A DNA stretch of 64,000 nt from an uncultured Clostridia bacterium (GTDB lineage: Bacteria > Bacillota > Clostridia > Christensenellales > UBA1242): NCBI GenBank assembly GCA_949841045.1, contig CATKXS010000001.1, positions 60,717 to 124,716 on the forward strand. Direction: 5' to 3'. The position numbers were made by a program, and so were the translations under genes. Below, in pieces: positions 1-64,000 of this stretch; the stretch's first letter is position 1; every line of letters begins with the position of its first letter. The notes below the pieces were generated by a model. That model saw only the letters and a program-made list of their open reading frames with translations. It did not search any database and was not told where the DNA came from.

Positions 1-502
1 GGCGTATTACATGTAGGCCTGTTTTTGATAAGTATGACTTTGGTTTAAAAGTTGACAGGCGCCCCTCAAAGAAAAGTGAAAGAATAAATGTTTCAATGAA
101 GTCGTCTTTGTGGTGGCCGAGTGCGACTTTGTTGCAGCCTAAATTTTTTGCGGTTGAGTTAAGGGTGCCTCTTCTCATGTTTGCACAAAGTGAGCATGGA
201 TTTTTTTCTTTGCGGATATTGAATACAACATCAAAGATTTCTGAATTTACAATTGTTAAGTTTACATCAATGTCCTTGCAGAACTTTTTAATGGCGCTGT
301 AATCATTCTGTCCATTTGTTAGGTCAACAGCAATTGCTTCAAGCGAAAAATGCTGAGGAGAAAATCTTTGATACATTTTAAGTGCATATAAAAGTGTTAA
401 GCTATCTTTACCGCCAGAAATACCAACGGCGATTTTGTCGCCTTCCTCAATAAGAGAGTAGGTTGTGCAGGCTTTTCGGAGGACTGATAATATTTTTTGC
501 AT
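1..502 (-). CDS. ttcA: PP-loop ATPase, TtcA-like tRNA 2-thiocytidine synthase (C-terminal part lies outside the window)
   Basis: This ORF is absent from the supplied track because it has no stop inside the window. The reverse-strand ATG at 502-500 has AGAGG 5 nt upstream. My translation reads MQKILSVLRKACTTYSLIEEGDKIAVGISGGKDSLTLLYAL...KNPCSLCANMRRG...VALGHHKDDFIETFILSLFFEGRL. The SGGKDS PP-loop and the PCSLC..RRG cysteine motif are TtcA/TilS-type signatures. The + strand ORF 96-302 is its antisense shadow. Confidence 0.75.
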   Translation of the reverse strand, partial: MQKILSVLRKACTTYSLIEEGDKIAVGISGGKDSLTLLYALKMYQRFSPQHFSLEAIAVDLTNGQNDYSAIKKFCKDIDVNLTIVNSEIFDVVFNIRKEKNPCSLCANMRRGTLNSTAKNLGCNKVALGHHKDDFIETFILSLFFEGRLSTFKPKSYLSKTGLHVIR

Positions 503-521
503 AATTACCTCTTGTAGACAC

Positions 522-550
522 ATTTTACAATAAAATGCTTTAAATATCAA
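522..550 (-). promoter_or_regulatory. candidate sigma-A promoter of the ttcA-like gene
   Basis: The reverse strand reads TTGATA (550-545), a 17-nt spacer, then TAAAAT (527-522). The -10 ends 19 nt upstream of the ATG. Confidence 0.4.
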
Positions 551-771
551 GAAAATTGGGGTGGTTTGAAAAAGAGCCTGACATTTTTGGGCAAATATGG
601 CTAAAAAAACTGTTTTTAACTTGTTAAATTTGAGAAGAAAGCATTGATTAATAGACGCAGAAATCAAATAGAAACAGAGGTTTTTATCAAGGCAAAAAAC
701 GGTGGATTTGTTTAGGTAAAAAAGGCAAAAATAAAAAGTTATATATTATTTAATATATAGGCTAAATTCAT

Positions 772-800
772 TTGACTAAAAAAAGTCAAAATCTTATAAT
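772..800 (+). promoter_or_regulatory. near-consensus sigma-A promoter of giant ORF 1
   Basis: TTGACT (772-777), a 17-nt spacer, then TATAAT (795-800). The -35 lies inside the inverted repeat TTGACT-aaaaaaa-AGTCAA (772-790). This implies a 5' UTR of about 70 nt ending in AGGAGG (866-871). Confidence 0.55.
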
Positions 801-875
801 TTAATTATAGCATTTATTTTTTACTTTGGATGTTTAATTCTTAACTAAATTACAGATATTAAACAAGGAGGCAAA

Positions 876-944
876 ATGAAAAAGTTTATTGTAAGTTTAC
901 TTGGCATTTTTCTGCTCTTTGGTGCGTCAGTTTTAACAGCTTGT
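876..944 (+). other. lipoprotein signal peptide with lipobox (L-T-A-C) of giant ORF 1
   Basis: MKKFIVSLLGIFLLFGASVLTAC has a KK n-region, a hydrophobic core, and LTAC with Cys23 encoded by TGT 942-944. Confidence 0.75.
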
Positions 945-3900
945 AACAAGGGAGGCTCTTCCCTTACTTTGTCGCAAGATACTGTTGCAATTGAGCTCTT
1001 TGCAGATGACGAAGATAGTGGCTACGAATTAGTAACCGCCACTCTTTCTGGCGTGAAAGAGGGGTCCATTCAGGCTAGTGCTAGAAGTGGATTTGAAAAC
1101 ATTGTGAAGGTTACTCAGACCCGCCGCTCTTCTAACAGCATTTCAATCCGCATTGAGGCTCTTGAAGAGGGCTCAGCTCAGGTAGTAGTTCGTGGTGCGC
1201 CTGGCAATCATGTAAAATACATAAACGTAAATGTTTTTAGTTATGTAAGTTCAATGAGCCAAGTCGCTGAGGACGGGGATAAAAAGAATAATTTCTTAAT
1301 TCGTGGTAGTGAAAACATTTTAGATGAACATAAACTTATTTCATTTGCTCCTTCGGATAAGAGTTTATACAGCCTTACTTGGGATTTGTCTGAAGAAATG
1401 GCAGGCGTTCAAGATTTAGAACTTGAAGGTAATACTTTGACAGTTGGAAATAGTTTTCCAGTTGGTCAAGAAGTTAAACTTGTCGCCACAACTGAGAGAG
1501 GAGTAAGCACAACTATTACTCTTCCAGTAATCGACAAAATTGAAGATGAAATTAATTTTCAATTTTCATATAGCCAAAACTCAAGTTTTGAAGATATAAC
1601 AAGCGATAACAATTCATTTAATATTGTTCCAAATATTCCAAGCGATGCAAGCTATCAAGGCTACATTCTCCTTGACTATGCTGGCGACCTAGAAATTACA
1701 CCTTATGTACTGAATAGTGCAGGTCGTTTGACAGACGACATACAAGTTCTTGAAAATGGCAGATATAACGACAAGCCTCTTTATACTGTCTATGCAAGTA
1801 AAGATAAATCAAATATAAATGACGATTATAAAGTTGGTTTTAAAATCGGTTATAAAAACTATAACTATTTCCTCGACACAATTGAAAATAATCCTATCAT
1901 TATCAAAGCGAGAGAAATGGTCAACAGCATTATAGTTTCAACTAGAGATGCAAACAACATTGCGGGTAGTACGCAAACACTATATACAAATTACGCTGAC
2001 TCAAGCGATTCAACAATCAATGGACAACGTTTTGACCTTTCAATTACTCCAACAACGGTAGTTGATATGTCAAATAAATATAGAATTTCAGTTTCAAGAT
2101 GGAGACTTGGCGGTGAGGTGAGTAATGGCTGTCCAGTTGAAATTTGGTACAGAGATGCTGTCAATGGAAACGGCTGGAGACAGATTGATTTAAGAGAAGA
2201 TGAAAATCATAACTTTACAACCCAAAGTGATATGCTTCCAAATGTAAAAACTCTTTACATAAAAGCATCAGAAGGACTTAAAGTTCAGTCTAACAGTGAC
2301 TATCGAATCACATTCACAAGTGACGATAATCCAAATATTTCAACATACTTCAATCTTAAACTTGTAAAAAGTGCATCTATCAGTGAATTCGTTTTCAATG
2401 ATGCATCATTCAAAGTTGATAGTAGCGAACTCACTCAAGTTTACAAAAAGGTGTTCAATCTTAAAGGTCAAACAAGCATCGATGGACTTAAGATAAGAAG
2501 TGAAAGCGGAAATGTTACTTTTGGAAACATCATTCAGGTAGCTTCAGACGGCGAGTCTGTTGACTTTGAAGTGTCTTTCACTCTCAATAATTCAAGTTAT
2601 GGTGTAACAAGTCAAGATAGTTATTACATTGTTCACGAAAATGGACTTGTCAGCAGTGAATATTCAATTGATATTTTCCTGCCATTAAAACAGGCAAGCA
2701 TGCAACTTGATGTCGCAGAAAATAAATCTCAATCGGTGATTGACTATGCTCTTAGTGAAAATGTTTATGATGATTTTGGAACATCTCTTGGATTATCACA
2801 AAGCAGTTTGTCAAGTTTAACACTTAAAAACAATACTACAACTCCACTTATTTATTCATACAACAAAATTGGACAAAATAGTGCAGTAGCAAATATTTCA
2901 GTAAAATTCTATGATTATGAAGGCTTTGCTGGGACAGTCTCAGACTTTAAAGCTTTGAGTGCACTTGAAATTATAAGAGGTGCTCAAACTGACTCAAGTA
3001 ATGTGGTTTACTTTACAAGCGACTTCAGTTCAATTGTAACAAAAGGCGTTGGACGTACTTATGCGATTGTATCTTTCACTGGCAAAGGCGTGGGCGACAA
3101 CGTTGACGCAAATGGCAATGTGACATTTACAAGAATTATCTATATTGAAAGTTTGGTAACTCCAGATGGAATTAACATTGTCCCAGATGGCGACAAATAT
3201 GTCACACTTTATTCTCCAGACACGCTTGCAACAAGCGATGAAAGCCTTACTAGAAAAGATGTTAGAATAAGATTTAGTAAGGGTGATATAACTTACAAAA
3301 CAACAGCAAATGTTGAATTTATAAGTGGCAGAAATGTTATGGGAAGCCAAAGCGTCAGCGCTGACGGGACTTCAATAAGTTGGGCACAAGGCAGATATAG
3401 CCTTTCAAATGTCAATGTGTCTGGCGAAGGCATAACCTTTAATATCATTGCTGAAGACACTTATGGTGAAAACATTTTTACAGATACACTCAATGTTCAT
3501 TATGTCATTCGTGATGAAGAGCAAAAGAGAATTTATGATATTTACACAACTATTGAAATTACTATCAAGAATGCTCAAAGAGTTGAAAGTTTAAAGTGGA
3601 AGACTTATGACGCTGACGGTTTATACTTTGAGGTTGGCGACAATAGTCCACAATATTTACTTCTTGACATAAGTCCAACAAATGCTAGAAATAGAGGTGT
3701 GGCATATCTCATCACTGATGAAAAGGGTGCAGAAAGAAATTCTTTTATTACTGTAGGAGAGGGCGTTTCTTCTGATACTCTTGCAGTTAACCTTGAAAGT
3801 TCTATAAGAGAGGGTATGACTGGATACATCTATGTTTTACCAGCTGATGCAATTTACAATAATCAAATCAAGTATTACTATGTTGACAGCAAAGGCGTAG

Positions 3901-6900
3901 AGCAGTCAAATTCAATTTCTTATAACCTTCTTGCAGAAAACTATGATTATTTAGTAAGTAGCGCATATTTCAAATCAAATGCAACTGGCGGAGATGTAAG
4001 AGATGTAAAATTCTCAGATATTCTCATTAAAATAAAAGTTACCGTTGCAGACGGAAAGAGTTTTGATTATGCTTATAGAATTTATGACGCTTCAAGTTTT
4101 GCTAGTATAAGGTCAGACCTTTATTATCGCATAATGAACGATATTGATTTAAGTGGACAGTCAAGAGGAGCAATCACAAACTTCTCAGGTGGCCTTGAAG
4201 GTAAAACAAGTGATATTACAATCAAACTTGACGGTGACAATTTTGCTAGAACTCTCACTTCATCTGGTGAAATAAGAAATCTTACTTTCATTGGAAATGT
4301 TCAAGGAAATGGCTTTATTGTTGATGTCAATAATGGTGCAATTAAGAATGTAAAAATTGATGTGAATGGCCGAAAGGCAAGTACTCTCCAAGCTGGTGTT
4401 TTAGGTGGCGGTATTGCTGGCGAAAACAATAATCTTATTGAAAACGCTAGTGTACTTGGCCTTACTATTACTGCAAGAACAAGTGACAGTTATGTTGGTG
4501 GAATTGCAGGGCAAAATGACGGAAGAATTGAAGCTTCTAGAGTTGAATTCTATAACCTTGAAAAAGGCGAAGATGAAAATGGAAATATGACTTATGGCGT
4601 AAATACCTTTACAGGGAATTATGTCGGTGGTCTCGTTGGTCTTATTGGAGCTAGGTCTTCAATTAATTTCAGTTATGCATATGATTATACTCTTGCAGAT
4701 GGCAGTTCAAAATGTCTAAATGCAACAACAATCTCTGGTGCATTTGCAGGTACTGTTACTGGTAGCGGTGCTACTATCACAAACTCATTCTCAGTAATTG
4801 GCGAAGATTTGCCAAGTGACAACTATGAAAATGTGGCTTCTTCGGTGACTATTACAAGGTCATATATGTCATACTTCTCTGGCGAATATTATTCTCGTTA
4901 CTTTGATGAAAACGGAAGAAATAATTCTTCTAGCGTTGTCTTTGTTCAAAGAGACAATTCTCAATTTAAAGCATATGTAAATGGCGGAAATCCTTATCTT
5001 CCACAAATAATGCAAGATGAAAGGGTGACAACCGTTGATTATAGTGTTGCATCTGTTAAAGATGACCAAGATTACAATAAAGCGCTTGCAGTAAACAGCA
5101 CGAGAGGAATTGTATTCTTCTATAAACTTGAAAATAATGCAAGTGACCTTACAAGTTCAGAAATGGCCGACCTTAACGAACTTAATACAATTTCACTTTC
5201 TCAGCTTGTTGGGGAAGAGGTGAATAGAAATGTTATTGTTTCTTCATCAAATAGCCAAATCATAAAAACTGTTGGCTCTTCACTTATAGTTTTAAAAACT
5301 GGCGAAGTGACTCTGACATTATCTTCAAAACAAGATGTAACTCTTTCAAAAGATATTAAAGTAAATGTTGTTTATGCAATGTCTGACATGGTTATTTCAT
5401 GGGCAGATAACGCGGGAAGGGTGACAACTATTCAAGATGGAACAATGCTCGCTCTTCAAAAGACAACTTCAAGAACTTATAACATAAGTTATGATAAAAC
5501 TGAGGTTTATCTTGGCTCACTTGCATCAAGATATATCTTAGAACAAAATGAAATTACTATCAATGTTAAAAATACTCTTGCAAATGGGGCAGAAGGGAAT
5601 ATTGTTGATTACGAAATTTCTGGAAGCGACTTAAAACTTATCACTGGCAGTGACAGTGGCACGACAAACTTTGAAATTACTCCAGTTGTATTTGCTGACA
5701 GAACTCTTCAATCGGCAATTGATGGAAAATTTAAACGTAATTTCACTCTTAATCCAATTGACGGAGTTATCGACTTTGATATAGCTGGCGATGAACTTCC
5801 TATTACACCTTCTATAAAAGGCGAAATGGAAGTAAGAATTAGAACAACTGACGTTAGTGATAGTGTTTATCCAGTTATCTCATTTAATGGCGATACTCTT
5901 ATCGCAAAAGAAGAAAATGGTGTTTATAGATATTCAATAAGAGGTAGAGAGGACGCTATTTTAGAGGTTACTGTCAACCGTATTAAGGCTGAGGAAGGCA
6001 GCAATAACCTTAACACATACACATATGTTGTTACATTCTCAGTTTGTCCAGACAAGAGAGCAGAAATCTCTGAAGATATGGAATTTGACGTTTATATCAT
6101 GTCAAAGAGTGGCAACACAAGCAAAGAAGAAAATGGCGGTGAGTTTAAATTGACTCTCACTCGTCAAAACTTCACAAATATTGACGTATCGAATAAAAAA
6201 ATAAGCGAATCACATTATTACATGTCAGGTGATAATGTTGTTGAAGTGCATAGAGCAAACGAACTTACTTCTGTTCTTGCACCAGGAAATAGCTCAATAC
6301 TTGAAGTTAATGTCAACCCAAGCTATGCTTACTATGATTATGCAGAAATCACTTATAGCGGTGCGACTGTTTCAAATGCTGTCAACATTGAAGTAATGAC
6401 TCCTTATGCTGGAAGCGATGAAAACTTTATGCGCAGACCTTCTAATGGTGATATTGATGTGGTTGCAAACGCCTTAAGATTCTATCCAGATTCAGATGAA
6501 AAAGGAACGCTTTACTATAAACTTTGGATTGATACAACAGTAAATCGCGACACAACACTTCAATTTAGAATAGCCTTCTATGAAAAAGGTGGCAAAGAAA
6601 TAACTTATGTAAACTACTTTGTTTCAATAAGTTATCTCACAGAACCAGTAGTTACAATTGACGGTCAAACAACAGCTTACATTGCAAAAGGCTCAACTGC
6701 AATTGTAAAAATTGACGTTCTTGCAGACCAATCAATTGACAGCCTTATGCTTGACGGTGAAAATATCAAAGATGTAACTTTGACTCAACCTTCAAAACCT
6801 GTTGTCGATACCGTTAGAGGAATTAAAACATATGAAGCAAGACTTACAACTTTTGTGACTGCTTCAGCTGAGAATAGTACAATTTACATTCTCGCTCAAA

Positions 6901-9900
6901 TCTCTCGTGAACTCAACGGTTCAAAAGAAATCAAAAATTCTGTCGCAACTGGCGTCATTGTTAATTTCAAGATTGATGATGACATTATCATAAATGATAG
7001 GCCAGACGGCGTAATTACACTTTGGCAGGGTGTGCCAAGAGCGATAGGCGTAGATTATAACATTCTCCCAGAAAGCTATAATCTCGCCTCCGATGAGGAA
7101 AGTGAAAAAGCAATCGCTTATCTTCAAGGAGAAAGAAACATATTTAAAGATGCAGGCTTTTATCCTGCAAAAGCGGGTCAAATTGGTGGACAAAATGGAT
7201 ATGTTTCACTTGACAGACTCGAACTTGAAAATTATGACTACTTTGTAAATTACAAATATGATGAAAATAAAGAATTACAAGTTAAAAACTTGCTCGAAAG
7301 AATTTTTGTGATAAGCGGAAATGAAAGAATTCCTCTTGCTGACTCAAGCGTAAATACTCCAGTATCTTACTCATTTGATGAAATTACAAATTCTATTTCG
7401 ATGACAGGTACTAGAATTTCTAGTGGCACAAGAATGGTTCTTGAAACCTATGTTTCAGCTGGCGGAATTACTCAAACAATTGACACTTACTTTACAATCA
7501 ATGTTGAGGCTTACTCAGACCCAGACCTTCCTCTTCTTATTAAAAATGCGTCTGACTTTGAGAATTTAAGACCAACTGAAAATTCTACAGAAATAGTTAC
7601 AAATGACTATATTCTTACAAACGACATTGTACTTGAAAATTATACTTCTTTTAATACCGATTTAATTAGAAGTCTTGACGGAAATGGTTATACAATTTTC
7701 ATTAAATCATATGACGTTGAAGGTGAAGGTACGTTAAACCTTGCTCTATTCAATAGGGTTCTTGAAAATACTTTACTTAAAAATGTTAGAGTGAATCTTT
7801 ATAATGGTGGGCAACTTACTATTGATATAGATAAGCACTCCGATATTAACATTGCCGGTCTTGCAATTGAAAACAGTGGTATAATTACCAACTGTGAAGT
7901 TGTTGCTTTCTATACTGAAAGCAGGGCTATGGGTCTCGCTCTAGCACAAAATGCTTGCGAGCCACATAATGGAAAGGCTGGTTTTAATGTAAAATATATT
8001 CGTGGCGAAAATACAACAGAAAGTATTTTCATTACCGACAATCCAAACTGGTCAACACAAATGGCTGGATTTGTAATCAGTAACAGCGGTTCTATTACAA
8101 ACTCAAGAGTAGGTGGCGACAGCATTACAATTCTTGGCAGTGAAAGAACGGTGAATGGCAAGCCAAATGGCTACACTGACGCTTCAACTCTCGAACTTGG
8201 CACTTTCTATATGATAGGTCAAGGAAATATGGCAGGCTTTGTTATTACAAACTCAAGTGGAAATATCTCAACATGTTATGTGAAAAATATAGACATGGAA
8301 AACCAGTCAAATTCAACTTCATATTATGCGGTTGGCTTTGTTGGTACAAACTCAGCAAACATTAGCGTAAGCTATATTGAAGGCGTCCCAACACCAAAAT
8401 CTCAAGAGGATTCTGCTCTTTATAGTGCTTATGCTTATGAAGGCTCATCAATCAAGTCAAAAATGGGTTATGTAGTTGGTTTTGTTTATAGAAATAACAA
8501 CAGTATCAACGACTGCTACTCAAATATCTTGATTGCAAACTCAGAAGCTTCAAATAGCGTTTATCTTGCTTCAGGCTTCGTTTATGAAAACGTTGGAACA
8601 ATTGAAAATGCTTACTCAGCTTCTCAGATTAAAAATTCAATGAACACTCAGATGAACTTCTCAGGTGTTGATAAAAATGGTTATCTTCTCGCAAATGGTA
8701 CATATATTAACTGCTATTTCTTCAATAAACTTTATGAGAATTCAGAAGAGCCAACAGATAACACAACTGAAACACTTAACAATACCGGTGCAATGCTTAT
8801 TCCATCTCCAGACAATGCTTCAGACTTCTATGGCTTTGCAATTGCAAGTGGTGAGCGTGATGGTATTTGGAGAGTTGTTGAAGACGAAGGTATTTCGCTT
8901 ATAACAACTGAAATTCTTTCAATTTCTCATAGATATATATATTATGTAGATGGAGATAATTTTGAAGGTGTGACTGGCGAAGATGAAATAGGAAAATATA
9001 TTCTTCCATATTCAACTCTCTCTTACACAAATTCTTCTCTTGAAATTGACACCTCTCTTGGTGGAAGCTTTAACCCAATTATAATCTCTGATGCAGAGGA
9101 TTTTGTTGAGGTTAGTGGAACAAGTCAATCATCATATATTAGAGAGTACTTCAATAGCAGTGCTATGTGGGGAACATATAGACTTGTAAATAACATTAGT
9201 TTGACTTCTATGTCTGGCGGAGAAAGTCTTAATAATATCCCTTCTTCAGTAAAAGCATTCTCTGGTACATTCTACGGAAACAACTTCACAATTTCTGGAA
9301 TATCTCTTGCAACAGAAAACCCAGCTGTTTCAATTGGTCTATTCAAATCTATTGAAAAACGTGGACGAAATAATAATCCTATGATTATCGACCTCAACCT
9401 TGCCATAGACATGATTGACGGAAGTGTTGCTTCAATGGCGGGTGGTCTTGCAGGTTATATTAAAGACGCGATTATAGTTGGCGTAAATGTTAACTATGGC
9501 GAAAGCGGAAAGGTGACAGCACTCAACTTCGCTGGTGGTATCGCAGGACTTGTGTTCGGTGATAACAAAATAAGAAGTATTACTGTTACAAATCCAAATA
9601 TTACAGCTAAAAAATATTTAAATGATGACAACTCACAAGATGATTACTTCTTCTCAGACGAGAATAGGATTGCAGGTTCATTGCAAGCTCTCAGAACAAG
9701 CGTTGAAAACAATCTTAACTACAATACTCTTGTAAGTTCAGCGCTTATCACAAGCCTTGAAAAATATTCTTATGCTGGTGGTATATTTGGTCTTGCGGAC
9801 ATATTCGCAACTAATAATATAAACTTTGACATAAATCAAGCTGACAATTACGTTTTAAACAACGTTAGAGTAAACGGAAATGTTTATGTTGAAGGTCAAA

Positions 9901-12900
9901 TTGTCGGTGGTGCAATAGGACTTACTGGCTATCAAACAAATATCAGAGATTTGGGCGTGGTTATTAACTCAAACTCAGATTCTCATATTATCGCAACAAA
10001 ATATTATGCAGGCGGTGTAATTGGTCAATCATTTGGTTCAAACAGCAGAATTTTCGCAACCTATGACGAAGCGACTCAAGCTGTTATTGAAAACAAAATG
10101 GCTAATTTCTATGCTGGCAAAAATGATTTTGAACGCGGAAATCTCAACTTGTTCAATTTAAGTGGAACAAACTATAAACAAGTTTACATTGGCGGACTTA
10201 TCGGTGCAGCCTTTGGAGGAACACTTGAAGTATCATATTCAAAACTCAATGTAACCTCTATGACAGCTGACTATGCAGGTGGTCTCGTTGGTGGACTTAT
10301 GCTAGAAGATGCTGCGGCATATTTAGTAGATGAAAGAACTTCTATTTATTCAACATATTTCATTAAGGAAGCTTATGCAACCGGTGACGTACGTGCAAGA
10401 GTTATGGCAGGCGGAATAATTGGAAGAATAGTAAGTATTAAAGCACGCGTTGCTCTTCAATCGGTCAACGCAGTAAACTATTTCACAACTTATGATTATA
10501 TTAATGGCGTTTATGCTCCTATAAATCCAGAGATGTCAAACTTCTCAGAGATTTACAATGTAAATGCCTTTGTCGGTGAATTTGCAAAATATGATAATAG
10601 TGGCGAGATTGTGCCAGATGACCTGAACAATAAGACACTAGGCAGTGGCGAAAATACAGCCAAACCTACAGATTTTACCAACTATATTATCTTCTTGCAA
10701 AAAAATGCAGAGGGAGATAGCAGTACTGGCGAGACAGGAGCTCTTCCATCAGTTGGCTTCTATCAAGGTTATTATACTGGCAGAAATGGCGAGCCTATTT
10801 CTCTTAATATGTTTGGAAAAATCGACAGCAATATTAACACTAATCCTTATACTAGAGATGATGCTAAACTTGCGTTTGCAATTTCATCTCCAAACCTCTA
10901 TGACGGAGCGTCTGTCGGTTATCAATATACAAATGTAGCCTTTCTCGGCTCAAATGTTTGGGATGTTGCAAACTGGAAACAGGATATTGATGAACTTTTC
11001 CCAAGCATAAAATATAAGCGCTCTAGCAGTGTGTTATATCTTGATAATTACAATATAGATACAGTATTTAAGAAAATGGCGGGCGGAAATTATACTGTTT
11101 ACATTCGTGGACGTGTAGCCGAAGGCTCTGAGGAATGTGCAAACATTGACCTTATTAAGTACTATAACAATGGCGGAGCTGAATACATTGAAAGATTCTC
11201 TGGTAGACTTAGAGGTGGAATTTATCCAGTTGATAGTGACCAAAAGGTGAAGATTATCACTGACAGAACTTTCATTAAATCAGTTGCACCTGGCTTCTCA
11301 GCTACAAATGTTGAAGTTGTCTATACAAAGGAAAGTTATGAAAATTCTGCAACGTCGAATTTAGAATCAATCGCAGTTGGCAGAGTAGAAAATGATGGCG
11401 GACTCTTTATTGCAAGCGAAGCGGACAATGTTGTAATTAATAATCTTAAACTTATTCTTAATGATGAAATCAGTTTTTATTTTGCTAATGGAACAAGTAA
11501 TCAAGTGAAGTATGCAGGTCTTGTTGCTCCAACTTTGGTTAGCTCAACTCTATCTGGCATTTCAATTACAAGAACAACTGCCGGTGGCGGTTCTTCTGGT
11601 TACATAATGAATGTGAATGGCTCAAAACAAGAGGAAAGAGATTTACTTTATGTTGGTCTTATTGCTGGTTCAATTTCACAAAAAAGTACCGTTTCAACAA
11701 TGGTGATTGAAAATGTTTCTTTAGATTTTGAGGGTGACTTAATTTCTATTAATTCTGACTTAGGATTCCAAAATTATAATATTGGTACATATTTTGGTTT
11801 AGCAAATAGAGCATCAAATGCTCAGCCACTTAGAGTATCAATTTCAAAAATTGAAAGAAGTGGAGCGGTTGTAGGCAACCAAAAACCTCAAATTATTATT
11901 CAAGGTGAAAAAGCTGTCAACAGTGTAAATATTGGGGGATATATTGGTGTTGTTGCCGATGAAGGCAATGCTGGAATTGATGATTTGAGCTCTTATGCTG
12001 GAGATGCAGTTAGCGCAAATGTTACATTATGTATTTCACCTGAAGTTAAAGGGTTAATCAATGCTGGTGGAATTATTGGTTCTTTAAATAGCGCTTTAAC
12101 ATTCATTGCAGGGCAGTCAACTGTCAATGAAAGTTTAATTATTGAAAGAGATGCAAACAATGTCAATGCTGGTGGCTTTGCTGGTTATGTATCTGGTGGA
12201 GCGTTATCTGTAAATGGATTTGCAGGAATTGAATTTGGTGTATTAAATAAGGTGAATGATGCTTATAATAAAGGAACACAAATTCTCAGCGAAAAGGAAG
12301 AATTAGACGGAGGTTATGACGAAAGTTACAATGTAGAAGTCACAGGTACTGCAAACATTGGCGGACTTGTCGGTATGGCTTCAACTAGTGTTTCTTATGA
12401 TAATTCTTCAAGAGTTACTATTAATGCTAGGGTAGAAGATGACGAAAAAGTTTATGTAAATACCTTTGCTTTAAGTGCTAAAACTGTTAATGCGGGTTCA
12501 ATTATCGGCTCTTCAGTAGCAAGAGTTAAAATTTCTGCAAATGTACTCTCTAATACAGAATTTAGAGTAAAATCAACAAATGCACAAACTAATGTTGGTG
12601 GTATGGTTGGTTCAATTGTGATGCCAAATATCAGCTCTTCAGATAGTGATGTAAACATAAATACAGACTCACAAATAGGTGACACTGGTAAAACATTATT
12701 CTATGACGGTGCAACTTATTCAAATTCTAATAATTTATGCTTTGGTGGAATTCTTGGACATTATAGTGGTGAAAATGGTACAAAATTAACAATCACTAAC
12801 GCTTACTTTGGTGGTGTAGCAAAAGTTTATGGTACAAATTCTAATGGAGGAGCTGTTACTTTCGGTGGCATTCTTGGAAATGCATATATACATACTGGAG

Positions 12901-15900
12901 CAACAAATTCACAAGTTGTATTAAGTTTGAACTACACATATGGCGACATGTTTGTTGAGTATGGAACAACTCTTTCAAGTTTAAAAACGTATAACTTTGG
13001 TGGGGTTATTGGTAATCTTTTGAGTGGATTGACTTACAATGTTACTTCAAACTATTCACTTACAACCTCCCATAATGCTCGTTACAACTCTTCGATAGAA
13101 GTGTGTACACAAAATGCTCTTTTTGGAAATGGTGGTAGTGTGTTTGATGAACAAGGAAATACTTTGGGCAATAACGCTTATAACCACTCAGTTTCATTAT
13201 GTAACGACGAGTATGGAAATGATATAAGTTATAATGACTCAGCATACAATGGTTATCAAGGTGCTAGGCAAGACAACAGTTTTGTTAATACTCACTCGGA
13301 CATTGCAAGAATAATTAGTAATAATATAAGAGGTTATACAACCATTAATACTGGTCATAAACTAAGTCCAGGTAGCATTCAACTCGGAAGTTTATCTGCT
13401 GAGTTAAGCGATGCTAGTACATTTAATGGAATTACTTACTATAATATCAATAATGAAATCTTAGACCCAGGCAAAGACCAATTTGAAGAACTTAGGAATG
13501 TCGCTCTCTTTGGAAATGGTGGCAAATTAGCCTATAGAAATGAGGGAAGCTTAACAGATTTTATTACAGCAAAGTCATCTATAATAGGACTTCTAACTGG
13601 TTATTCTTCTGTTTCTGGTTTTGTACTTGATGTAAATGCTTCATATGATGTTGCCATGGCAGCTGGTGGAGAAACAGCGTTTGTTGCCCCTCTTGTAAGT
13701 CAAATGGAAGAAAACTCTATTGTTTATGCAATAAATGTGCAAGGAACATTGGACTATGGCGGTAGTGGTAACGCTATTGTTGCAGGGCTTGTGGGAAATC
13801 TTGTTTCTGGAAAGATTTTCGACTGTTCAACAGATTTGGATATAAGCTTTAGAGGAAGCCAGTTACAGAACAACGATAATGCTGGTATATTTGGCATAGC
13901 ATATATGTCGGTAAGCGAAAAACCTGATGATGATTATAGGTTGATTGAAAACACTTACTCAGCGGGTAGTATAAAGACCTATATTTCAATAGATGTCTAT
14001 GCCTTCTCAAACGAAGCAGGCTCATCAGATAAAACAAAAGTATACAACTGTTATACAATTACAAAACTTGATTTGAAAGATTATACTCGTGAGTCATTAG
14101 CAAGTAGTGGATATTTCTACACATTTGGCAAAGGTGTGAATGATAAAACATTTAATAGTTGCTTCTATGATAAAGATGCACTTAATGCAAATCTTACTTC
14201 AGGCGGCAAGTCAACAAATGTTTCTCATACAGAACTTCGCAACAATAAATATGGTGATAAAAATACTACTATATTTGCTAATGCAAGCAAGTGGACAACA
14301 GATTATGCATTTAATTATGGTTATCCAACTCTTAAGTATGGATACTTAAATCCATCATCTTATGTTGTACTTGAAAAATCAGAGTCTAAACTTAAACGAC
14401 TTCTTGATAAAGGGCAGTCAATTCTTGACCCTACAACAAGTAAATTATCAGCAGATGGAAATAACAACCTTTATGACAACTTTGTTGTAGAAAATAGTTA
14501 TTCTCGTCTTCCAAATGGCGAACAACCAAAATTTATTGATAATAAACTTACTTACGCAGGAAATGATTGCTATTACATGATTCCAAACGGGGCTATCCTT
14601 GCCAAGATGAATGAGACTTATACTTTAAATAAAGAAAATGTAGGACTTAAAAACAACTTCATTTTGAAATATGATATTAATCTTGCAAATACTTCACGTT
14701 TTACAACATCATTTAGTTATGATACAAATGTTAGTGCAATCTCAGGCTTAGACTTTACTGGAACATTTGATGGGCAAAACAAGACAATTCAAAATTCTAG
14801 AATAAACTTGTTTAGGTCGTTAAATGAAGCAACAGTAAGAAATTTAAGAATTACTGATTTCGCAAGTGCAGATAAACCAACACTTGCAAATGAAATCATA
14901 TCTTCAACTGTTTCAAATATGACCTTATCAGGTGATATAAAGGGTAGCACATCATCAATTAACATTGGCGGTTTGGCTTTAACTGCTATTAATTCTAAAC
15001 TTGAAACTATTACAAACCTTGTTTCAATAAATGTTAATGTTCAGACGAAACTTACAACTGAAATTAGTATTGCAGCAGGTGGACTTGTTGGTATTATTTC
15101 AAATACTCGAGTTGATTTCTGTTCTAACTATGGACCTATAAATGTCAGAGTTAATAATGATGGTAAGATGCTTGCAGTAGGTGGACTTGTTGGTGTTATG
15201 TATGACGGAAATGAAAATAATACTATCAGTTATAGTTACAATTCAAGTTCAGTTCTTGGTAACTATGTAAATGATTCTTCAGAGCAAACAACTCAAGGCT
15301 TGTTCTTCACGGGCGGACTTGTAGGTTATAATGTTGGTGGAGTGATTAAAAATAGTTACAACACTGGTATGGTTAAGTCTGGTAATAAATCAAACACGGC
15401 AGGAACAGAGTCAGATATATCAGAAAATAACAACAAAATAACTGCAGTAACGACAACAGGTGAAGGTTTTCAAACCGAAACAAAGCAGTCAGAATTCTGG
15501 CTTATTAATAATGAGAAAACTACCTTTAATGAAGACCAACTTTATTCTTCATATGCTGGCGGTATTGCCGGTTATATAGCAGGAGGCGTTGACAACTGCT
15601 ATAATGAAGGTACAGTTGAAGCGTTAGGAGAAAATCCACATACCAAGTGGATATGGAGAAAAGTTAATGGAGACCCTGTTGTTGCAAGAGCTGATATAAC
15701 TAGACTCTCTTATGAACAAACTTCTAATAGAAATGTTTACGCGTATGGTATTGGTGCAACCAATAACAGTTCAACCATATCAAATTCAACTATAAGGTTG
15801 TATAATATGGATTCAGACTACTCGACAATTTACAGCAATGGTGCTTCACGAGATAGTGGAGAAATTTATTGGAGAACATTTAAAGATATTATAGATAGTG

Positions 15901-18900
15901 GGGTAATGAATACATTCTATCAAGGTGAAAAGGCAATTTATTCTACGCTACATCTTTGGCAGAATCTCCCTGATATAAATATTTGGTTAGGTGCTATAGT
16001 TAGTTGGCTTTATCTCTTTGATTGGACACAGACTTGGATTGGCCGTCAAGTTGTATTTACAACTACATTTCAAATTCCTAAAGTGAATGAAGTTGCATAT
16101 GATAGCAATTTTGATGAGGTTACTGATGCTAATTTTAATTCTGACAAACCAAATCCAAATGAATGTAGCGAGTCCAACGTTGCACCTGTTAATACACTTT
16201 CAACAGATGCTCTTGGTCTTGCAATAGGATATCAGATAACTTTCCATAGTAAATACAAAGTTCAACAAAATAAATTTACTTACGCTATTAAGTCTGGTAC
16301 AGCTAATTATAGTAATTTTAATGATTTGATAAATGCTAAATGGAGTGACAAAAAGAATGAATTAGATGAAGGAATTTATGAGGATGGTGATTCTGTATCT
16401 TCAGAAAATGTTATTTCTCAAGCTTATAGCTCGTCATTGCCAGAAAATTTATACTATAAAGAGAGTTATGAAAGGAGACCGTATGAATATGACGAATTTA
16501 ATAAGTCTTTTAACTGGAACAATTTATGTTCAAATGAATATAAAGAAGGTGAAGTTAAAGTCGTTACCGATTACGATAGTTCAACAATGCGGAATATAAA
16601 AGAAAACACAAGAAGTGTGGAAGAAGAAGGCGAGATAAACAGTTTGAAAATTGCTGGTAACCCTTATTATATTCTTGACCATAATAATGTAACTTCAGTT
16701 CTAAATTCTGGTATTTTTATATCTAAACCTCAAAAAGTAAGATTTTCTTCTGATAAATTGCCTTATATAGCCAATAAGGGCCTATATTCAATGGAAATTA
16801 AGGGGCATAATGAATTAAATCCAATCATCACCTCAGTATCTCAAGAAGGTAATGAAACTATTGTTGAGTACAAAGTGAGCAGTGCTGAAGAAATTAACAT
16901 AGCTAATTGCGAAGTTATTATTTCAATGAGTTATGAGCAAGAAGTAACTTTTGATTTAAGTTCTTTAAAATATAGTTATTATGATGATTATTCAGTTGGA
17001 ATTGAAATTGGCTTGATGGATTATAGCGTTCTTGACCAATACACTTTATATTATGAAAATAGTAAAGAGCCGGATGGATTTGCAGTTAAAAACAATGTCA
17101 TTAGAATTCGCAAAGAAGGCGCAAGCAATGTTTCCGATACTGATGATGCAAACGAAAACTATATCTATCTATTCTATGATGAAGCTGAAGGTAAATTTGT
17201 TTATGTTCCTAATGCTGGTTTAATCACTTCTACAGGTAAAAAGATTGAAAAAATTAATAAGTCAAATTATTCTTTACGCGGTGATGAAAACTTTATAGAG
17301 AATGTAAAGAATATTATAAATGAACTTAAAGGAAAAACTTATTATTCAAGAGTTACTAAACAATCTTCAACATATGCAAGCTTGTTCTCAAATAATCAAT
17401 CATTATTTACTAGATACTATGAAAGCAATGGAAATTATACCGCTGGAGAGAGCAGTAAGGAAAATGCTGTAATTAAGTATGGTTCTACTGTGTCTAATGT
17501 AATTGGCGCTATGATTTATGAAAATGACGGATATGTTGTGACACTTGACAATAATGGAAAAGATATTATAGCGTTGAATGGCACAACTCCAGTAATGAGT
17601 TATAATAGTAGTACCGACTTATGGTATAGTGATATTAATTCAATAGAAGGCATGAGTGCTCAAGTTGTAGGCAATAAACTTAAGATATTGTCTTCAGAAA
17701 GCACAGAAGCACAAAATAAGATTCAAACATATCTTAATAAACTTATGTTCATCTCTGATGATTGGTCTGAGAAAGAATTTATTAGTAAATATGAAAATAT
17801 TAGAACTTCCATCAGATATAATATTCCAGAGAATGAATCGTATGGCGTTGATTTTATAAGAACAATCAAACATGACTGGATATATAACGCTGATAATAAG
17901 TTTACATTCAAAGAAATTAATAATCGTCTTTATATCGCAGTTGATAGTGATTATACTGCTTTAACAAAATATAGTTTAGGCGGTGTCACAGTAAGCTATG
18001 GCGAAGAAAATATTGAAATTACAGATAGCTATACTTCTAAGATAACAAGCTTCAGTCTTAGGTCGCCGGGACGCGTTAGTGTAGAAATATCATTCTCAAA
18101 AAATGGAACGACTCACACATTTAAGAATTTTACAAGCTCTAATAACCATAGTGCAAGTTTTGATAAAGAAATGAGTGATGCTATTACAGACGGTATCTTC
18201 AATATGCAGTTGAAATATTATCCATCATATACAACTAATTCAGTGAGTGTTGATGAGGGGTATAATTATCACTTAGTACTTGAAAAGAATGGACAAATAT
18301 ACTATGTTGAAGCTTCATTTGATGAAGAATTGATTAATAATGCACAATCTGGAATTACTGCTACAATTGATTCTGTTTCAAAAATTTATACAAGTTCGAA
18401 TGGAAATCTTCTTATAAGAGCGGAGTATCTTGAAAGTAAAACACAAGAAGGAGCAGTAAGCAAAACAAAGGTTTATTCTATAAATGGAACTAAAGTTTTA
18501 ACTATAAATGAAACTGAAGGTGAATTAGAATATACTGTTTATTATGATTCTGACGGTAATCTTCTCTATACTCCTGCAGTAGATAAAGATGGAAATCCTA
18601 TTAAAGATGAACACGGAAATGATGTGCCTCCTGTTGAGGGTGATACTACTGAAAGCAAGCCAAGTAATATTTATTACCGAAGCAACATATTCAGACCTGG
18701 AACTGCTAACCCAGAAGTTATTGACCTAATAGGAGATGGATACATTAGCAGTGTTGATGACCTGCATGACCCTTTGATTTTTAATGAATCACTCAAGATG
18801 ATTAGTGATGAACATACAGAAACGATAAAACCAGCTTCTTCAGAAGGTGCGGGTGATGGAGTGTCTGTAAAAGTTGCAAGAAGATATGTTTATCTTGAAG

Positions 18901-20288
18901 CAGATTATAAAATAATAGAAAACGCTACTATAAAGAACAATAAAGTTTATTCTGAAGATATTAAGCTATATTCAGAAGTGCAAATGAGAGAAATATCATA
19001 TAAAGAATTCTTGATGCCTGAGTATAATATGATAAATATAAGCTTTGCATATAATGGTATGAATTTTGATAAAAATGAACTCTCCAGCTTCTTTGTTGGA
19101 GCAGAGCTAATTGAAGATAAATATTACAAAGTTCAAGGTAATGCAATTGACATTTGTTTACGTAATAATGAAGAGCAAGGAATTATTAGAGGCGTTTTAG
19201 AGGGAAGTGTAAGTGAAAGCGACGTGACATTAACTGCTACTGGAACTAAAGAAGAATTTAACGTTTTACTTCGCTCAGATATTTCAGTTGATGAACAATT
19301 AAATTTCTCTGGTAAATATAATATCATAGGTGATGGTTACTATTTAGCTTTCAAATCAAACACCTTATATGCAACGATTTATAACGGAAATGGAAAATCA
19401 TTTATAAGTAATATTCTCTTCTTGGGAGATACTTATGGAGAAAAGTCGTTCTTAGTTGGAAACACCAACAATTCTACTAAATTTTATGATGTCAAACTTT
19501 ATGGAAGTGTAACAAATGCAAATAATAATAATTCTGTAATTATCAATGGTGCAAGTCAGATATTGATAGATTCATACTTGTCAATCAATGGTTATAATAC
19601 AGATAAAAATATTACGTTATATGGTTCATGTTCTTTAATTGACAGTGAAAAATCAGCAAATAAAGGTGTCATAGTAACTGCCAGAGGAAAAGATGGTTTT
19701 GGCTATGTAAATGGTGGCACTGGTAAAAAAGGTGAAGACGGTGGCAAAATTACAGCTGGTTCTGAAAATTCGAAATTAAAAATAAAGAATGCAGGTGTAA
19801 TTGTCCTAGGAAGCGGTGGTAGTGGTTATCATGGAAAAGAAAAAAGCTTTAATTACAGTCAAGCTATGGCAGAAGGTATTTCACAATATGCTGGAGGAAT
19901 CAAGGGCTCGGATGGTAAAGTTGTTGGAATAGACAATATTGAAGGGCAAGGAATGATTCATACACTTACTAATAGTGAATCAGGAAAAGCTGGCTTTATT
20001 CAAAGAGCAAGATTGGAAAATGACGTTGTACAAAAAGGGCATCTAGTACTTGTAACTAAAACGATTTCTGGCATTCTTGATGCGCAAGCTGTAGTTATCA
20101 ATGATAGCAGTAGGATTAAATATGCCAATAGTTCTGAGTTCCAAAAAGTGACGATTAGTTACGACAGAGCTGATTGCAAGCAAAATTTAAATAGCTTATT
20201 ATTCGACTTGTTTAATGTTGATAAAGTCTCAGGTTCTAAACTTGGATTGAAATCGTCTTATAACAAAGATGGTACATTACTTAAATAG
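876..20288 (+). CDS. giant surface lipoprotein (6,470 aa) with a Big_2-like N-terminal domain and multiple GLUG-motif beta-helix-like modules
   Basis: The frame is open for 19,413 nt from ATG 876 to TAG 20286-20288, with a strong RBS and a lipobox. Residues about 28-120 (LTLSQDTVAIEL...GSAQVVVRG...YINVNV) resemble a Big_2 Ig-like fold. More than 35 G-G-[LIV]-[AIV]-G type motifs are present. All reverse-strand ORFs inside it are short shadows. Confidence 0.9.
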   Translation: MKKFIVSLLGIFLLFGASVLTACNKGGSSLTLSQDTVAIELFADDEDSGYELVTATLSGVKEGSIQASARSGFENIVKVTQTRRSSNSISIRIEALEEGSAQVVVRGAPGNHVKYINVNVFSYVSSMSQVAEDGDKKNNFLIRGSENILDEHKLISFAPSDKSLYSLTWDLSEEMAGVQDLELEGNTLTVGNSFPVGQEVKLVATTERGVSTTITLPVIDKIEDEINFQFSYSQNSSFEDITSDNNSFNIVPNIPSDASYQGYILLDYAGDLEITPYVLNSAGRLTDDIQVLENGRYNDKPLYTVYASKDKSNINDDYKVGFKIGYKNYNYFLDTIENNPIIIKAREMVNSIIVSTRDANNIAGSTQTLYTNYADSSDSTINGQRFDLSITPTTVVDMSNKYRISVSRWRLGGEVSNGCPVEIWYRDAVNGNGWRQIDLREDENHNFTTQSDMLPNVKTLYIKASEGLKVQSNSDYRITFTSDDNPNISTYFNLKLVKSASISEFVFNDASFKVDSSELTQVYKKVFNLKGQTSIDGLKIRSESGNVTFGNIIQVASDGESVDFEVSFTLNNSSYGVTSQDSYYIVHENGLVSSEYSIDIFLPLKQASMQLDVAENKSQSVIDYALSENVYDDFGTSLGLSQSSLSSLTLKNNTTTPLIYSYNKIGQNSAVANISVKFYDYEGFAGTVSDFKALSALEIIRGAQTDSSNVVYFTSDFSSIVTKGVGRTYAIVSFTGKGVGDNVDANGNVTFTRIIYIESLVTPDGINIVPDGDKYVTLYSPDTLATSDESLTRKDVRIRFSKGDITYKTTANVEFISGRNVMGSQSVSADGTSISWAQGRYSLSNVNVSGEGITFNIIAEDTYGENIFTDTLNVHYVIRDEEQKRIYDIYTTIEITIKNAQRVESLKWKTYDADGLYFEVGDNSPQYLLLDISPTNARNRGVAYLITDEKGAERNSFITVGEGVSSDTLAVNLESSIREGMTGYIYVLPADAIYNNQIKYYYVDSKGVEQSNSISYNLLAENYDYLVSSAYFKSNATGGDVRDVKFSDILIKIKVTVADGKSFDYAYRIYDASSFASIRSDLYYRIMNDIDLSGQSRGAITNFSGGLEGKTSDITIKLDGDNFARTLTSSGEIRNLTFIGNVQGNGFIVDVNNGAIKNVKIDVNGRKASTLQAGVLGGGIAGENNNLIENASVLGLTITARTSDSYVGGIAGQNDGRIEASRVEFYNLEKGEDENGNMTYGVNTFTGNYVGGLVGLIGARSSINFSYAYDYTLADGSSKCLNATTISGAFAGTVTGSGATITNSFSVIGEDLPSDNYENVASSVTITRSYMSYFSGEYYSRYFDENGRNNSSSVVFVQRDNSQFKAYVNGGNPYLPQIMQDERVTTVDYSVASVKDDQDYNKALAVNSTRGIVFFYKLENNASDLTSSEMADLNELNTISLSQLVGEEVNRNVIVSSSNSQIIKTVGSSLIVLKTGEVTLTLSSKQDVTLSKDIKVNVVYAMSDMVISWADNAGRVTTIQDGTMLALQKTTSRTYNISYDKTEVYLGSLASRYILEQNEITINVKNTLANGAEGNIVDYEISGSDLKLITGSDSGTTNFEITPVVFADRTLQSAIDGKFKRNFTLNPIDGVIDFDIAGDELPITPSIKGEMEVRIRTTDVSDSVYPVISFNGDTLIAKEENGVYRYSIRGREDAILEVTVNRIKAEEGSNNLNTYTYVVTFSVCPDKRAEISEDMEFDVYIMSKSGNTSKEENGGEFKLTLTRQNFTNIDVSNKKISESHYYMSGDNVVEVHRANELTSVLAPGNSSILEVNVNPSYAYYDYAEITYSGATVSNAVNIEVMTPYAGSDENFMRRPSNGDIDVVANALRFYPDSDEKGTLYYKLWIDTTVNRDTTLQFRIAFYEKGGKEITYVNYFVSISYLTEPVVTIDGQTTAYIAKGSTAIVKIDVLADQSIDSLMLDGENIKDVTLTQPSKPVVDTVRGIKTYEARLTTFVTASAENSTIYILAQISRELNGSKEIKNSVATGVIVNFKIDDDIIINDRPDGVITLWQGVPRAIGVDYNILPESYNLASDEESEKAIAYLQGERNIFKDAGFYPAKAGQIGGQNGYVSLDRLELENYDYFVNYKYDENKELQVKNLLERIFVISGNERIPLADSSVNTPVSYSFDEITNSISMTGTRISSGTRMVLETYVSAGGITQTIDTYFTINVEAYSDPDLPLLIKNASDFENLRPTENSTEIVTNDYILTNDIVLENYTSFNTDLIRSLDGNGYTIFIKSYDVEGEGTLNLALFNRVLENTLLKNVRVNLYNGGQLTIDIDKHSDINIAGLAIENSGIITNCEVVAFYTESRAMGLALAQNACEPHNGKAGFNVKYIRGENTTESIFITDNPNWSTQMAGFVISNSGSITNSRVGGDSITILGSERTVNGKPNGYTDASTLELGTFYMIGQGNMAGFVITNSSGNISTCYVKNIDMENQSNSTSYYAVGFVGTNSANISVSYIEGVPTPKSQEDSALYSAYAYEGSSIKSKMGYVVGFVYRNNNSINDCYSNILIANSEASNSVYLASGFVYENVGTIENAYSASQIKNSMNTQMNFSGVDKNGYLLANGTYINCYFFNKLYENSEEPTDNTTETLNNTGAMLIPSPDNASDFYGFAIASGERDGIWRVVEDEGISLITTEILSISHRYIYYVDGDNFEGVTGEDEIGKYILPYSTLSYTNSSLEIDTSLGGSFNPIIISDAEDFVEVSGTSQSSYIREYFNSSAMWGTYRLVNNISLTSMSGGESLNNIPSSVKAFSGTFYGNNFTISGISLATENPAVSIGLFKSIEKRGRNNNPMIIDLNLAIDMIDGSVASMAGGLAGYIKDAIIVGVNVNYGESGKVTALNFAGGIAGLVFGDNKIRSITVTNPNITAKKYLNDDNSQDDYFFSDENRIAGSLQALRTSVENNLNYNTLVSSALITSLEKYSYAGGIFGLADIFATNNINFDINQADNYVLNNVRVNGNVYVEGQIVGGAIGLTGYQTNIRDLGVVINSNSDSHIIATKYYAGGVIGQSFGSNSRIFATYDEATQAVIENKMANFYAGKNDFERGNLNLFNLSGTNYKQVYIGGLIGAAFGGTLEVSYSKLNVTSMTADYAGGLVGGLMLEDAAAYLVDERTSIYSTYFIKEAYATGDVRARVMAGGIIGRIVSIKARVALQSVNAVNYFTTYDYINGVYAPINPEMSNFSEIYNVNAFVGEFAKYDNSGEIVPDDLNNKTLGSGENTAKPTDFTNYIIFLQKNAEGDSSTGETGALPSVGFYQGYYTGRNGEPISLNMFGKIDSNINTNPYTRDDAKLAFAISSPNLYDGASVGYQYTNVAFLGSNVWDVANWKQDIDELFPSIKYKRSSSVLYLDNYNIDTVFKKMAGGNYTVYIRGRVAEGSEECANIDLIKYYNNGGAEYIERFSGRLRGGIYPVDSDQKVKIITDRTFIKSVAPGFSATNVEVVYTKESYENSATSNLESIAVGRVENDGGLFIASEADNVVINNLKLILNDEISFYFANGTSNQVKYAGLVAPTLVSSTLSGISITRTTAGGGSSGYIMNVNGSKQEERDLLYVGLIAGSISQKSTVSTMVIENVSLDFEGDLISINSDLGFQNYNIGTYFGLANRASNAQPLRVSISKIERSGAVVGNQKPQIIIQGEKAVNSVNIGGYIGVVADEGNAGIDDLSSYAGDAVSANVTLCISPEVKGLINAGGIIGSLNSALTFIAGQSTVNESLIIERDANNVNAGGFAGYVSGGALSVNGFAGIEFGVLNKVNDAYNKGTQILSEKEELDGGYDESYNVEVTGTANIGGLVGMASTSVSYDNSSRVTINARVEDDEKVYVNTFALSAKTVNAGSIIGSSVARVKISANVLSNTEFRVKSTNAQTNVGGMVGSIVMPNISSSDSDVNINTDSQIGDTGKTLFYDGATYSNSNNLCFGGILGHYSGENGTKLTITNAYFGGVAKVYGTNSNGGAVTFGGILGNAYIHTGATNSQVVLSLNYTYGDMFVEYGTTLSSLKTYNFGGVIGNLLSGLTYNVTSNYSLTTSHNARYNSSIEVCTQNALFGNGGSVFDEQGNTLGNNAYNHSVSLCNDEYGNDISYNDSAYNGYQGARQDNSFVNTHSDIARIISNNIRGYTTINTGHKLSPGSIQLGSLSAELSDASTFNGITYYNINNEILDPGKDQFEELRNVALFGNGGKLAYRNEGSLTDFITAKSSIIGLLTGYSSVSGFVLDVNASYDVAMAAGGETAFVAPLVSQMEENSIVYAINVQGTLDYGGSGNAIVAGLVGNLVSGKIFDCSTDLDISFRGSQLQNNDNAGIFGIAYMSVSEKPDDDYRLIENTYSAGSIKTYISIDVYAFSNEAGSSDKTKVYNCYTITKLDLKDYTRESLASSGYFYTFGKGVNDKTFNSCFYDKDALNANLTSGGKSTNVSHTELRNNKYGDKNTTIFANASKWTTDYAFNYGYPTLKYGYLNPSSYVVLEKSESKLKRLLDKGQSILDPTTSKLSADGNNNLYDNFVVENSYSRLPNGEQPKFIDNKLTYAGNDCYYMIPNGAILAKMNETYTLNKENVGLKNNFILKYDINLANTSRFTTSFSYDTNVSAISGLDFTGTFDGQNKTIQNSRINLFRSLNEATVRNLRITDFASADKPTLANEIISSTVSNMTLSGDIKGSTSSINIGGLALTAINSKLETITNLVSINVNVQTKLTTEISIAAGGLVGIISNTRVDFCSNYGPINVRVNNDGKMLAVGGLVGVMYDGNENNTISYSYNSSSVLGNYVNDSSEQTTQGLFFTGGLVGYNVGGVIKNSYNTGMVKSGNKSNTAGTESDISENNNKITAVTTTGEGFQTETKQSEFWLINNEKTTFNEDQLYSSYAGGIAGYIAGGVDNCYNEGTVEALGENPHTKWIWRKVNGDPVVARADITRLSYEQTSNRNVYAYGIGATNNSSTISNSTIRLYNMDSDYSTIYSNGASRDSGEIYWRTFKDIIDSGVMNTFYQGEKAIYSTLHLWQNLPDINIWLGAIVSWLYLFDWTQTWIGRQVVFTTTFQIPKVNEVAYDSNFDEVTDANFNSDKPNPNECSESNVAPVNTLSTDALGLAIGYQITFHSKYKVQQNKFTYAIKSGTANYSNFNDLINAKWSDKKNELDEGIYEDGDSVSSENVISQAYSSSLPENLYYKESYERRPYEYDEFNKSFNWNNLCSNEYKEGEVKVVTDYDSSTMRNIKENTRSVEEEGEINSLKIAGNPYYILDHNNVTSVLNSGIFISKPQKVRFSSDKLPYIANKGLYSMEIKGHNELNPIITSVSQEGNETIVEYKVSSAEEINIANCEVIISMSYEQEVTFDLSSLKYSYYDDYSVGIEIGLMDYSVLDQYTLYYENSKEPDGFAVKNNVIRIRKEGASNVSDTDDANENYIYLFYDEAEGKFVYVPNAGLITSTGKKIEKINKSNYSLRGDENFIENVKNIINELKGKTYYSRVTKQSSTYASLFSNNQSLFTRYYESNGNYTAGESSKENAVIKYGSTVSNVIGAMIYENDGYVVTLDNNGKDIIALNGTTPVMSYNSSTDLWYSDINSIEGMSAQVVGNKLKILSSESTEAQNKIQTYLNKLMFISDDWSEKEFISKYENIRTSIRYNIPENESYGVDFIRTIKHDWIYNADNKFTFKEINNRLYIAVDSDYTALTKYSLGGVTVSYGEENIEITDSYTSKITSFSLRSPGRVSVEISFSKNGTTHTFKNFTSSNNHSASFDKEMSDAITDGIFNMQLKYYPSYTTNSVSVDEGYNYHLVLEKNGQIYYVEASFDEELINNAQSGITATIDSVSKIYTSSNGNLLIRAEYLESKTQEGAVSKTKVYSINGTKVLTINETEGELEYTVYYDSDGNLLYTPAVDKDGNPIKDEHGNDVPPVEGDTTESKPSNIYYRSNIFRPGTANPEVIDLIGDGYISSVDDLHDPLIFNESLKMISDEHTETIKPASSEGAGDGVSVKVARRYVYLEADYKIIENATIKNNKVYSEDIKLYSEVQMREISYKEFLMPEYNMINISFAYNGMNFDKNELSSFFVGAELIEDKYYKVQGNAIDICLRNNEEQGIIRGVLEGSVSESDVTLTATGTKEEFNVLLRSDISVDEQLNFSGKYNIIGDGYYLAFKSNTLYATIYNGNGKSFISNILFLGDTYGEKSFLVGNTNNSTKFYDVKLYGSVTNANNNNSVIINGASQILIDSYLSINGYNTDKNITLYGSCSLIDSEKSANKGVIVTARGKDGFGYVNGGTGKKGEDGGKITAGSENSKLKIKNAGVIVLGSGGSGYHGKEKSFNYSQAMAEGISQYAGGIKGSDGKVVGIDNIEGQGMIHTLTNSESGKAGFIQRARLENDVVQKGHLVLVTKTISGILDAQAVVINDSSRIKYANSSEFQKVTISYDRADCKQNLNSLLFDLFNVDKVSGSKLGLKSSYNKDGTLLK
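4400..4800 (+). repeat. GLUG-type glycine-motif block 1 (coding, giant ORF 1)
   Basis: LGGGIAGENNN, YVGGIAGQNDG, YVGGLVGLIGA and ISGAFAGTVTG, following the module head YYRIMNDIDLSG...FSGGLEGKTSDITI at 4122. Confidence 0.7.
7850..8625 (+). repeat. GLUG-type glycine-motif block 2 (G-F-V variant)
   Basis: IAGLAIENSG, MAGFVISNSG, MAGFVITNSSG, AVGFVGTNSAN, VVGFVYRNNNS and ASGFVYENVG, following the head NDYILTNDIVLEN...SLDGNGYTIFI at 7602. Confidence 0.7.
9434..10440 (+). repeat. GLUG-type glycine-motif block 3
   Basis: MAGGLAGYIKD, FAGGIAGLVFG, YAGGIFGLADI, IVGGAIGLTGY, YAGGVIGQSFG, YIGGLIGAAFGG, YAGGLVGGLML and MAGGIIGRIVS, following the head GTYRLVNNISLTS...FSGTFYGNNFTISGI at 9171. Confidence 0.75.
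11511..13030 (+). repeat. GLUG-type glycine-motif block 4
   Basis: YAGLVAPTL, YVGLIAGSISQ, NIGGYIGVVAD, NAGGIIGSLNS, NAGGFAGYVSGG, NIGGLVGMAST, NVGGMVGSIVM, FGGILGHYSG, FGGILGNAYI and FGGVIGNLLSG. Confidence 0.7.
13775..13905 (+). repeat. GLUG-type glycine-motif block 5 (short)
   Basis: IVAGLVGNLVSGKIFDC and NAGIFGIAYMS. Confidence 0.5.
14961..15612 (+). repeat. GLUG-type glycine-motif block 6
   Basis: NIGGLALTAIN, AAGGLVGIISNTRVDFCSNYG, AVGGLVGVMYDG, FTGGLVGYNVGGVIKNSYNTG and YAGGIAGYIAGGVDNCYNEG, following the head NFILKYDINLAN...FTGTFDGQNKTIQN at 14651. Confidence 0.75.
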
Positions 20289-20648
20289 TAGGTAGGCTAA
20301 AAGAAGGGTGAGCAGGGATGCTGCGAAGGCTGATAGGAAAGTCGTAAGTACGGCTTGCCAGAGGCGAGGGGGATTTTCTCCCTCCCTTTTTTTATTCGTT
20401 TCAGCCTCTAAAATTTCACTTCCATAGGGCAGAAGGCAGAGGCAATACACGCCGTCATCGTCATATTTGATTGAAATATATTCTTGGCGTTCAAGATAAA
20501 TCAAAATGTTGTCCAGCCCGTCCAAATCGACACGATATTTATTAGGCATGGCAGAAATAATGTCCTTCGCTTCCACTATATTGAAAGCTCCATTTGGACA
20601 TTCCTTTGCGAGTATTTTTAACACTAGTTTTGATTTTATATCAAGCAT
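20277..20648 (-). CDS. small winged-helix-like protein with a C-terminal transmembrane tail anchor (123 aa)
   Basis: I trimmed track ORF 20277-20840 to the internal ATG at 20648. The upstream 64 codons are Phe/Ile/Ser-rich junk that runs across the divergent gene. The sequence is MLDIKSKLVLKILAKECPNGAFNIVEAKDIISAMP...LDNILIYLERQEYISIKYDDDGVYCLCLLPYGSEIL, followed by a basic linker and the hydrophobic tail LWQAVLTTFLSAFAASLLTLLLAYLLFK. Its stop overlaps the end of giant ORF 1 by 12 nt. Confidence 0.6.
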   Translation of the reverse strand: MLDIKSKLVLKILAKECPNGAFNIVEAKDIISAMPNKYRVDLDGLDNILIYLERQEYISIKYDDDGVYCLCLLPYGSEILEAETNKKREGENPPRLWQAVLTTFLSAFAASLLTLLLAYLLFK

Positions 20649-20724
20649 TAAATAATTTTTGCCACTGTGGGGTAATTGTAAACTTAAATTATGTATGTTT
20701 TTTAAAGAAAATGGCAATAAAAAA

Positions 20725-21093
20725 ATGAAAATTATGCAAGAACGAAAGGAAAAATTGGTTTTAAAATATTTGTGCAGGGTATGTTCTGGAAAGAAAACAT
20801 ATCTTATTTCTCCGCACGATATAGCAAAAGAGGTGTGCAATAAAGTTATATTATCAGTGAACGAAATTGATGAGATTATGACAGGGCTTTCTATGCAAAA
20901 TTATATTGATTTTGTAGTGTCTGACAGTAAAAATGGCTATTTTTATTGTGTAAAACTCAAGAAAAAAGGGCAGACCTATTTGTCTGATGCAAAAAAGCAG
21001 AAAAAAGCACTCATGATGCTTGTGCTTCGAAGCATGTTTTTGGCAACAGTCAGTTTTGTATTTGGACTTATTCTAAAGGCAATTTTTAAGTAA
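20725..21093 (+). CDS. paralogous small winged-helix-like protein with a C-terminal transmembrane tail anchor (122 aa)
   Basis: I trimmed track ORF 20659-21093 (TTG start) to ATG 20725; ATG 20734 is an alternative. The sequence is MKIMQERKEKLVLKYLCRVCSGKKTYLISPHDIAKEV...IDEIMTGLSMQNYIDFVVSDSKNGYFYCVKLKKKGQTYL, followed by a KK-rich linker and the tail ALMMLVLRSMFLATVSFVFGLILKAIFK. It aligns with the divergent neighbour at KLVLK.L..C, DI, YI, Y.C..L and G..L, and has the same architecture. No clear SD is present. Confidence 0.55.
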   Translation: MKIMQERKEKLVLKYLCRVCSGKKTYLISPHDIAKEVCNKVILSVNEIDEIMTGLSMQNYIDFVVSDSKNGYFYCVKLKKKGQTYLSDAKKQKKALMMLVLRSMFLATVSFVFGLILKAIFK

Positions 21094-21190
21094 ATTTTCT
21101 TGCGAAACAATGTAAGATGTTGTACAATATATGTATTAAAAAAATGTCAACTTATTTGCGATGGCAAATGTTTAAACAAAGGGTTAAATA

Positions 21191-23143
21191 ATGGAATATG
21201 ATTTAGTATCAAAATATACGCCTGCAGGCGACCAGCCAGAGGCGATAAGAGAACTTGTGCAAGGTTTTAAGGAAGGTTTGAAAGAACAGGTATTGTTGGG
21301 AGTGACTGGCAGTGGTAAAACTTTTACTATGGCAAACCTTATTAAAGAGATGAAAAAGCCAACATTGGTTATTGCTCATAATAAGACGCTAGCTGCTCAA
21401 CTTTGCAATGAATTTAGAGAATTTTTTCCGCACAATCGGGTTGAATATTTTGTGTCCTATTATGATTATTATCAGCCTGAGGCATATATTGTTTCCTCTG
21501 ACACTTACATTGAAAAGGATATGGCAATCAATGATGAAATAGACAAATTGCGTTCAAGTGCGACCTCGTCTATACTTGAAAGAGATGATGTAATCATTGT
21601 TGCCTCTGTTTCTTGTATTTATGGTCTTGGAAATCCTGAAGAATATTACAATCTCCACATTTCTCTAAGAGAGGGCGATTTAATAGACCGTGACGAGGTT
21701 ATTTCAAGACTTATTGATATTCAATACATGCGAAATGACATAGATTTTAAGAGGTCCACTTTTAGGGTAAAAGGCGATACGCTTGATATATTTCCAGCAA
21801 ACCAGTCAGAACTTGCTATAAAAGTTCAGTTTTTTGGCGATGAAATTGATAAAATCTATAATTTTGACCCTGTAAGTGGTAATTTAGTAAACGAACTTAA
21901 GCATGTGGCTGTTTATCCTGCAACGCATTATGCTGTAGGAAAATCGCGCATGGAAAATGCTTTAAGACAGATAGAAGTAGACCGCGAGTTTGCTATAAAA
22001 GATTTTGAACAAAATGGCAAGCTTATAGAGGCCGAAAGAATTGGACAACGAGTCGCTTATGACATTGAAATGATGAGAGAAGTGGGCTACTGCAGTGGAA
22101 TAGAAAATTATTCAAGATACTTTGATGGCAGAAAACCTGGTGAGCCGCCTTATACTTTGATTGACTATTTTCCAAAGGATTTTTTAACTATTATTGATGA
22201 AAGCCATATGACCCTTCCTCAGATTAGGGCGATGTATAATGGTGATAAGGCTAGAAAGCAGTCGCTAGTTGAATATGGCTTTAGACTTGAAGCGGCACGA
22301 GATAATAGACCATTGACTTTTGATGAATTTAATACAAAACTTGGACACGTTATGTATGTGTCGGCTACACCAGCACAATATGAACTTTCAAAGGCTGGAC
22401 AAGTTGTCAAGCAGGTAATTAGACCGACAGGTCTTCTTGACCCTATCATTGAAGTAAGGCCAATAAAAAATCAAATTGAAGAACTTATGGTTGAAATTAA
22501 AAAGACAACTCAACGAGGTGCCCGCGTGCTGGTAACAACTTTAACCAAGAAAATGGCAGAAAGTTTGACTGTTTATCTTCAAGAGCATAATTTTAAAACC
22601 AAATATATGCATTCAGAGATAGACACTATGGAAAGGGTAGAGATTGTCAACGGACTTCGAGCTGGTGAGTTTGACGTACTTGTTGGTATCAACCTTTTGC
22701 GTGAAGGACTGGATATGCCAGAGGTCGAACTTGTGTGCATACTTGACGCTGATAAAGAAGGCTTCTTGCGTAGTGAGGGTGCACTTATTCAAACGATAGG
22801 AAGAGCGGCAAGAAATGCAAACGGGAGAGTAATAATGTTTGCAGATGTTATAACCGATTCAATGCAGAGGGCAATAGATACAACAAAAGAGAGAAGGGCG
22901 CTTCAAGAGGAATTCAATAAAAAGCATGGAATTGTTCCTAAGACAATTATCAAAGATATTAAAAACACGCTTGAGATAACCAAAAAAGTATCTGACACAA
23001 AACTCAGAAAAGATGAGATTCCTTCGCAGATAGAAAAGCTCACAGCAATGATGAAAGTTGCCTCAGGCGCTCTTGACTTTGAAAGAGCGATTGAACTTAG
23101 AAATGAGATTCAAAAACTTAAAAAACGCTTAAATGGTAAATAA
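21191..23143 (+). CDS. uvrB: excinuclease ABC subunit B
   Basis: 650 aa. It has the N-terminus [11 protein letters not shown], Walker [13 protein letters not shown], a DESH box ([11 protein letters not shown]), helicase C motifs, and a C-terminal UVR domain ([19 protein letters not shown]). Confidence 0.97.
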
Positions 23144-23213
23144 TTTAATGAAAACGACAATATTTTTATTAAAAAAGTCATAATTTAACGTCTTGCGTGC
23201 TGAAATTTGCCTA

Positions 23214-23242
23214 TTGACATGATATAAGAAAGGTGATATAAT
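23214..23242 (+). promoter_or_regulatory. perfect consensus extended -10 sigma-A promoter
   Basis: TTGACA (23214-23219), a 17-nt spacer, then TATAAT (23237-23242), with TGa immediately upstream of the -10 (23234-23236). It is followed by AGGAGG and ATG 23268. Confidence 0.65.
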
Positions 23243-23267
23243 TTAAACAAGATTAGGAGGACAAGCT

Positions 23268-23735
23268 ATGGTTAAAATTAATGAAGAAGATGCAAAACTT
23301 TTGAAGCTTGCGTCACAAATTAAACCTATGGTTAGAGCTAAAAATAGAAAAAGAGCTTTAAGTTATATTGAGCCTGTTGATTTAAATGAAAATTATTTGA
23401 AAAATCCAAAGTTATGTTGCAAAGCTCCAAAAGTAAAGGTAATTGCAACAATCATGACAAGTCATGCAAATGCTATAAATTCAATTTTTACTTCAAGCGA
23501 GAAAGAAGTGTTGACTCAAATTGGAGAAAACTGTGATGAAGAAGTACTTGAAAATGCAATTGGTTTTCAAACTAAAATGATTGGATATTCAGATATGAGA
23601 AATCTTCAATTTTCAAGAACTGAAATTTATGGACTTGAAAAGGAAGAAAATATTCCAGCAAGAATTAAATCTCAAAATGTAATTTTGAATGGTAAAGAAT
23701 TTTCAAATGACGAGATTGGCGAAATTGAAATTTAA
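23268..23735 (+). CDS. hypothetical protein (155 aa) inserted between uvrB and uvrA
   Basis: It has a strong RBS (TAGGAGG), its own promoter and its own terminator. I recognise no motif. It is acidic and has no TM segment. Confidence 0.7.
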   Translation: MVKINEEDAKLLKLASQIKPMVRAKNRKRALSYIEPVDLNENYLKNPKLCCKAPKVKVIATIMTSHANAINSIFTSSEKEVLTQIGENCDEEVLENAIGFQTKMIGYSDMRNLQFSRTEIYGLEKEENIPARIKSQNVILNGKEFSNDEIGEIEI

Positions 23736-23745
23736 TGAAAAAGCG

Positions 23746-23776
23746 AAAATCAACGTAATAGTTGATTTTTGTTTTT
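23746..23776 (+). terminator. rho-independent terminator of the 155-aa gene
   Basis: The stem AAAATCAAC (23746-23754) pairs with GTTGATTTT (23761-23769) around the loop GTAATA, followed by TGTTTTT. Confidence 0.55.
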
Positions 23777-23795
23777 ATTATTGTAGAAAAAGAGG

Positions 23796-23801
23796 TATAA
23801 T
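23796..23801 (+). promoter_or_regulatory. -10 box placed for a leaderless uvrA mRNA
   Basis: TATAAT at 23796-23801 lies exactly 6 nt upstream of the uvrA ATG (23808). The only purine run (AGAGG, 23791-23795) is 12 nt from the ATG. The -35 is weak. Confidence 0.4.
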
Positions 23802-23807
23802 ATAGGC

Positions 23808-26645
23808 ATGTTAGATAAAATCATTATTAAAGGTGCAAGAGAAAACAACTTGCAAAGTGTAAACCTTGAAATTCCCAAAAATAAATTAATTGTTTTTACA
23901 GGTGTGAGCGGTTCAGGCAAATCCAGTCTTGCTTTTGGCACAATTTTTGCAGAAGGACAAAGAAGATATGTTGAAAGTCTTTCTTCTTATGCACGTCAAT
24001 TTTTAGGCCAGGCACAAAAGCCAGATGTAGAGCTAATAGAAGGGCTTAGTCCTGCAATATCAATCGACCAAAAGACGACAAACCATAACCCACGTTCAAC
24101 AGTAGGAACAGTTACTGAAATTTATGATTTTCTACGTCTTTTATTTGCTAGAGTGGGTACTCCTTTTTGCCCTCATTGTAACAAACCTATTGAGCAACAA
24201 ACGGTTGACCAAATAGTAGATAGTATTGAAAATTATCAAATGGGTAGTAAAATTACAATTCTTGCACCAACGGTTAGAGGCCAAAAGGGGGCATTTGTTA
24301 AAAATTTTGAAAGTTATAGAAAATCAGGTTTTGTTAGAGTTAAGGTTGACGGAAACATCTATACTCTTGATGAAGAAATAAATCTTGATAAAAATGTTAA
24401 ACACAATATAAGTGTGGTGATAGATAGAATTGTATTAAAAGAGGGGATTACTTCAAGACTTACAGACAGTGTTGAGACTGCCTTAAAACTTGCAGAAGGC
24501 TTGGTTGTTGTGGATAATGACGGAGAAGAAAATCTTTATAGCACAAATTATGCTTGTCCGCATTGTGGTTGGACACTTGAAGAAGTCTCTCCACGACTAT
24601 TTTCTTTCAATGCGCCTTATGGTGCATGTCCAAAATGTGCTGGTCTTGGAACATACTCTGATATTGCAGAGTCGACAGTTTTACGTGACGGCAATCTCTC
24701 TATCAATGAAGGTGCTCTCGACCATACAGGTTGGAAGATAGACAATGGCGGATTAGCAGCTAGATATTTAAACGCGCTTGCAAAAAAATACAATATAGAT
24801 TTTGACGCTCCGCTCAAAAATTTGCCTAGAAAACAACTTGATTTGCTTTTGTATGGCAATGACGGAGAAAAACTTGATATTTATGAAAATGAGGCTAGAA
24901 ATAAGACTTTTGAGCATTTTAACGGCAAAAAAGCATTGTCTTTTGAGGGAATTATCAATAATTTAAAGAGAAGGCTTGCAGAAAGCAAGAGCGAGTTTGT
25001 AAGATTTGAACTTGGTAAGTTTGTTCAAGAGATGACCTGCCCAAAATGTAAAGGAAAAAGACTGAATGAAAGTGCATTGTCAATTAGGATTGACAACAAA
25101 AATATTGCAGAGGTTTGTGATATGCCAGTCTCTAAACTTAAAGTCTTTTTTAGAGATTTAAAACTTACCCCAGAGAAGGAAGAAATAGCCAAGAGCATTT
25201 TAAAGGAAATTAATGCAAGAATTAACTTTTTATCAGATGTTGGGCTTGATTATTTGACACTTTCTCGCTCGGCTGAGACTTTGTCGGGCGGTGAGGCACA
25301 AAGAATTAGACTTGCAACTCAAATAGGTAGCGGGTTGTCTGGCGTTATGTATATCTTAGATGAACCTTCAATTGGTCTTCATCAACGCGATAATGACAGG
25401 CTAATTGGAACACTTGAACATTTACGGGACCTTGGCAACACATTGATTGTCGTAGAACATGATGAAGATACAATAAGATGCGCTGATTGGATTGTCGATG
25501 TCGGTCCATTTGCAGGAGTTCATGGTGGTCAAATTGTTGGAAACGGCAAATTAGAGGATATTATCAATTCATCTAAATCAATCACTGCTAAATTCTTGCG
25601 AGGCGAAGAAAAAATTGAAGTGCCACAAAAAAGAAGAGAACATAAAAATTATCTTCTTGTAAAAGGTGCGAAAGAGAACAATTTAAAAAATATTGACGTA
25701 AAAGTCCCTTTGGGTGTCTTTACTTGCATAACGGGTGTTTCTGGAAGTGGAAAATCTTCCCTTTTAAATAATATTATTTTTCCATATTTGTCAAACAATC
25801 TAAATAACAGCAGACTTGAACAGGGCCATTTTGCTAAAATTGAGAATGTTGATTTTCTTGACAAAGTAATTAATATAGACCAGTCTCCAATAGGACGAAC
25901 TCCGCGTTCTAACCCTGCGACCTATGTAGGTTTATTCTCTTATATTCGGGACCTTTTTGCTGCCACACCAGACGCTAAAGCGCGTGGTTATAGTTCGGGT
26001 AGATTTAGTTTTAATGTCAAAGGTGGACGCTGTGACGCTTGTGAGGGTGCGGGTGTAAAGGAAATTGAAATGTATTTTCTTCCAGATATTGTTGTTCCGT
26101 GCGATGCTTGCAAAGGCAAGCGTTACAACAGAGAAACGTTGGAAGTCAGATATAAAGGCAAAACCATTTCAGATGTTCTTGATATGACTGTTGAGGAGGC
26201 TTTAAAATTCTTTGAGAATATCCCTTCTATTAAAAACAAGGTGCAAGCACTCCATGACGTTGGACTAGACTATATTAAACTAGGTCAACCAGCGACCACA
26301 CTCTCGGGTGGTGAAGCACAAAGAGTTAAACTTGCGACCGAACTTTCAAAACGTTCAACTGGAAAGACGATATATCTTCTAGATGAACCTACAACAGGTC
26401 TTCACATGTATGATATAAAGAAGTTGATTACAATTTTAAATAGACTGGTAGAAAATGGTAACACTGTTGTAGTTATTGAGCATAACCTTGACGTTATTAA
26501 ATGTGCCGACCATATTATCGACCTTGGACCAGAAGGAGGAGATGGTGGTGGACAGATAGTCGCTCAAGGCACGCCAGAGGAAGTTGCAAAATGCGACAAA
26601 TCATATACTGCAAAATATCTCAAAAAGATGTTAAATATTAAATAA
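23808..26645 (+). CDS. uvrA: excinuclease ABC subunit A
   Basis: 945 aa. It has the N-terminus [43 protein letters not shown] and a second Walker [13 protein letters not shown]. Two LSGGEAQR signatures and several CxxC zinc modules (CPHCNK, CPHCGW...CPKCAG, CPKCKGK, CDACEG...CDACKGK) are present. Confidence 0.97.
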
Positions 26646-26745
26646 TTAATAAAAAAGTGCTTATTTTTAATTAATTTTTTGTTAAAAACTTGTAATTAAA
26701 CGAAAGAGGGGAATTATCCCAATAAAATTTTATAAATTGATGCAC

Positions 26746-26777
26746 AAAAAAAGCTACGATAATTCGTAGCCTTTTTT
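26746..26777. terminator. bidirectional rho-independent terminator between uvrA and the convergent 615-aa gene
   Basis: An A7 run, the stem GCTACG (26753-26758), the loop ATAATT, the stem CGTAGC (26765-26770), then C and T6. Confidence 0.6.
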
Positions 26778-26796
26778 ATTATTTAAAACCATGCAA

Positions 26797-28644
26797 TTAT
26801 AACATATTTGTCATTCTTTCTTTTTCTTCTTCAGAAAGGTTAGAATCTAAGATTGCCTTTTCTTTATCATTTTTGCTTTTCTTAGAATTTGCTACTGTGT
26901 GGTAAACTTCATCGTATTCAGGATTAGTTGTTCCATCAACATTGACATACTTTTCATCAAGCATTTTGATAAGTTCATCTTTCTGTGAAATTTGGAAGTT
27001 TTGCATAAGTCTTGAAAGTTCTGGGTATTCTTCGTTTTCATAAACAGAATTTTTGAGCTCAGATAAAATCATCTTAGGTGTTTTTATTCTGTATCTATCA
27101 TCTGTGTTGCCTTTAAGAATAGGGTCCATAGAAAGTGCTCTGTAATATTCCTTAATAACTCTTTCGTGAAGGTCAGTTGCTATAACTTCATCTTTCTTTA
27201 AAAGTTTTTTATCGAATGAAAGGTCATCAATGTCAAGGTTTGTCTTTTGACTAGATTTTACTCTGCTGTAAATCTTTTCCATTCTGTTAAGTTCGTCATA
27301 TCTTCTAAGAGCTTCAGTTTTTAAAGTTGCAAGATTTTCACGAAGTCTTTCGTCAGCAGTTGGTTCTTTTGCTTTTTCGTCTACAATAGCTACGTCTGCT
27401 GTTGGTTGAGCTATTTTTTCTTCTGATTTCTTTGTAAGGTCAATTCCGAGTTCATTTGCAAGGTAGTTAAGAGTATCTTCTACGCTGTTTGAGCCTTTAT
27501 ATGTTCTTCCTTCATATCTGTGTTCAATATGAGTGATTGTTTTTAAAAGGTCTTCACAGTAGTCAAGGTTTGGAGCAATAAGTTTGCCAAAAGCGTTGAT
27601 ATTTGATTTGATATAAGCGTCTTTGTTTCCAACTTTGAATTCAGCCTTAGGAATTCTAAATCTGTTTGCAGCACTTTCTTTGAAAATGCTTCTTCCAAGA
27701 ATAAGGCTTGCAATTCTTCCAGCTTGGTCTTCAAGAGCATTAAGTTCGTTTGAAATGCCTGATAAGATGTGAGAGCTGCTAAGTCTTTCTTGAGCAGCAA
27801 GAAGTTTTGCAGTTAAATTTAGACCGATAAAGTTGTCTTTATCAAAATCAGGAAGATGTTTGTATGTCTCATTTGCAATAGCAAAGATGATGAGATATGC
27901 TTTATAGTTTTGGTCATCTTCAGAAGAGCAGTAACCATCTTTGCCAATTTCCCTTTCGCTAAGATAATTAGCTCTGATATAATCAAGGGCAAGTTGGTAG
28001 TTGTTCTTATCTGATAAAGCTTGCAAGAGGTCCTCTTTAGAATTTATTTTCATGGTAGGGGACAAAGTAGCTGAATCAAGAGTATCAAAATCGAACCAAG
28101 TATCTGAAGATTGAATTTCCTCATTTAAAAGGAGTGCATAAGATACATAAGTCTTAATTGCTTCTTCAAGCTTAGGTGATTTTTGAACAACTTCTCTCAA
28201 ATCATTGCAAAGGTCTTTGATGTTTCTTTGTGAATCTTGCAAACTATAGCAAACTGCAGTTAAAGCATGTTTGATAGCGTCAGGGTTAACATCTTTGTTC
28301 TCAAGATTGTTTAAAATAGCAGAAAGCCAAATGATAGTTGAAGCTTTTTTATCTTCGCAATCAAACCTTGTTTTGAGTTCTTCCAAGAGCTGTGCATAAT
28401 TTTCACTGTTATCAAGCTTGCTAGTTTTCTCAATGATTTCATCAACTGTAGAGTTATCATTTAAGCCGTCAAGCATATTAGGGTCAAAGTTCAATAAGTT
28501 GAGAAATGAATATTGATAAAGTGGTGCATTGAAGAATCCCATGAGTTCTTGTGTGAGGTCATCAGGATTGGTAATTTTCTTTTTAAGCCAATCAGAATCC
28601 TCGTTTGTGATTAAATTAGGTAATATGTTAATCAATTTTTCCAT
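26797..28644 (-). CDS. hypothetical protein (615 aa), acidic, predicted helical, no TM
   Basis: A long ORF with a GGAGGG RBS. I recognise no catalytic or binding motif by eye. The nested ORF 27543-27800 is a frame shadow. Confidence 0.8.
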   Translation of the reverse strand: MEKLINILPNLITNEDSDWLKKKITNPDDLTQELMGFFNAPLYQYSFLNLLNFDPNMLDGLNDNSTVDEIIEKTSKLDNSENYAQLLEELKTRFDCEDKKASTIIWLSAILNNLENKDVNPDAIKHALTAVCYSLQDSQRNIKDLCNDLREVVQKSPKLEEAIKTYVSYALLLNEEIQSSDTWFDFDTLDSATLSPTMKINSKEDLLQALSDKNNYQLALDYIRANYLSEREIGKDGYCSSEDDQNYKAYLIIFAIANETYKHLPDFDKDNFIGLNLTAKLLAAQERLSSSHILSGISNELNALEDQAGRIASLILGRSIFKESAANRFRIPKAEFKVGNKDAYIKSNINAFGKLIAPNLDYCEDLLKTITHIEHRYEGRTYKGSNSVEDTLNYLANELGIDLTKKSEEKIAQPTADVAIVDEKAKEPTADERLRENLATLKTEALRRYDELNRMEKIYSRVKSSQKTNLDIDDLSFDKKLLKKDEVIATDLHERVIKEYYRALSMDPILKGNTDDRYRIKTPKMILSELKNSVYENEEYPELSRLMQNFQISQKDELIKMLDEKYVNVDGTTNPEYDEVYHTVANSKKSKNDKEKAILDSNLSEEEKERMTNML

Positions 28645-28715
28645 AATTCCCTCCGTTTATACTTAATATTTTAGCATATATTTTGACAAATATCAATACT
28701 TATTTGAAAATTTTT

Positions 28716-29498
28716 CTATTTTAGTTTAAACATTGCACCGATATTTGGGGTTGCAACGTCAATTTTTATGTCTTCGCCCTCTATAATTCCCTCTTTTTTT
28801 ATGTCTTCACAGACGCTGTTATAGGCAAGAGAAGGTGAATTATTCTCTTCTGAGAGGTGAGATAGAACAAATTGTCTTGTTCCAGTTGCCGAAAGATATT
28901 CGACCGCTTTGCTTGTTACGCTGTTGCATAGGTGTCCGTTTGGACCGTCAATTCTCATTTTTAAACTCAGCGGATATTTTGTGCCAGACATCAACATCTT
29001 TCTATCGTAGTTTGCCTCAAGATATACGATTGCGCTTCCTCTGGCAGAAGCAAGTATTCTATCATTTATATGCCCAAGGTCTGTCAGAACGCTAATCTTT
29101 CTTTGTCCTTCGCTTACCGAATAACCAAAGCATTTGACATCATGGGGAAGTTCGATAGGGTCTATTTGAAGGTCGAGTAGATTAAAACTTTCTTCATATT
29201 CCTTTCTGTTTAGAGAGGATACTTTCTTTAATTTGTCATCAAGTCCAAGCCATACACTTTTGTGTGCATAGACGGGTATATTGAATTTGCTTGACAGAAC
29301 GTCCACGCCTTTTATGTGGTCGCTGTGCTCATGGGTGATTAGAATGGCCGAGAGTTCATTAGGAGCGACATTTATTTTTTCAAGACGCTTAACTGTTTCA
29401 GCACAAGAAAGGCCATCATCAATTAAGATTTTGGCCCCATCACTTTCAAGATATGTAAGATTGCCTTTGCTTCCAGAAGCGAGGTTGATTATTTTCAT
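28716..29498 (-). CDS. MBL-fold metallo-hydrolase (YycJ/WalJ-like), 260 aa
   Basis: I trimmed the track ORF to ATG 29498 (MKIINLASGSKGNLTYLESDGAKILIDDG). It carries the HxHxDH motif ITHEHSDHIKG and downstream His/Asp ligands. Confidence 0.85.
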   Translation of the reverse strand: MKIINLASGSKGNLTYLESDGAKILIDDGLSCAETVKRLEKINVAPNELSAILITHEHSDHIKGVDVLSSKFNIPVYAHKSVWLGLDDKLKKVSSLNRKEYEESFNLLDLQIDPIELPHDVKCFGYSVSEGQRKISVLTDLGHINDRILASARGSAIVYLEANYDRKMLMSGTKYPLSLKMRIDGPNGHLCNSVTSKAVEYLSATGTRQFVLSHLSEENNSPSLAYNSVCEDIKKEGIIEGEDIKIDVATPNIGAMFKLK

Positions 29499-29504
29499 AT
29501 GTAT

Positions 29505-29513
29505 ATTATAACA
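29505..29513 (-). promoter_or_regulatory. extended -10 box placed for a leaderless MBL-hydrolase mRNA
   Basis: The reverse strand reads TGT-TATAAT-atacat-ATG. TATAAT is at 29510-29505 and TGT at 29513-29511, with the ATG at 29498. There is no purine-rich SD in the 30 nt upstream. Confidence 0.45.
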
Positions 29514-29612
29514 TATATTAAATATAATTGCAATACTATATGGCATTAAACCTTGTGAGAGCTTTGTTAGAAGTTGATTTTTGTGTGAGATTTAAAATAA
29601 ATTTCTGCATTT

Positions 29613-29798
29613 TTATTCGGTTTGGGTTTCTTCATATTGAGCTAGTTTTTCTTTGCATATATCCAAATTTCTCTCGGCAAAAATCCCAAAGCGAGCAGGG
29701 GCTTTGTCGTCATTTAACTTTATTCCAATCATTGTTGTTGCCCAAACGGTAAGTATAAGCAGGGCAATGCCAATAAAAAACAAGATATGATTTTTCAT
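29613..29798 (-). CDS. possible small membrane protein (61 aa)
   Basis: It has one hydrophobic helix (ILFFIGIALLILTVWATTMIG). No SD or promoter is evident, so this is weak. Confidence 0.3.
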   Translation of the reverse strand: MKNHILFFIGIALLILTVWATTMIGIKLNDDKAPARFGIFAERNLDICKEKLAQYEETQTE

Positions 29799-29914
29799 TT
29801 ATAATATTTTAACACAATCTTAAATTTCTTTAAGAAAGTAAAATAAAAAATCAAATCGTATAAACGCGAAATGTGGTAAAAGATAGCGAGATTTCTTTAA
29901 GCACTTAAGATTGC

Positions 29915-29943
29915 TTGACAATTTTTTTTTTGAATGCTAACAT
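29915..29943 (+). promoter_or_regulatory. candidate extended -10 promoter of metG
   Basis: TTGACA (29915-29920), a 17-nt spacer containing a T10 run, then TGc-TAACAT (29935-29943). Confidence 0.45.
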
Positions 29944-29970
29944 TGTAAAAGATAATTTTAAGGAGATAGC

Positions 29971-31545
29971 ATGAAAGAAAAATTTTATATTACAACACCA
30001 ATATATTATCCTAGCAATAAGTTTACTCTAGGAAATTCATATACCACTATTGTCTGTGACGCAATTGCAAGATTTAATAAAAAACTTGGCAAAGATGTGT
30101 TCTATTTGACAGGGACTGATGAACATGGTCAAAAGATAACTCAGTCGGCATCAAAGGTTGGCAAAAGTGAAAAAGAATATTTGGACGAAATTGTAAGTGA
30201 CGCTAAAGACCTTTGGAAGCTTCTCGATATTGAATATGACAAGTTTATTAGAACAACTGACGATTATCACGAGAAGGCAGTGCAAGAAATATTTACTAAG
30301 CTATACGAAAAGGGATTTATCTATAAGAGTTCATATAAAGGTTGGTATTGCACACCATGTGAATCTTTCTGGACAGAAAGTCAGCTTGCAGACGGCAAAT
30401 GCCCAGACTGCGGAAGAGAGGTGAAATTCCAAGAGGAAGAGGCATACTTTTTCAAACTTTCAGAGTTTGGCGACAAACTCATTGACTTATATAAATCTCA
30501 CCCAGAATTTCTTCAACCTGAAAGTCGCGTGAACGAAATGATTAACAACTTTATCAAACCTGGACTTAATGACCTTTGTGTATCAAGAACCTCTGTTAAG
30601 TGGGGAGTGCCAGTTGAGTTTGATACTAAGCATACAATCTACGTTTGGATAGACGCACTTTCAAACTATATTACAGCGCTCGGTTATGATAGTGAAAATG
30701 ATGAAAACTTTAAAAAATATTGGCCAGCAGATGTGCATGTAATCGGAAAAGAAATTGTACGATTCCACTCAATCATTTGGCCAGCTATTCTTATGGCTCT
30801 TGACCTTCCAATTCCAAAACGCATATTTGCTCATGGCTGGATTTTATTTGGCGGGGATAAGCTTTCAAAGAGTAAAGATACAGACGAAAAAGAATGTGTT
30901 GACCCACGCGTGCTTGTTCCTCTTTATTCAGCAGATGCAATTAGATATTTCCTATATAGAGAAATTCCATTTGGAAGTGACGGCAATTATTCTACTCAAG
31001 CCTTCCTCTCAAGATTCAACGCTGACCTTTCAAACAACTATGGCAACCTTGTTTCAAGGACCTTTTCAATGGTTAAAAAATACTTTGATGGCATTGTTCC
31101 AAAAGAGGGCGTAGTAAGTGAAGATGACAGTCAATTTAAGACTGACGTAATAAAAGAAGCTACGCTTGTTAAGGATTATATGAAAGACCTTGACTTAACC
31201 AAAGCGGTGACCTCAGTGTTCAATATTTTCACCCTTGCAAACACATATATTCAGAAGGTTCAACCATGGGCTGTTATGAAAGAAGAGGGCGGCGAAAAAC
31301 GTACTCAAACGATTATGAAATATCTCCTTGAAGCAATTAGAATTGGAACACATCTTCTTTATAGTTTCATGCCAAATGCGTCTACAAAAGTTCTTGACGC
31401 TATGGGCGAAAATGCAAGGGGAGAATTTGAAAATCTTGATAACTTCAATGGCGTTAAAGAGGGCTTATCGTTAGGAGAACTTGGAGTACTTTTCCCAAGA
31501 CTTGACATTCAAGCTGAAATAGAACGCCTTAAGTCGCTCGCTTAA
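29971..31545 (+). CDS. metG: methionine--tRNA ligase (short form without a C-terminal tRNA-binding domain)
   Basis: 524 aa. It has FYITTPIYYPS, GTDEHGQKI, the CTPCESF...CPDCGRE zinc knuckle, a KLSKS (KMSKS) loop, and an AAGGAG RBS. The expected HIGH motif reads TLGN (30025-30036). Confidence 0.9.
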   Translation: MKEKFYITTPIYYPSNKFTLGNSYTTIVCDAIARFNKKLGKDVFYLTGTDEHGQKITQSASKVGKSEKEYLDEIVSDAKDLWKLLDIEYDKFIRTTDDYHEKAVQEIFTKLYEKGFIYKSSYKGWYCTPCESFWTESQLADGKCPDCGREVKFQEEEAYFFKLSEFGDKLIDLYKSHPEFLQPESRVNEMINNFIKPGLNDLCVSRTSVKWGVPVEFDTKHTIYVWIDALSNYITALGYDSENDENFKKYWPADVHVIGKEIVRFHSIIWPAILMALDLPIPKRIFAHGWILFGGDKLSKSKDTDEKECVDPRVLVPLYSADAIRYFLYREIPFGSDGNYSTQAFLSRFNADLSNNYGNLVSRTFSMVKKYFDGIVPKEGVVSEDDSQFKTDVIKEATLVKDYMKDLDLTKAVTSVFNIFTLANTYIQKVQPWAVMKEEGGEKRTQTIMKYLLEAIRIGTHLLYSFMPNASTKVLDAMGENARGEFENLDNFNGVKEGLSLGELGVLFPRLDIQAEIERLKSLA

Positions 31546-31611
31546 AAGTTATCCAAAATAATCTAATTTTTAACTTTAGTAAGCTTAAAAAACTTAATTT
31601 TATATAAAAGC

Positions 31612-31639
31612 AAAAAAGCAGTGTAAATCACTGCTTTTT
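31612..31639. terminator. bidirectional terminator between metG and nrdG
   Basis: An A6 run, the stem GCAGTG (31618-31623), the loop TAAAT, the stem CACTGC (31629-31634), then T5. Confidence 0.6.
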
Positions 31640-31675
31640 GTATTTTGTATTTCATGTAACCTACAAAATGTTGTA

Positions 31676-32188
31676 TTAAACCCATCTTGGGTCTTTTGAT
31701 AAAACTACTTGTCCAGCCTTTAAAGATGACTGTACATCAATCGTTCTTTGATTACCAGAGCCTTTAAATTTGAGCTCAAGACTTCGCTCTTTAAGTACAA
31801 ATCTGCCGTCAATTAAAATGTCGACATAGGAAAGAAGTTCTTTTGCAAAAGGTACATATCCGCTTAGGAGTGCCTCATATGTATAACCCGTGTAACATGC
31901 AAGTTCAAGCCCTCTTTCCTTTACAAATTTCGCAATAGGAATAAGCCCTTTTGCTTGCATGAAAGGGTCACCACCAGAAAAGGTTACGCCTTGAAGAAGT
32001 GGGTTTGAAGCTATATCTTTTTTAATCTTTCTAAGACTTGTTTTTTTACCACCTTTCATAGGGTGTGTTTGGGGATTGTGACAGCCCTCGCAGTTATGGG
32101 GACAGCCTTGCGTAAATATTGTAAAACGTAGACCTGGCCCGTCTACAATTGAGTCATTTACTATTCCAGATATTCTTATTCTTGCCAT
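31676..32188 (-). CDS. nrdG: anaerobic ribonucleoside-triphosphate reductase activating protein
   Basis: 170 aa. It has the N-terminus ISGIVNDSIVDGPGLRFTIFTQGCPHNCEGCHNP with the radical-SAM Cx3Cx2C motif, and an AGAGGAAA RBS. Confidence 0.93.
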   Translation of the reverse strand: MARIRISGIVNDSIVDGPGLRFTIFTQGCPHNCEGCHNPQTHPMKGGKKTSLRKIKKDIASNPLLQGVTFSGGDPFMQAKGLIPIAKFVKERGLELACYTGYTYEALLSGYVPFAKELLSYVDILIDGRFVLKERSLELKFKGSGNQRTIDVQSSLKAGQVVLSKDPRWV

Positions 32189-32225
32189 GATTTCCTCTTT
32201 GTTAAAATTTGAATTTTTAAAGATT

Positions 32226-32250
32226 AAAACGAGCAGGATTTGCTCGTTTT
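32226..32250 (-). terminator. intercistronic hairpin (terminator or attenuator-like) between nrdD and nrdG
   Basis: A 10-bp stem, AAAACGAGCA paired with TGCTCGTTTT, with a 5-nt loop. On the reverse strand the stem ends in UUUU followed by AAUCUUU, about 37 nt before the nrdG ATG. Confidence 0.4.
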
Positions 32251-32260
32251 AACCTAAACT

Positions 32261-32372
32261 ATTAAACATTTTTTTTACTTTGTTTGTAATTAAACATTTT
32301 TTTTACATTGTTTGTAATTAAACATTTTTTTTACATTGTTTGTAATTAAGCATTTTTTTTACTTTGTTTGTA
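32261..32372. repeat. 28-bp tandem repeat x4 derived from the nrdD 3' end
   Basis: Units start at 32261, 32289, 32317 and 32345 and read ATTAAACATTTTTTTTAC(A/T)TTGTTTGTA; unit 4 has AAGC. The next period (32373-) is the real nrdD stop and last codons, ATTAAACATTGTGTTTTACACGG. Confidence 0.9.
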
Positions 32373-32373
32373 A

Positions 32374-34692
32374 TTAAACATTGTGTTTTACACGGTCATG
32401 TTCTTCAGCACGTTTTCCGTTATTGAATCTGTCAAGAGTCCCAACAAGGTAACCAGTAATTCTTCTGATTCTTTCAAATTCGCCTTTGCCGTCATGCTCA
32501 TCTCTTCCACAGTAAGGGCAGTGGTCGCCGATAATTCCATTATATCCGCAAACAGGGTCTCTGTCAATTGGGTGGTTGATTGCACCATAACCAATTCCTT
32601 TTTCTTTCATATGTCTGATAATTCTCTCAAATGCATCAAGGTTTTGAGATGGGTCGCCATCAAGTTCAATATATGAAATGTGACCGCCATTGCAAAGTGC
32701 ATGGAATGGAGCTTCAAGGTCAACTTTCTTTTCAGCGCTGATTGGATAGTATACAGGGACGTGGAAGCTGTTTGTATAATAATCTCTGTCAGTAATTCCT
32801 TTGATAACGCCATATTTGTTTTTGTCAATTTTGATAAATCTTCCGCTTAAGCCTTCGGCAGGAGTTGCGATAACTGAGAAGTTGAGTTTGTATTTATCTG
32901 CCATTTTGTCAGCGAAGTCACGCATGTATTTCACAATGTCGTAACCAATCTGCCATGATTTTTCGCTTTCGCCATGGTGTTTACCAGTAAGAGCAACAAG
33001 TGCTTCAGCAAGTCCGATAAAACCATAGGTGAGTGTACCATGTTTAAGAATTTCAGCAACTGAGTCGCCTCTTCCAAGTTTATCAGAGTCAATCCAAACA
33101 CCTTGTCCCATAAGGAAAGGATAGTTGTAAACATGTTTAGATTGTTGAATTTTAAATCTATCTAGAAGCTGGTCAGTAACAAGCTCAAGCATTTCATCGA
33201 GGCGAGCATAAAACTTCTTCAAATCGCCTTTAGCATCAATTGCAATACGAGGAAGGTTGATTGAAGTGAATGAAAGATTTCCTCTTCCGTATGTAATAGA
33301 CCTTTCTGGGTCATATACGTTTGCCATAACTCTTGTACGGCAACCCATATATGCGACTTCTGTCTCAGGGTGACCCTCTTTATAATATTCAAGGTTGAAT
33401 GGAGCGTCAATGAATGAGAAGTTAGGGAACATTCTCTTAGCAGAGCATGCAATAGCCTCTTTGAATAAGTCATAGTTAGGGTCGCCTGGGTTGTAGTTGA
33501 CGCCTTCCTTAACTTTGAAGATTGAGATAGGGAATATAGGAGTTTCTCCATTTCCAAGACCTTCTTCAGTTGCTTTAAGGAAATTTCTGATAACCATTCT
33601 TCCTTCTGGTGAGGTGTCTGTACCAAAGTTCAATGATGAGAATGGCACTTGAGCACCAGCACGAGAGTGCATTGTGTTGAGGTTATGAACAAGCGCTTCC
33701 ATAGCTTGGTGAGTTGCGCTGTCTGTTTCTTTAAGACTTGTTTTAGTTGCAAAGTCTTTAATCTTATTATATAGTTCATCATTAATATCGCTAAATGCCC
33801 CTCTTTCAGCTTTGTCATAAGCTTTGTTTTCTGCAAGCGTAGGGTAAACGCCTTTTTCATTTTCGATATTTTTAATTTTTTCGCAAACTTCTTCTTCAGT
33901 TAACGCTCCTGCCTCTTTGAGAACATAAGCTTTTGCGAAGTTTGTTCTATAAATCTTTTTGTATGTCTTCATAACGCCAGGTGCACACCCAAAGTCAAAG
34001 TTTGGTACGCTTTGTCCGCCATGTTGGTCATTTTGGTTAGCTTGAATGGCGATGCAGACAAGGGCAGCGTAAGTTCTGATGTCGTTAGGTTCTCTTATGT
34101 AGCCATGTCCTGTGTGAAAACCGCCTTTGAAAAGACTTAATACGTCAATTTGGCAACAAGTTTCAGTGAGAGTGTAGAAATCAAAGTCGTGAATATGAAT
34201 GTCTCCACTTTGGTGAGCTTTTGCCTGCTCTGGTGCAACAATAGCTTTTGTGAAATAGTTTTTTGCCGATTCTGAACCAAATTTAAGCATAACCCCCATT
34301 GGTGTATCACCATCAATGTTTGCGTTTTCACGTTTAAGGTCAACGTCTTTTGCATCACTGTTGTTGATTTTATCAAAAGTTTTCATCAAATTGGAATTAA
34401 GTTCTCTTGCAATGTTACGTTTGTTTCTATAAAGTATGTAAGCTTTTGCAACGTCATCGTGACCTTTTTTCATAAGCACACTTTCAACAATGTCTTGAAT
34501 TTCTTCAACTGTTGGAACAGCGCCGTCCTGATATTTTTTATCAAGTTCGTCTGCAACCGCGCTAGCAAGTTTGTGAGCAAGCTTAAGTTCACGGTCTCCA
34601 ACTGCATTCATTGCTTTAGAAATGGCAGTTTCAATCTTTTCAAGGTCGAAGGCTGTAAGTCTTCCGTCACGTTTCATAATGTTTTTTACCAT
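32374..34692 (-). CDS. nrdD: anaerobic ribonucleoside-triphosphate reductase
   Basis: I trimmed the track ORF to ATG 34692, which has an AAAGGAG RBS. It has an ATP-cone N-terminus (VKNIMKRDGRLTAFDLEKIETAISKA), a C-terminal Zn site (CGYNG...CPYCG) and the glycyl-radical motif RRITGYL. Confidence 0.95.
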   Translation of the reverse strand: MVKNIMKRDGRLTAFDLEKIETAISKAMNAVGDRELKLAHKLASAVADELDKKYQDGAVPTVEEIQDIVESVLMKKGHDDVAKAYILYRNKRNIARELNSNLMKTFDKINNSDAKDVDLKRENANIDGDTPMGVMLKFGSESAKNYFTKAIVAPEQAKAHQSGDIHIHDFDFYTLTETCCQIDVLSLFKGGFHTGHGYIREPNDIRTYAALVCIAIQANQNDQHGGQSVPNFDFGCAPGVMKTYKKIYRTNFAKAYVLKEAGALTEEEVCEKIKNIENEKGVYPTLAENKAYDKAERGAFSDINDELYNKIKDFATKTSLKETDSATHQAMEALVHNLNTMHSRAGAQVPFSSLNFGTDTSPEGRMVIRNFLKATEEGLGNGETPIFPISIFKVKEGVNYNPGDPNYDLFKEAIACSAKRMFPNFSFIDAPFNLEYYKEGHPETEVAYMGCRTRVMANVYDPERSITYGRGNLSFTSINLPRIAIDAKGDLKKFYARLDEMLELVTDQLLDRFKIQQSKHVYNYPFLMGQGVWIDSDKLGRGDSVAEILKHGTLTYGFIGLAEALVALTGKHHGESEKSWQIGYDIVKYMRDFADKMADKYKLNFSVIATPAEGLSGRFIKIDKNKYGVIKGITDRDYYTNSFHVPVYYPISAEKKVDLEAPFHALCNGGHISYIELDGDPSQNLDAFERIIRHMKEKGIGYGAINHPIDRDPVCGYNGIIGDHCPYCGRDEHDGKGEFERIRRITGYLVGTLDRFNNGKRAEEHDRVKHNV

Positions 34693-34713
34693 AGTTACTC
34701 CTTTAATGAAAAC

Positions 34714-34760
34714 ACACAATATATAGTATGCTGAAAATTTCAGCTTAGCACATTTTGTGT
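34714..34760 (-). promoter_or_regulatory. tandem NrdR boxes upstream of nrdD
   Basis: Box 1 (34714-34729, ACACAATATATAGTAT) matches the 16-bp NrdR consensus acaCwAtATaTwGtgt at 15 of 16 positions. Box 2 (34745-34760, TTAGCACATTTTGTGT) matches at 10 of 16, with a good right half. The centre-to-centre distance is 31 bp, the usual three helical turns. Confidence 0.6.
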
Positions 34761-34772
34761 CGTTCGAGATAT

Positions 34773-34801
34773 ATCTTATAACTTTTAAAAATGAAAGTCA
34801 A
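34773..34801 (-). promoter_or_regulatory. candidate nrdD promoter
   Basis: The reverse strand reads TTGACT (34801-34796), a 17-nt spacer, then TAAGAT (34778-34773). This places the NrdR boxes just downstream of the predicted start site. Confidence 0.4.
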
Positions 34802-34967
34802 TAAAATTTGACAACAATTTTTTGCATTTTGAGGGGTAAGTTATTTTATTATAACGTATTCCTTTTTGAGAAAGGAGGAAAGAGGATAAAAATTTTTTTT
34901 GCCTATAAATAAATGTTTGAAATCACCCCTAGAGGGAAAAAATATTTTATAAAATTTAAAGTTTTGA

Positions 34968-34996
34968 TTGATTACTTTCTCTTCATATGTTAGAAT
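34968..34996 (+). promoter_or_regulatory. candidate extended -10 promoter of the CvpA-fusion/rsmH block
   Basis: TTGATT (34968-34973), a 17-nt spacer, then TAGAAT (34991-34996) preceded by TGt. Confidence 0.45.
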
Positions 34997-35023
34997 AAGA
35001 TAGTATTAAAAAAGGAGACTAAA

Positions 35024-37546
35024 ATGAGTGCTAGTTTAATAGGCTGGGGTATTACTTTATTTTTCGTAATACTTTTGGTAGGCGGGTTTTTGGTTGGTTT
35101 TTGGCGCGGCTTTAAAAAATCAACAGCGAATCTTGTGATTTCGATAATTGGAGTTATTGTCGCTTTCTTTGTGACACCTGTAATCACAAATTCTATTTTG
35201 GGAATTAAGGTGACATCGGATGGGACAAAAATGTCAATTAAAAATGCTCTTCTTAATATGATTTATTCAACTAAAGAGGTGGGCAGTTTGACAGAAAATA
35301 ATCCAAACTTGAAAACCTTAATAGACAATCTTCCTTCAGCAGTATTCAACACAATAATTTTTATCTTTGTGACGATTGCTATTGAAATAGTTTGCTATAT
35401 TGTCTTTAAGATTTTAGGCATTGCACTTTTTAAAGGCAAGAAAAGGGGAAGATTATTTGGCGGACTCGTTGGAGTGGTGAAAACCTTTATCGTGGCCGTA
35501 ATCGCTTGTATGCCACTTGCTGCTCTTATTGGGCTTGCAAACGATATGACAAAGTCTCAAGACTATGGAATTTCAACTTCGGCGTCTGCAAGTGCAAACA
35601 TTGTGAATGATTATCTTCCAAATGAAGCCACTATTGTTATAGAGGGACTTGAGTCTAATATGCTTGTAAAATGTGCGGGGATATTCGGACTTGATAATGC
35701 AATGTTTGATTACTATGCTAATGTAAAAGTTGGCGGAGAAAAGGTAAAACTTCGCCAAGAAATCAAATCTCTTTATGATGTTGCAGATTTAGGCTATCAA
35801 CTTTCAAAAAGTGATTTGAACGAAATTGATTATACAAAAGTAAATTATGATAAACTCGAGGGTACAATTAATAGATTGACAAGTACTCCTATGTATAGAC
35901 AAGTTTTAGCTAAGACAATTTCAGATGTTATAGTTAATTACAATGATTATTCATTCTTGCCTTCAAGCATTACGTCAAACAGTGAAATCTTAGATGAATT
36001 AGGGGCAAGCCTTGAAGCCAGCGAAAATGTTGCTGATTATTTCAGAGAAGATTTGCTTAATATTGTTGAATGTATTAAATTGCTTGGAGAGGGCGGAATT
36101 ATTGATGAAATAATCGACAATAAAGGCGAAGGTATTGAAAAGGTACTTTCTGCTATAACAAGCGAAGATAAAATATCTGCCTTTGAAAATGGCGTTAAAA
36201 AGGTGTTTGACCTTAACTTAATTCAAGATTGTGCAACAAGCGTTGTCAATATGGCTATTGATAAAGTTAAGCTAGAGATTGACAAAGTTGGAAGTTCAAG
36301 CGAAATCACTGATGAAGAATGGGATGGCGTTGCGACATCACTCACAAACATTGCCTCTTCATTTGGAGAACTTTCAAAACTTGTTAATATAGGTGACGTA
36401 ATTAAAGACCCAACCATACTTTTAGATGAAGAGAAAAATTATAATATAAATTCTATTACACAACTTCTTGGTGAAATGCTCGACAATGTAAGAAATAATA
36501 GATTATTGCTTACAGCCGAGAAAAAACCTATTGTTGACAAACTTCTTGAGAAAAACAATCTTTCTCTCCCAACTGAAAAAGTAATTGACTCAGAAGGGCA
36601 AGAGGTGTCTCTTGATAGTTATACAAAATATTTCGCATTCCTTTCACCATCTCTCACAAAATTGAAAGATGAAAAAATCTATCATATGATAACTAAAGAG
36701 GGTGCAAGTGCAAATTCAATTATGCTTGAGTTTGCATATAAGCTTTCAGAAGAGGGCAAGGAAAACTTATTGAGTGAGATTATGTTGCCACTCACTCAAG
36801 TGGAACCTACAAAATCGCTTATTGTTGATAAGCTTTCTGATGTTGCAGGTGATACATTCGTAAACTTCGGTCTTTTGACAACTTATGAGGACTGGAATAG
36901 CGACCTAGCAAACATTTCAAAAATGCTTATTGCTCTAAATACTGCAAGATATGATGATAATAATTCATATTTGGATCTTGCATTAAAGGGTGAATATACT
37001 AAAATTATCAAAAACATTAGCGAAAGCAACATTGAAAACATTTTAGTTCCACTTCTTGAAGGTAAATCAACAGTAGGCGTTAAAGAGCCACTGTTTGCAA
37101 GCTTAAAGACAGAAATTGACAACTTGACAGGAACAGAATGCGCATTGTCTATAGCAAATGCTTCATTTGTAGGCGATGAAAGCCAGACACAAGAAGTTGT
37201 AAACATATTCAAAAAATTCGTTGCAGTAAACAATGCACAAGGCGCAAATTCTTCACTTGCAAGAGTTGATAAAACGATTTTAAGCGAGCTTCTCAACACT
37301 ATGAAAGTCAACGCTTATAGAGTAGAGAATGGTGGCAAGACTGAAGAAGGAATATTTAAGTCAAGCTTTACATGCATTGTCAATAAACTCAAAGTTGATT
37401 ATAGTGACGAAGTTGAAATAATCGCAAATGACAAAGACATCTTAAATGAACTTGGCGTAGAAGATTTAAGTGAAAATAGTTATTCAAAACTTGATTTTGC
37501 ACAACTTTTAACTGTTATAAATCAGATTCAAGACTTGAATATATAG
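35024..37546 (+). CDS. membrane protein: N-terminal CvpA-like domain fused to a roughly 670-aa extension (840 aa)
   Basis: The first 170 aa or so have four hydrophobic helices and CvpA-family landmarks (GFLVGFWRGFKKS...; RLFGGLVGVVKTFIVAVIACMPL). I do not recognise the remainder. It has an AAGGAG RBS. Confidence 0.8.
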   Translation: MSASLIGWGITLFFVILLVGGFLVGFWRGFKKSTANLVISIIGVIVAFFVTPVITNSILGIKVTSDGTKMSIKNALLNMIYSTKEVGSLTENNPNLKTLIDNLPSAVFNTIIFIFVTIAIEIVCYIVFKILGIALFKGKKRGRLFGGLVGVVKTFIVAVIACMPLAALIGLANDMTKSQDYGISTSASASANIVNDYLPNEATIVIEGLESNMLVKCAGIFGLDNAMFDYYANVKVGGEKVKLRQEIKSLYDVADLGYQLSKSDLNEIDYTKVNYDKLEGTINRLTSTPMYRQVLAKTISDVIVNYNDYSFLPSSITSNSEILDELGASLEASENVADYFREDLLNIVECIKLLGEGGIIDEIIDNKGEGIEKVLSAITSEDKISAFENGVKKVFDLNLIQDCATSVVNMAIDKVKLEIDKVGSSSEITDEEWDGVATSLTNIASSFGELSKLVNIGDVIKDPTILLDEEKNYNINSITQLLGEMLDNVRNNRLLLTAEKKPIVDKLLEKNNLSLPTEKVIDSEGQEVSLDSYTKYFAFLSPSLTKLKDEKIYHMITKEGASANSIMLEFAYKLSEEGKENLLSEIMLPLTQVEPTKSLIVDKLSDVAGDTFVNFGLLTTYEDWNSDLANISKMLIALNTARYDDNNSYLDLALKGEYTKIIKNISESNIENILVPLLEGKSTVGVKEPLFASLKTEIDNLTGTECALSIANASFVGDESQTQEVVNIFKKFVAVNNAQGANSSLARVDKTILSELLNTMKVNAYRVENGGKTEEGIFKSSFTCIVNKLKVDYSDEVEIIANDKDILNELGVEDLSENSYSKLDFAQLLTVINQIQDLNI

Positions 37547-37565
37547 GAGTTAAATAATTCGACAG

Positions 37566-38498
37566 ATGGAATTTAAACATATACCAGTTCTTCTTGAACC
37601 TGTTCTTGATGGACTGAACATAAAAAGTGATGGAATATACATTGATTGCACGATGGGTGGCGGTGGTCATTCAAGCGAGATATTAAAAAGACTATCTCTT
37701 AAAGGTCGACTTATCGGTTTTGATCGCGATGATGACGCCGTAGCCGTGTGCAAAGAACGTTTTAAAAATAATAAAAATGTTAAAGTTGTAAAAGCAAATT
37801 TTAAAGATGCACCAGCCATTTTAAAGGAAATGGGCGTTCAAAATGTAGACGGTGTACTTGTCGACCTTGGTGTAAGCTCATATCAACTTGACAATGGAGA
37901 GCGTGGTTTTAGTTATTTCCATGAAGGCAGACTTGATATGCGTATGGATAGAACTCAGGACATTGACGCCTATTACGTTGTAAACAATTATTCAAAAGAT
38001 AAGCTCACCAGTATTCTATATAAATATGGCGAGGAAAGTAACGCAAAGAGGATTGTCGAAAATATCTTATTAAGGCGTGCTCAAAAGCCTATTGAGACAA
38101 CTGGCGAGCTTAAAGAGATAATTGAAAGCGCCTTTCCAAAGAAAGTAATATTTGGAAAGGGTGGCGTTTCAAAAAAGACCTTTCAAGCAATCAGAATTGA
38201 GGTTAATGGAGAGCTTTCTGGACTTGAAGAGTTTATAAGAGAGTTTGTGCCAATGCTTAATAAAGGTGGAAGAATGGGGATTATTTCATTCCATAGCCTT
38301 GAAGACCGCATTGTAAAAAATGCATTTAAAGAACTTGCAACGGACTGCATTTGTCCACCGAAAACACCAGTTTGCATATGTGGCCATAAATCGCAGGTTA
38401 AACTTGTAAATCATAAACCAATTATTGCGGACGAAAATGAACTTGAAGAGAATTCGAGAAGTAGCAGTGCAAAACTTAGAATAGTCCAAAAATTGTAA
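37566..38498 (+). CDS. rsmH: 16S rRNA (cytosine1402-N4)-methyltransferase
   Basis: 310 aa with HIPVLLEPVL, DCTMGGGGHS, DLGVSSYQLD and SFHSLEDRIVK. Confidence 0.95.
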   Translation: MEFKHIPVLLEPVLDGLNIKSDGIYIDCTMGGGGHSSEILKRLSLKGRLIGFDRDDDAVAVCKERFKNNKNVKVVKANFKDAPAILKEMGVQNVDGVLVDLGVSSYQLDNGERGFSYFHEGRLDMRMDRTQDIDAYYVVNNYSKDKLTSILYKYGEESNAKRIVENILLRRAQKPIETTGELKEIIESAFPKKVIFGKGGVSKKTFQAIRIEVNGELSGLEEFIREFVPMLNKGGRMGIISFHSLEDRIVKNAFKELATDCICPPKTPVCICGHKSQVKLVNHKPIIADENELEENSRSSSAKLRIVQKL

Positions 38499-38524
38499 TA
38501 CATAACAAAGGAGGTGAATACTAT

Positions 38525-39169
38525 ATGAGAGAGAAAACTTTGCTCGAAAAGGCAATTGAAGAGAAGAAAGCTGAGTCAGAAGTTGTTACTGAAAAAGTAA
38601 AATCTGAACCTGTCGTAGAAAAGCAAGTGAAAGAAGTGGAAACGAAAAAAGTATTTTCGTCAGCCACCTTTCCAGCGATTGAACTTGAAAAACTTCGCAG
38701 GAAATATCAAAGCGAAGAAGATGAAGAGTTAGACAAGATTGAAGTTAGCAAGTTTTCTCAAGTAGTAGAAAAGCCTAATTATGATACAATGCAGACGCTT
38801 ACTGAGGTCGAACGAAAAAAGATTTTTAAAGTAGAAGGGGGCGAGGAGGCGAATAAGCCTAAACAAAACAAGTTTAAGATTTTTATAATATCTCTTCTTA
38901 TTGCGCTGTTTGGTGTTTGGGGAATTATAAATCTTGCGACAATTGATAATGTTTCAAGTCAAATTTCCAACTTGACAACGCAGTATGAACTTAACCTTGC
39001 AAATTATCTTAAAAATCTTTATACTCTTGATGCGACAAACTCAGAGAATATGAACAATCTCTTTGAGACAATTCCTGAAGAGGAAACACTTCCTAATGTT
39101 ATCAAGGATAAATCAAACGGGTTCGACAGATTTTGCAATTTCATTTCAGGCTTATTTGGAGCGAATTAG
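38525..39169 (+). CDS. FtsL-like bitopic cell-division protein with a long K/E-rich N-terminal extension (214 aa)
   Basis: It occupies the slot between rsmH and the class B PBP. It has a single TM (IFIISLLIALFGVWGIINLATI) followed by a short coiled-coil-like segment, and an AGGAGGTG RBS. Its last five codons and stop lie inside the 66-nt repeat element. Confidence 0.55.
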   Translation: MREKTLLEKAIEEKKAESEVVTEKVKSEPVVEKQVKEVETKKVFSSATFPAIELEKLRRKYQSEEDEELDKIEVSKFSQVVEKPNYDTMQTLTEVERKKIFKVEGGEEANKPKQNKFKIFIISLLIALFGVWGIINLATIDNVSSQISNLTTQYELNLANYLKNLYTLDATNSENMNNLFETIPEEETLPNVIKDKSNGFDRFCNFISGLFGAN

Positions 39170-39221
39170 TCGCTGTACGAACAATCGTTCAAGTGTTCGT
39201 ACACCAATTAATTTGGTGGAG
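39155..39221 (+). repeat. 66-nt repeat element, copy A (contains CGAAC-N4-GTTC)
   Basis: TTTGGAGCGAATTAGTCGCTGTACGAACAATCGTTCAAGTGTTCGTACACCAATTAATTTGGTGGAG is about 84 percent identical to 45519-45584. It can form the hairpins AGCGA/TCGCT and GTACGAACA/TGTTCGTAC. Confidence 0.85.
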
Positions 39222-39276
39222 CAACTTAGCTAATGTGTAAACATGTGTTTAGTGTGTTCACTCGCCAAATATTTGT

Positions 39277-41166
39277 GTGGAGGTTAACTTGCAAAAAGCC
39301 TATTCATTATTTTCTTTAAAAAAGAGGATATTAGCAGTACTTCTGGTAATATCCTTTATTTTTTGTTCGCTAATAGTCAGACTTTTTGTCATTCAAATTA
39401 TAAATGGAAAAAGTTTGCAGTCACGTGCGACCGACCAGTGGACTAGAGACCTTTCAATCGTTGCGCCTCGCGGGACAATCTATGATAGAACAGGCTCTAC
39501 TCTTGCTGTGAGTTATACCACTTATAATGTCTATGTCAGAGGACGAGAAGTCATAGATAAGTCTGAAATTTCTGTTCATTTATCTCAAATATTAGATTTA
39601 TCATTCGAAAGTGTTTACACGAAATTAACCAAGAAAAATGCCAGCGAAGTTTTGATTAAAATGCAGATTGAAGGTGATAAAGCGGAAGAGATTTATAGAC
39701 TCGGTCTTCCAGGCGTTTACCTTGCGGAAAACTCAAATAGATATTATCCTTATGGAAATCTTCTTTCTCAGGTGCTTGGGTTTATAAGTGTTGATAATGC
39801 TGGACAGACGGGAATTGAGGCCTATTATAATGATTATCTAAAGGGTAAAGATGGTTATAGTTATGTTCAAAGCGACCTACAGGGAAAGGAAATAGGTGGT
39901 TCGCTCAGATACTATGTTGGCGCAACTGCAGGCAAAGATTTAAACCTTACAATTGATAGTAAAATGCAACTTATCGTTGAACAAGCGCTGGAAAAAATAA
40001 TGGTGGAACAAAAAGCAAAAAGTGCAACGGGTATTATATTAGATGCCAAGACTGGCGAAGTGCTATCGCTTTCAACCAAGCCAAGTTTTGATTTAAACGA
40101 AGTACCTCGTGATGACCTCGAAGCACTATTTGAACAAAGTAAAGTTAAACCTGCAACAGATATTTATGAGCCAGGTTCAACTTTTAAAATTCTTACCGTT
40201 GCAGCAGCACTCGAGGAGGGGCTTACAAACCTTGAAGATAGGTTCTATTGTCCAGGATACCGCGTTATAGATGGCATTAGAATAAAGTGTTGGAGAACTA
40301 TCGGACATGGTAGTCAGACCCTTTCTGAAGCCTTTGCAAACTCATGTAACTGCTGTTTTATGGACCTCGCTTTAAGGCTTGGTGTCGACAAGTTTTATAG
40401 TTATATGGAAAAATTTGGTCTTGGCAAGAAAACAGGACTAGATGTGACAGGAGAGGCAAGTGGAATTTTAATGGCGAAAAAACTGGTTAAAAATGTTGAC
40501 CTTGCTCGTATGGGCTTTGGTCATGCTATTGCTCTTACTCCAATGCAACTTCTGTCAGCTGTTTCATCAATTGTCAATGGTGGAACATTCAATAGTCCGC
40601 ATTTAACACAAACTCAGACCTCTTCACAAATGAGAAAACAAAGCGGTATTATAAGCGCAAAAACCTCTCAAACTGTCAATGGACTTCTCGAATTTGCCGA
40701 AAATAAAACTGGGAAATATACCTTTGTAGAAGGCTATAATGTAGGTGGAAAGACGGGTACAGCTCAGAAATATAAGGAGACAGGCGGAATTGACAGCGGA
40801 AAGTACGTTTCCAGTTTTGTTGGGACTTATCCAGCAGACAACCCACAATATATTGTGTTTGTCATGGTAGACGAGCCAAGTAATGGTGCATATTATGGAA
40901 GTATTGTTGCTGCTCCTTATGGCAAAGAAATATTTTTAAACCTATTTGATTATCTTGACGAAAAGAAACAAGATGAGAGTGCTGTGGTCGAATATGTGCC
41001 AATGCCTGACCTTGTTGGAAAAAGCCTTGCCGAATGTGCGGTTATTTTAAAGGAAATCGGACTTGAATATGAACTTGACGGAGAAGGTGAATATATAGAA
41101 AGACAACTTCCACCAATCGGAACTTCACTTGCAAAAGGCTCAGTAATCCTCTTGGTTACAACTTGA
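39277..41166 (+). CDS. class B penicillin-binding protein (FtsI/PBP2B type) with a C-terminal PASTA domain
   Basis: It has an N-terminal TM, the transpeptidase motifs STFK, SCN and KTGT, and a PASTA-like C-terminus (VPMPDLVGKSLAECAVILKEIGLEYEL). The track start is GTG 39277. TTG 39289 sits 5 nt after GGAGG (39279-39283) and may be the real start. The stop is TGA 41164-41166. Confidence 0.9.
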   Translation: MEVNLQKAYSLFSLKKRILAVLLVISFIFCSLIVRLFVIQIINGKSLQSRATDQWTRDLSIVAPRGTIYDRTGSTLAVSYTTYNVYVRGREVIDKSEISVHLSQILDLSFESVYTKLTKKNASEVLIKMQIEGDKAEEIYRLGLPGVYLAENSNRYYPYGNLLSQVLGFISVDNAGQTGIEAYYNDYLKGKDGYSYVQSDLQGKEIGGSLRYYVGATAGKDLNLTIDSKMQLIVEQALEKIMVEQKAKSATGIILDAKTGEVLSLSTKPSFDLNEVPRDDLEALFEQSKVKPATDIYEPGSTFKILTVAAALEEGLTNLEDRFYCPGYRVIDGIRIKCWRTIGHGSQTLSEAFANSCNCCFMDLALRLGVDKFYSYMEKFGLGKKTGLDVTGEASGILMAKKLVKNVDLARMGFGHAIALTPMQLLSAVSSIVNGGTFNSPHLTQTQTSSQMRKQSGIISAKTSQTVNGLLEFAENKTGKYTFVEGYNVGGKTGTAQKYKETGGIDSGKYVSSFVGTYPADNPQYIVFVMVDEPSNGAYYGSIVAAPYGKEIFLNLFDYLDEKKQDESAVVEYVPMPDLVGKSLAECAVILKEIGLEYELDGEGEYIERQLPPIGTSLAKGSVILLVTT

Positions 41167-41473
41167 GGAGGCTTAGGCAGATTATTGCGGAACAATTTTG
41201 ACTGGTGATTTCAACCTGCTTAACTATAAAATGTGGCTAAGCCTCTTGCGGAACAGAAAAAACTAAGATTGTATATACTTCAAAAAACAAAGTGGCTAAG
41301 CCACACGATAAAAAGCGAATAATACGCGCGGATAATCTGCGGAATGAAACGAGTTTAAAATAGTAATATACTTTACGATAAAAAAGCAGATAATCTGCAA
41401 AAAGCGGATAATCTGTGGAACAGAATAAATTTAATATTGAAATATACTTTACGATAAAAAGCGGATAATCCGC
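41167..41473. repeat. palindrome-rich degenerate tandem repeat region
   Basis: It contains 13-bp odd-centred palindromes: GTGGCTAAGCCAC 41292-41304, GCGGATAATCTGC 41328-41340, GCAGATAATCTGC 41386-41398, GCGGATAATCTGT 41404-41416 and GCGGATAATCCGC 41461-41473. ATATACTT(T)ACGATAAAAAGC units begin at 41273, 41366 and 41442. T(G/C)(C/T)GGAA(C/T) follows four of the motifs. GAGGCTTAG (41168-41176) is complementary to CTAAGCCTC (41237-41245). Confidence 0.85.
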
Positions 41474-41502
41474 TTGGTTAAAAATTAAAAATATAGTATA
41501 AT
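41474..41502 (+). promoter_or_regulatory. promoter placed for a leaderless mRNA of the first YugP-like gene
   Basis: TTGGTT (41474-41479), a 17-nt spacer, then TATAAT (41497-41502), then atagtt and ATG 41509. No SD is present. Confidence 0.45.
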
Positions 41503-41508
41503 ATAGTT

Positions 41509-42231
41509 ATGGTAAAAACTTGGATAATAATTATAGGCATAATTGCTGTTTGCTTACTTTTATGCTTTCTTCTTGCAATTGCAAATTTTTCTGGCGAACG
41601 CTTTATGGAAAAATATGAAAAGATGAATGGAATTGATGCAAATACAAATTTATCGCCACTTGAATTTATAAATTATGTTTTGGGTAAATTCTTTGGCTGT
41701 AAAATGGAAATTGTTCAAATTTCAAACATAGCGGGAGACGCTTATAGCAAAGGCAAACTTTTTCTTTCAGGAAATACTTTGCATTTAAGAACACTTGCCT
41801 CTTATACCATAATTGCTCACGAAATGGGGCATGCAATGCAAGATAAAACGGGCAACAAATTAAAACGCCTTGCCCTCTTAAGAAAACTTGGTCGTGTGCT
41901 TGGAAGACTTATGATGCCAAGCATAATTGCTGGAATAATTTTACTCTTTTTTGGCCAAACACTTTTTATAGTGGGGTGCACCTTAATTGCACTTGGAATT
42001 TTAATTTTTATCCTTGCACTCATTATCAAACTCATGACAATATCCATTGAAAAAGATGCGTCAAACAATGCAATGAAATTTCTCGCTGAAATATTTGAAG
42101 ATGACCAACTTAAAGTTTGCAAGAAATTCCTAAATGACGCACGACTTACTTACTGGGCAGAATTTTTAAGAATTATTCTTGGCTGGACGGGTGCTTCACG
42201 AAAGGGCAAATTGTTTAATTTGATAAGATAA
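41509..42231 (+). CDS. YugP-family (Zn_peptidase_2) membrane zinc metallopeptidase, paralog 1
   Basis: 240 aa. It has an N-terminal TM, the HExxH motif IIAHEMGHAMQD, and central TM helices. Confidence 0.8.
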   Translation: MVKTWIIIIGIIAVCLLLCFLLAIANFSGERFMEKYEKMNGIDANTNLSPLEFINYVLGKFFGCKMEIVQISNIAGDAYSKGKLFLSGNTLHLRTLASYTIIAHEMGHAMQDKTGNKLKRLALLRKLGRVLGRLMMPSIIAGIILLFFGQTLFIVGCTLIALGILIFILALIIKLMTISIEKDASNNAMKFLAEIFEDDQLKVCKKFLNDARLTYWAEFLRIILGWTGASRKGKLFNLIR

Positions 42232-42262
42232 ACTTTAGATAAAACTAAAATTTGGAGGGAAT

Positions 42263-42979
42263 ATGGAATATTATTTAGGCTATATTATTTGCGGATTTGT
42301 TGTCGTGCTTGCAATCATTATTGCTGGTATTGCACAGGTAAAAGTAAGTTCAGCTTACAGTAAATACAAAGAGGTCTCATCTTCACTTGATATGACTGGC
42401 GGAGAACTTGCACAAAAGCTTGCTAGTGAACATGGAATAAATATAACAATTGCCTCAGCGCATGGTCATTTAATTGATAATTATAACTCTGCCAATAAGA
42501 CTCTGACGCTTTCAGAAGAAAACTATAACTCACGCTCACTTGCATCTCATGCAATCGTAGCTCATGAATTTGGTCATGCTCTTCAAGATGCGAAAGGATA
42601 TAAACCGCTTTTTATTCGCCAGGCAGTAATTAAAACCGCAAACTTCATTTCATCAATGCTTTTGCCAATGCTAATAATAGGAGTGCTTTTAGAGCTCTTT
42701 TGGTTTGCGGGTGTTGGAAATATTGTAATTTATATTTACGTTGGCATTTATGCGGTATCAGTAATTTGTTCGCTTGTGACTCTGCCAGTTGAATTTAATG
42801 CTTCCTCGCGTGCAAAGAAAATATTGTATGAAATGGGGTGCAACAGTCGTGAAGAAAGTGAGGGTGTAGATAGAGTGCTGAACGCTGCCGCAATGACATA
42901 CGTTGCTTCACTTCTTGTATCGCTTGCCTTCTTTATGAGAATGCTCTTCCTTCTATTGTCAATCACTCGCGATAGATAA
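42263..42979 (+). CDS. YugP-family (Zn_peptidase_2) membrane zinc metallopeptidase, paralog 2
   Basis: 238 aa. It has the N-terminal TM and QVKVSSAYSKY typical of YugP, the motif IVAHEFGHALQD, and a GGAGGG RBS. Confidence 0.85.
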   Translation: MEYYLGYIICGFVVVLAIIIAGIAQVKVSSAYSKYKEVSSSLDMTGGELAQKLASEHGINITIASAHGHLIDNYNSANKTLTLSEENYNSRSLASHAIVAHEFGHALQDAKGYKPLFIRQAVIKTANFISSMLLPMLIIGVLLELFWFAGVGNIVIYIYVGIYAVSVICSLVTLPVEFNASSRAKKILYEMGCNSREESEGVDRVLNAAAMTYVASLLVSLAFFMRMLFLLLSITRDR

Positions 42980-43095
42980 AATGCCTTCAATAAATCATAT
43001 GCTATTTTTATGCTACTAAAAAACATCTCAATAAATTCGCATCGTTTGCAAATCTAAAGAAATTAACGATAAACCTTAGGCAGTATTGTACTCAT

Positions 43096-43127
43096 AAAAA
43101 AATCCACGACAAATGCGTGGTTTTTTT
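43096..43127. terminator. bidirectional terminator downstream of glyQS and the YugP pair
   Basis: An A7 run, the stem CCACG (43104-43108), the loop ACAAATG, the stem CGTGG (43116-43120), then T7. Confidence 0.55.
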
Positions 43128-43131
43128 ATTT

Positions 43132-44508
43132 TTAGTTGAATTTTACACTATCTTGAATATATTTTGCAAGTTCATCAATATTTAATCTGATTTGTTCCAT
43201 GCTGTCGCGGTTACGAATTGTAACGGTGTTATTTTCAAGTGTGTCAAAATCTATTGTTACACAGAAAGGTGTTCCTATTTCGTCCTGACGGCGATAACGT
43301 TTCCCGATAGAGCCAGCTTCATCATAGTCGCACATGAATTCTTTGCTTAACATGCTATAAACTTCTTTTGCTTTTTCAGAAAGATTCTTTTGAAGTGGAA
43401 GAATTGCAACCTTGTATGGTGCAAGTGCAGGAAGTATGTGCATTACAACGCGAGTCTCACCATTTTCAAGCTCTTCTTCATCATATGCTTCACAAAGAAG
43501 TGCAAGGGTGAGTCTGTCAGCACCGATAGAATACTCAATAACAGTTGGAAGATATTTTTCGTTTGTTATAGGGTCAAGATAATTCATGTTTTTGCCACTG
43601 AACTCTTGGTGACGAGATAAGTCCCAAGTCCCGCGGTGGTGAATTCCATTAAGCTCTTGCCAGCCCATTGGAAATAAATATTGAATATCACATGCGGCTT
43701 TTGCATAGTGGGCGAGTTTGTCGTGGTCGTGGTATCTTAAATGGTCAGAAGCAAGCCCTAAGTCCTCAACAAAATTTAATGCACGATTTTTGTAATCATT
43801 ATAAATGTCCATGCTGTCACTATCTTTGCAGAACTTTTGAAGCTCCATTTGTTCAAATTCTATTGTTCTAAAAAGAAAGTTGCCTGGTGTGATTTCATTT
43901 CTGAATGATTTTCCTATTTGAGCAATTGCAAAAGGTACTTTCGCACGGGTGGTCCTTTGAACATTTAAAAAGTTCACATATTCGCCTTGACATGTCTCTG
44001 GTCTGAGATAAACAACATCACTTGCGTCACCAGTCATAGCACGAGAGGTGGTGAACATTGGATTAAATTTTCTAATAGCTGTGAAATCTCTCTTTCCACA
44101 AACAGGGCATTTTACGTCATGCTCTTCAATATATGCTTCCATTTCTTCGTTAGTCATGCCTTCTGCAGAGATTTTGCCTTTGCTGTGCGCTTCAATTAAA
44201 GTGTCAGCGCGGTGTCTTGTTTTACAATTTTTACAGTCCATTTTAGGGTCGCCAAAACTTTCAACGTGACCAGAAGCCTGCCAAACAGTAGGGTTCATAA
44301 GAATTGCTGCGTCAACTCCATAAGTTGTTGGGTCTTCTTGAACAAATCTTTTCCACCATGCTCTTTTAATGTTGTTTTTGAATTCTACACCAATAGGTCC
44401 GAAGTCCCAAGTGTTTGCAAATCCACCATAAATTTCACTTCCTGGGAAGATAAATCCGCGAGATTTACAAAGGTTGACAATTTTGTCCATAGTTACTTTT
44501 TTATCCAT
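43132..44508 (-). CDS. glyQS: glycine--tRNA ligase (dimeric class II type)
   Basis: 458 aa with the N-terminus MDKIVNLCKSRGFIFPGSEIYGGFANTWDFGPIGVEFKNNIKRAWW, class II motifs (FRNEITPGNFLFRTIEFEQME; GADRL), and an AAGGAG RBS. Confidence 0.95.
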   Translation of the reverse strand: MDKKVTMDKIVNLCKSRGFIFPGSEIYGGFANTWDFGPIGVEFKNNIKRAWWKRFVQEDPTTYGVDAAILMNPTVWQASGHVESFGDPKMDCKNCKTRHRADTLIEAHSKGKISAEGMTNEEMEAYIEEHDVKCPVCGKRDFTAIRKFNPMFTTSRAMTGDASDVVYLRPETCQGEYVNFLNVQRTTRAKVPFAIAQIGKSFRNEITPGNFLFRTIEFEQMELQKFCKDSDSMDIYNDYKNRALNFVEDLGLASDHLRYHDHDKLAHYAKAACDIQYLFPMGWQELNGIHHRGTWDLSRHQEFSGKNMNYLDPITNEKYLPTVIEYSIGADRLTLALLCEAYDEEELENGETRVVMHILPALAPYKVAILPLQKNLSEKAKEVYSMLSKEFMCDYDEAGSIGKRYRRQDEIGTPFCVTIDFDTLENNTVTIRNRDSMEQIRLNIDELAKYIQDSVKFN

Positions 44509-44570
44509 AATTTACTCCTTTTTATTGTTTTTTAAGCGTTTTTTGATGTATTTTTTAGCATTTTTGCAGT

Positions 44571-44770
44571 AAAAACAAAAAATCCCTACTGCTAACTAAG
44601 CAATAGGGGCGAGAGGATGCCTCACGCTGTTCCACCCTAATTCATAACTTAGACTTCAAATAAACTTCGCATTTCTTCATTTATTTTCAGTTTTAAGTCA
44701 CCTTCATTATGTCTTTACGCCGACACGCGTTAAGTTCGGGAGTTGCCAATTCCGTCATCACTATAAAAGT
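44571..44770 (-). promoter_or_regulatory. T-box riboswitch leader (glycine) with terminator
   Basis: The reverse strand carries the T-box sequence AATTAGGGTGGAACAGCGTGAGG (44642-44620). It also carries the terminator CCCTATTGCTTAGTTAGCAGTAGGG (44608-44584) followed by ATTTTTTGTTTTT, and a 5' UGAUGA GA-motif. The bulge UGGA fits the U73 discriminator of bacterial tRNA-Gly. Candidate specifier codons are GGC (44721-44719) or GGU (44702-44700); I cannot choose between them. Confidence 0.8.
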
Positions 44771-44799
44771 ATTGTATTCATTTTTTGAACTTTTGTCAA
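44771..44799 (-). promoter_or_regulatory. promoter of the glyQS T-box leader
   Basis: The reverse strand reads TTGACA (44799-44794), a 17-nt spacer, then TACAAT (44776-44771). Confidence 0.6.
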
Positions 44800-44803
44800 C
44801 TAT

Positions 44804-45376
44804 TTACTTTATTATTTCAAAATCATTGTAATCATTTATATTTTGATACTTAGGGTCATAATTTGTCTTAATTGTATCATTTGCTTCTTGTTTTTCTTTA
44901 AATTCGGCACGCTTTGCCTTTTTATCCATAGAACCTGCCACACTAAAAACAGTGATTAATGTTATTAATGGAGGAGGCAGGGCAATCCCCAGTGCTGTTC
45001 CGAGAGTTTTAAGAATGTGTGCATCGTAAAAATTGTTGTATTTTTCCTTTTCTTCGGCTGATGCATAATTATCAAAATAGTCATTTTTATCTTTGAGATT
45101 TTCGGTAAGAGAATCGTGTTCGTTTTGAGTAATACTTCCATTATTTAAAGATTCATCATATTCAGCAGTTTTTTCTTCAACATATTCATAATAATTTGTT
45201 TCAGAATGTAAAAAATCGTCAGCTATTTTGTTGCCAATATGAGAAACGGTTATTGTGCTTGCTCCGGTAAGTAATATACTAGCAAAAAGAACGCCCATTA
45301 ATATTGAAGGGCTATCAAGTCGTTTAGCCCATTTTTTGTAATATGCTGATGATTTAAGTTGAGAAAGTGGTTTCAT
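44804..45376 (-). CDS. hypothetical membrane protein (190 aa, two TM segments)
   Basis: It has a TAGGAG RBS and the TM segments ILMGVLFASILLTGASTITV and LGIALPPPLITLITVFSVAG. The loop between them is acidic and Tyr/Asn-rich. Confidence 0.7.
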   Translation of the reverse strand: MKPLSQLKSSAYYKKWAKRLDSPSILMGVLFASILLTGASTITVSHIGNKIADDFLHSETNYYEYVEEKTAEYDESLNNGSITQNEHDSLTENLKDKNDYFDNYASAEEKEKYNNFYDAHILKTLGTALGIALPPPLITLITVFSVAGSMDKKAKRAEFKEKQEANDTIKTNYDPKYQNINDYNDFEIIK

Positions 45377-45464
45377 TTTTACTCCTAAATATATCTAATA
45401 TATATATTAACATAAATACAGCGGATAGTCAATATTGAAATTTTAAAAACTATAATAATTAAAC

Positions 45465-45493
45465 TTTACATATTGATTTTTTTGTGATAGAAT
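45465..45493 (+). promoter_or_regulatory. candidate extended -10 promoter upstream of repeat copy B
   Basis: TTTACA (45465-45470), a 17-nt spacer, then TAGAAT (45488-45493) preceded by TGa. Confidence 0.45.
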
Positions 45494-45518
45494 AAGTCCT
45501 ATAGGAGCATTTATCCCT

Positions 45519-45584
45519 TTTGGAGCGACTTAGTCGCTATGCGAACATTCGTTCAAATGTTCATACACTAAATGTTTGGTGGAG
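45519..45584 (+). repeat. 66-nt repeat element, copy B (contains CGAAC-N4-GTTC), forming the 5' UTR of the 191-aa gene
   Basis: TTTGGAGCGACTTAGTCGCTATGCGAACATTCGTTCAAATGTTCATACACTAAATGTTTGGTGGAG. Its GGTGGAGG end serves as the SD for ATG 45590. Confidence 0.85.
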
Positions 45585-45589
45585 GAAAA

Positions 45590-46165
45590 ATGATAAGAGA
45601 GTTTAAATCTTTAGATGGGATTTCTACGCTGAAGCTTGAATTTTCCAAAGTAGATTTATTGGGGACAGAAAATATTAAAGAAACGCTTTCTGATATAATT
45701 GACGGAAACATTTTCTATGCGAAAAAAGATATAAGCGTCTATGTTTCTAACGCAAGACAAAGGGAGAGTATTGACTCTAGACAAAGATTTAGTTTGAATG
45801 GCAAAGTATACCTATTGACAGAAGAAAAATATAAAGTTACCGAAATGGACGAAGAGGCTTATTCAAAAGTAATTCATTATACAGACGGGCAAGAGGCTCT
45901 CGTAAAGGGTGGAAGATTCGACCAAGATTACGAGCTTGAGGTGAAAGATTGGGATTTGTTTAAACCAATTGATACACCAAAAAAGTTTTCTACCATTACA
46001 AAAAATGTGTATTTCAAAACGCCTTGGGGTGAGCGTGTGTTTGCTCCAAAAGGTAGCAAAATTTGCATTGAATATGCTGAGACGCGTGACTTTTTCATTG
46101 TGACAAATTCACTTTTCAAAGTTGCCTATCAAAAAATGGGTGACACTTATAAATCTTTTGATTAA
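45590..46165 (+). CDS. hypothetical protein (191 aa)
   Basis: I trimmed the track ORF to ATG 45590, which lies 5 nt after GGAGG. It looks soluble and I recognise no motif. Confidence 0.7.
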   Translation: MIREFKSLDGISTLKLEFSKVDLLGTENIKETLSDIIDGNIFYAKKDISVYVSNARQRESIDSRQRFSLNGKVYLLTEEKYKVTEMDEEAYSKVIHYTDGQEALVKGGRFDQDYELEVKDWDLFKPIDTPKKFSTITKNVYFKTPWGERVFAPKGSKICIEYAETRDFFIVTNSLFKVAYQKMGDTYKSFD

Positions 46166-46218
46166 AAAATTAATAAAAGAACATAAAAAATATTCACCAT
46201 TTGAAAGGTGGATATTTT

Positions 46219-46413
46219 GGGTATTATACCCTTTTTTATTATATGAAATATCTTTTTTTGTATACTTTTCAACGTATTCCTGAGGGCATTATGCCCTTTT
46301 TATTATGTGAAATAATTTTATTTTGAATATTTTTCGACATATTCTTGAGGGCATTATGCCCATTTTATTAAACAAATATTGTTATTTAGAATACTTTTCA
46401 ACGTATTCTTGGT
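46219..46413. repeat. 65-bp tandem repeat x3, each unit a terminator hairpin plus a copy of the ABC-F gene 3' end
   Basis: The hairpins are GGGTATTATACCC 46219-46231, GGGCATTATGCCC 46284-46296 and GGGCATTATGCCC 46349-46361. Each is followed by a T-run on the + strand. The period is exactly 65 bp, and the fourth period is the real coding end of the reverse-strand ABC-F gene. Confidence 0.9.
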
Positions 46414-47962
46414 ATGTGCCTGTAAAATCTATAATTTTATTTTCATCGACAATATCTATAATTCTGTTTGCAACAGTCTCAATAATTTCTTGGTCATGTG
46501 TTGCAAATAGAAGGTTGCCTCTGAAGTTTAACATTCCTTTATTGAGGGCAGTGATAGATTCAAGGTCGAGGTGGTTTGTTGGCTCGTCGAGGAGAACGAG
46601 GTTGCCTTGTTCAAGCATCATTTTTGCGAGCATACAGCGTACGCGTTCACCACCAGAAAGCACGTTTGCAGGCTTGAGGTTTTCTTCGCCAGTGAAGAGC
46701 ATTCTTCCAAGCCAACTTCTTATATATGTTTCGTTTTGGTCAGTTGAAAATTGTCTGAGCCAGTCAACAATTGAAGATGTATTTCCTTCAAAATATTCAT
46801 TGTTATTTTGAGGTAAATTTGTCATTTTTATTGTCTTTCCGACGAACACTTGACCGTGGTCTGGTTTTTCATTTCCGAGGATAATATTGAATAAAGTGGT
46901 TAAAATTTGGCTATTTTTTGCAAAAAAAGCCACTTTTTGCCCCTTTTCTATGTTAAAACTGAGATTTTTGAACATTCCAGACTTGGTAAGGTGGTCAACT
47001 TTCAAAATTTCTTTTCCAATCTCTTGAGTGTATTCAAAGTTGATATAAGGATACTTCCTTGAAGAAGGTTTAATGTCTTCAATAGTAAGTCTTTCGAGTT
47101 CACGTTTACGGCTTGTAGCCTGCTTTGATTTTGAGGCATTTGCAGAGAAACGGGCAATGAATTCTTTAAGTTCTTTGGCGCGTTGTTCTGCCTTTTTATT
47201 TTGGTCTTTCATCTGTCTTAAAATAAGTTGACTTGACTCATACCAGAAATCGTAGTTTCCGATGAACATGTTGATTTTGCCATAGTCAACGTCGCAAATG
47301 TGAGTGCAGACTTTGTTTAAAAAGTGACGGTTGTGGGATACGATAATGACAATGTTTTCAAAGTCTAAGAGATACTCTTCAAGCCAGCGAGAGGTTTTAA
47401 AGTCGAGGTTGTTTGTAGGTTCGTCCAAGATAAGAATATCAGGATTTCCAAAAAGTGCTTGAGCAAGCAAAATTTTAACTTTGACTTTTGCGTCAAGACT
47501 TCCCATTGTCTGTTCAAAGAGAGCCTCTTCAATTCCTAAGTTTTGAAGTAAACTTTTTGCTTCGCTTTCAGCTTCCCAGCCACCAAGCTCAGCAAATTCA
47601 GTTTCAAGTTCTCCTGCGCGAATTCCGTCAGCTTCGGTAAAGTCCTCTTTCATATAGAGTTCATCTTTTTCCTTTTGAACCTGCATAAGTCTTTTGTGGC
47701 CAAGTAGGACGGTGTTTAAAACTGTTTCATTGTCGTATGCGTTTTGGTTTTGGGCAAGAACAGACATGCGTTCACCAGGCGTGATAAAAATTTCACCGGT
47801 GTTAGGTTCGATTTCCCCAGTGATTATTTTGAGAAGGGTGGATTTTCCAGCGCCATTTGCGCCGATAACTCCATAACAATTACCTTTTGTAAATTTAAGG
47901 TTAACGTCTTTATAAAGCACTCGTCCACCAAAGGCGAGTGAGATGTTTGATACTTGTAACAT
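46382..47962 (-). CDS. ABC-F family ATPase (YbiT/YkpA-like, soluble tandem-NBD protein)
   Basis: 526 aa with two NBDs and no TM domain. NBD1 has Walker A GANGAGKST, and there is a charged inter-domain linker. NBD2 has the signature LSGGERVR and Walker B LVLLDEPTNHLD. The NBD2 Walker A is degenerate (AKNSQILTT). It has an AAGGAG RBS. Confidence 0.9.
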   Translation of the reverse strand: MLQVSNISLAFGGRVLYKDVNLKFTKGNCYGVIGANGAGKSTLLKIITGEIEPNTGEIFITPGERMSVLAQNQNAYDNETVLNTVLLGHKRLMQVQKEKDELYMKEDFTEADGIRAGELETEFAELGGWEAESEAKSLLQNLGIEEALFEQTMGSLDAKVKVKILLAQALFGNPDILILDEPTNNLDFKTSRWLEEYLLDFENIVIIVSHNRHFLNKVCTHICDVDYGKINMFIGNYDFWYESSQLILRQMKDQNKKAEQRAKELKEFIARFSANASKSKQATSRKRELERLTIEDIKPSSRKYPYINFEYTQEIGKEILKVDHLTKSGMFKNLSFNIEKGQKVAFFAKNSQILTTLFNIILGNEKPDHGQVFVGKTIKMTNLPQNNNEYFEGNTSSIVDWLRQFSTDQNETYIRSWLGRMLFTGEENLKPANVLSGGERVRCMLAKMMLEQGNLVLLDEPTNHLDLESITALNKGMLNFRGNLLFATHDQEIIETVANRIIDIVDENKIIDFTGTYQEYVEKYSK

Positions 47963-48175
47963 ATTAACTCCTTAAAATTTAGTATAAGGTAAAAAATGGA
48001 CAATGTCAATCTTTTTAAATAACCTAAAATTTTTTTTAAAACTTTTGGGTTTTTAAAGCTCTATTTTATCCGCAAAATAACTTCAAAATTATCATAATAT
48101 TTTTGCGCATTATATTTATAATATAATTGTAATTAAAATATTTTAATTGATTGCCTAAAAATGCTACAAATTTAT

Positions 48176-48204
48176 TTGCCTTTTTTAATAATAAAATTTA
48201 TACT
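48176..48204 (+). promoter_or_regulatory. candidate promoter of giant ORF 2
   Basis: TTGCCT (48176-48181), a 17-nt spacer, then TATACT (48199-48204), in a very AT-rich 277-bp divergent spacer. Confidence 0.35.
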
Positions 48205-48251
48205 ATAAATAGTACATTTTGATTTAACCAAAAAAAGAAATGAGGTGTCAA

Positions 48252-51200
48252 ATGAGAAAAAAGAATAGCGAAAAGAAGAAAGACTCAAAGTTGAGGATTA
48301 AATGGAAAACCTGGATGACGGTTGTGACCGTTATTGCGGTTGTATTTTTAATCAGCGGAGCAACCGTGCTTGGCGTATATTTGTCAGGTGGTTTTAACGA
48401 AAAGGTTGTTTATCCAGAGAGCATTGAATTCGATTATGGAAATAACCGCTTTGTAAATAATCAACTTGAAGTAGAGGAAGACTTTACACTTACTATCACC
48501 ACGCCAACGAATCAAGTCACTCGTGATACTTTGACATTGTCTTTTGCAGGTGATGGAATTATTGAATCGAGAGATGGCAAAATTTCAAATGGTTCTATCG
48601 AAGTCCCTCAAACTGTTACCATTGGCAGACCTTTCACTGTGCACCTTTTGACTAAAAACTTGGTTGATGAGAATGGGACGCCAGTTCTTGATTTAAATGG
48701 AAATTACATAGACTGGATTGCAGGCGGCATTTCAACACTTGTAGCTCAGTCGCAAAACATTCAAATTCCTTCAATAAGCGTTCGTATCGCAGTAGACGTT
48801 CCTGTCTATGACACTCAAACTATTATTTACAATTCTCTAGGTGAAGAGGTTACTCAGGTTGTTAAAAATGAAAGTTTTACTGTTAAGACAAAATTCTTGC
48901 CTGCAAACAGCGAATATATGTACAGTGATGACCTAAGTAGTAAGGCTGAAAACGAAAAACGCAAAAAGACCTCTTTCTATGAAGCAGTAAGCACAGAAAA
49001 TCTTACAACTGTCTATGACAGCAAAACTGAAGTTCATTTTGTGGCAAAGAATGTCATTGATGACGGAATTACAATCAACAATTATACTTTTAAAAATGCA
49101 ATCAGTCAGCTTAACTATGAGGCAGAAAATGAAGAGACGACAAATGGCGAACTTTATTATAACGATGCTTTGAGATATTTAAGTGACAATTCAAGCATAG
49201 CAAAACTTTCACGTGCGGTTGTTTCAATCGGAGATGAAAGTGTAGGCAACTTTACAGTTACAAAAGAAGGGCAAAACCTTTCAATGAAAGTGGAAGAGCC
49301 ATTAAAGTTATATCTCAACAATTATCCTTATGAGGCACTCGCCGATTATCTTGGTATAAATATCTATTCAACCTCAGGAAGAATTCTTGATAACCTTCTT
49401 CCAAACATAGTTTTAAGTTTTGATTATAACGGCAAAGACCCAACACTCGGTGATGACAAAATACTTGAAATCAGCGGTGGAGAGGTGATTGACTTTGAAG
49501 GCACGCGTTACTATAAACCTTTCTCAGAGGGAATAAACAACTTCCGCTATTCTTACTGGAACATTTCAGCTAAGGAAGAGGGGGATGTAACAGTATTTAT
49601 TTCACTTCTTTTGAATGATGACACAACTCTTTTTGAGCAGGTGGCTGGCACTCCATTTAGAAGAAATGTTAGACTAACAATAAAAAAACATGAGGAGCTT
49701 CCTCCAGTTTGGCTTGACCAAACTAGAGAAGATGTACTTCTTGACTATACTGTTGTAGAAGGTGTAAGCACGTTGGCTCCTAAGACAATCGACCTTGGAA
49801 GCAAGGTGGAAGTCCCAAGCGAGAATATTTACAAAGATTACGTATTCTTTGCTTGGTTTGGAAATGGACAAATTGAAGACTACACTGAGAAAGCAAATTC
49901 TATTCTAAGAAATGGTTATATTAGAGAAAGGTCAAAAATTTATGAAACAACAAGTGGAAGGCTTACACTTTTCGCACTTGACGGAACGAGCATAACTCTA
50001 TATGATACGGGTGAATTTTCAATTTATGTTGCCACTATCAGACCAGAACTTACTGATGACGGCTATTATCAAATCGTTGAACTAGCAAGTGGGTCAAAAA
50101 GTGTTGTTGTAAAAAAATCACTTTACACAGACTCAGTAGAGGAGTTTACACTTGATGTTGCAGATTTCCCTTCGATGGGAGCAAATGAAATCAGCATAAA
50201 TCAGGGCAGTGAATCAACCTTTGGAATAAGTTTCATTGTTGGTGCAACATCTGTACCAGTTTTCAAAGATGAATTCCAAAAAGGATTTATGACTCCAAAA
50301 ATTTTGGATATTGCAGGAAACGATATTACAGATTACTTCAACTTTAATGAAGGCACTCTTACTACTGGTGACGAATCCGAAAATGCAACTTTAGAATATA
50401 GAGTAAGCGCAAAACCTTCTGTTCAACTTGAACAAACATTAGGTGTTTATCTTGGTTATGTTGCACTTAATTATAATAACGGCGAAAATGACATTACTTG
50501 GGAAATGCCTCTAGGAAGCGACCAAAGAATAAATGTTTATAAACCACAAGCTTCACTTATTGAACTTAGTGACAATGAGATTAAAAATGCTTTGCTTGGT
50601 GGCGGAGATATAGAAGTTGAACAATACTTAACTTCGGCCGGCGTATTTAATACAACGATAGTTGTTTCACTTCCAAATGGTAATGAAAGAAGATTCTCAA
50701 ATGTTAGCGATTTTGTAAATGCTTTTGTAGGGGTTGATGGTGCTCTTATAAAAATTACCGACCAAAAATCCAAAACAGACACTTTGACTGGGCAATGGAA
50801 TTTTGTTATAAGCGGAGATGAGACAGGCGCTATTGAACTCTCTTCTGATGGCAAGTCATTTACATTTAAGAATACCGATTCTGAAGATTTTGTTCCCGTT
50901 TCACTTCTTCTTCAAAGTACAGACGGAAACGCAACCGTAAAGGGGAATAATAACCAAAATCTCGTTATAAACTTTAAAGTAAATTCAACTGGAATTACAA
51001 AAATAGCGTATGATAACGAAACATTAAAAACATATAATTCAATCCTTTCAGCACCAACTGAAGAGACAGCAAAAGCTGTTGTAAGTAAATATGGCGCAAA
51101 AGGAAATGGCTCAGAGGTTATCACCTTAAAGAGTTTAATTAATTTCTATTGCATGGATAATAGTGGCAATGATATGGAATATACAAGAGTTTCATTTAAA

Positions 51201-54200
51201 TTCAATCCACAATATTATTCAAGTGCAAATCTTTCAGATACTCAAATTGTTGACCTTTATGGCCCAGACGGCATGCTTACGCTCTATAATGGCGACAATG
51301 TTTTGAGCTTTAGCGGAGATTATTCTGCTGAGAATATTAGAAGTACTCTTGCTTCAGCAATAATTTCAAATATTAAAATCAACAAAAACTTTGCTTCTTA
51401 TCATACTGTTCAACTTATGGTTACAGATGAAAGTGGTGCAGTAAATACAAGCTTTGACCTTGAACTTCGTCCAAATTATGTAGTAACTAGAGAAAATTAT
51501 TCTCAATATGCTGGCTCAAACTTTAGGCTTGCAAACACTGTTTCAAACCTAAATTTAGATGGCATACAAGATAGAATTGATACTCTATTCGACCCAAATG
51601 CAACTTATTATGTAGTGCTTGATAATATTGCTGGAAGTTATAAACTTGTTAAAAGCACGCAAGCAGTTATTGGAGCTATAGGAACATACAATCCTGGCAG
51701 TTCAACAATTACATTTGCAGACTTCTGGGATACTGAGCAAAAGATTTTCACAGTTCAATTCCAACCAGAAGGAGAAAACACATTTGCTCTTAATCATTCA
51801 ATAACCTTTACAATCAACCGCGACCTCGTGGTAACAGACGAAAAGGGTGTGTTCTTCGTACTTGGTCAAGCAATGGAAATTTCTGACTTTGCAAAGATTA
51901 CAAGACATGACGGAAGTCCAATAAACAACTTGAGCGTATCTTATACCTTTGAAGATTATCTTATGATGAATGGCTCAAGAGTTGTAAGAAAGGAAGACAG
52001 TGATTTCTTCTTTGATTATAATCAGATTTCACTCCAAACAAAACTTACAATTTCAAATGGAAACACTATATTTGATGAATTTAATGTTACAATTAAACTT
52101 TATGACACAGATGACGTTTACAATTTCCTTGCAAGTAAATTTACAATTGACACAAACAATGAGAGCATGAAAGGTCTTTCAGCTCGCAGCCAAATTGTCA
52201 ATAATGGAAAAGAAGATGTAAATTATATTGTTTTCCCAGCAAACGTTGGTGCAAGCTGGAATGTTGCAAACATTGACGATTACAAACTTCAACCAATGAT
52301 GGTTGACCATGACAACAATAAACTGCAGAACTTCTATGAAGTTGTAAATACTCGCATCACATTCAAAATGCAAAATCTTCACATTCTTCTCACTGGCTTA
52401 AATGATAATACAAGATATATAGCTGTCAGACTTCAAGCAAACAATGTTGTACTTGCGACAATGAATATTCCTGTCATCATTTCTCAAATTGGATTTGACA
52501 GTGTTGTTTATGAAAATGGAGAAATTGCTGATAATAGAGTTCTTGAAACAGCGCTCACTCGTCCTGAAACATTGATAGCAAATGGTATCTATAATGAGAT
52601 TACAGCTGGTCAACTTTCAGAAATATTGACTCAATATGATATGTCAGTTTATAGAAAAGAAAGTGAAAATAATGGAAGTGGCGAGGCCGAAGTTATTTGG
52701 AATGGAAATATAGAGAAGGGCGGTCTTTACATGCTTAAAGACTTCACTCCTTCATTTGAGACATATCTTCTTGACAATAACTATGATAATTATGCAGGTT
52801 TAGTAAAGACAAGACAAGTTACTAGAGAAAATGCAAGTCTTTTACTTAACCACTTAAATGATAACGTATCGGACGCTTATATCGCATTTATTTTTACAAT
52901 TAATAAGAGTGGAAGTGGCAACAGCCAATCATTCTATTATGTATTGAAAGTTAAACCTGATGTTAAAGTGGAAAATTCTCTTTATGCTTATAATGGCAAT
53001 GTTGAATACATTAAAGGTCAAAGCGATTATAATAATGAAATTGACCTCGAAGCACTTTTCAATAATACGACATTAAATGAAGGGTTAAAGAGATTTATGG
53101 TAAGTAAAACTCTTACCATGCAGAGCAGTTATGAACTTGAACTTAACGTAACGACAAGAAGTAGCATAAGATTCACTTTTGGTGAAGATGAGATTTTAAG
53201 AAGTTATGGAGTGGGAACAGTTACTGTTGACTTAAATGATTATTTTAAAGGTGCACTAGTAGACGGCGCTGAAATTGAGATTACTATCATTGAAGGCGAT
53301 GCTACAATCAGCTACAAAGGCGTTAAAGTATTCAAAACACTTAAGTTTACAAATAAAGTCACATCAGTTGTGGTAGGTGAAAAGACTTACACAACTCAAG
53401 ACGCCTGGAAAGATACAATTGCTCTATCATTCTCAGACGATGGAAGAAAACTTATCTATAGACCTCTTATTACAAATAGAATTACATTTACAATTGAGCG
53501 AAGCTATATAGGTGGCGGTGAAGATGACCTCGCGGTCATTGGTGGAGTTCAAACCTTTACATTTATTCTCAATGATGACGAAGAAATTCTTGCAGTCAAC
53601 TTTGGAAATGAAGAAAGTACAGACTATGTAGTTGAAATCAAAAATGGTAGCATTTCAAGTTATGAAATGAATATAAACCTTATCAAGAAAGAAATGTCTG
53701 GCTCTACAATCGGAATTACTATTTACGATAGACTTAACATAAGTCTTATTAGTGGAGGCGAAAATGTAGCTGGATATACTTATGACAATTCTAGGGAGAG
53801 TCAGGGTAAATTTACTCTCAATCTTAAAAATTATATCAATTCTGACAAAAAAGTAGTGTTTGCAGTGTATACAGCTCAAGGCTATCTTGCAACTCTTACT
53901 TTTGAACTTAAAGCAAATGTTACTTATTATCCAAATGAAAGTACAACTACTCTCGAAGGTGGAAAAGATTATATCTTAAATACACAAGAATTTATGAAGC
54001 TTACTGTTCCTTCTAAAACTGAAGAGGGAAGAGAGGAAATTCTTACAAGTGGACACTTTAATATAACCGATGTAACAATCTCTGGCACTGGCAAAGACTT
54101 TGTCAAGATTAGCGGAAATAATATGGAAATTGCCGACCTTATTTCAGATAAAGAGGTTACAATTACTTATACAGTTACATTCACTTCTCTTGCTTCTGAA

Positions 54201-57200
54201 TTTGGAATTGAAGATTTGACATTCATTTTCTCTCAAACTTATGTTTTGAAACAAAATGTCAGTGCAAAGACTTCTGTCGCATCTTCAGTAGAAACAATCG
54301 CAGGACAAAATCATGTTATTGATACAACAAGTCTTTATAATATGATTACAGGAGAAAGTCTGCGCGATGACACCAAAATAAAAATTGAAGCTTCATCTTC
54401 AAGCCCAGCTTTTGGTGGAATTACAGATAATATTATATCGACAAACTATATTGCAAGCAGTGTAATGCTTGAACTTACATTAAACGTTTCAATTTCAAAC
54501 GATGATAAGACTTGGCAAAACTTTGCACTTTCTTATTCATTCGCAGTTTTACCTGCAGTAAAATTTGAGACAAATTATCCAATTCCAAACTCAAATGGAG
54601 AAATGGAATTTGAATATATTGAAAACGATTCAACTTTTGCAAACATTTTGACAAATTTCTTGTCAAATAATGCAATCTTTAGCGATAAGGCTCGTATTGA
54701 AGCATTTGAAGCAGTAACTGATAATGGAAAGGTAAGTTATCAAACCACTTCATCACCAATCACTGCTGAAAACTTAAGTATACTTGTTAACTCAAGAACA
54801 AACGCAACAGTGCTGGCTGATGGAAGAATTATTGGCGACAATGAACAAATTCCAAATGGAGCAGAAGTCAAATTCTCTCGCGGTTCAACCAGTGGAAATG
54901 ACGCAGTTGTAGAACTTGGAATTACTTACAAAGCGGTTTATATTACCTATAAAATCAAGATTATTAGCAATTCAATTACGCTTACTCCTCAATCGGTAAC
55001 AAACTATAGCCTCTCTGGTTCTTACACAGCTGAGGGCGGAAATGACACAGTATCTTATGAAAAGATATATATAGATAAGACTTCATCAAACAATATATTT
55101 GCTGGTGAAAGACTTGTTTATGCTCAGCTTAGCGATGTTATGGCAACTTATGCTAATGAATACTATTTCGTATTTAGAAAGGTTGTCGAAAGTGAAATTA
55201 ATGGCGACCAAGAAAGTGATGTCTACAATTATTACGCTTCTTATCCAATTTACATTGCTTCAAGTGACCAAAGTAATACTCGTTATTATGACCTTGGAAT
55301 TTCATTTGCAGGCAAGGAGTTTGTAGGTGCTTATGAAGCCTCATTATTTGAAAAGAGACAAATAAGCATCAATGGAGAAGAAAGGCAATTAAAAATTAAA
55401 GAAATAATTGTTTCAGAAAATGAACAACAAGTTGTTGAAAGTGACATTACATCAGAAGATAAACTTCCAGCAAACTTAGCTTATACTTTATTTAAACTTG
55501 ATGAAGAAAAGCCTATTGTTAAACTTGCAAATAGACTTCAACTCATCTATGGTGTTGACGAGCAGGGAGAAGATATTCTTGTAGATTATGAAAAATATTC
55601 TTACTTAGGCGAGTCACTTATTAAAGAGTTCAATCTTACTAAGGCAAACACAGTTCTCAACGAAATAAGAAAAGAGCCGGTTCAAATTACTCTTTCAAGA
55701 AATGACGGTTCTGGCAAAAGCCATAACTTTAGTGTAAACTATTATTATATGGCAAGCATTGATGTCGATGTGGAAGAAAAGGCGACAACCCTTGCAAATA
55801 CTGTACCAGTTGAAGTTAACAAAGAAGAGTCAAGTATAAATTCTCTTCTTGGAATCAAGCATCCTACAACAGGAAGAATAATTTCAGCTTCTGATTTTAC
55901 AATGGGTGATAGACTTACTTTCAATATAATCTATTCTTCTGTTGAGACTTTAAGGGGAGAAAATTCCTCTGTTGACGAAAATTATAGAGATATAGTTGAT
56001 TCATACTACACGAAATTGAAAATTAATTCTTTCAATCGCTATGTAGATGATAAAGGTATTGCTCCTACAGATGGTAAAAATATTTACCTATATAGAAGTG
56101 CGATAAGCAATTCAAGTGATTGCGTTTATGATTACAGTATAATGCCATTTGGTGCAAAAAACCTTGGTGATTATGTACTTGGTGAAATTGTTTATAGCGT
56201 AGGTGAATTTGAACTTAAATTCTATGTAGTATTCCATATCAGTCCAGACTATGTTGTTAAATTTAAGGGCAATGTTGAAAATTCAGTTACAGAAGCAGAT
56301 GGTGCAATAATTTCAAACTTTGGTGATAACCTTATTGAAACTATTGCTGAAACAAAACTTGATAATGGAAGTATTGTATATGAAGATTTCATCTTGACTG
56401 GTGAAAAGGGTGTTGTTTCAATAATTCATGATAACAGTACTGGCGAGAAGTATGAACAGGCAGTAAGAAACTTTAAGCTTTATATGCCTCTTAATACTAT
56501 TGTTGAATCAAGAACATATAATAAGCAGGATAATATAGAACAAAAGATATTCTATGATAATAATACTGCTGTAAACGCGAATTGGGAATACAACGAAGAG
56601 ACTTTAAGCTATGATTATAAACTTGCTCAAGTATCTCCATATACCGATGTGACATTCACAAAAGTCAAAGAAGTAATTTTCGCAGAACAATACTATATGA
56701 TTGAAGGCGTTGACCCTTACTATTATACTTACAGATTGTATTTCAAACTGGCGGTTACAAAGGGCACACCAAGAATCTTAGGAAGTATGTCAATTGTCGA
56801 AGATGAACTATTCGATTTTGGTGTTCAATATCAACAAGTGACAATGAATTCAGCGGGAAAACGTCAAGAAGATAGCAAAAATATTTATACTTACAATATG
56901 AATGCATCTTCTCTTCGTACGCCAGCTTCAACAGATGGAAATGTGAAACTTCTTAACTTCACAGGTATTGAAGCATGGGAATTTGACCTTGATTATACTA
57001 ACGAACATGTAAATGCAGTATTGAACTTGCCTTCAATCCTTGATTATAATACCGATGAAAAAACGGAAAATAAACAGGTTTATAAACCTGGTGCAACCGA
57101 GATTGATAATGGAGAATATGAGGAGGGTACAGGAAGAACCGGTCACATTGAAGTGCTTGACGGTGAGGAATACTTCAGTTATCCATCACTTGATTACATT

Positions 57201-58691
57201 TCAATTGATAGCGTTGCATTGTATGACCCTAACACTGACACAATTTTAAGTGAAGTACTTACAAATGGTGGAGAGAAGGGCATCGCGTCTCCAAGAGAAG
57301 ACGCAAATTCATCTTCTTGGGTATTTGCAACAAACGGAGCTGATAAATTTGGAAGAATTGTAACAGAAACGGTTGGCGATGAAACAGAGACAGAAGAGCC
57401 TGTTACTATTGAAAGTGGCAACAGAGTTAGAGGTGTCTATGGCATGAAAGAAGATGGCAAGACTTATAATGACAATCTTTGGAAGATGCCAAGACTAAAA
57501 GAGTCTTCAATATTCAATGGTGCACCATCAGTCAAATTAAGACTTGTTGTAACTCTTAAATATTATGACGAAAAGAGCGGAATTACCGAATTTTGTGATT
57601 GTCCAGTTGAAATAACTGTAGTCAAGAAGGCAAATGTTGTTTCAGGTGATGATAGAGTTGTTAGAGATGGTCAAACTTTTGCAGTTGAAGATAAATTAAT
57701 TATTCCAGAAACACTTGAAGATGACGTAAGAATAACAAAATATCTTAACGATACGCTCGAAGTGCTTGTTCCAGCAAATCAAACAATAAGCGTTGATATT
57801 GAATTGACAAGACCAGGCCGCGAAGAGCCATTTACAGGCAGAATATCTCTTCCTGAGTCGGGCATTGCAGCTAGCTATGCAAGAACGTCTTATGTATCAA
57901 TTTCAAATGTACTTGGAATAACAGTAGCGCAGGGAGATACACTTAGAATTACAAATGTGTCAAACAATTCAACAGAATTCTACTATATTACAAATAGCGG
58001 TGAAAACAATGCTATTGTAAATAACAAAATTCTTGGAAGCGAAATTGCTGACAAACACTTTACTATTTCACAAATATTCAATGACGTTGTATATGTTGAA
58101 AATGCTTCGCTTTTAGGCTCTAGTGCAAGTTATGGCATTACCAAATCTTATATTGCTCTTTGCCAATATACTGCTACAGAAAAAGATTCTGAGGGCAATG
58201 ATGTACTTATTGATAATCATGAATATGCTTATCAAGTAAATGCTCCATATGTTGTTACAGGTTATATCTACAAGCTTGAAAGAAATTACAATTATGAAAT
58301 CGGCTTTGAAATTGAAACTACTTTTGAAAATGGACAATGGACAAAGGCAGAACTTTCAAATTGGGAAACAGCTTATAATCTCATTTTAGGCGAAACTAAG
58401 AATGGTGGAGGAATATCTAACGGTCAAATTGATGTAGACTTCAAGATTACTAGAGATAACTTCAACTACTTTAGATTCTCAAGTGCAACAGCTGGCGTGG
58501 GAGAAACAAGCGTTGGTAAGGCGATTGTCAACTCTGACGGTAGCATTCAGCTTGACCCAAGCTTTACAAAAGACCAGTATATGAAACTTGTGCTCGAACT
58601 TGCTGTTTCTGGCGCGGACAGAGATATAACAAATGACAGCGATGCAACTTATCTCAGACTTGATACTTTAAATCTTGGTGTAAAATCATAA
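48252..58691 (+). CDS. giant membrane-anchored surface protein (about 3,480 aa), no recognisable domains
   Basis: The frame is open from 48240 to 58691. I prefer ATG 48252, which follows GAGGTG (48242-48247). The N-terminus is MRKKNSEKKKDSKLRIKWKTW followed by the single TM MTVVTVIAVVFLISGATVLGVYL. The rest is Asn/Thr/Ser/Val/Tyr/Glu-rich and almost Cys-free, with no further hydrophobic segment. Confidence 0.9.
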   Translation: MRKKNSEKKKDSKLRIKWKTWMTVVTVIAVVFLISGATVLGVYLSGGFNEKVVYPESIEFDYGNNRFVNNQLEVEEDFTLTITTPTNQVTRDTLTLSFAGDGIIESRDGKISNGSIEVPQTVTIGRPFTVHLLTKNLVDENGTPVLDLNGNYIDWIAGGISTLVAQSQNIQIPSISVRIAVDVPVYDTQTIIYNSLGEEVTQVVKNESFTVKTKFLPANSEYMYSDDLSSKAENEKRKKTSFYEAVSTENLTTVYDSKTEVHFVAKNVIDDGITINNYTFKNAISQLNYEAENEETTNGELYYNDALRYLSDNSSIAKLSRAVVSIGDESVGNFTVTKEGQNLSMKVEEPLKLYLNNYPYEALADYLGINIYSTSGRILDNLLPNIVLSFDYNGKDPTLGDDKILEISGGEVIDFEGTRYYKPFSEGINNFRYSYWNISAKEEGDVTVFISLLLNDDTTLFEQVAGTPFRRNVRLTIKKHEELPPVWLDQTREDVLLDYTVVEGVSTLAPKTIDLGSKVEVPSENIYKDYVFFAWFGNGQIEDYTEKANSILRNGYIRERSKIYETTSGRLTLFALDGTSITLYDTGEFSIYVATIRPELTDDGYYQIVELASGSKSVVVKKSLYTDSVEEFTLDVADFPSMGANEISINQGSESTFGISFIVGATSVPVFKDEFQKGFMTPKILDIAGNDITDYFNFNEGTLTTGDESENATLEYRVSAKPSVQLEQTLGVYLGYVALNYNNGENDITWEMPLGSDQRINVYKPQASLIELSDNEIKNALLGGGDIEVEQYLTSAGVFNTTIVVSLPNGNERRFSNVSDFVNAFVGVDGALIKITDQKSKTDTLTGQWNFVISGDETGAIELSSDGKSFTFKNTDSEDFVPVSLLLQSTDGNATVKGNNNQNLVINFKVNSTGITKIAYDNETLKTYNSILSAPTEETAKAVVSKYGAKGNGSEVITLKSLINFYCMDNSGNDMEYTRVSFKFNPQYYSSANLSDTQIVDLYGPDGMLTLYNGDNVLSFSGDYSAENIRSTLASAIISNIKINKNFASYHTVQLMVTDESGAVNTSFDLELRPNYVVTRENYSQYAGSNFRLANTVSNLNLDGIQDRIDTLFDPNATYYVVLDNIAGSYKLVKSTQAVIGAIGTYNPGSSTITFADFWDTEQKIFTVQFQPEGENTFALNHSITFTINRDLVVTDEKGVFFVLGQAMEISDFAKITRHDGSPINNLSVSYTFEDYLMMNGSRVVRKEDSDFFFDYNQISLQTKLTISNGNTIFDEFNVTIKLYDTDDVYNFLASKFTIDTNNESMKGLSARSQIVNNGKEDVNYIVFPANVGASWNVANIDDYKLQPMMVDHDNNKLQNFYEVVNTRITFKMQNLHILLTGLNDNTRYIAVRLQANNVVLATMNIPVIISQIGFDSVVYENGEIADNRVLETALTRPETLIANGIYNEITAGQLSEILTQYDMSVYRKESENNGSGEAEVIWNGNIEKGGLYMLKDFTPSFETYLLDNNYDNYAGLVKTRQVTRENASLLLNHLNDNVSDAYIAFIFTINKSGSGNSQSFYYVLKVKPDVKVENSLYAYNGNVEYIKGQSDYNNEIDLEALFNNTTLNEGLKRFMVSKTLTMQSSYELELNVTTRSSIRFTFGEDEILRSYGVGTVTVDLNDYFKGALVDGAEIEITIIEGDATISYKGVKVFKTLKFTNKVTSVVVGEKTYTTQDAWKDTIALSFSDDGRKLIYRPLITNRITFTIERSYIGGGEDDLAVIGGVQTFTFILNDDEEILAVNFGNEESTDYVVEIKNGSISSYEMNINLIKKEMSGSTIGITIYDRLNISLISGGENVAGYTYDNSRESQGKFTLNLKNYINSDKKVVFAVYTAQGYLATLTFELKANVTYYPNESTTTLEGGKDYILNTQEFMKLTVPSKTEEGREEILTSGHFNITDVTISGTGKDFVKISGNNMEIADLISDKEVTITYTVTFTSLASEFGIEDLTFIFSQTYVLKQNVSAKTSVASSVETIAGQNHVIDTTSLYNMITGESLRDDTKIKIEASSSSPAFGGITDNIISTNYIASSVMLELTLNVSISNDDKTWQNFALSYSFAVLPAVKFETNYPIPNSNGEMEFEYIENDSTFANILTNFLSNNAIFSDKARIEAFEAVTDNGKVSYQTTSSPITAENLSILVNSRTNATVLADGRIIGDNEQIPNGAEVKFSRGSTSGNDAVVELGITYKAVYITYKIKIISNSITLTPQSVTNYSLSGSYTAEGGNDTVSYEKIYIDKTSSNNIFAGERLVYAQLSDVMATYANEYYFVFRKVVESEINGDQESDVYNYYASYPIYIASSDQSNTRYYDLGISFAGKEFVGAYEASLFEKRQISINGEERQLKIKEIIVSENEQQVVESDITSEDKLPANLAYTLFKLDEEKPIVKLANRLQLIYGVDEQGEDILVDYEKYSYLGESLIKEFNLTKANTVLNEIRKEPVQITLSRNDGSGKSHNFSVNYYYMASIDVDVEEKATTLANTVPVEVNKEESSINSLLGIKHPTTGRIISASDFTMGDRLTFNIIYSSVETLRGENSSVDENYRDIVDSYYTKLKINSFNRYVDDKGIAPTDGKNIYLYRSAISNSSDCVYDYSIMPFGAKNLGDYVLGEIVYSVGEFELKFYVVFHISPDYVVKFKGNVENSVTEADGAIISNFGDNLIETIAETKLDNGSIVYEDFILTGEKGVVSIIHDNSTGEKYEQAVRNFKLYMPLNTIVESRTYNKQDNIEQKIFYDNNTAVNANWEYNEETLSYDYKLAQVSPYTDVTFTKVKEVIFAEQYYMIEGVDPYYYTYRLYFKLAVTKGTPRILGSMSIVEDELFDFGVQYQQVTMNSAGKRQEDSKNIYTYNMNASSLRTPASTDGNVKLLNFTGIEAWEFDLDYTNEHVNAVLNLPSILDYNTDEKTENKQVYKPGATEIDNGEYEEGTGRTGHIEVLDGEEYFSYPSLDYISIDSVALYDPNTDTILSEVLTNGGEKGIASPREDANSSSWVFATNGADKFGRIVTETVGDETETEEPVTIESGNRVRGVYGMKEDGKTYNDNLWKMPRLKESSIFNGAPSVKLRLVVTLKYYDEKSGITEFCDCPVEITVVKKANVVSGDDRVVRDGQTFAVEDKLIIPETLEDDVRITKYLNDTLEVLVPANQTISVDIELTRPGREEPFTGRISLPESGIAASYARTSYVSISNVLGITVAQGDTLRITNVSNNSTEFYYITNSGENNAIVNNKILGSEIADKHFTISQIFNDVVYVENASLLGSSASYGITKSYIALCQYTATEKDSEGNDVLIDNHEYAYQVNAPYVVTGYIYKLERNYNYEIGFEIETTFENGQWTKAELSNWETAYNLILGETKNGGGISNGQIDVDFKITRDNFNYFRFSSATAGVGETSVGKAIVNSDGSIQLDPSFTKDQYMKLVLELAVSGADRDITNDSDATYLRLDTLNLGVKS

Positions 58692-58722
58692 AACAAAAAT
58701 CATACTATTAAAAGGAGCGAAA

Positions 58723-60180
58723 ATGTTTGGCGAGATTTTAAAATATGTTATTACCATCGGTGCAGGCATAAACTTTTTGCTCCTAATAGGTATGGTTTTC
58801 CTTGAAAGAAGAAAGCCCGATAATATAATTGCATGGCTTACCATTTTGACTTTCTTGCCAATTGTTGGTTTTGTGCTTTATGTTATATTCGGAAGTGGTC
58901 TCAGCGTGAGAACGAGACGAATGATTAAAAAGAAATCAATTTCAGAACGAGACATCATAAGAAATATTGATGGAATCCAAACCATTGAGCAGGCGAGGCT
59001 TGATGGAATACTAAAAGCAGACCGCGAATTAGTCTCGCTATGCTATTCTTTTGGAGCTTATCCATTACCAAGAAACAATATAAAAGTTTATACAAGCGGT
59101 GACGAAAAGATTAAAGCATTGAAACAAGACCTTTTGAGTGCGAAATCTTCAATTAATATTGAATATTATATCTTTGCTAATGATAGAGTGGGCAAAGAAA
59201 TTATGGAAATTCTTTGTCAAAAAGCAAGAGAAGGGCTTGATGTAAGGTTAATATATGACGCTATAGGTTCTCGTAAGGCTCCAAGACGCTTTTTTAGACA
59301 ACTTGAGAAAGCGGGTGGACAAGTTGGTGAATTCTTTCCTCCTTTTATGAGTATAAGACTTATAAATTTAAAAATAAACTACCGCAACCACAGGAAAGTG
59401 GTGGTAATTGATGGGAAGATTGGTTATACTGGTGGAGTTAATATTAGAGACGACCACATGAGTCGCGACAAAAAACTTAGACCTTGGCGAGATACGCATA
59501 TCAGGCTAGAGGGCAGTGGGGTGTATGGACTTCAAAATATATTTCTAGATGATTGGAGATATTGCAAGAATGACAACACTCCTCCGCGATTATATCTAGA
59601 AAATGGTTTTTTCCCTAGTCCAAAAATCTGCGGAGATGCAACAGTTCAAATATTGTCGTCTGGACCAGATAGTCAAATAAAACAGATTCGAGAAACTTTT
59701 GTTAAAATGATTACCTCAGCAAAGGAGAGAGTCTATATTCAAACTCCATACTTCATACCCGATGATGTATTCTTCTCGGCGCTGAGAATTGCAGTCAAGA
59801 GTGGTGTAGACGTGCGTATAATGGTGCCAAAAGTGCCAGATAAAAGGGCGGTATATTTCGCAACAACATCGTACTTAAAAGAGATGTCTGAAATGGGAAT
59901 AAAAACCTATCTCTATAATGGATTTTTACATAGCAAAGTTATGATAGTAGATAATAATCTACTTTCCATTGGAACATGTAATATGGATAATAGGTCGTTT
60001 GGCTTAAATTTTGAAAATACCGTTTTGATATATTCAGAAATGCTAAACAAACAGCATCAAGAAATCTTTAAAAAAGATATAGAAAACTCATATGAAGTCA
60101 ACATAAACTACTTTCAAAAAAAGAATTCGCTTACAAAAATGTTGCAGGCGATTTTCAGATTGTTGTCTTCATTATTCTAA
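58723..60180 (+). CDS. cls: cardiolipin synthase
   Basis: 485 aa. It has two N-terminal TM helices and two HKD motifs (NYRNHRKVVVIDG; LHSKVMIVDN). An AAAGGAG RBS is present, and the gene starts 31 nt after giant ORF 2. Confidence 0.93.
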   Translation: MFGEILKYVITIGAGINFLLLIGMVFLERRKPDNIIAWLTILTFLPIVGFVLYVIFGSGLSVRTRRMIKKKSISERDIIRNIDGIQTIEQARLDGILKADRELVSLCYSFGAYPLPRNNIKVYTSGDEKIKALKQDLLSAKSSINIEYYIFANDRVGKEIMEILCQKAREGLDVRLIYDAIGSRKAPRRFFRQLEKAGGQVGEFFPPFMSIRLINLKINYRNHRKVVVIDGKIGYTGGVNIRDDHMSRDKKLRPWRDTHIRLEGSGVYGLQNIFLDDWRYCKNDNTPPRLYLENGFFPSPKICGDATVQILSSGPDSQIKQIRETFVKMITSAKERVYIQTPYFIPDDVFFSALRIAVKSGVDVRIMVPKVPDKRAVYFATTSYLKEMSEMGIKTYLYNGFLHSKVMIVDNNLLSIGTCNMDNRSFGLNFENTVLIYSEMLNKQHQEIFKKDIENSYEVNINYFQKKNSLTKMLQAIFRLLSSLF

Positions 60181-60186
60181 AAATAC

Positions 60187-60226
60187 AAAAAAAGACGTAA
60201 TTTTGATGAAAATTACGTCTTTTTTA
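60187..60226. terminator. bidirectional terminator after cls
   Basis: The 13-bp stem AAGACGTAATTTT (60192-60204) pairs with AAAATTACGTCTT (60209-60221) around the loop GATG. It is flanked by an A-run and a T-run. Confidence 0.7.
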
Positions 60227-60242
60227 TTAAATTATCTTTAAT

Positions 60243-61496
60243 TTATGCGTTTGGCGTTCTTCCAAGCTCAGTATTATCTTTGGTTCTTGATTTCAAAGCT
60301 TTAATTGGATTTTCTTTGTCTTGAACACGATAATCCTCGCCAAATTTTTTAATATGATTTTCAATTACAATGTGAGAAGGTGCCTTGTCTGCGTTTTTGA
60401 TATATTTCTTTTGATAAATAAAGAAGTCGCTGTTCGCTGGCAATTTTTTGACATTTATATAACTCTCTCGATTTCCAGTATTATTGACAGTTTTTGCAAT
60501 GATTTCTCTTATATAATCCTTTTGAGGTCTGAATTTTAAAAGCTCTGGGAATTCACCTTTTGGCATAACATCTTGCCAGTCTTTCTTTTCATATTTTCTA
60601 AGAAGTGCGAGTGCCTCATGCAGGTGAGCAAGCTCTTGTTCATAACAAAGTGACCAAATCTCTTTTATATATGGGTCTACCTCATCATTGAGCATTGAAT
60701 AGTAGAGATAGCATTCGACATATTCGTGCATAAGCATATCAACAAATGGAGACGCTGTTGGGTCTATCAAAGAACCATATTGAGTGACATGTTCTTCTTC
60801 AACCATAGCAATCTCACTATAAATTTCACGACCCACTTTATGCTTGTAGAAAGCTCCAAGATTCATATAATAATTCATTGTTTGTTGTTCTGCTGCTGTG
60901 ATGATTGAGACGTCACATAATGCATATGGGTCAGCAGTTTTGTTGTTTATTGGATATTTTACATTGTCAAAAGGGTGTCTAGCGTGAGCTACTGTAGGTC
61001 TAGCTGGCATAATTTCAGTATAGCTTCCAACATAGTTTTCAGCATGCTCTTTCATGTCTGTTTCTAGTAAATTTGCATAACGATAAAGATGGTCAAAGTC
61101 TTCAAGAAGCGCAAAGTCTAAAGCATTCTTAACATTTTTATCTATCTGCCTTTGGGCAAGAATTGCGGTAAGGTCTACAGCAAGCTGTTCATAACCTATA
61201 GTTGTCTCAAGAATATTTTCGTCTGCTGGTTTAAGCGCAGCAATCAACTTTTGCTGTTGTTGTTCGATACTGCGACAAAGCGCCACACGGCGTCTTATAT
61301 CATTGTCAGGACAATGTCTATGAAAATGGTGTTTTGACCAAACGGCTTCATATTCTGTACCATTCATGAGAATGCATCTAACACGCGTGTAAGGGTCAAC
61401 TTCATTTTTGTCATATGGCTTTGGTGCCATTGCTTTTAAACTTAGAATTGTGCTTTCAATTTTTTTTGGTTTTTCTAAAAACGGATTTAAACTCAT
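60243..61496 (-). CDS. ferritin-like (putative di-iron carboxylate) domain protein, 417 aa
   Basis: It has a GGAGG RBS. The helices carry an E / ExxH-like / E / ExxH pattern (GYEQLAVD; LLEDFDHLYRY; TAAEQQTMNYY; MVEEEHVTQY; YEQELAHLHE). The functional call is tentative. Confidence 0.45.
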   Translation of the reverse strand: MSLNPFLEKPKKIESTILSLKAMAPKPYDKNEVDPYTRVRCILMNGTEYEAVWSKHHFHRHCPDNDIRRRVALCRSIEQQQQKLIAALKPADENILETTIGYEQLAVDLTAILAQRQIDKNVKNALDFALLEDFDHLYRYANLLETDMKEHAENYVGSYTEIMPARPTVAHARHPFDNVKYPINNKTADPYALCDVSIITAAEQQTMNYYMNLGAFYKHKVGREIYSEIAMVEEEHVTQYGSLIDPTASPFVDMLMHEYVECYLYYSMLNDEVDPYIKEIWSLCYEQELAHLHEALALLRKYEKKDWQDVMPKGEFPELLKFRPQKDYIREIIAKTVNNTGNRESYINVKKLPANSDFFIYQKKYIKNADKAPSHIVIENHIKKFGEDYRVQDKENPIKALKSRTKDNTELGRTPNA

Positions 61497-61594
61497 ATAA
61501 TTCCTCCAGTATTATGATTACCATTTTAAAAGATAAAATACCAAATAAAGGAGGGAAAGATGAAAATTATTTTTTACAACAAATGTTGATAGCG

Positions 61595-61625
61595 AAAAAA
61601 AAGATGCAAAATTTGCACCTTTTTA
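61595..61625 (-). terminator. terminator of the lipoprotein gene
   Basis: The reverse strand reads GGTGCAA-ATT-TTGCATC (7-bp stem with one G-U pair) followed by T8. Confidence 0.5.
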
Positions 61626-61668
61626 AAATGTTTAAATTTAGTTTTGCTCCTTAAATAACTGGCGATTC

Positions 61669-62592
61669 TTATTGTGGAAGGTAACCGTTCATATCAAGCT
61701 CTTGATAACCGTTAAAACTTGGCATTGAAAGATTGCCAGTGTATTTAGTTACATTCAAGCTTTCTTTAACTGATATAGTAACATTTTCTTGAAGTGTTTC
61801 AACTTTATCAGCGTAAACGGTGAGTGTTGCACTGAAGTTTGCTGCAAAACCTTCAAGCTCATTGTCATTAAATACAATATATACAGTAATGTCATCTAAG
61901 TTGTCGATTGAAAGCATGCTCATATCAGGATTTTCGCTAATGCTAGCGTTAAGAGCAGATTTTACATATTCGCCATTAATTGTAATTTTAAGTTTTGTTG
62001 TTTTTCCGTTTACATATTTTTCAATTAGAATATCTTCACCCCAAGTTGACTCATCAGGGAATAACTCTAAAATTGATGAAAAATCAGTTGTTGTTTCAAT
62101 TGATTCGAGAGGGTATTCGCTCTTTATTCCGTCTAATGCAATATAATATTTTGAGTTTTGTTCAGGATTTTTAATAATCTCAGAAGCGTCAATGTATGCT
62201 TTTGCATCATCAATATAAGCGTTTACATCATAAGTTGATTTTTGGTCACCCATAGGAATTTTAATTGTGTTTTTGCTTACAACTTGAACTTCATCACCTT
62301 TTTCAGTGCCGATATAAGTTAAGTTTTTAGTTTTAGTGTCAGATTTTAGACTGATTTTTAAACCTGAGAAATCAATTTCAGCTTCAGAAAGAATTCTCAT
62401 GTTGTTTGCAAAACTACTAATGTCAGTATTGCAAGCTGAAAGTGTTTCAGAATAACTGCTTGTGCTTACTTCAGTGTAATTTCCTTTTACATCAACTTTA
62501 CCAGCTGGTTCTTTGCTACCACACGCAGTAAGTACTAATGCGCAAGGAACAACAGCAAGACCAAGAGCTAAACATTTAATAGATTTTTTCAT
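61669..62592 (-). CDS. hypothetical lipoprotein (307 aa)
   Basis: MKKSIKCLALGLAVVPCALVLTACGS carries a signal peptide with an LTAC lipobox. It has a GGAGG RBS. Confidence 0.8.
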   Translation of the reverse strand: MKKSIKCLALGLAVVPCALVLTACGSKEPAGKVDVKGNYTEVSTSSYSETLSACNTDISSFANNMRILSEAEIDFSGLKISLKSDTKTKNLTYIGTEKGDEVQVVSKNTIKIPMGDQKSTYDVNAYIDDAKAYIDASEIIKNPEQNSKYYIALDGIKSEYPLESIETTTDFSSILELFPDESTWGEDILIEKYVNGKTTKLKITINGEYVKSALNASISENPDMSMLSIDNLDDITVYIVFNDNELEGFAANFSATLTVYADKVETLQENVTISVKESLNVTKYTGNLSMPSFNGYQELDMNGYLPQ

Positions 62593-62739
62593 TGTTAATA
62601 TCCTCCATTTTTTTACTAAAACTATTATAATCCTCTTGTTTCAAGTTTGTCAATAGATTTTGTAACAATCTTCAAAATTTTTATATGCCTTATTAATGTT
62701 TTGTGTTAACTTTTTATGACTTTAAACACCATGCTTTAG

Positions 62740-62768
62740 TTGTAAAAAGCAAGCATATATGTTATAAT
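62740..62768 (+). promoter_or_regulatory. extended -10 promoter placed for a leaderless U32 peptidase mRNA
   Basis: TTGTAA (62740-62745), a 17-nt spacer ending in TGt, then TATAAT (62763-62768), then aaagtt and ATG 62775. No SD is present. Confidence 0.5.
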
Positions 62769-62774
62769 AAAGTT

Positions 62775-64000
62775 ATGGAAAAGAGTGTTAAAAAGCCAGA
62801 GCTTCTTGCGCCGGCTGGTAATTATGAAAGCTTTATGTCTGCATTAAACAGTGGTGCAGATGCTATATATTTAGGGCTTGGGGATTTTAATGCACGAGGA
62901 AATATAGAAAACTTTAATAGTGAAAATCTTCGTAAAACGATAGAAAAAGCCCATCTTTTTGGTGTAAAAGTTTATTTAACCATAAATACGCTTGTGAAAA
63001 ATGAGGAAATTGACGATATTTTAAATTTGGTTAGATTTGCTCTTAAAAGCAAAGTCGACGCTTTTATAATTCAAGACATCGGTCTTGCATATCTTTTATC
63101 TAAGAAATTTAAAGGCATTGAACTTCACGCTAGTACTCAAATGGGCATTCACAATCTTGAAGGTGTGAAATTTTTGGAACAACTTGGCTATTCAAGAGTT
63201 GTTCTTGCAAGAGAAACACCACTAAGCGAAATTAGAAGAATAAAAGAGGGAAGTAAAGTTGAAATTGAATATTTTATTCAAGGTGCGTTGTGCGTAGGTT
63301 TTTCTGGCAATTGTTATCTGTGCTCTCTACTTGCTGGTGCGAGTGGGAATCGTGGAAAATGTAAGCAGTTTTGTAGACTTCCGTTTAGGCTAGATGGAAA
63401 AGAAGGCTACTATCTAAGTACAAAAGATTTTTGTATGTTGCCTTCACTTAAAGAGCTTGTTGATAGTGGGGTGACAAGTTTAAAAATCGAAGGAAGAGCG
63501 AGAAGACCAGCCTATGTTGCATCAGCGGTGAATGTCTATCGAAAGGCTATTGATAAGGAATTTGACTATGATAAAAAAGACATAGAAAAACTCAAAAAGG
63601 TTTTCAATAGAGGAGATTTTATTGAGGGATATTTTAAAAACGAAAAAATAATTTATCCTTTTGCTCAAAATCATATGGGAGTTGAAATTGGTGAAATAAT
63701 CAATTTTAAAAAGGGAAAAAGATTTAATGAAGCTACTTTAAAATCAAGTCATAATCTCATAAAAGGCGACACAATTAAATTATTTGAGGGTAAAAAAGAG
63801 GTTGCTGTTGTAAGCCCTGTTGATATAAAGACGATAGGAAAAGACTTGTATGTTTTTACCACGACTGCAAACTTAAAAAGGGGATTAAAAGCAAATCTTA
63901 TTGTTGATAGTCAGCTTGAAAAAGAAGAACTTAGCAAAAAGAGGACATTAAATTTAACCGCTTTTGTAGAGGCATTTGAAGGAAAGCCAGCAAAACTTTC
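62775..64000 (+). CDS. peptidase U32 family protein (N-terminal part; continues beyond the window)
   Basis: This ORF is absent from the track because it has no stop inside the window. My translation reads MEKSVKKPELLAPAGNYESFMSALNSGADAIYLGLGDFNARG...VYLTINTLVKNEE...ELHASTQMGIHNLEG...VVLARE...EYFIQGALCVGFSGNCYLCSLLAGASGNRGKCKQFCRLPF. This includes the U32 signature E-x-F-x-x-G-A-L-C-x4-G-x-C-x-L-S. Confidence 0.85.
   Translation, partial: MEKSVKKPELLAPAGNYESFMSALNSGADAIYLGLGDFNARGNIENFNSENLRKTIEKAHLFGVKVYLTINTLVKNEEIDDILNLVRFALKSKVDAFIIQDIGLAYLLSKKFKGIELHASTQMGIHNLEGVKFLEQLGYSRVVLARETPLSEIRRIKEGSKVEIEYFIQGALCVGFSGNCYLCSLLAGASGNRGKCKQFCRLPFRLDGKEGYYLSTKDFCMLPSLKELVDSGVTSLKIEGRARRPAYVASAVNVYRKAIDKEFDYDKKDIEKLKKVFNRGDFIEGYFKNEKIIYPFAQNHMGVEIGEIINFKKGKRFNEATLKSSHNLIKGDTIKLFEGKKEVAVVSPVDIKTIGKDLYVFTTTANLKRGLKANLIVDSQLEKEELSKKRTLNLTAFVEAFEGKPAKL

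Follow-up and report, generated by a model that had tools for sequence, protein, structure and literature searches.

A copy-number-variable tandem repeat spanning the stop codon of an ABC-F gene in an uncultured Clostridia bacterium

Genes, repeat units and hairpins at the locus

Two convergent genes meet at a short tandem array in the window, the 64-kb stretch of DNA that was analysed (Table 1). One of them is an ABC-F ATPase gene whose protein ends in QEYVEKYSK* and whose orthologues are 66-95% identical in 80 related MAG species. The other had been predicted to encode 191 aa, a length which corresponds to an internal start; counted from the first ATG, the product has 197 aa. A word-based search with this 197-aa protein gave a single cluster of three near-identical sequences, all from the strains studied here (the window's included), and from this came the idea that the 190-aa and 197-aa genes were an island insertion with an att-site remnant. 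A tblastn search found syntenic homologues in 11 related species (identities in Table 1), which shows the convergent arrangement to be ancestral, and the insertion reading was abandoned.

The array consists of three head-to-tail 65-bp units at 46219-46413, and was called by Tandem Repeats Finder at 46219-46408 with a period of 65, 2.9 copies, 81% matches and a score of 245. In each unit a GGGYATTATRCCC hairpin precedes a + strand T-run, and the - strand repeats the final nine codons of ABC-F. The original prediction placed the hairpins at 46219, 46284 and 46349 with an exact 65-bp period, and the positions and the period both hold, with the qualification that the period of unit 1 needs two compensating 1-nt indels. 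These are the only exact GGGYATTATRCCC matches in the window, where 0.09 matches are expected by chance and where 6 were reached in none of 100 shuffles. The predicted copies of the gene end were likewise found in each unit, with four mismatches apiece in units 1 and 2; the copy in unit 2 keeps the same peptide and stop. Read directly from the sequence, the frame of unit 2 has an upstream TAA and thereafter no start codon.

The units are 17-25% divergent from each other (75-83% identical). The spacer of unit 3 is an outlier with 60-70% identity to all other units, and in unit 1 a compensatory change from C-G to T-A has preserved the stem, GGGTATTATACCC. The same junction (GCCC-T-CARGAA) recurs at both internal boundaries of the window's array. 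The 52-nt intervals that separate the palindromes share homology with one another and with the end of ABC-F, unlike the unrelated spacers of a CRISPR array. The coding end of the host gene makes up 30 of the 65 nt of the unit, and the array lacks the gene-independent element boundaries, such as terminal inverted repeats or target duplications, of REP/BIME, MITE or MIRU. Tandem Repeats Finder and the unit alignment both show one locus with head-to-tail units in the 10-100 bp size range, the arrangement of a VNTR or minisatellite.

The hairpin that lies between the 197-aa gene and the array folds at -13.2 kcal/mol on the + strand and -8.8 on the - strand, is conserved in both other strains (L001 and L162), and is probably where transcription of both genes really terminates; in related species one bidirectional terminator separates this convergent pair. 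The array hairpins had been described as three stacked terminators. All three array hairpins (GGGCAUUAUGCCC-U5) do score as terminator-like on the + strand in a consensus scan for a stem-loop and U-run, and all three carry the T-run on that strand only, but they are weak (-5.4, -9.6 and -7.7 kcal/mol, with stems of 5-7 bp), for two of them the folding is not clearly stronger than in shuffles, and the first and strongest terminator of the 197-aa gene is the separate hairpin in front of them, which the original prediction had passed over. The equivalent hairpin of one-unit L001 is essentially unfolded (-0.8 kcal/mol), as is the copy of that hairpin in L162. The extra array hairpins would be at most auxiliary + strand terminators. 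Rfam gave no family at gathering thresholds; below the thresholds the array matched a miRNA at chance level, and glyQS had a weak T-box upstream.

Table 1. Features of the locus, in window coordinates.
Feature	Position	Strand	Description
Convergent gene, 197 aa, fast evolving	45572..46165	+	ORF; no Pfam match; relatives' syntenic homologues 30-53% identical
Bidirectional intrinsic terminator-like hairpin	46186..46218		Between 197-aa gene and array; T-runs on both strands
Unit 1, distal, decayed	46219..46283		Hairpin GGGTATTATACCC at 46219-46231
Unit 1 pseudo-end	46282-46253	-	CAG GAA TAC GTT GAA AAG TAT ACA AAA AAA; Ser to Thr, stop lost
Unit 2	46284..46348		Hairpin GGGCATTATGCCC at 46284-46296, then spacer, then pseudo-end
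Unit 2 pseudo-end, intact, untranslated	46347-46318	-	CAA GAA TAT GTC GAA AAA TAT TCA AAA TAA
Unit 3, ORF-joined	46349..46413		Hairpin GGGCATTATGCCC at 46349-46361; divergent spacer 46362-46381
Unit 3 functional end	46411-46382	-	CAA GAA TAC GTT GAA AAG TAT TCT AAA TAA
Hypervariable last 220 nt of ABC-F	46382..46601	-	Strain-private tracts; differences almost purely third-position
ABC-F ATPase gene, 526 aa	46382..47962	-	ORF; Pfam ABC_tran x2 and ABC_tran_Xtn; 3' end is the first, functional repeat copy

Copy number among strains and distribution of the unit

Three strains of the same species were compared: that of the window, L001 and L162. The window has three units, L001 has one unit in an intergenic region of 87 nt, and L162 has at least two, a lower bound set by its assembly, which breaks inside the array at an N-gap with Illumina adapter. 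The unit number and the unit joined to the ORF, both of which the original prediction had proposed to compare, differ among strains, and the number varies as in VNTRs. The independently assembled L162 holds the same unit junction as the window, TATTCCTGAGGGCATTATGCCC, and its distal unit matches window unit 1 at 50 of 53 positions, with an identical gene end and the stop lost in both. The single unit of L001 is a chimera in which the left part of the L162 distal unit (GTGCATTATGCTT-TTTTAATTAT) is joined to the right part of the L162 functional unit (GAAATATCTTTATTTTGAGTATTTTTC), and is therefore a product of contraction through unequal crossover, the recombination or slippage by which VNTRs change. 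Between strains the flanking genes differ by 0.3-3% of DNA positions overall, with the ABC-F differences concentrated at the 3' end of the gene; the flanks taken at full length differ by 0.3-1.5%, and by 0-1% outside the last 220 nt of ABC-F. No array was found in the downstream region at about 88 inspected orthologous loci of related species, and no further same-species contig was found by exact-protein look-up (ABC-F and the 190-aa protein) or by a search with the C-terminal 240 aa.

Neither GGGYATTATRCCC nor the 65-bp unit was found again elsewhere in the window or in 165 related loci (~735 kb), and no other copy of the ABC-F end was found in the window at up to 9 mismatches. Within this span the unit thus lacks the many dispersed copies of REP/BIME, MITE or MIRU families. 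It had been suggested that a hairpin-bearing unit repeatedly inserts at the gene terminus, an idea which neither this distribution nor the junctions bear out: the identity of both internal junctions points to a single founding duplication, followed by homologous expansion and contraction. The copies are also contiguous, with no inserted recombinase-coding DNA between them as in an att duplication. Exploitation of dif/Xer at the replication terminus, as by IMEX, was considered and rejected, since GC skew is positive across the whole window and shows no switch.

A specific process acting at gene 3' ends in this genome had also been proposed. The array at the nrdD stop is indeed copy-number variable as well (4.7 vs 1.7 units). 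Such a process is not needed: a third large array in the window (41328-41470) is without a gene end, and duplications that span a stop codon survive preferentially because the gene stays intact. Palindromes of 13 nt with an ATTAT or ATAAT centre fill 41167-41508. The 76-bp modules at 41.3 kb resemble the 65-bp unit no more than background (29/65 mismatches), and homology was rejected.

Spare gene ends and the divergent ABC-F 3' stretch

All of the differences between the unit 2 end and the functional ends of the three strains are synonymous (4/4, 3/3 and 3/3), and the functional ends themselves differ from one another at 6 codons, again all synonymously. The original prediction held that four synonymous changes out of four are not what neutral decay would produce, and this was confirmed: neutral substitution models, including ones with a strong bias towards transitions and AT, give P = 0.0008-0.009. 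The prediction had named AT-biased third positions as an explanation that would overturn it, but AT pressure does not predict the pattern, because only 2 of the 7 G/C positions of the 30-mer are third positions. Compared with 33 distinct orthologous ends, unit 2 has the commonest codon at each position except valine. Based on these shared characters and on the codon-position pattern, unit 2 looks like a former gene end that was displaced, in effect a fourth functional allele, in agreement with the earlier suggestion that the spare copy was once the functional end of another allele.

The overall identity of unit 2 is 43-44/53 to all units, which gives it no clear placement with the functional units of the other strains, and the contrast between its spacer and its end when compared with unit 3 (7/21 vs 4/30 divergent) is not significant alone (p = 0.087). 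Two of the four synonymous differences (TAC to TAT and AAG to AAA) compensate each other in the GAATAC/GTATTC stem of a hairpin that lies within the gene end, and so may not be independent events. Selection for this hairpin was rejected, as codon covariation among the 33 distinct orthologous ends was not significant (p = 0.19); the GAATAC..GTATTC palindrome is a by-product of the codons for E-Y...K-Y-S.

There are 24 variable sites in the last 220 nt of ABC-F vs 5 in the next 500 nt (Fisher p = 4e-9), and this hypervariable stretch adjoins unit 3 with its divergent spacer. Unit 3 and the variable stretch together suggest allelic recombination. A search of relatives (80 genomes and 80 metagenome contigs) turned up no donor of either unit 3 or the divergent tracts in ABC-F, so local hypermutation filtered by selection could also be the source of the diversity.

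Proposed history, alternatives and known systems

Altogether, the locus is quite probably a locus-specific copy-number-variable tandem repeat (a minisatellite or VNTR) straddling the ABC-F stop codon, with a history as follows. It would have been founded by one illegitimate duplication of the last 30 nt of ABC-F, a ~21-nt spacer and the 13-nt palindrome, which created the GCCC-T-CARGAA junction. Its later expansion and contraction would be due to slippage or unequal homologous recombination from unit to unit, taking place within a chromosome as well as in allelic exchange between diverged strains. Only the ORF-proximal unit would be expressed, because translation halts at the first stop codon, and the remaining units would be untranslated fossils in the ABC-F 3' UTR. 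Any unit could become the functional end or donate to it, because recombination in the 30-nt coding part is in register, and unit 2 would differ only synonymously because intact units have mostly spent their history under purifying selection. As regards the order of events, we infer that in the window strain a diverged allele (unit 3 and part of the last 220 nt of ABC-F) was imported and placed before the former end, unit 2, and that unit 1 would be an older fossil, now decayed.

It is improbable that the spares arose by tandem duplication in situ and were always neutral, with the four synonymous changes due to chance or to AT-biased third positions. A tandem duplication across a stop codon does no harm and is to be expected, the synonymous observation was picked post hoc, one coupled event may account for two of the four changes, and the spacer/end contrast falls short of significance. 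What speaks against permanent neutrality is the low probability of the pattern even under the biased models, the failure of AT pressure to predict it, and the fact that two more functional alleles likewise differ from unit 2 at synonymous sites only; moreover, the units are 17-25% diverged while the flanks are ~1% diverged, and a copy that old should carry non-synonymous changes, as unit 1 does. A reading which concerns function only and is compatible with a VNTR has a small chance of being right: that selection keeps the array as a + strand terminator stack which shields ABC-F from antisense read-through out of the 197-aa gene. The one-sided T-runs in 3/3 hairpins, the compensated stem of unit 1 and the single bidirectional terminator of relatives are consistent with it. 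The weakness of the hairpins (-5.4 to -9.6 kcal/mol, two of three not clearly above shuffles), the strong terminator that already precedes them, and the lack of conservation of both hairpin and copy number within the species argue against it.

Integrative elements such as prophages and islands integrate in the 3' ends of tRNA, tmRNA or protein genes, displacing these ends, and can bring replacement gene 3' ends. This precedent, along with the other 13-nt palindromes near 41 kb, favours the mechanism of the original prediction, in which a small mobile or site-specific element (REP/BIME-, MITE- or att-site-like) enters gene termini and the frame is restored. That mechanism is very unlikely here: neither the motif nor the unit recurs in the 64 kb or in related loci totalling ~735 kb, the modules at 41 kb show no homology to the unit, the units are strictly contiguous with nothing in between, the distant second gene-end copy expected of an attL/attR pair is missing from the window, the identical junctions were not independently created, and GC skew places no terminus in the window for dif/Xer exploitation. 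An assembly artefact, meaning a collapsed or expanded repeat or a strain chimera, deserves still less credence. The window does come from a metagenome-assembled genome, a strain mixture could in principle give a stitched mosaic, and the L162 assembly broke inside this same array. The units are so diverged, however, that the array is no k-mer loop and every junction can be told apart with k-mers of typical size, and L162 independently has both the TATTCCTGAGGGCATTATGCCC junction and the same decayed distal unit.

The preferred reading, a variable tandem repeat across the stop codon, shares with the bacterial minisatellites used in MLVA typing the head-to-tail units of tens of bp at one locus, the strain-variable number (1, at least 2 and 3) and the chimeric units that mark expansion and contraction by unequal recombination or slippage. 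It differs from them in that the unit reaches into a conserved housekeeping-type gene, of which it takes in the last nine codons and the stop, and also contains a terminator-like palindrome, and in that the units are old and diverged (75-83% identical) instead of near-identical, with spares that carry a signature of purifying selection. As with gene ends displaced by integrative elements, the gene carries a replacement end, while its former end is left as a downstream fossil with changes acceptable to selection, but the ABC-F copies are strictly tandem, with no element between them and no distant att-like copy found.

MIRUs are tandem units of 40-100 bp that lie between genes, with a reading frame set by the neighbouring gene's stop or start codon so that insertion or duplication leaves that gene undamaged, and their copy number varies among strains (Supply et al. 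1997, in PMC3184786; PMC12548453). The ABC-F array shares with them tandem units tied to the stop of a gene, the unharmed gene and the strain-variable number; MIRUs, however, are one family over many loci and apparently mobile, whereas the ABC-F unit derives from the local gene and was found at one locus only. REP/BIME and the pneumococcal SPRITE are small G+C-rich stem-loops with a U-run between convergent genes, sometimes clustered (PMC3184786). The array resembles these in its terminator-like palindromes between convergent genes, and differs in that its unit is not dispersed in the window or relatives and extends into coding sequence. A search of the literature for tandemly duplicated gene termini as a named phenomenon returned only the general VNTR, MIRU and REP literature.

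The ABC-F array is an ordinary variable-number repeat whose history is unusually readable. It offers a worked example of how a stop-containing tandem repeat keeps spare, untranslated gene ends, which bear a signature of purifying selection because units are swapped in register. In annotation and evolutionary analyses such fossils could be misread as mobile elements, small ORFs or an unusual mechanism. The ABC-F and nrdD arrays are possible strain-typing markers for an uncultured gut Clostridia species, and are break points for short-read assemblies; one public MAG contig has its gap and adapter exactly at the ABC-F array.

The synonymous diversity clustered beside the array is the sole feature that may point to something more general. 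It is unlikely, but conceivable, that the ABC-F 3' end, and maybe the ends of other genes of this lineage that are transcribed head-on to replication, are hotspots where forks stalled at terminator palindromes lead to template-switch duplication, giving the arrays, and to short-patch, homeologous or error-prone repair, giving the site diversity of 11% in the last 220 nt vs 1% deeper in the gene. If this were true, the lineage would make and recycle alternative gene ends systematically, beyond one accidental VNTR.

Structure of the array and its variation among strains

Between 46160 and 46420 the sequence reads as three 65-bp units arranged head-to-tail (units 1, 2 and 3 at 46219-46283, 46284-46348 and 46349-46413), with unit 3 joined to the ABC-F open reading frame. 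Tandem Repeats Finder reports the array as 46219-46408, with a period of 65, 2.9 copies and 81% matches. The 13-nt palindrome that opens unit 1 is GGGTATTATACCC (46219), whereas units 2 and 3 open with GGGCATTATGCCC (46284 and 46349). All three have a T-run after them on the + strand and were scored as terminator-like. A search of the 64 kb with the last 30 nt of the ABC-F gene found two additional copies downstream of the gene, both in the array, and none elsewhere. The original prediction had described these hairpins, the period and the gene-end copies accurately, and Tandem Repeats Finder and the gene-end search agree with it. The copy in unit 2 lies outside any independent ORF, having an in-frame TAA three codons upstream and then no start codon. 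The degenerate palindrome motif had no further occurrence in the 64-kb window, where 0.09 matches are expected by chance, and was absent from 165 other loci with the exception of one contig of the same species, L162.

An exact-protein look-up found contigs from two other strains of this species, and the strain comparison covers these two and the window. L001, a Logan contig from SRR32020728, has one unit in an intergenic region of 87 nt. L162, from GCA_948730295.1 (CAPWXO010000067.1), has at least two units with the same junction as the window (TATTCCTGA-GGGCATTATGCCC), a lower bound as its array is interrupted by Ns and adapter. At L162:1213-1264, inside the ABC-F array, ten Ns are followed by Illumina adapter sequence (GTGACTGGAGTTCAGACGTGTGCTCTTCCGATCT), an artefact of scaffolding and contamination inside the repeat, where the assembly broke. 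The comparison of unit number and of the copy joined to the ORF, suggested with the original prediction, thus found both to vary: the three strains have one, at least two and three units, and their three functional ends are mutually different, solely at synonymous sites.

In a six-unit alignment, window unit 1 and the distal unit of L162 are identical at 50/53 positions outside the hairpin, and they have in common the decayed end ...TAT ACA AAA AAA. The single unit of L001 consists of the left part of the L162 distal unit (GTGCATTATGCTT-TTTTAATTAT) and the right part of the L162 functional unit (GAAATATCTTTATTTTGAGTATTTTTC), and this chimera marks an unequal crossover that contracted the array. 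Among the spacers, that of window unit 3 is the outlier, with 60-70% identity to those of the other units, which are 79-96% identical among themselves.

Features of the ABC-F array, its surroundings and the other arrays of the window
Feature	Position	Strand	Description
ABC-F ATPase	46382..47962	-	526 aa, C-terminal end QEYVEKYSK*
ABC-F functional end, window			CAA GAA TAC GTT GAA AAG TAT TCT AAA TAA
ABC-F functional end, L162			CAA GAA TAC GTT GAA AAA TAC TCA AAA TAA
ABC-F functional end, L001			CAG GAA TAT GTA GAA AAA TAC TCA AAA TAA
Unit 2 copy of gene end	46347-46318	-	CAA GAA TAT GTC GAA AAA TAT TCA AAA TAA; 4 mismatches, peptide and stop unchanged
Unit 1 copy of gene end	46282-46253	-	4 mismatches, Ser -> Thr, stop lost
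Bidirectional terminator hairpin	46186-46218	both	Between 197-aa gene and array; -13.2 kcal/mol (+), -8.8 (-)
197-aa gene	45572-46165	+	No Pfam domain; fast-evolving, conserved
nrdD array	32261-32392		28-bp units x 4.7
Third array	41328-41470		~76-bp modules bounded by 13-nt palindromes; no gene end inside

Origin of the array and of the synonymous gene-end copy

The junction GCCC-T-CARGAA is identical at both internal boundaries of the array. It would have been created by the founding event, a single illegitimate tandem duplication of the 30-nt gene end, the spacer and the palindrome. Because both internal junctions are identical, unequal exchange between homologous units, rather than another independent insertion, would have added the third unit, and the earlier proposal of a hairpin-bearing unit that repeatedly inserts at the gene terminus is not supported. 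Thereafter the array would have behaved as a minisatellite, contracting in L001 and expanding in the window. In-register exchange across the 30-nt coding part would allow any unit to become or feed the functional end, and intact units would have been under purifying selection during most of their history. Such filtering of intact units would explain why unit 2 resembles a fourth functional allele, and unit 1, common to the window and L162, would have stayed distal and decayed. The former end of the window strain would now have a diverged allele, unit 3, in front of it, which probably brought along some of the adjacent ABC-F tract.

The end in unit 2 differs from the functional ends of the window, L162 and L001 by 4, 3 and 3 changes respectively, every one of them synonymous. 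This supports the suggestion that the copy may once have been the functional end, for example in another allele. The original prediction also named an explanation that would undo this reading, a chance result of AT-biased third positions. Among the possible single-base changes in the real 30-mer, 17% are synonymous with uniform rates, 26% with transition and AT bias, and 31% at most, with strong transition bias, and the probability that all four changes in unit 2 are synonymous is 0.0008-0.009 across these substitution models. Third positions are only 2/7 of the G/C positions in the 30-mer, so AT pressure does not account for the pattern. A selected hairpin inside the gene end was also considered. 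The gene end contains the inverted repeat AGAATAC-N8-GTATTCT, and two of the four differences in unit 2 (TAC to TAT and AAG to AAA) preserve its pairing. Covariation of those two codons was not significant among 33 distinct orthologous ends (p = 0.19), so the hairpin was set aside and the palindrome is taken to follow simply from the E-Y...K-Y-S codons. At every position except valine, the unit 2 end has the commonest codon of the clade in the same 33 ends.

Other arrays, known repeat systems and relatives

The first copy in the nrdD array, at the nrdD stop, is partial and consists of the final ~20 nt of the gene with its stop (...RVKHNV*). Two contigs of other strains, from ERR4093271 and ERR4093270 (L163:970-1072 and L164:313-415), are shorter by exactly three units (84 nt), so this array too is copy-number variable. 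A terminator hairpin at ~32213-32240 follows it. The third array lies in a region between two + strand genes, 41167-41508, that is filled with 13-nt palindromes (GTGGCTAAGCCAC twice, GCGAATAATACGC, GCGGATAATCTGC, GCAGATAATCTGC, GCGGATAATCTGT and GCGGATAATCCGC), with T-runs on the - strand, where no gene terminates. A locus from another strain, L165, shares this structure apart from a few substitutions, one of which perfects a stem.

The ABC-F and nrdD arrays had been taken together to suggest a specific process acting at gene 3' ends. There are three non-low-complexity arrays in 64 kb versus two in 735 kb of related loci (nominal Poisson p = 0.0008), a baseline that is approximately one orthologous region across many species and not a fair genome-wide one. 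Duplications that span a stop would survive preferentially because the gene stays intact. Such survivorship, together with slippage at palindromes, is enough to produce the arrays, one of which holds no gene end, and there is no need to invoke a dedicated process. GC skew is positive throughout the window, so both ABC-F and nrdD are head-on to replication, which with two cases is an observation only.

Tandem units, chimeric units and a copy number that changes between strains define a VNTR or minisatellite, and the ABC-F array has all three. It resembles MIRUs, which are linked to the stop of a flanking gene without harm to the gene (PMC12548453; Supply et al. 1997, as cited in PMC3184786), but MIRUs are dispersed, and the ABC-F unit is not dispersed in the window or the 165 other loci. 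The displaced gene ends of integrative elements follow a similar logic, but here nothing lies between the copies. REP, BIME and MITE elements were rejected because the unit is not dispersed over that same DNA, CRISPR as the "spacers" are mutually homologous, and a dif array as there is no terminus in the window, where the sign of the skew does not change. The array is a strain-variable tandem repeat, an ordinary kind of object with an unusually legible history.

Eighty species-level MAGs from uncultured gut Clostridia, several with records labelled Christensenellales or Christensenellaceae, have ABC-F orthologues that are 66-95% identical, and metagenome contigs have them at 93% identity at best. 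The array is absent downstream of ABC-F in all these relatives, most of which have their own recognisable terminator hairpin at that place. In one related species (L030:4302-4578) a 135-bp x 2 tandem duplication with 86% matches lies just downstream of ABC-F, where the glyQS T-box leader is also located. The window's own T-box leader upstream of glyQS (44602-44767, - strand) reaches only 34 bits where the gathering score is 93, so a search at the default Rfam threshold overlooks it.

A word-based protein search with the 197-aa protein returned near-identical sequences only, and tblastn found homologues with 30-53% identity, syntenic and in convergent orientation, in 11 related species. The gene is therefore not the orphan it had looked like. 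Because these homologues are syntenic and convergent, the convergent layout is ancestral and the array alone new. The neighbouring 190-aa gene (44804-45376, - strand) has no detectable homologue. A single 3483-aa ORF (48240-58691) occupies the opposite strand directly upstream of ABC-F.

Transcription ends and flanking divergence

The three hairpins had been read as stacked terminators for the 197-aa gene, there given as 191 aa. They are indeed terminator-like, but they are weak (-5.4, -9.6 and -7.7 kcal/mol), and the stronger hairpin beside the array had gone unmentioned. On the + strand the array palindromes could provide weak additional termination of the 197-aa transcript. On the - strand A-runs precede them and no U-runs follow, so ABC-F transcripts are predicted to pass them and reach the bidirectional hairpin, and the predicted 3' UTR should be ~165-195 nt in the window versus ~35-65 nt in L001. 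It is possible, but unsupported, that the array hairpins act as stacked insulators. In the single unit of L001 and the distal unit of L162 the corresponding sequence fails to fold (-0.8 kcal/mol), so the hairpin is not conserved even inside the species, which argues against such a role. Rfam gave no match for the array, which is most likely neutral.

On the 197-aa side the strains are 0.3-1.2% different overall, without a rise towards the array. Further out, within the 190-aa gene, L162 has 8 differences from the window in 25 nt (45275-45299) in surroundings ~99% identical, another short mosaic patch. In ABC-F the three strains vary at 29 sites over the final 720 nt, and 24 of these fall within the last 220 nt (46382-46601; Fisher p = 4e-9). 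They are grouped in strain-private tracts, those of L001 chiefly 19-84 nt from the stop and those of the window 7-13 and 145-220 nt from it, with five T-to-C changes and one C-to-T in the 145-220 tract. Third positions make up 26 of the 29 sites, and L001 has no amino-acid change from the window. The 3' end of nrdD has no such clustering. The mosaic is the pattern expected if short recombination tracts were imported from diverged alleles. A search of the relatives found no donor for the divergent tracts, so local hypermutation filtered by selection may instead be the source of this diversity. The tandem repeat adjoins a hotspot of synonymous diversity in the 3' end of the ABC-F gene.
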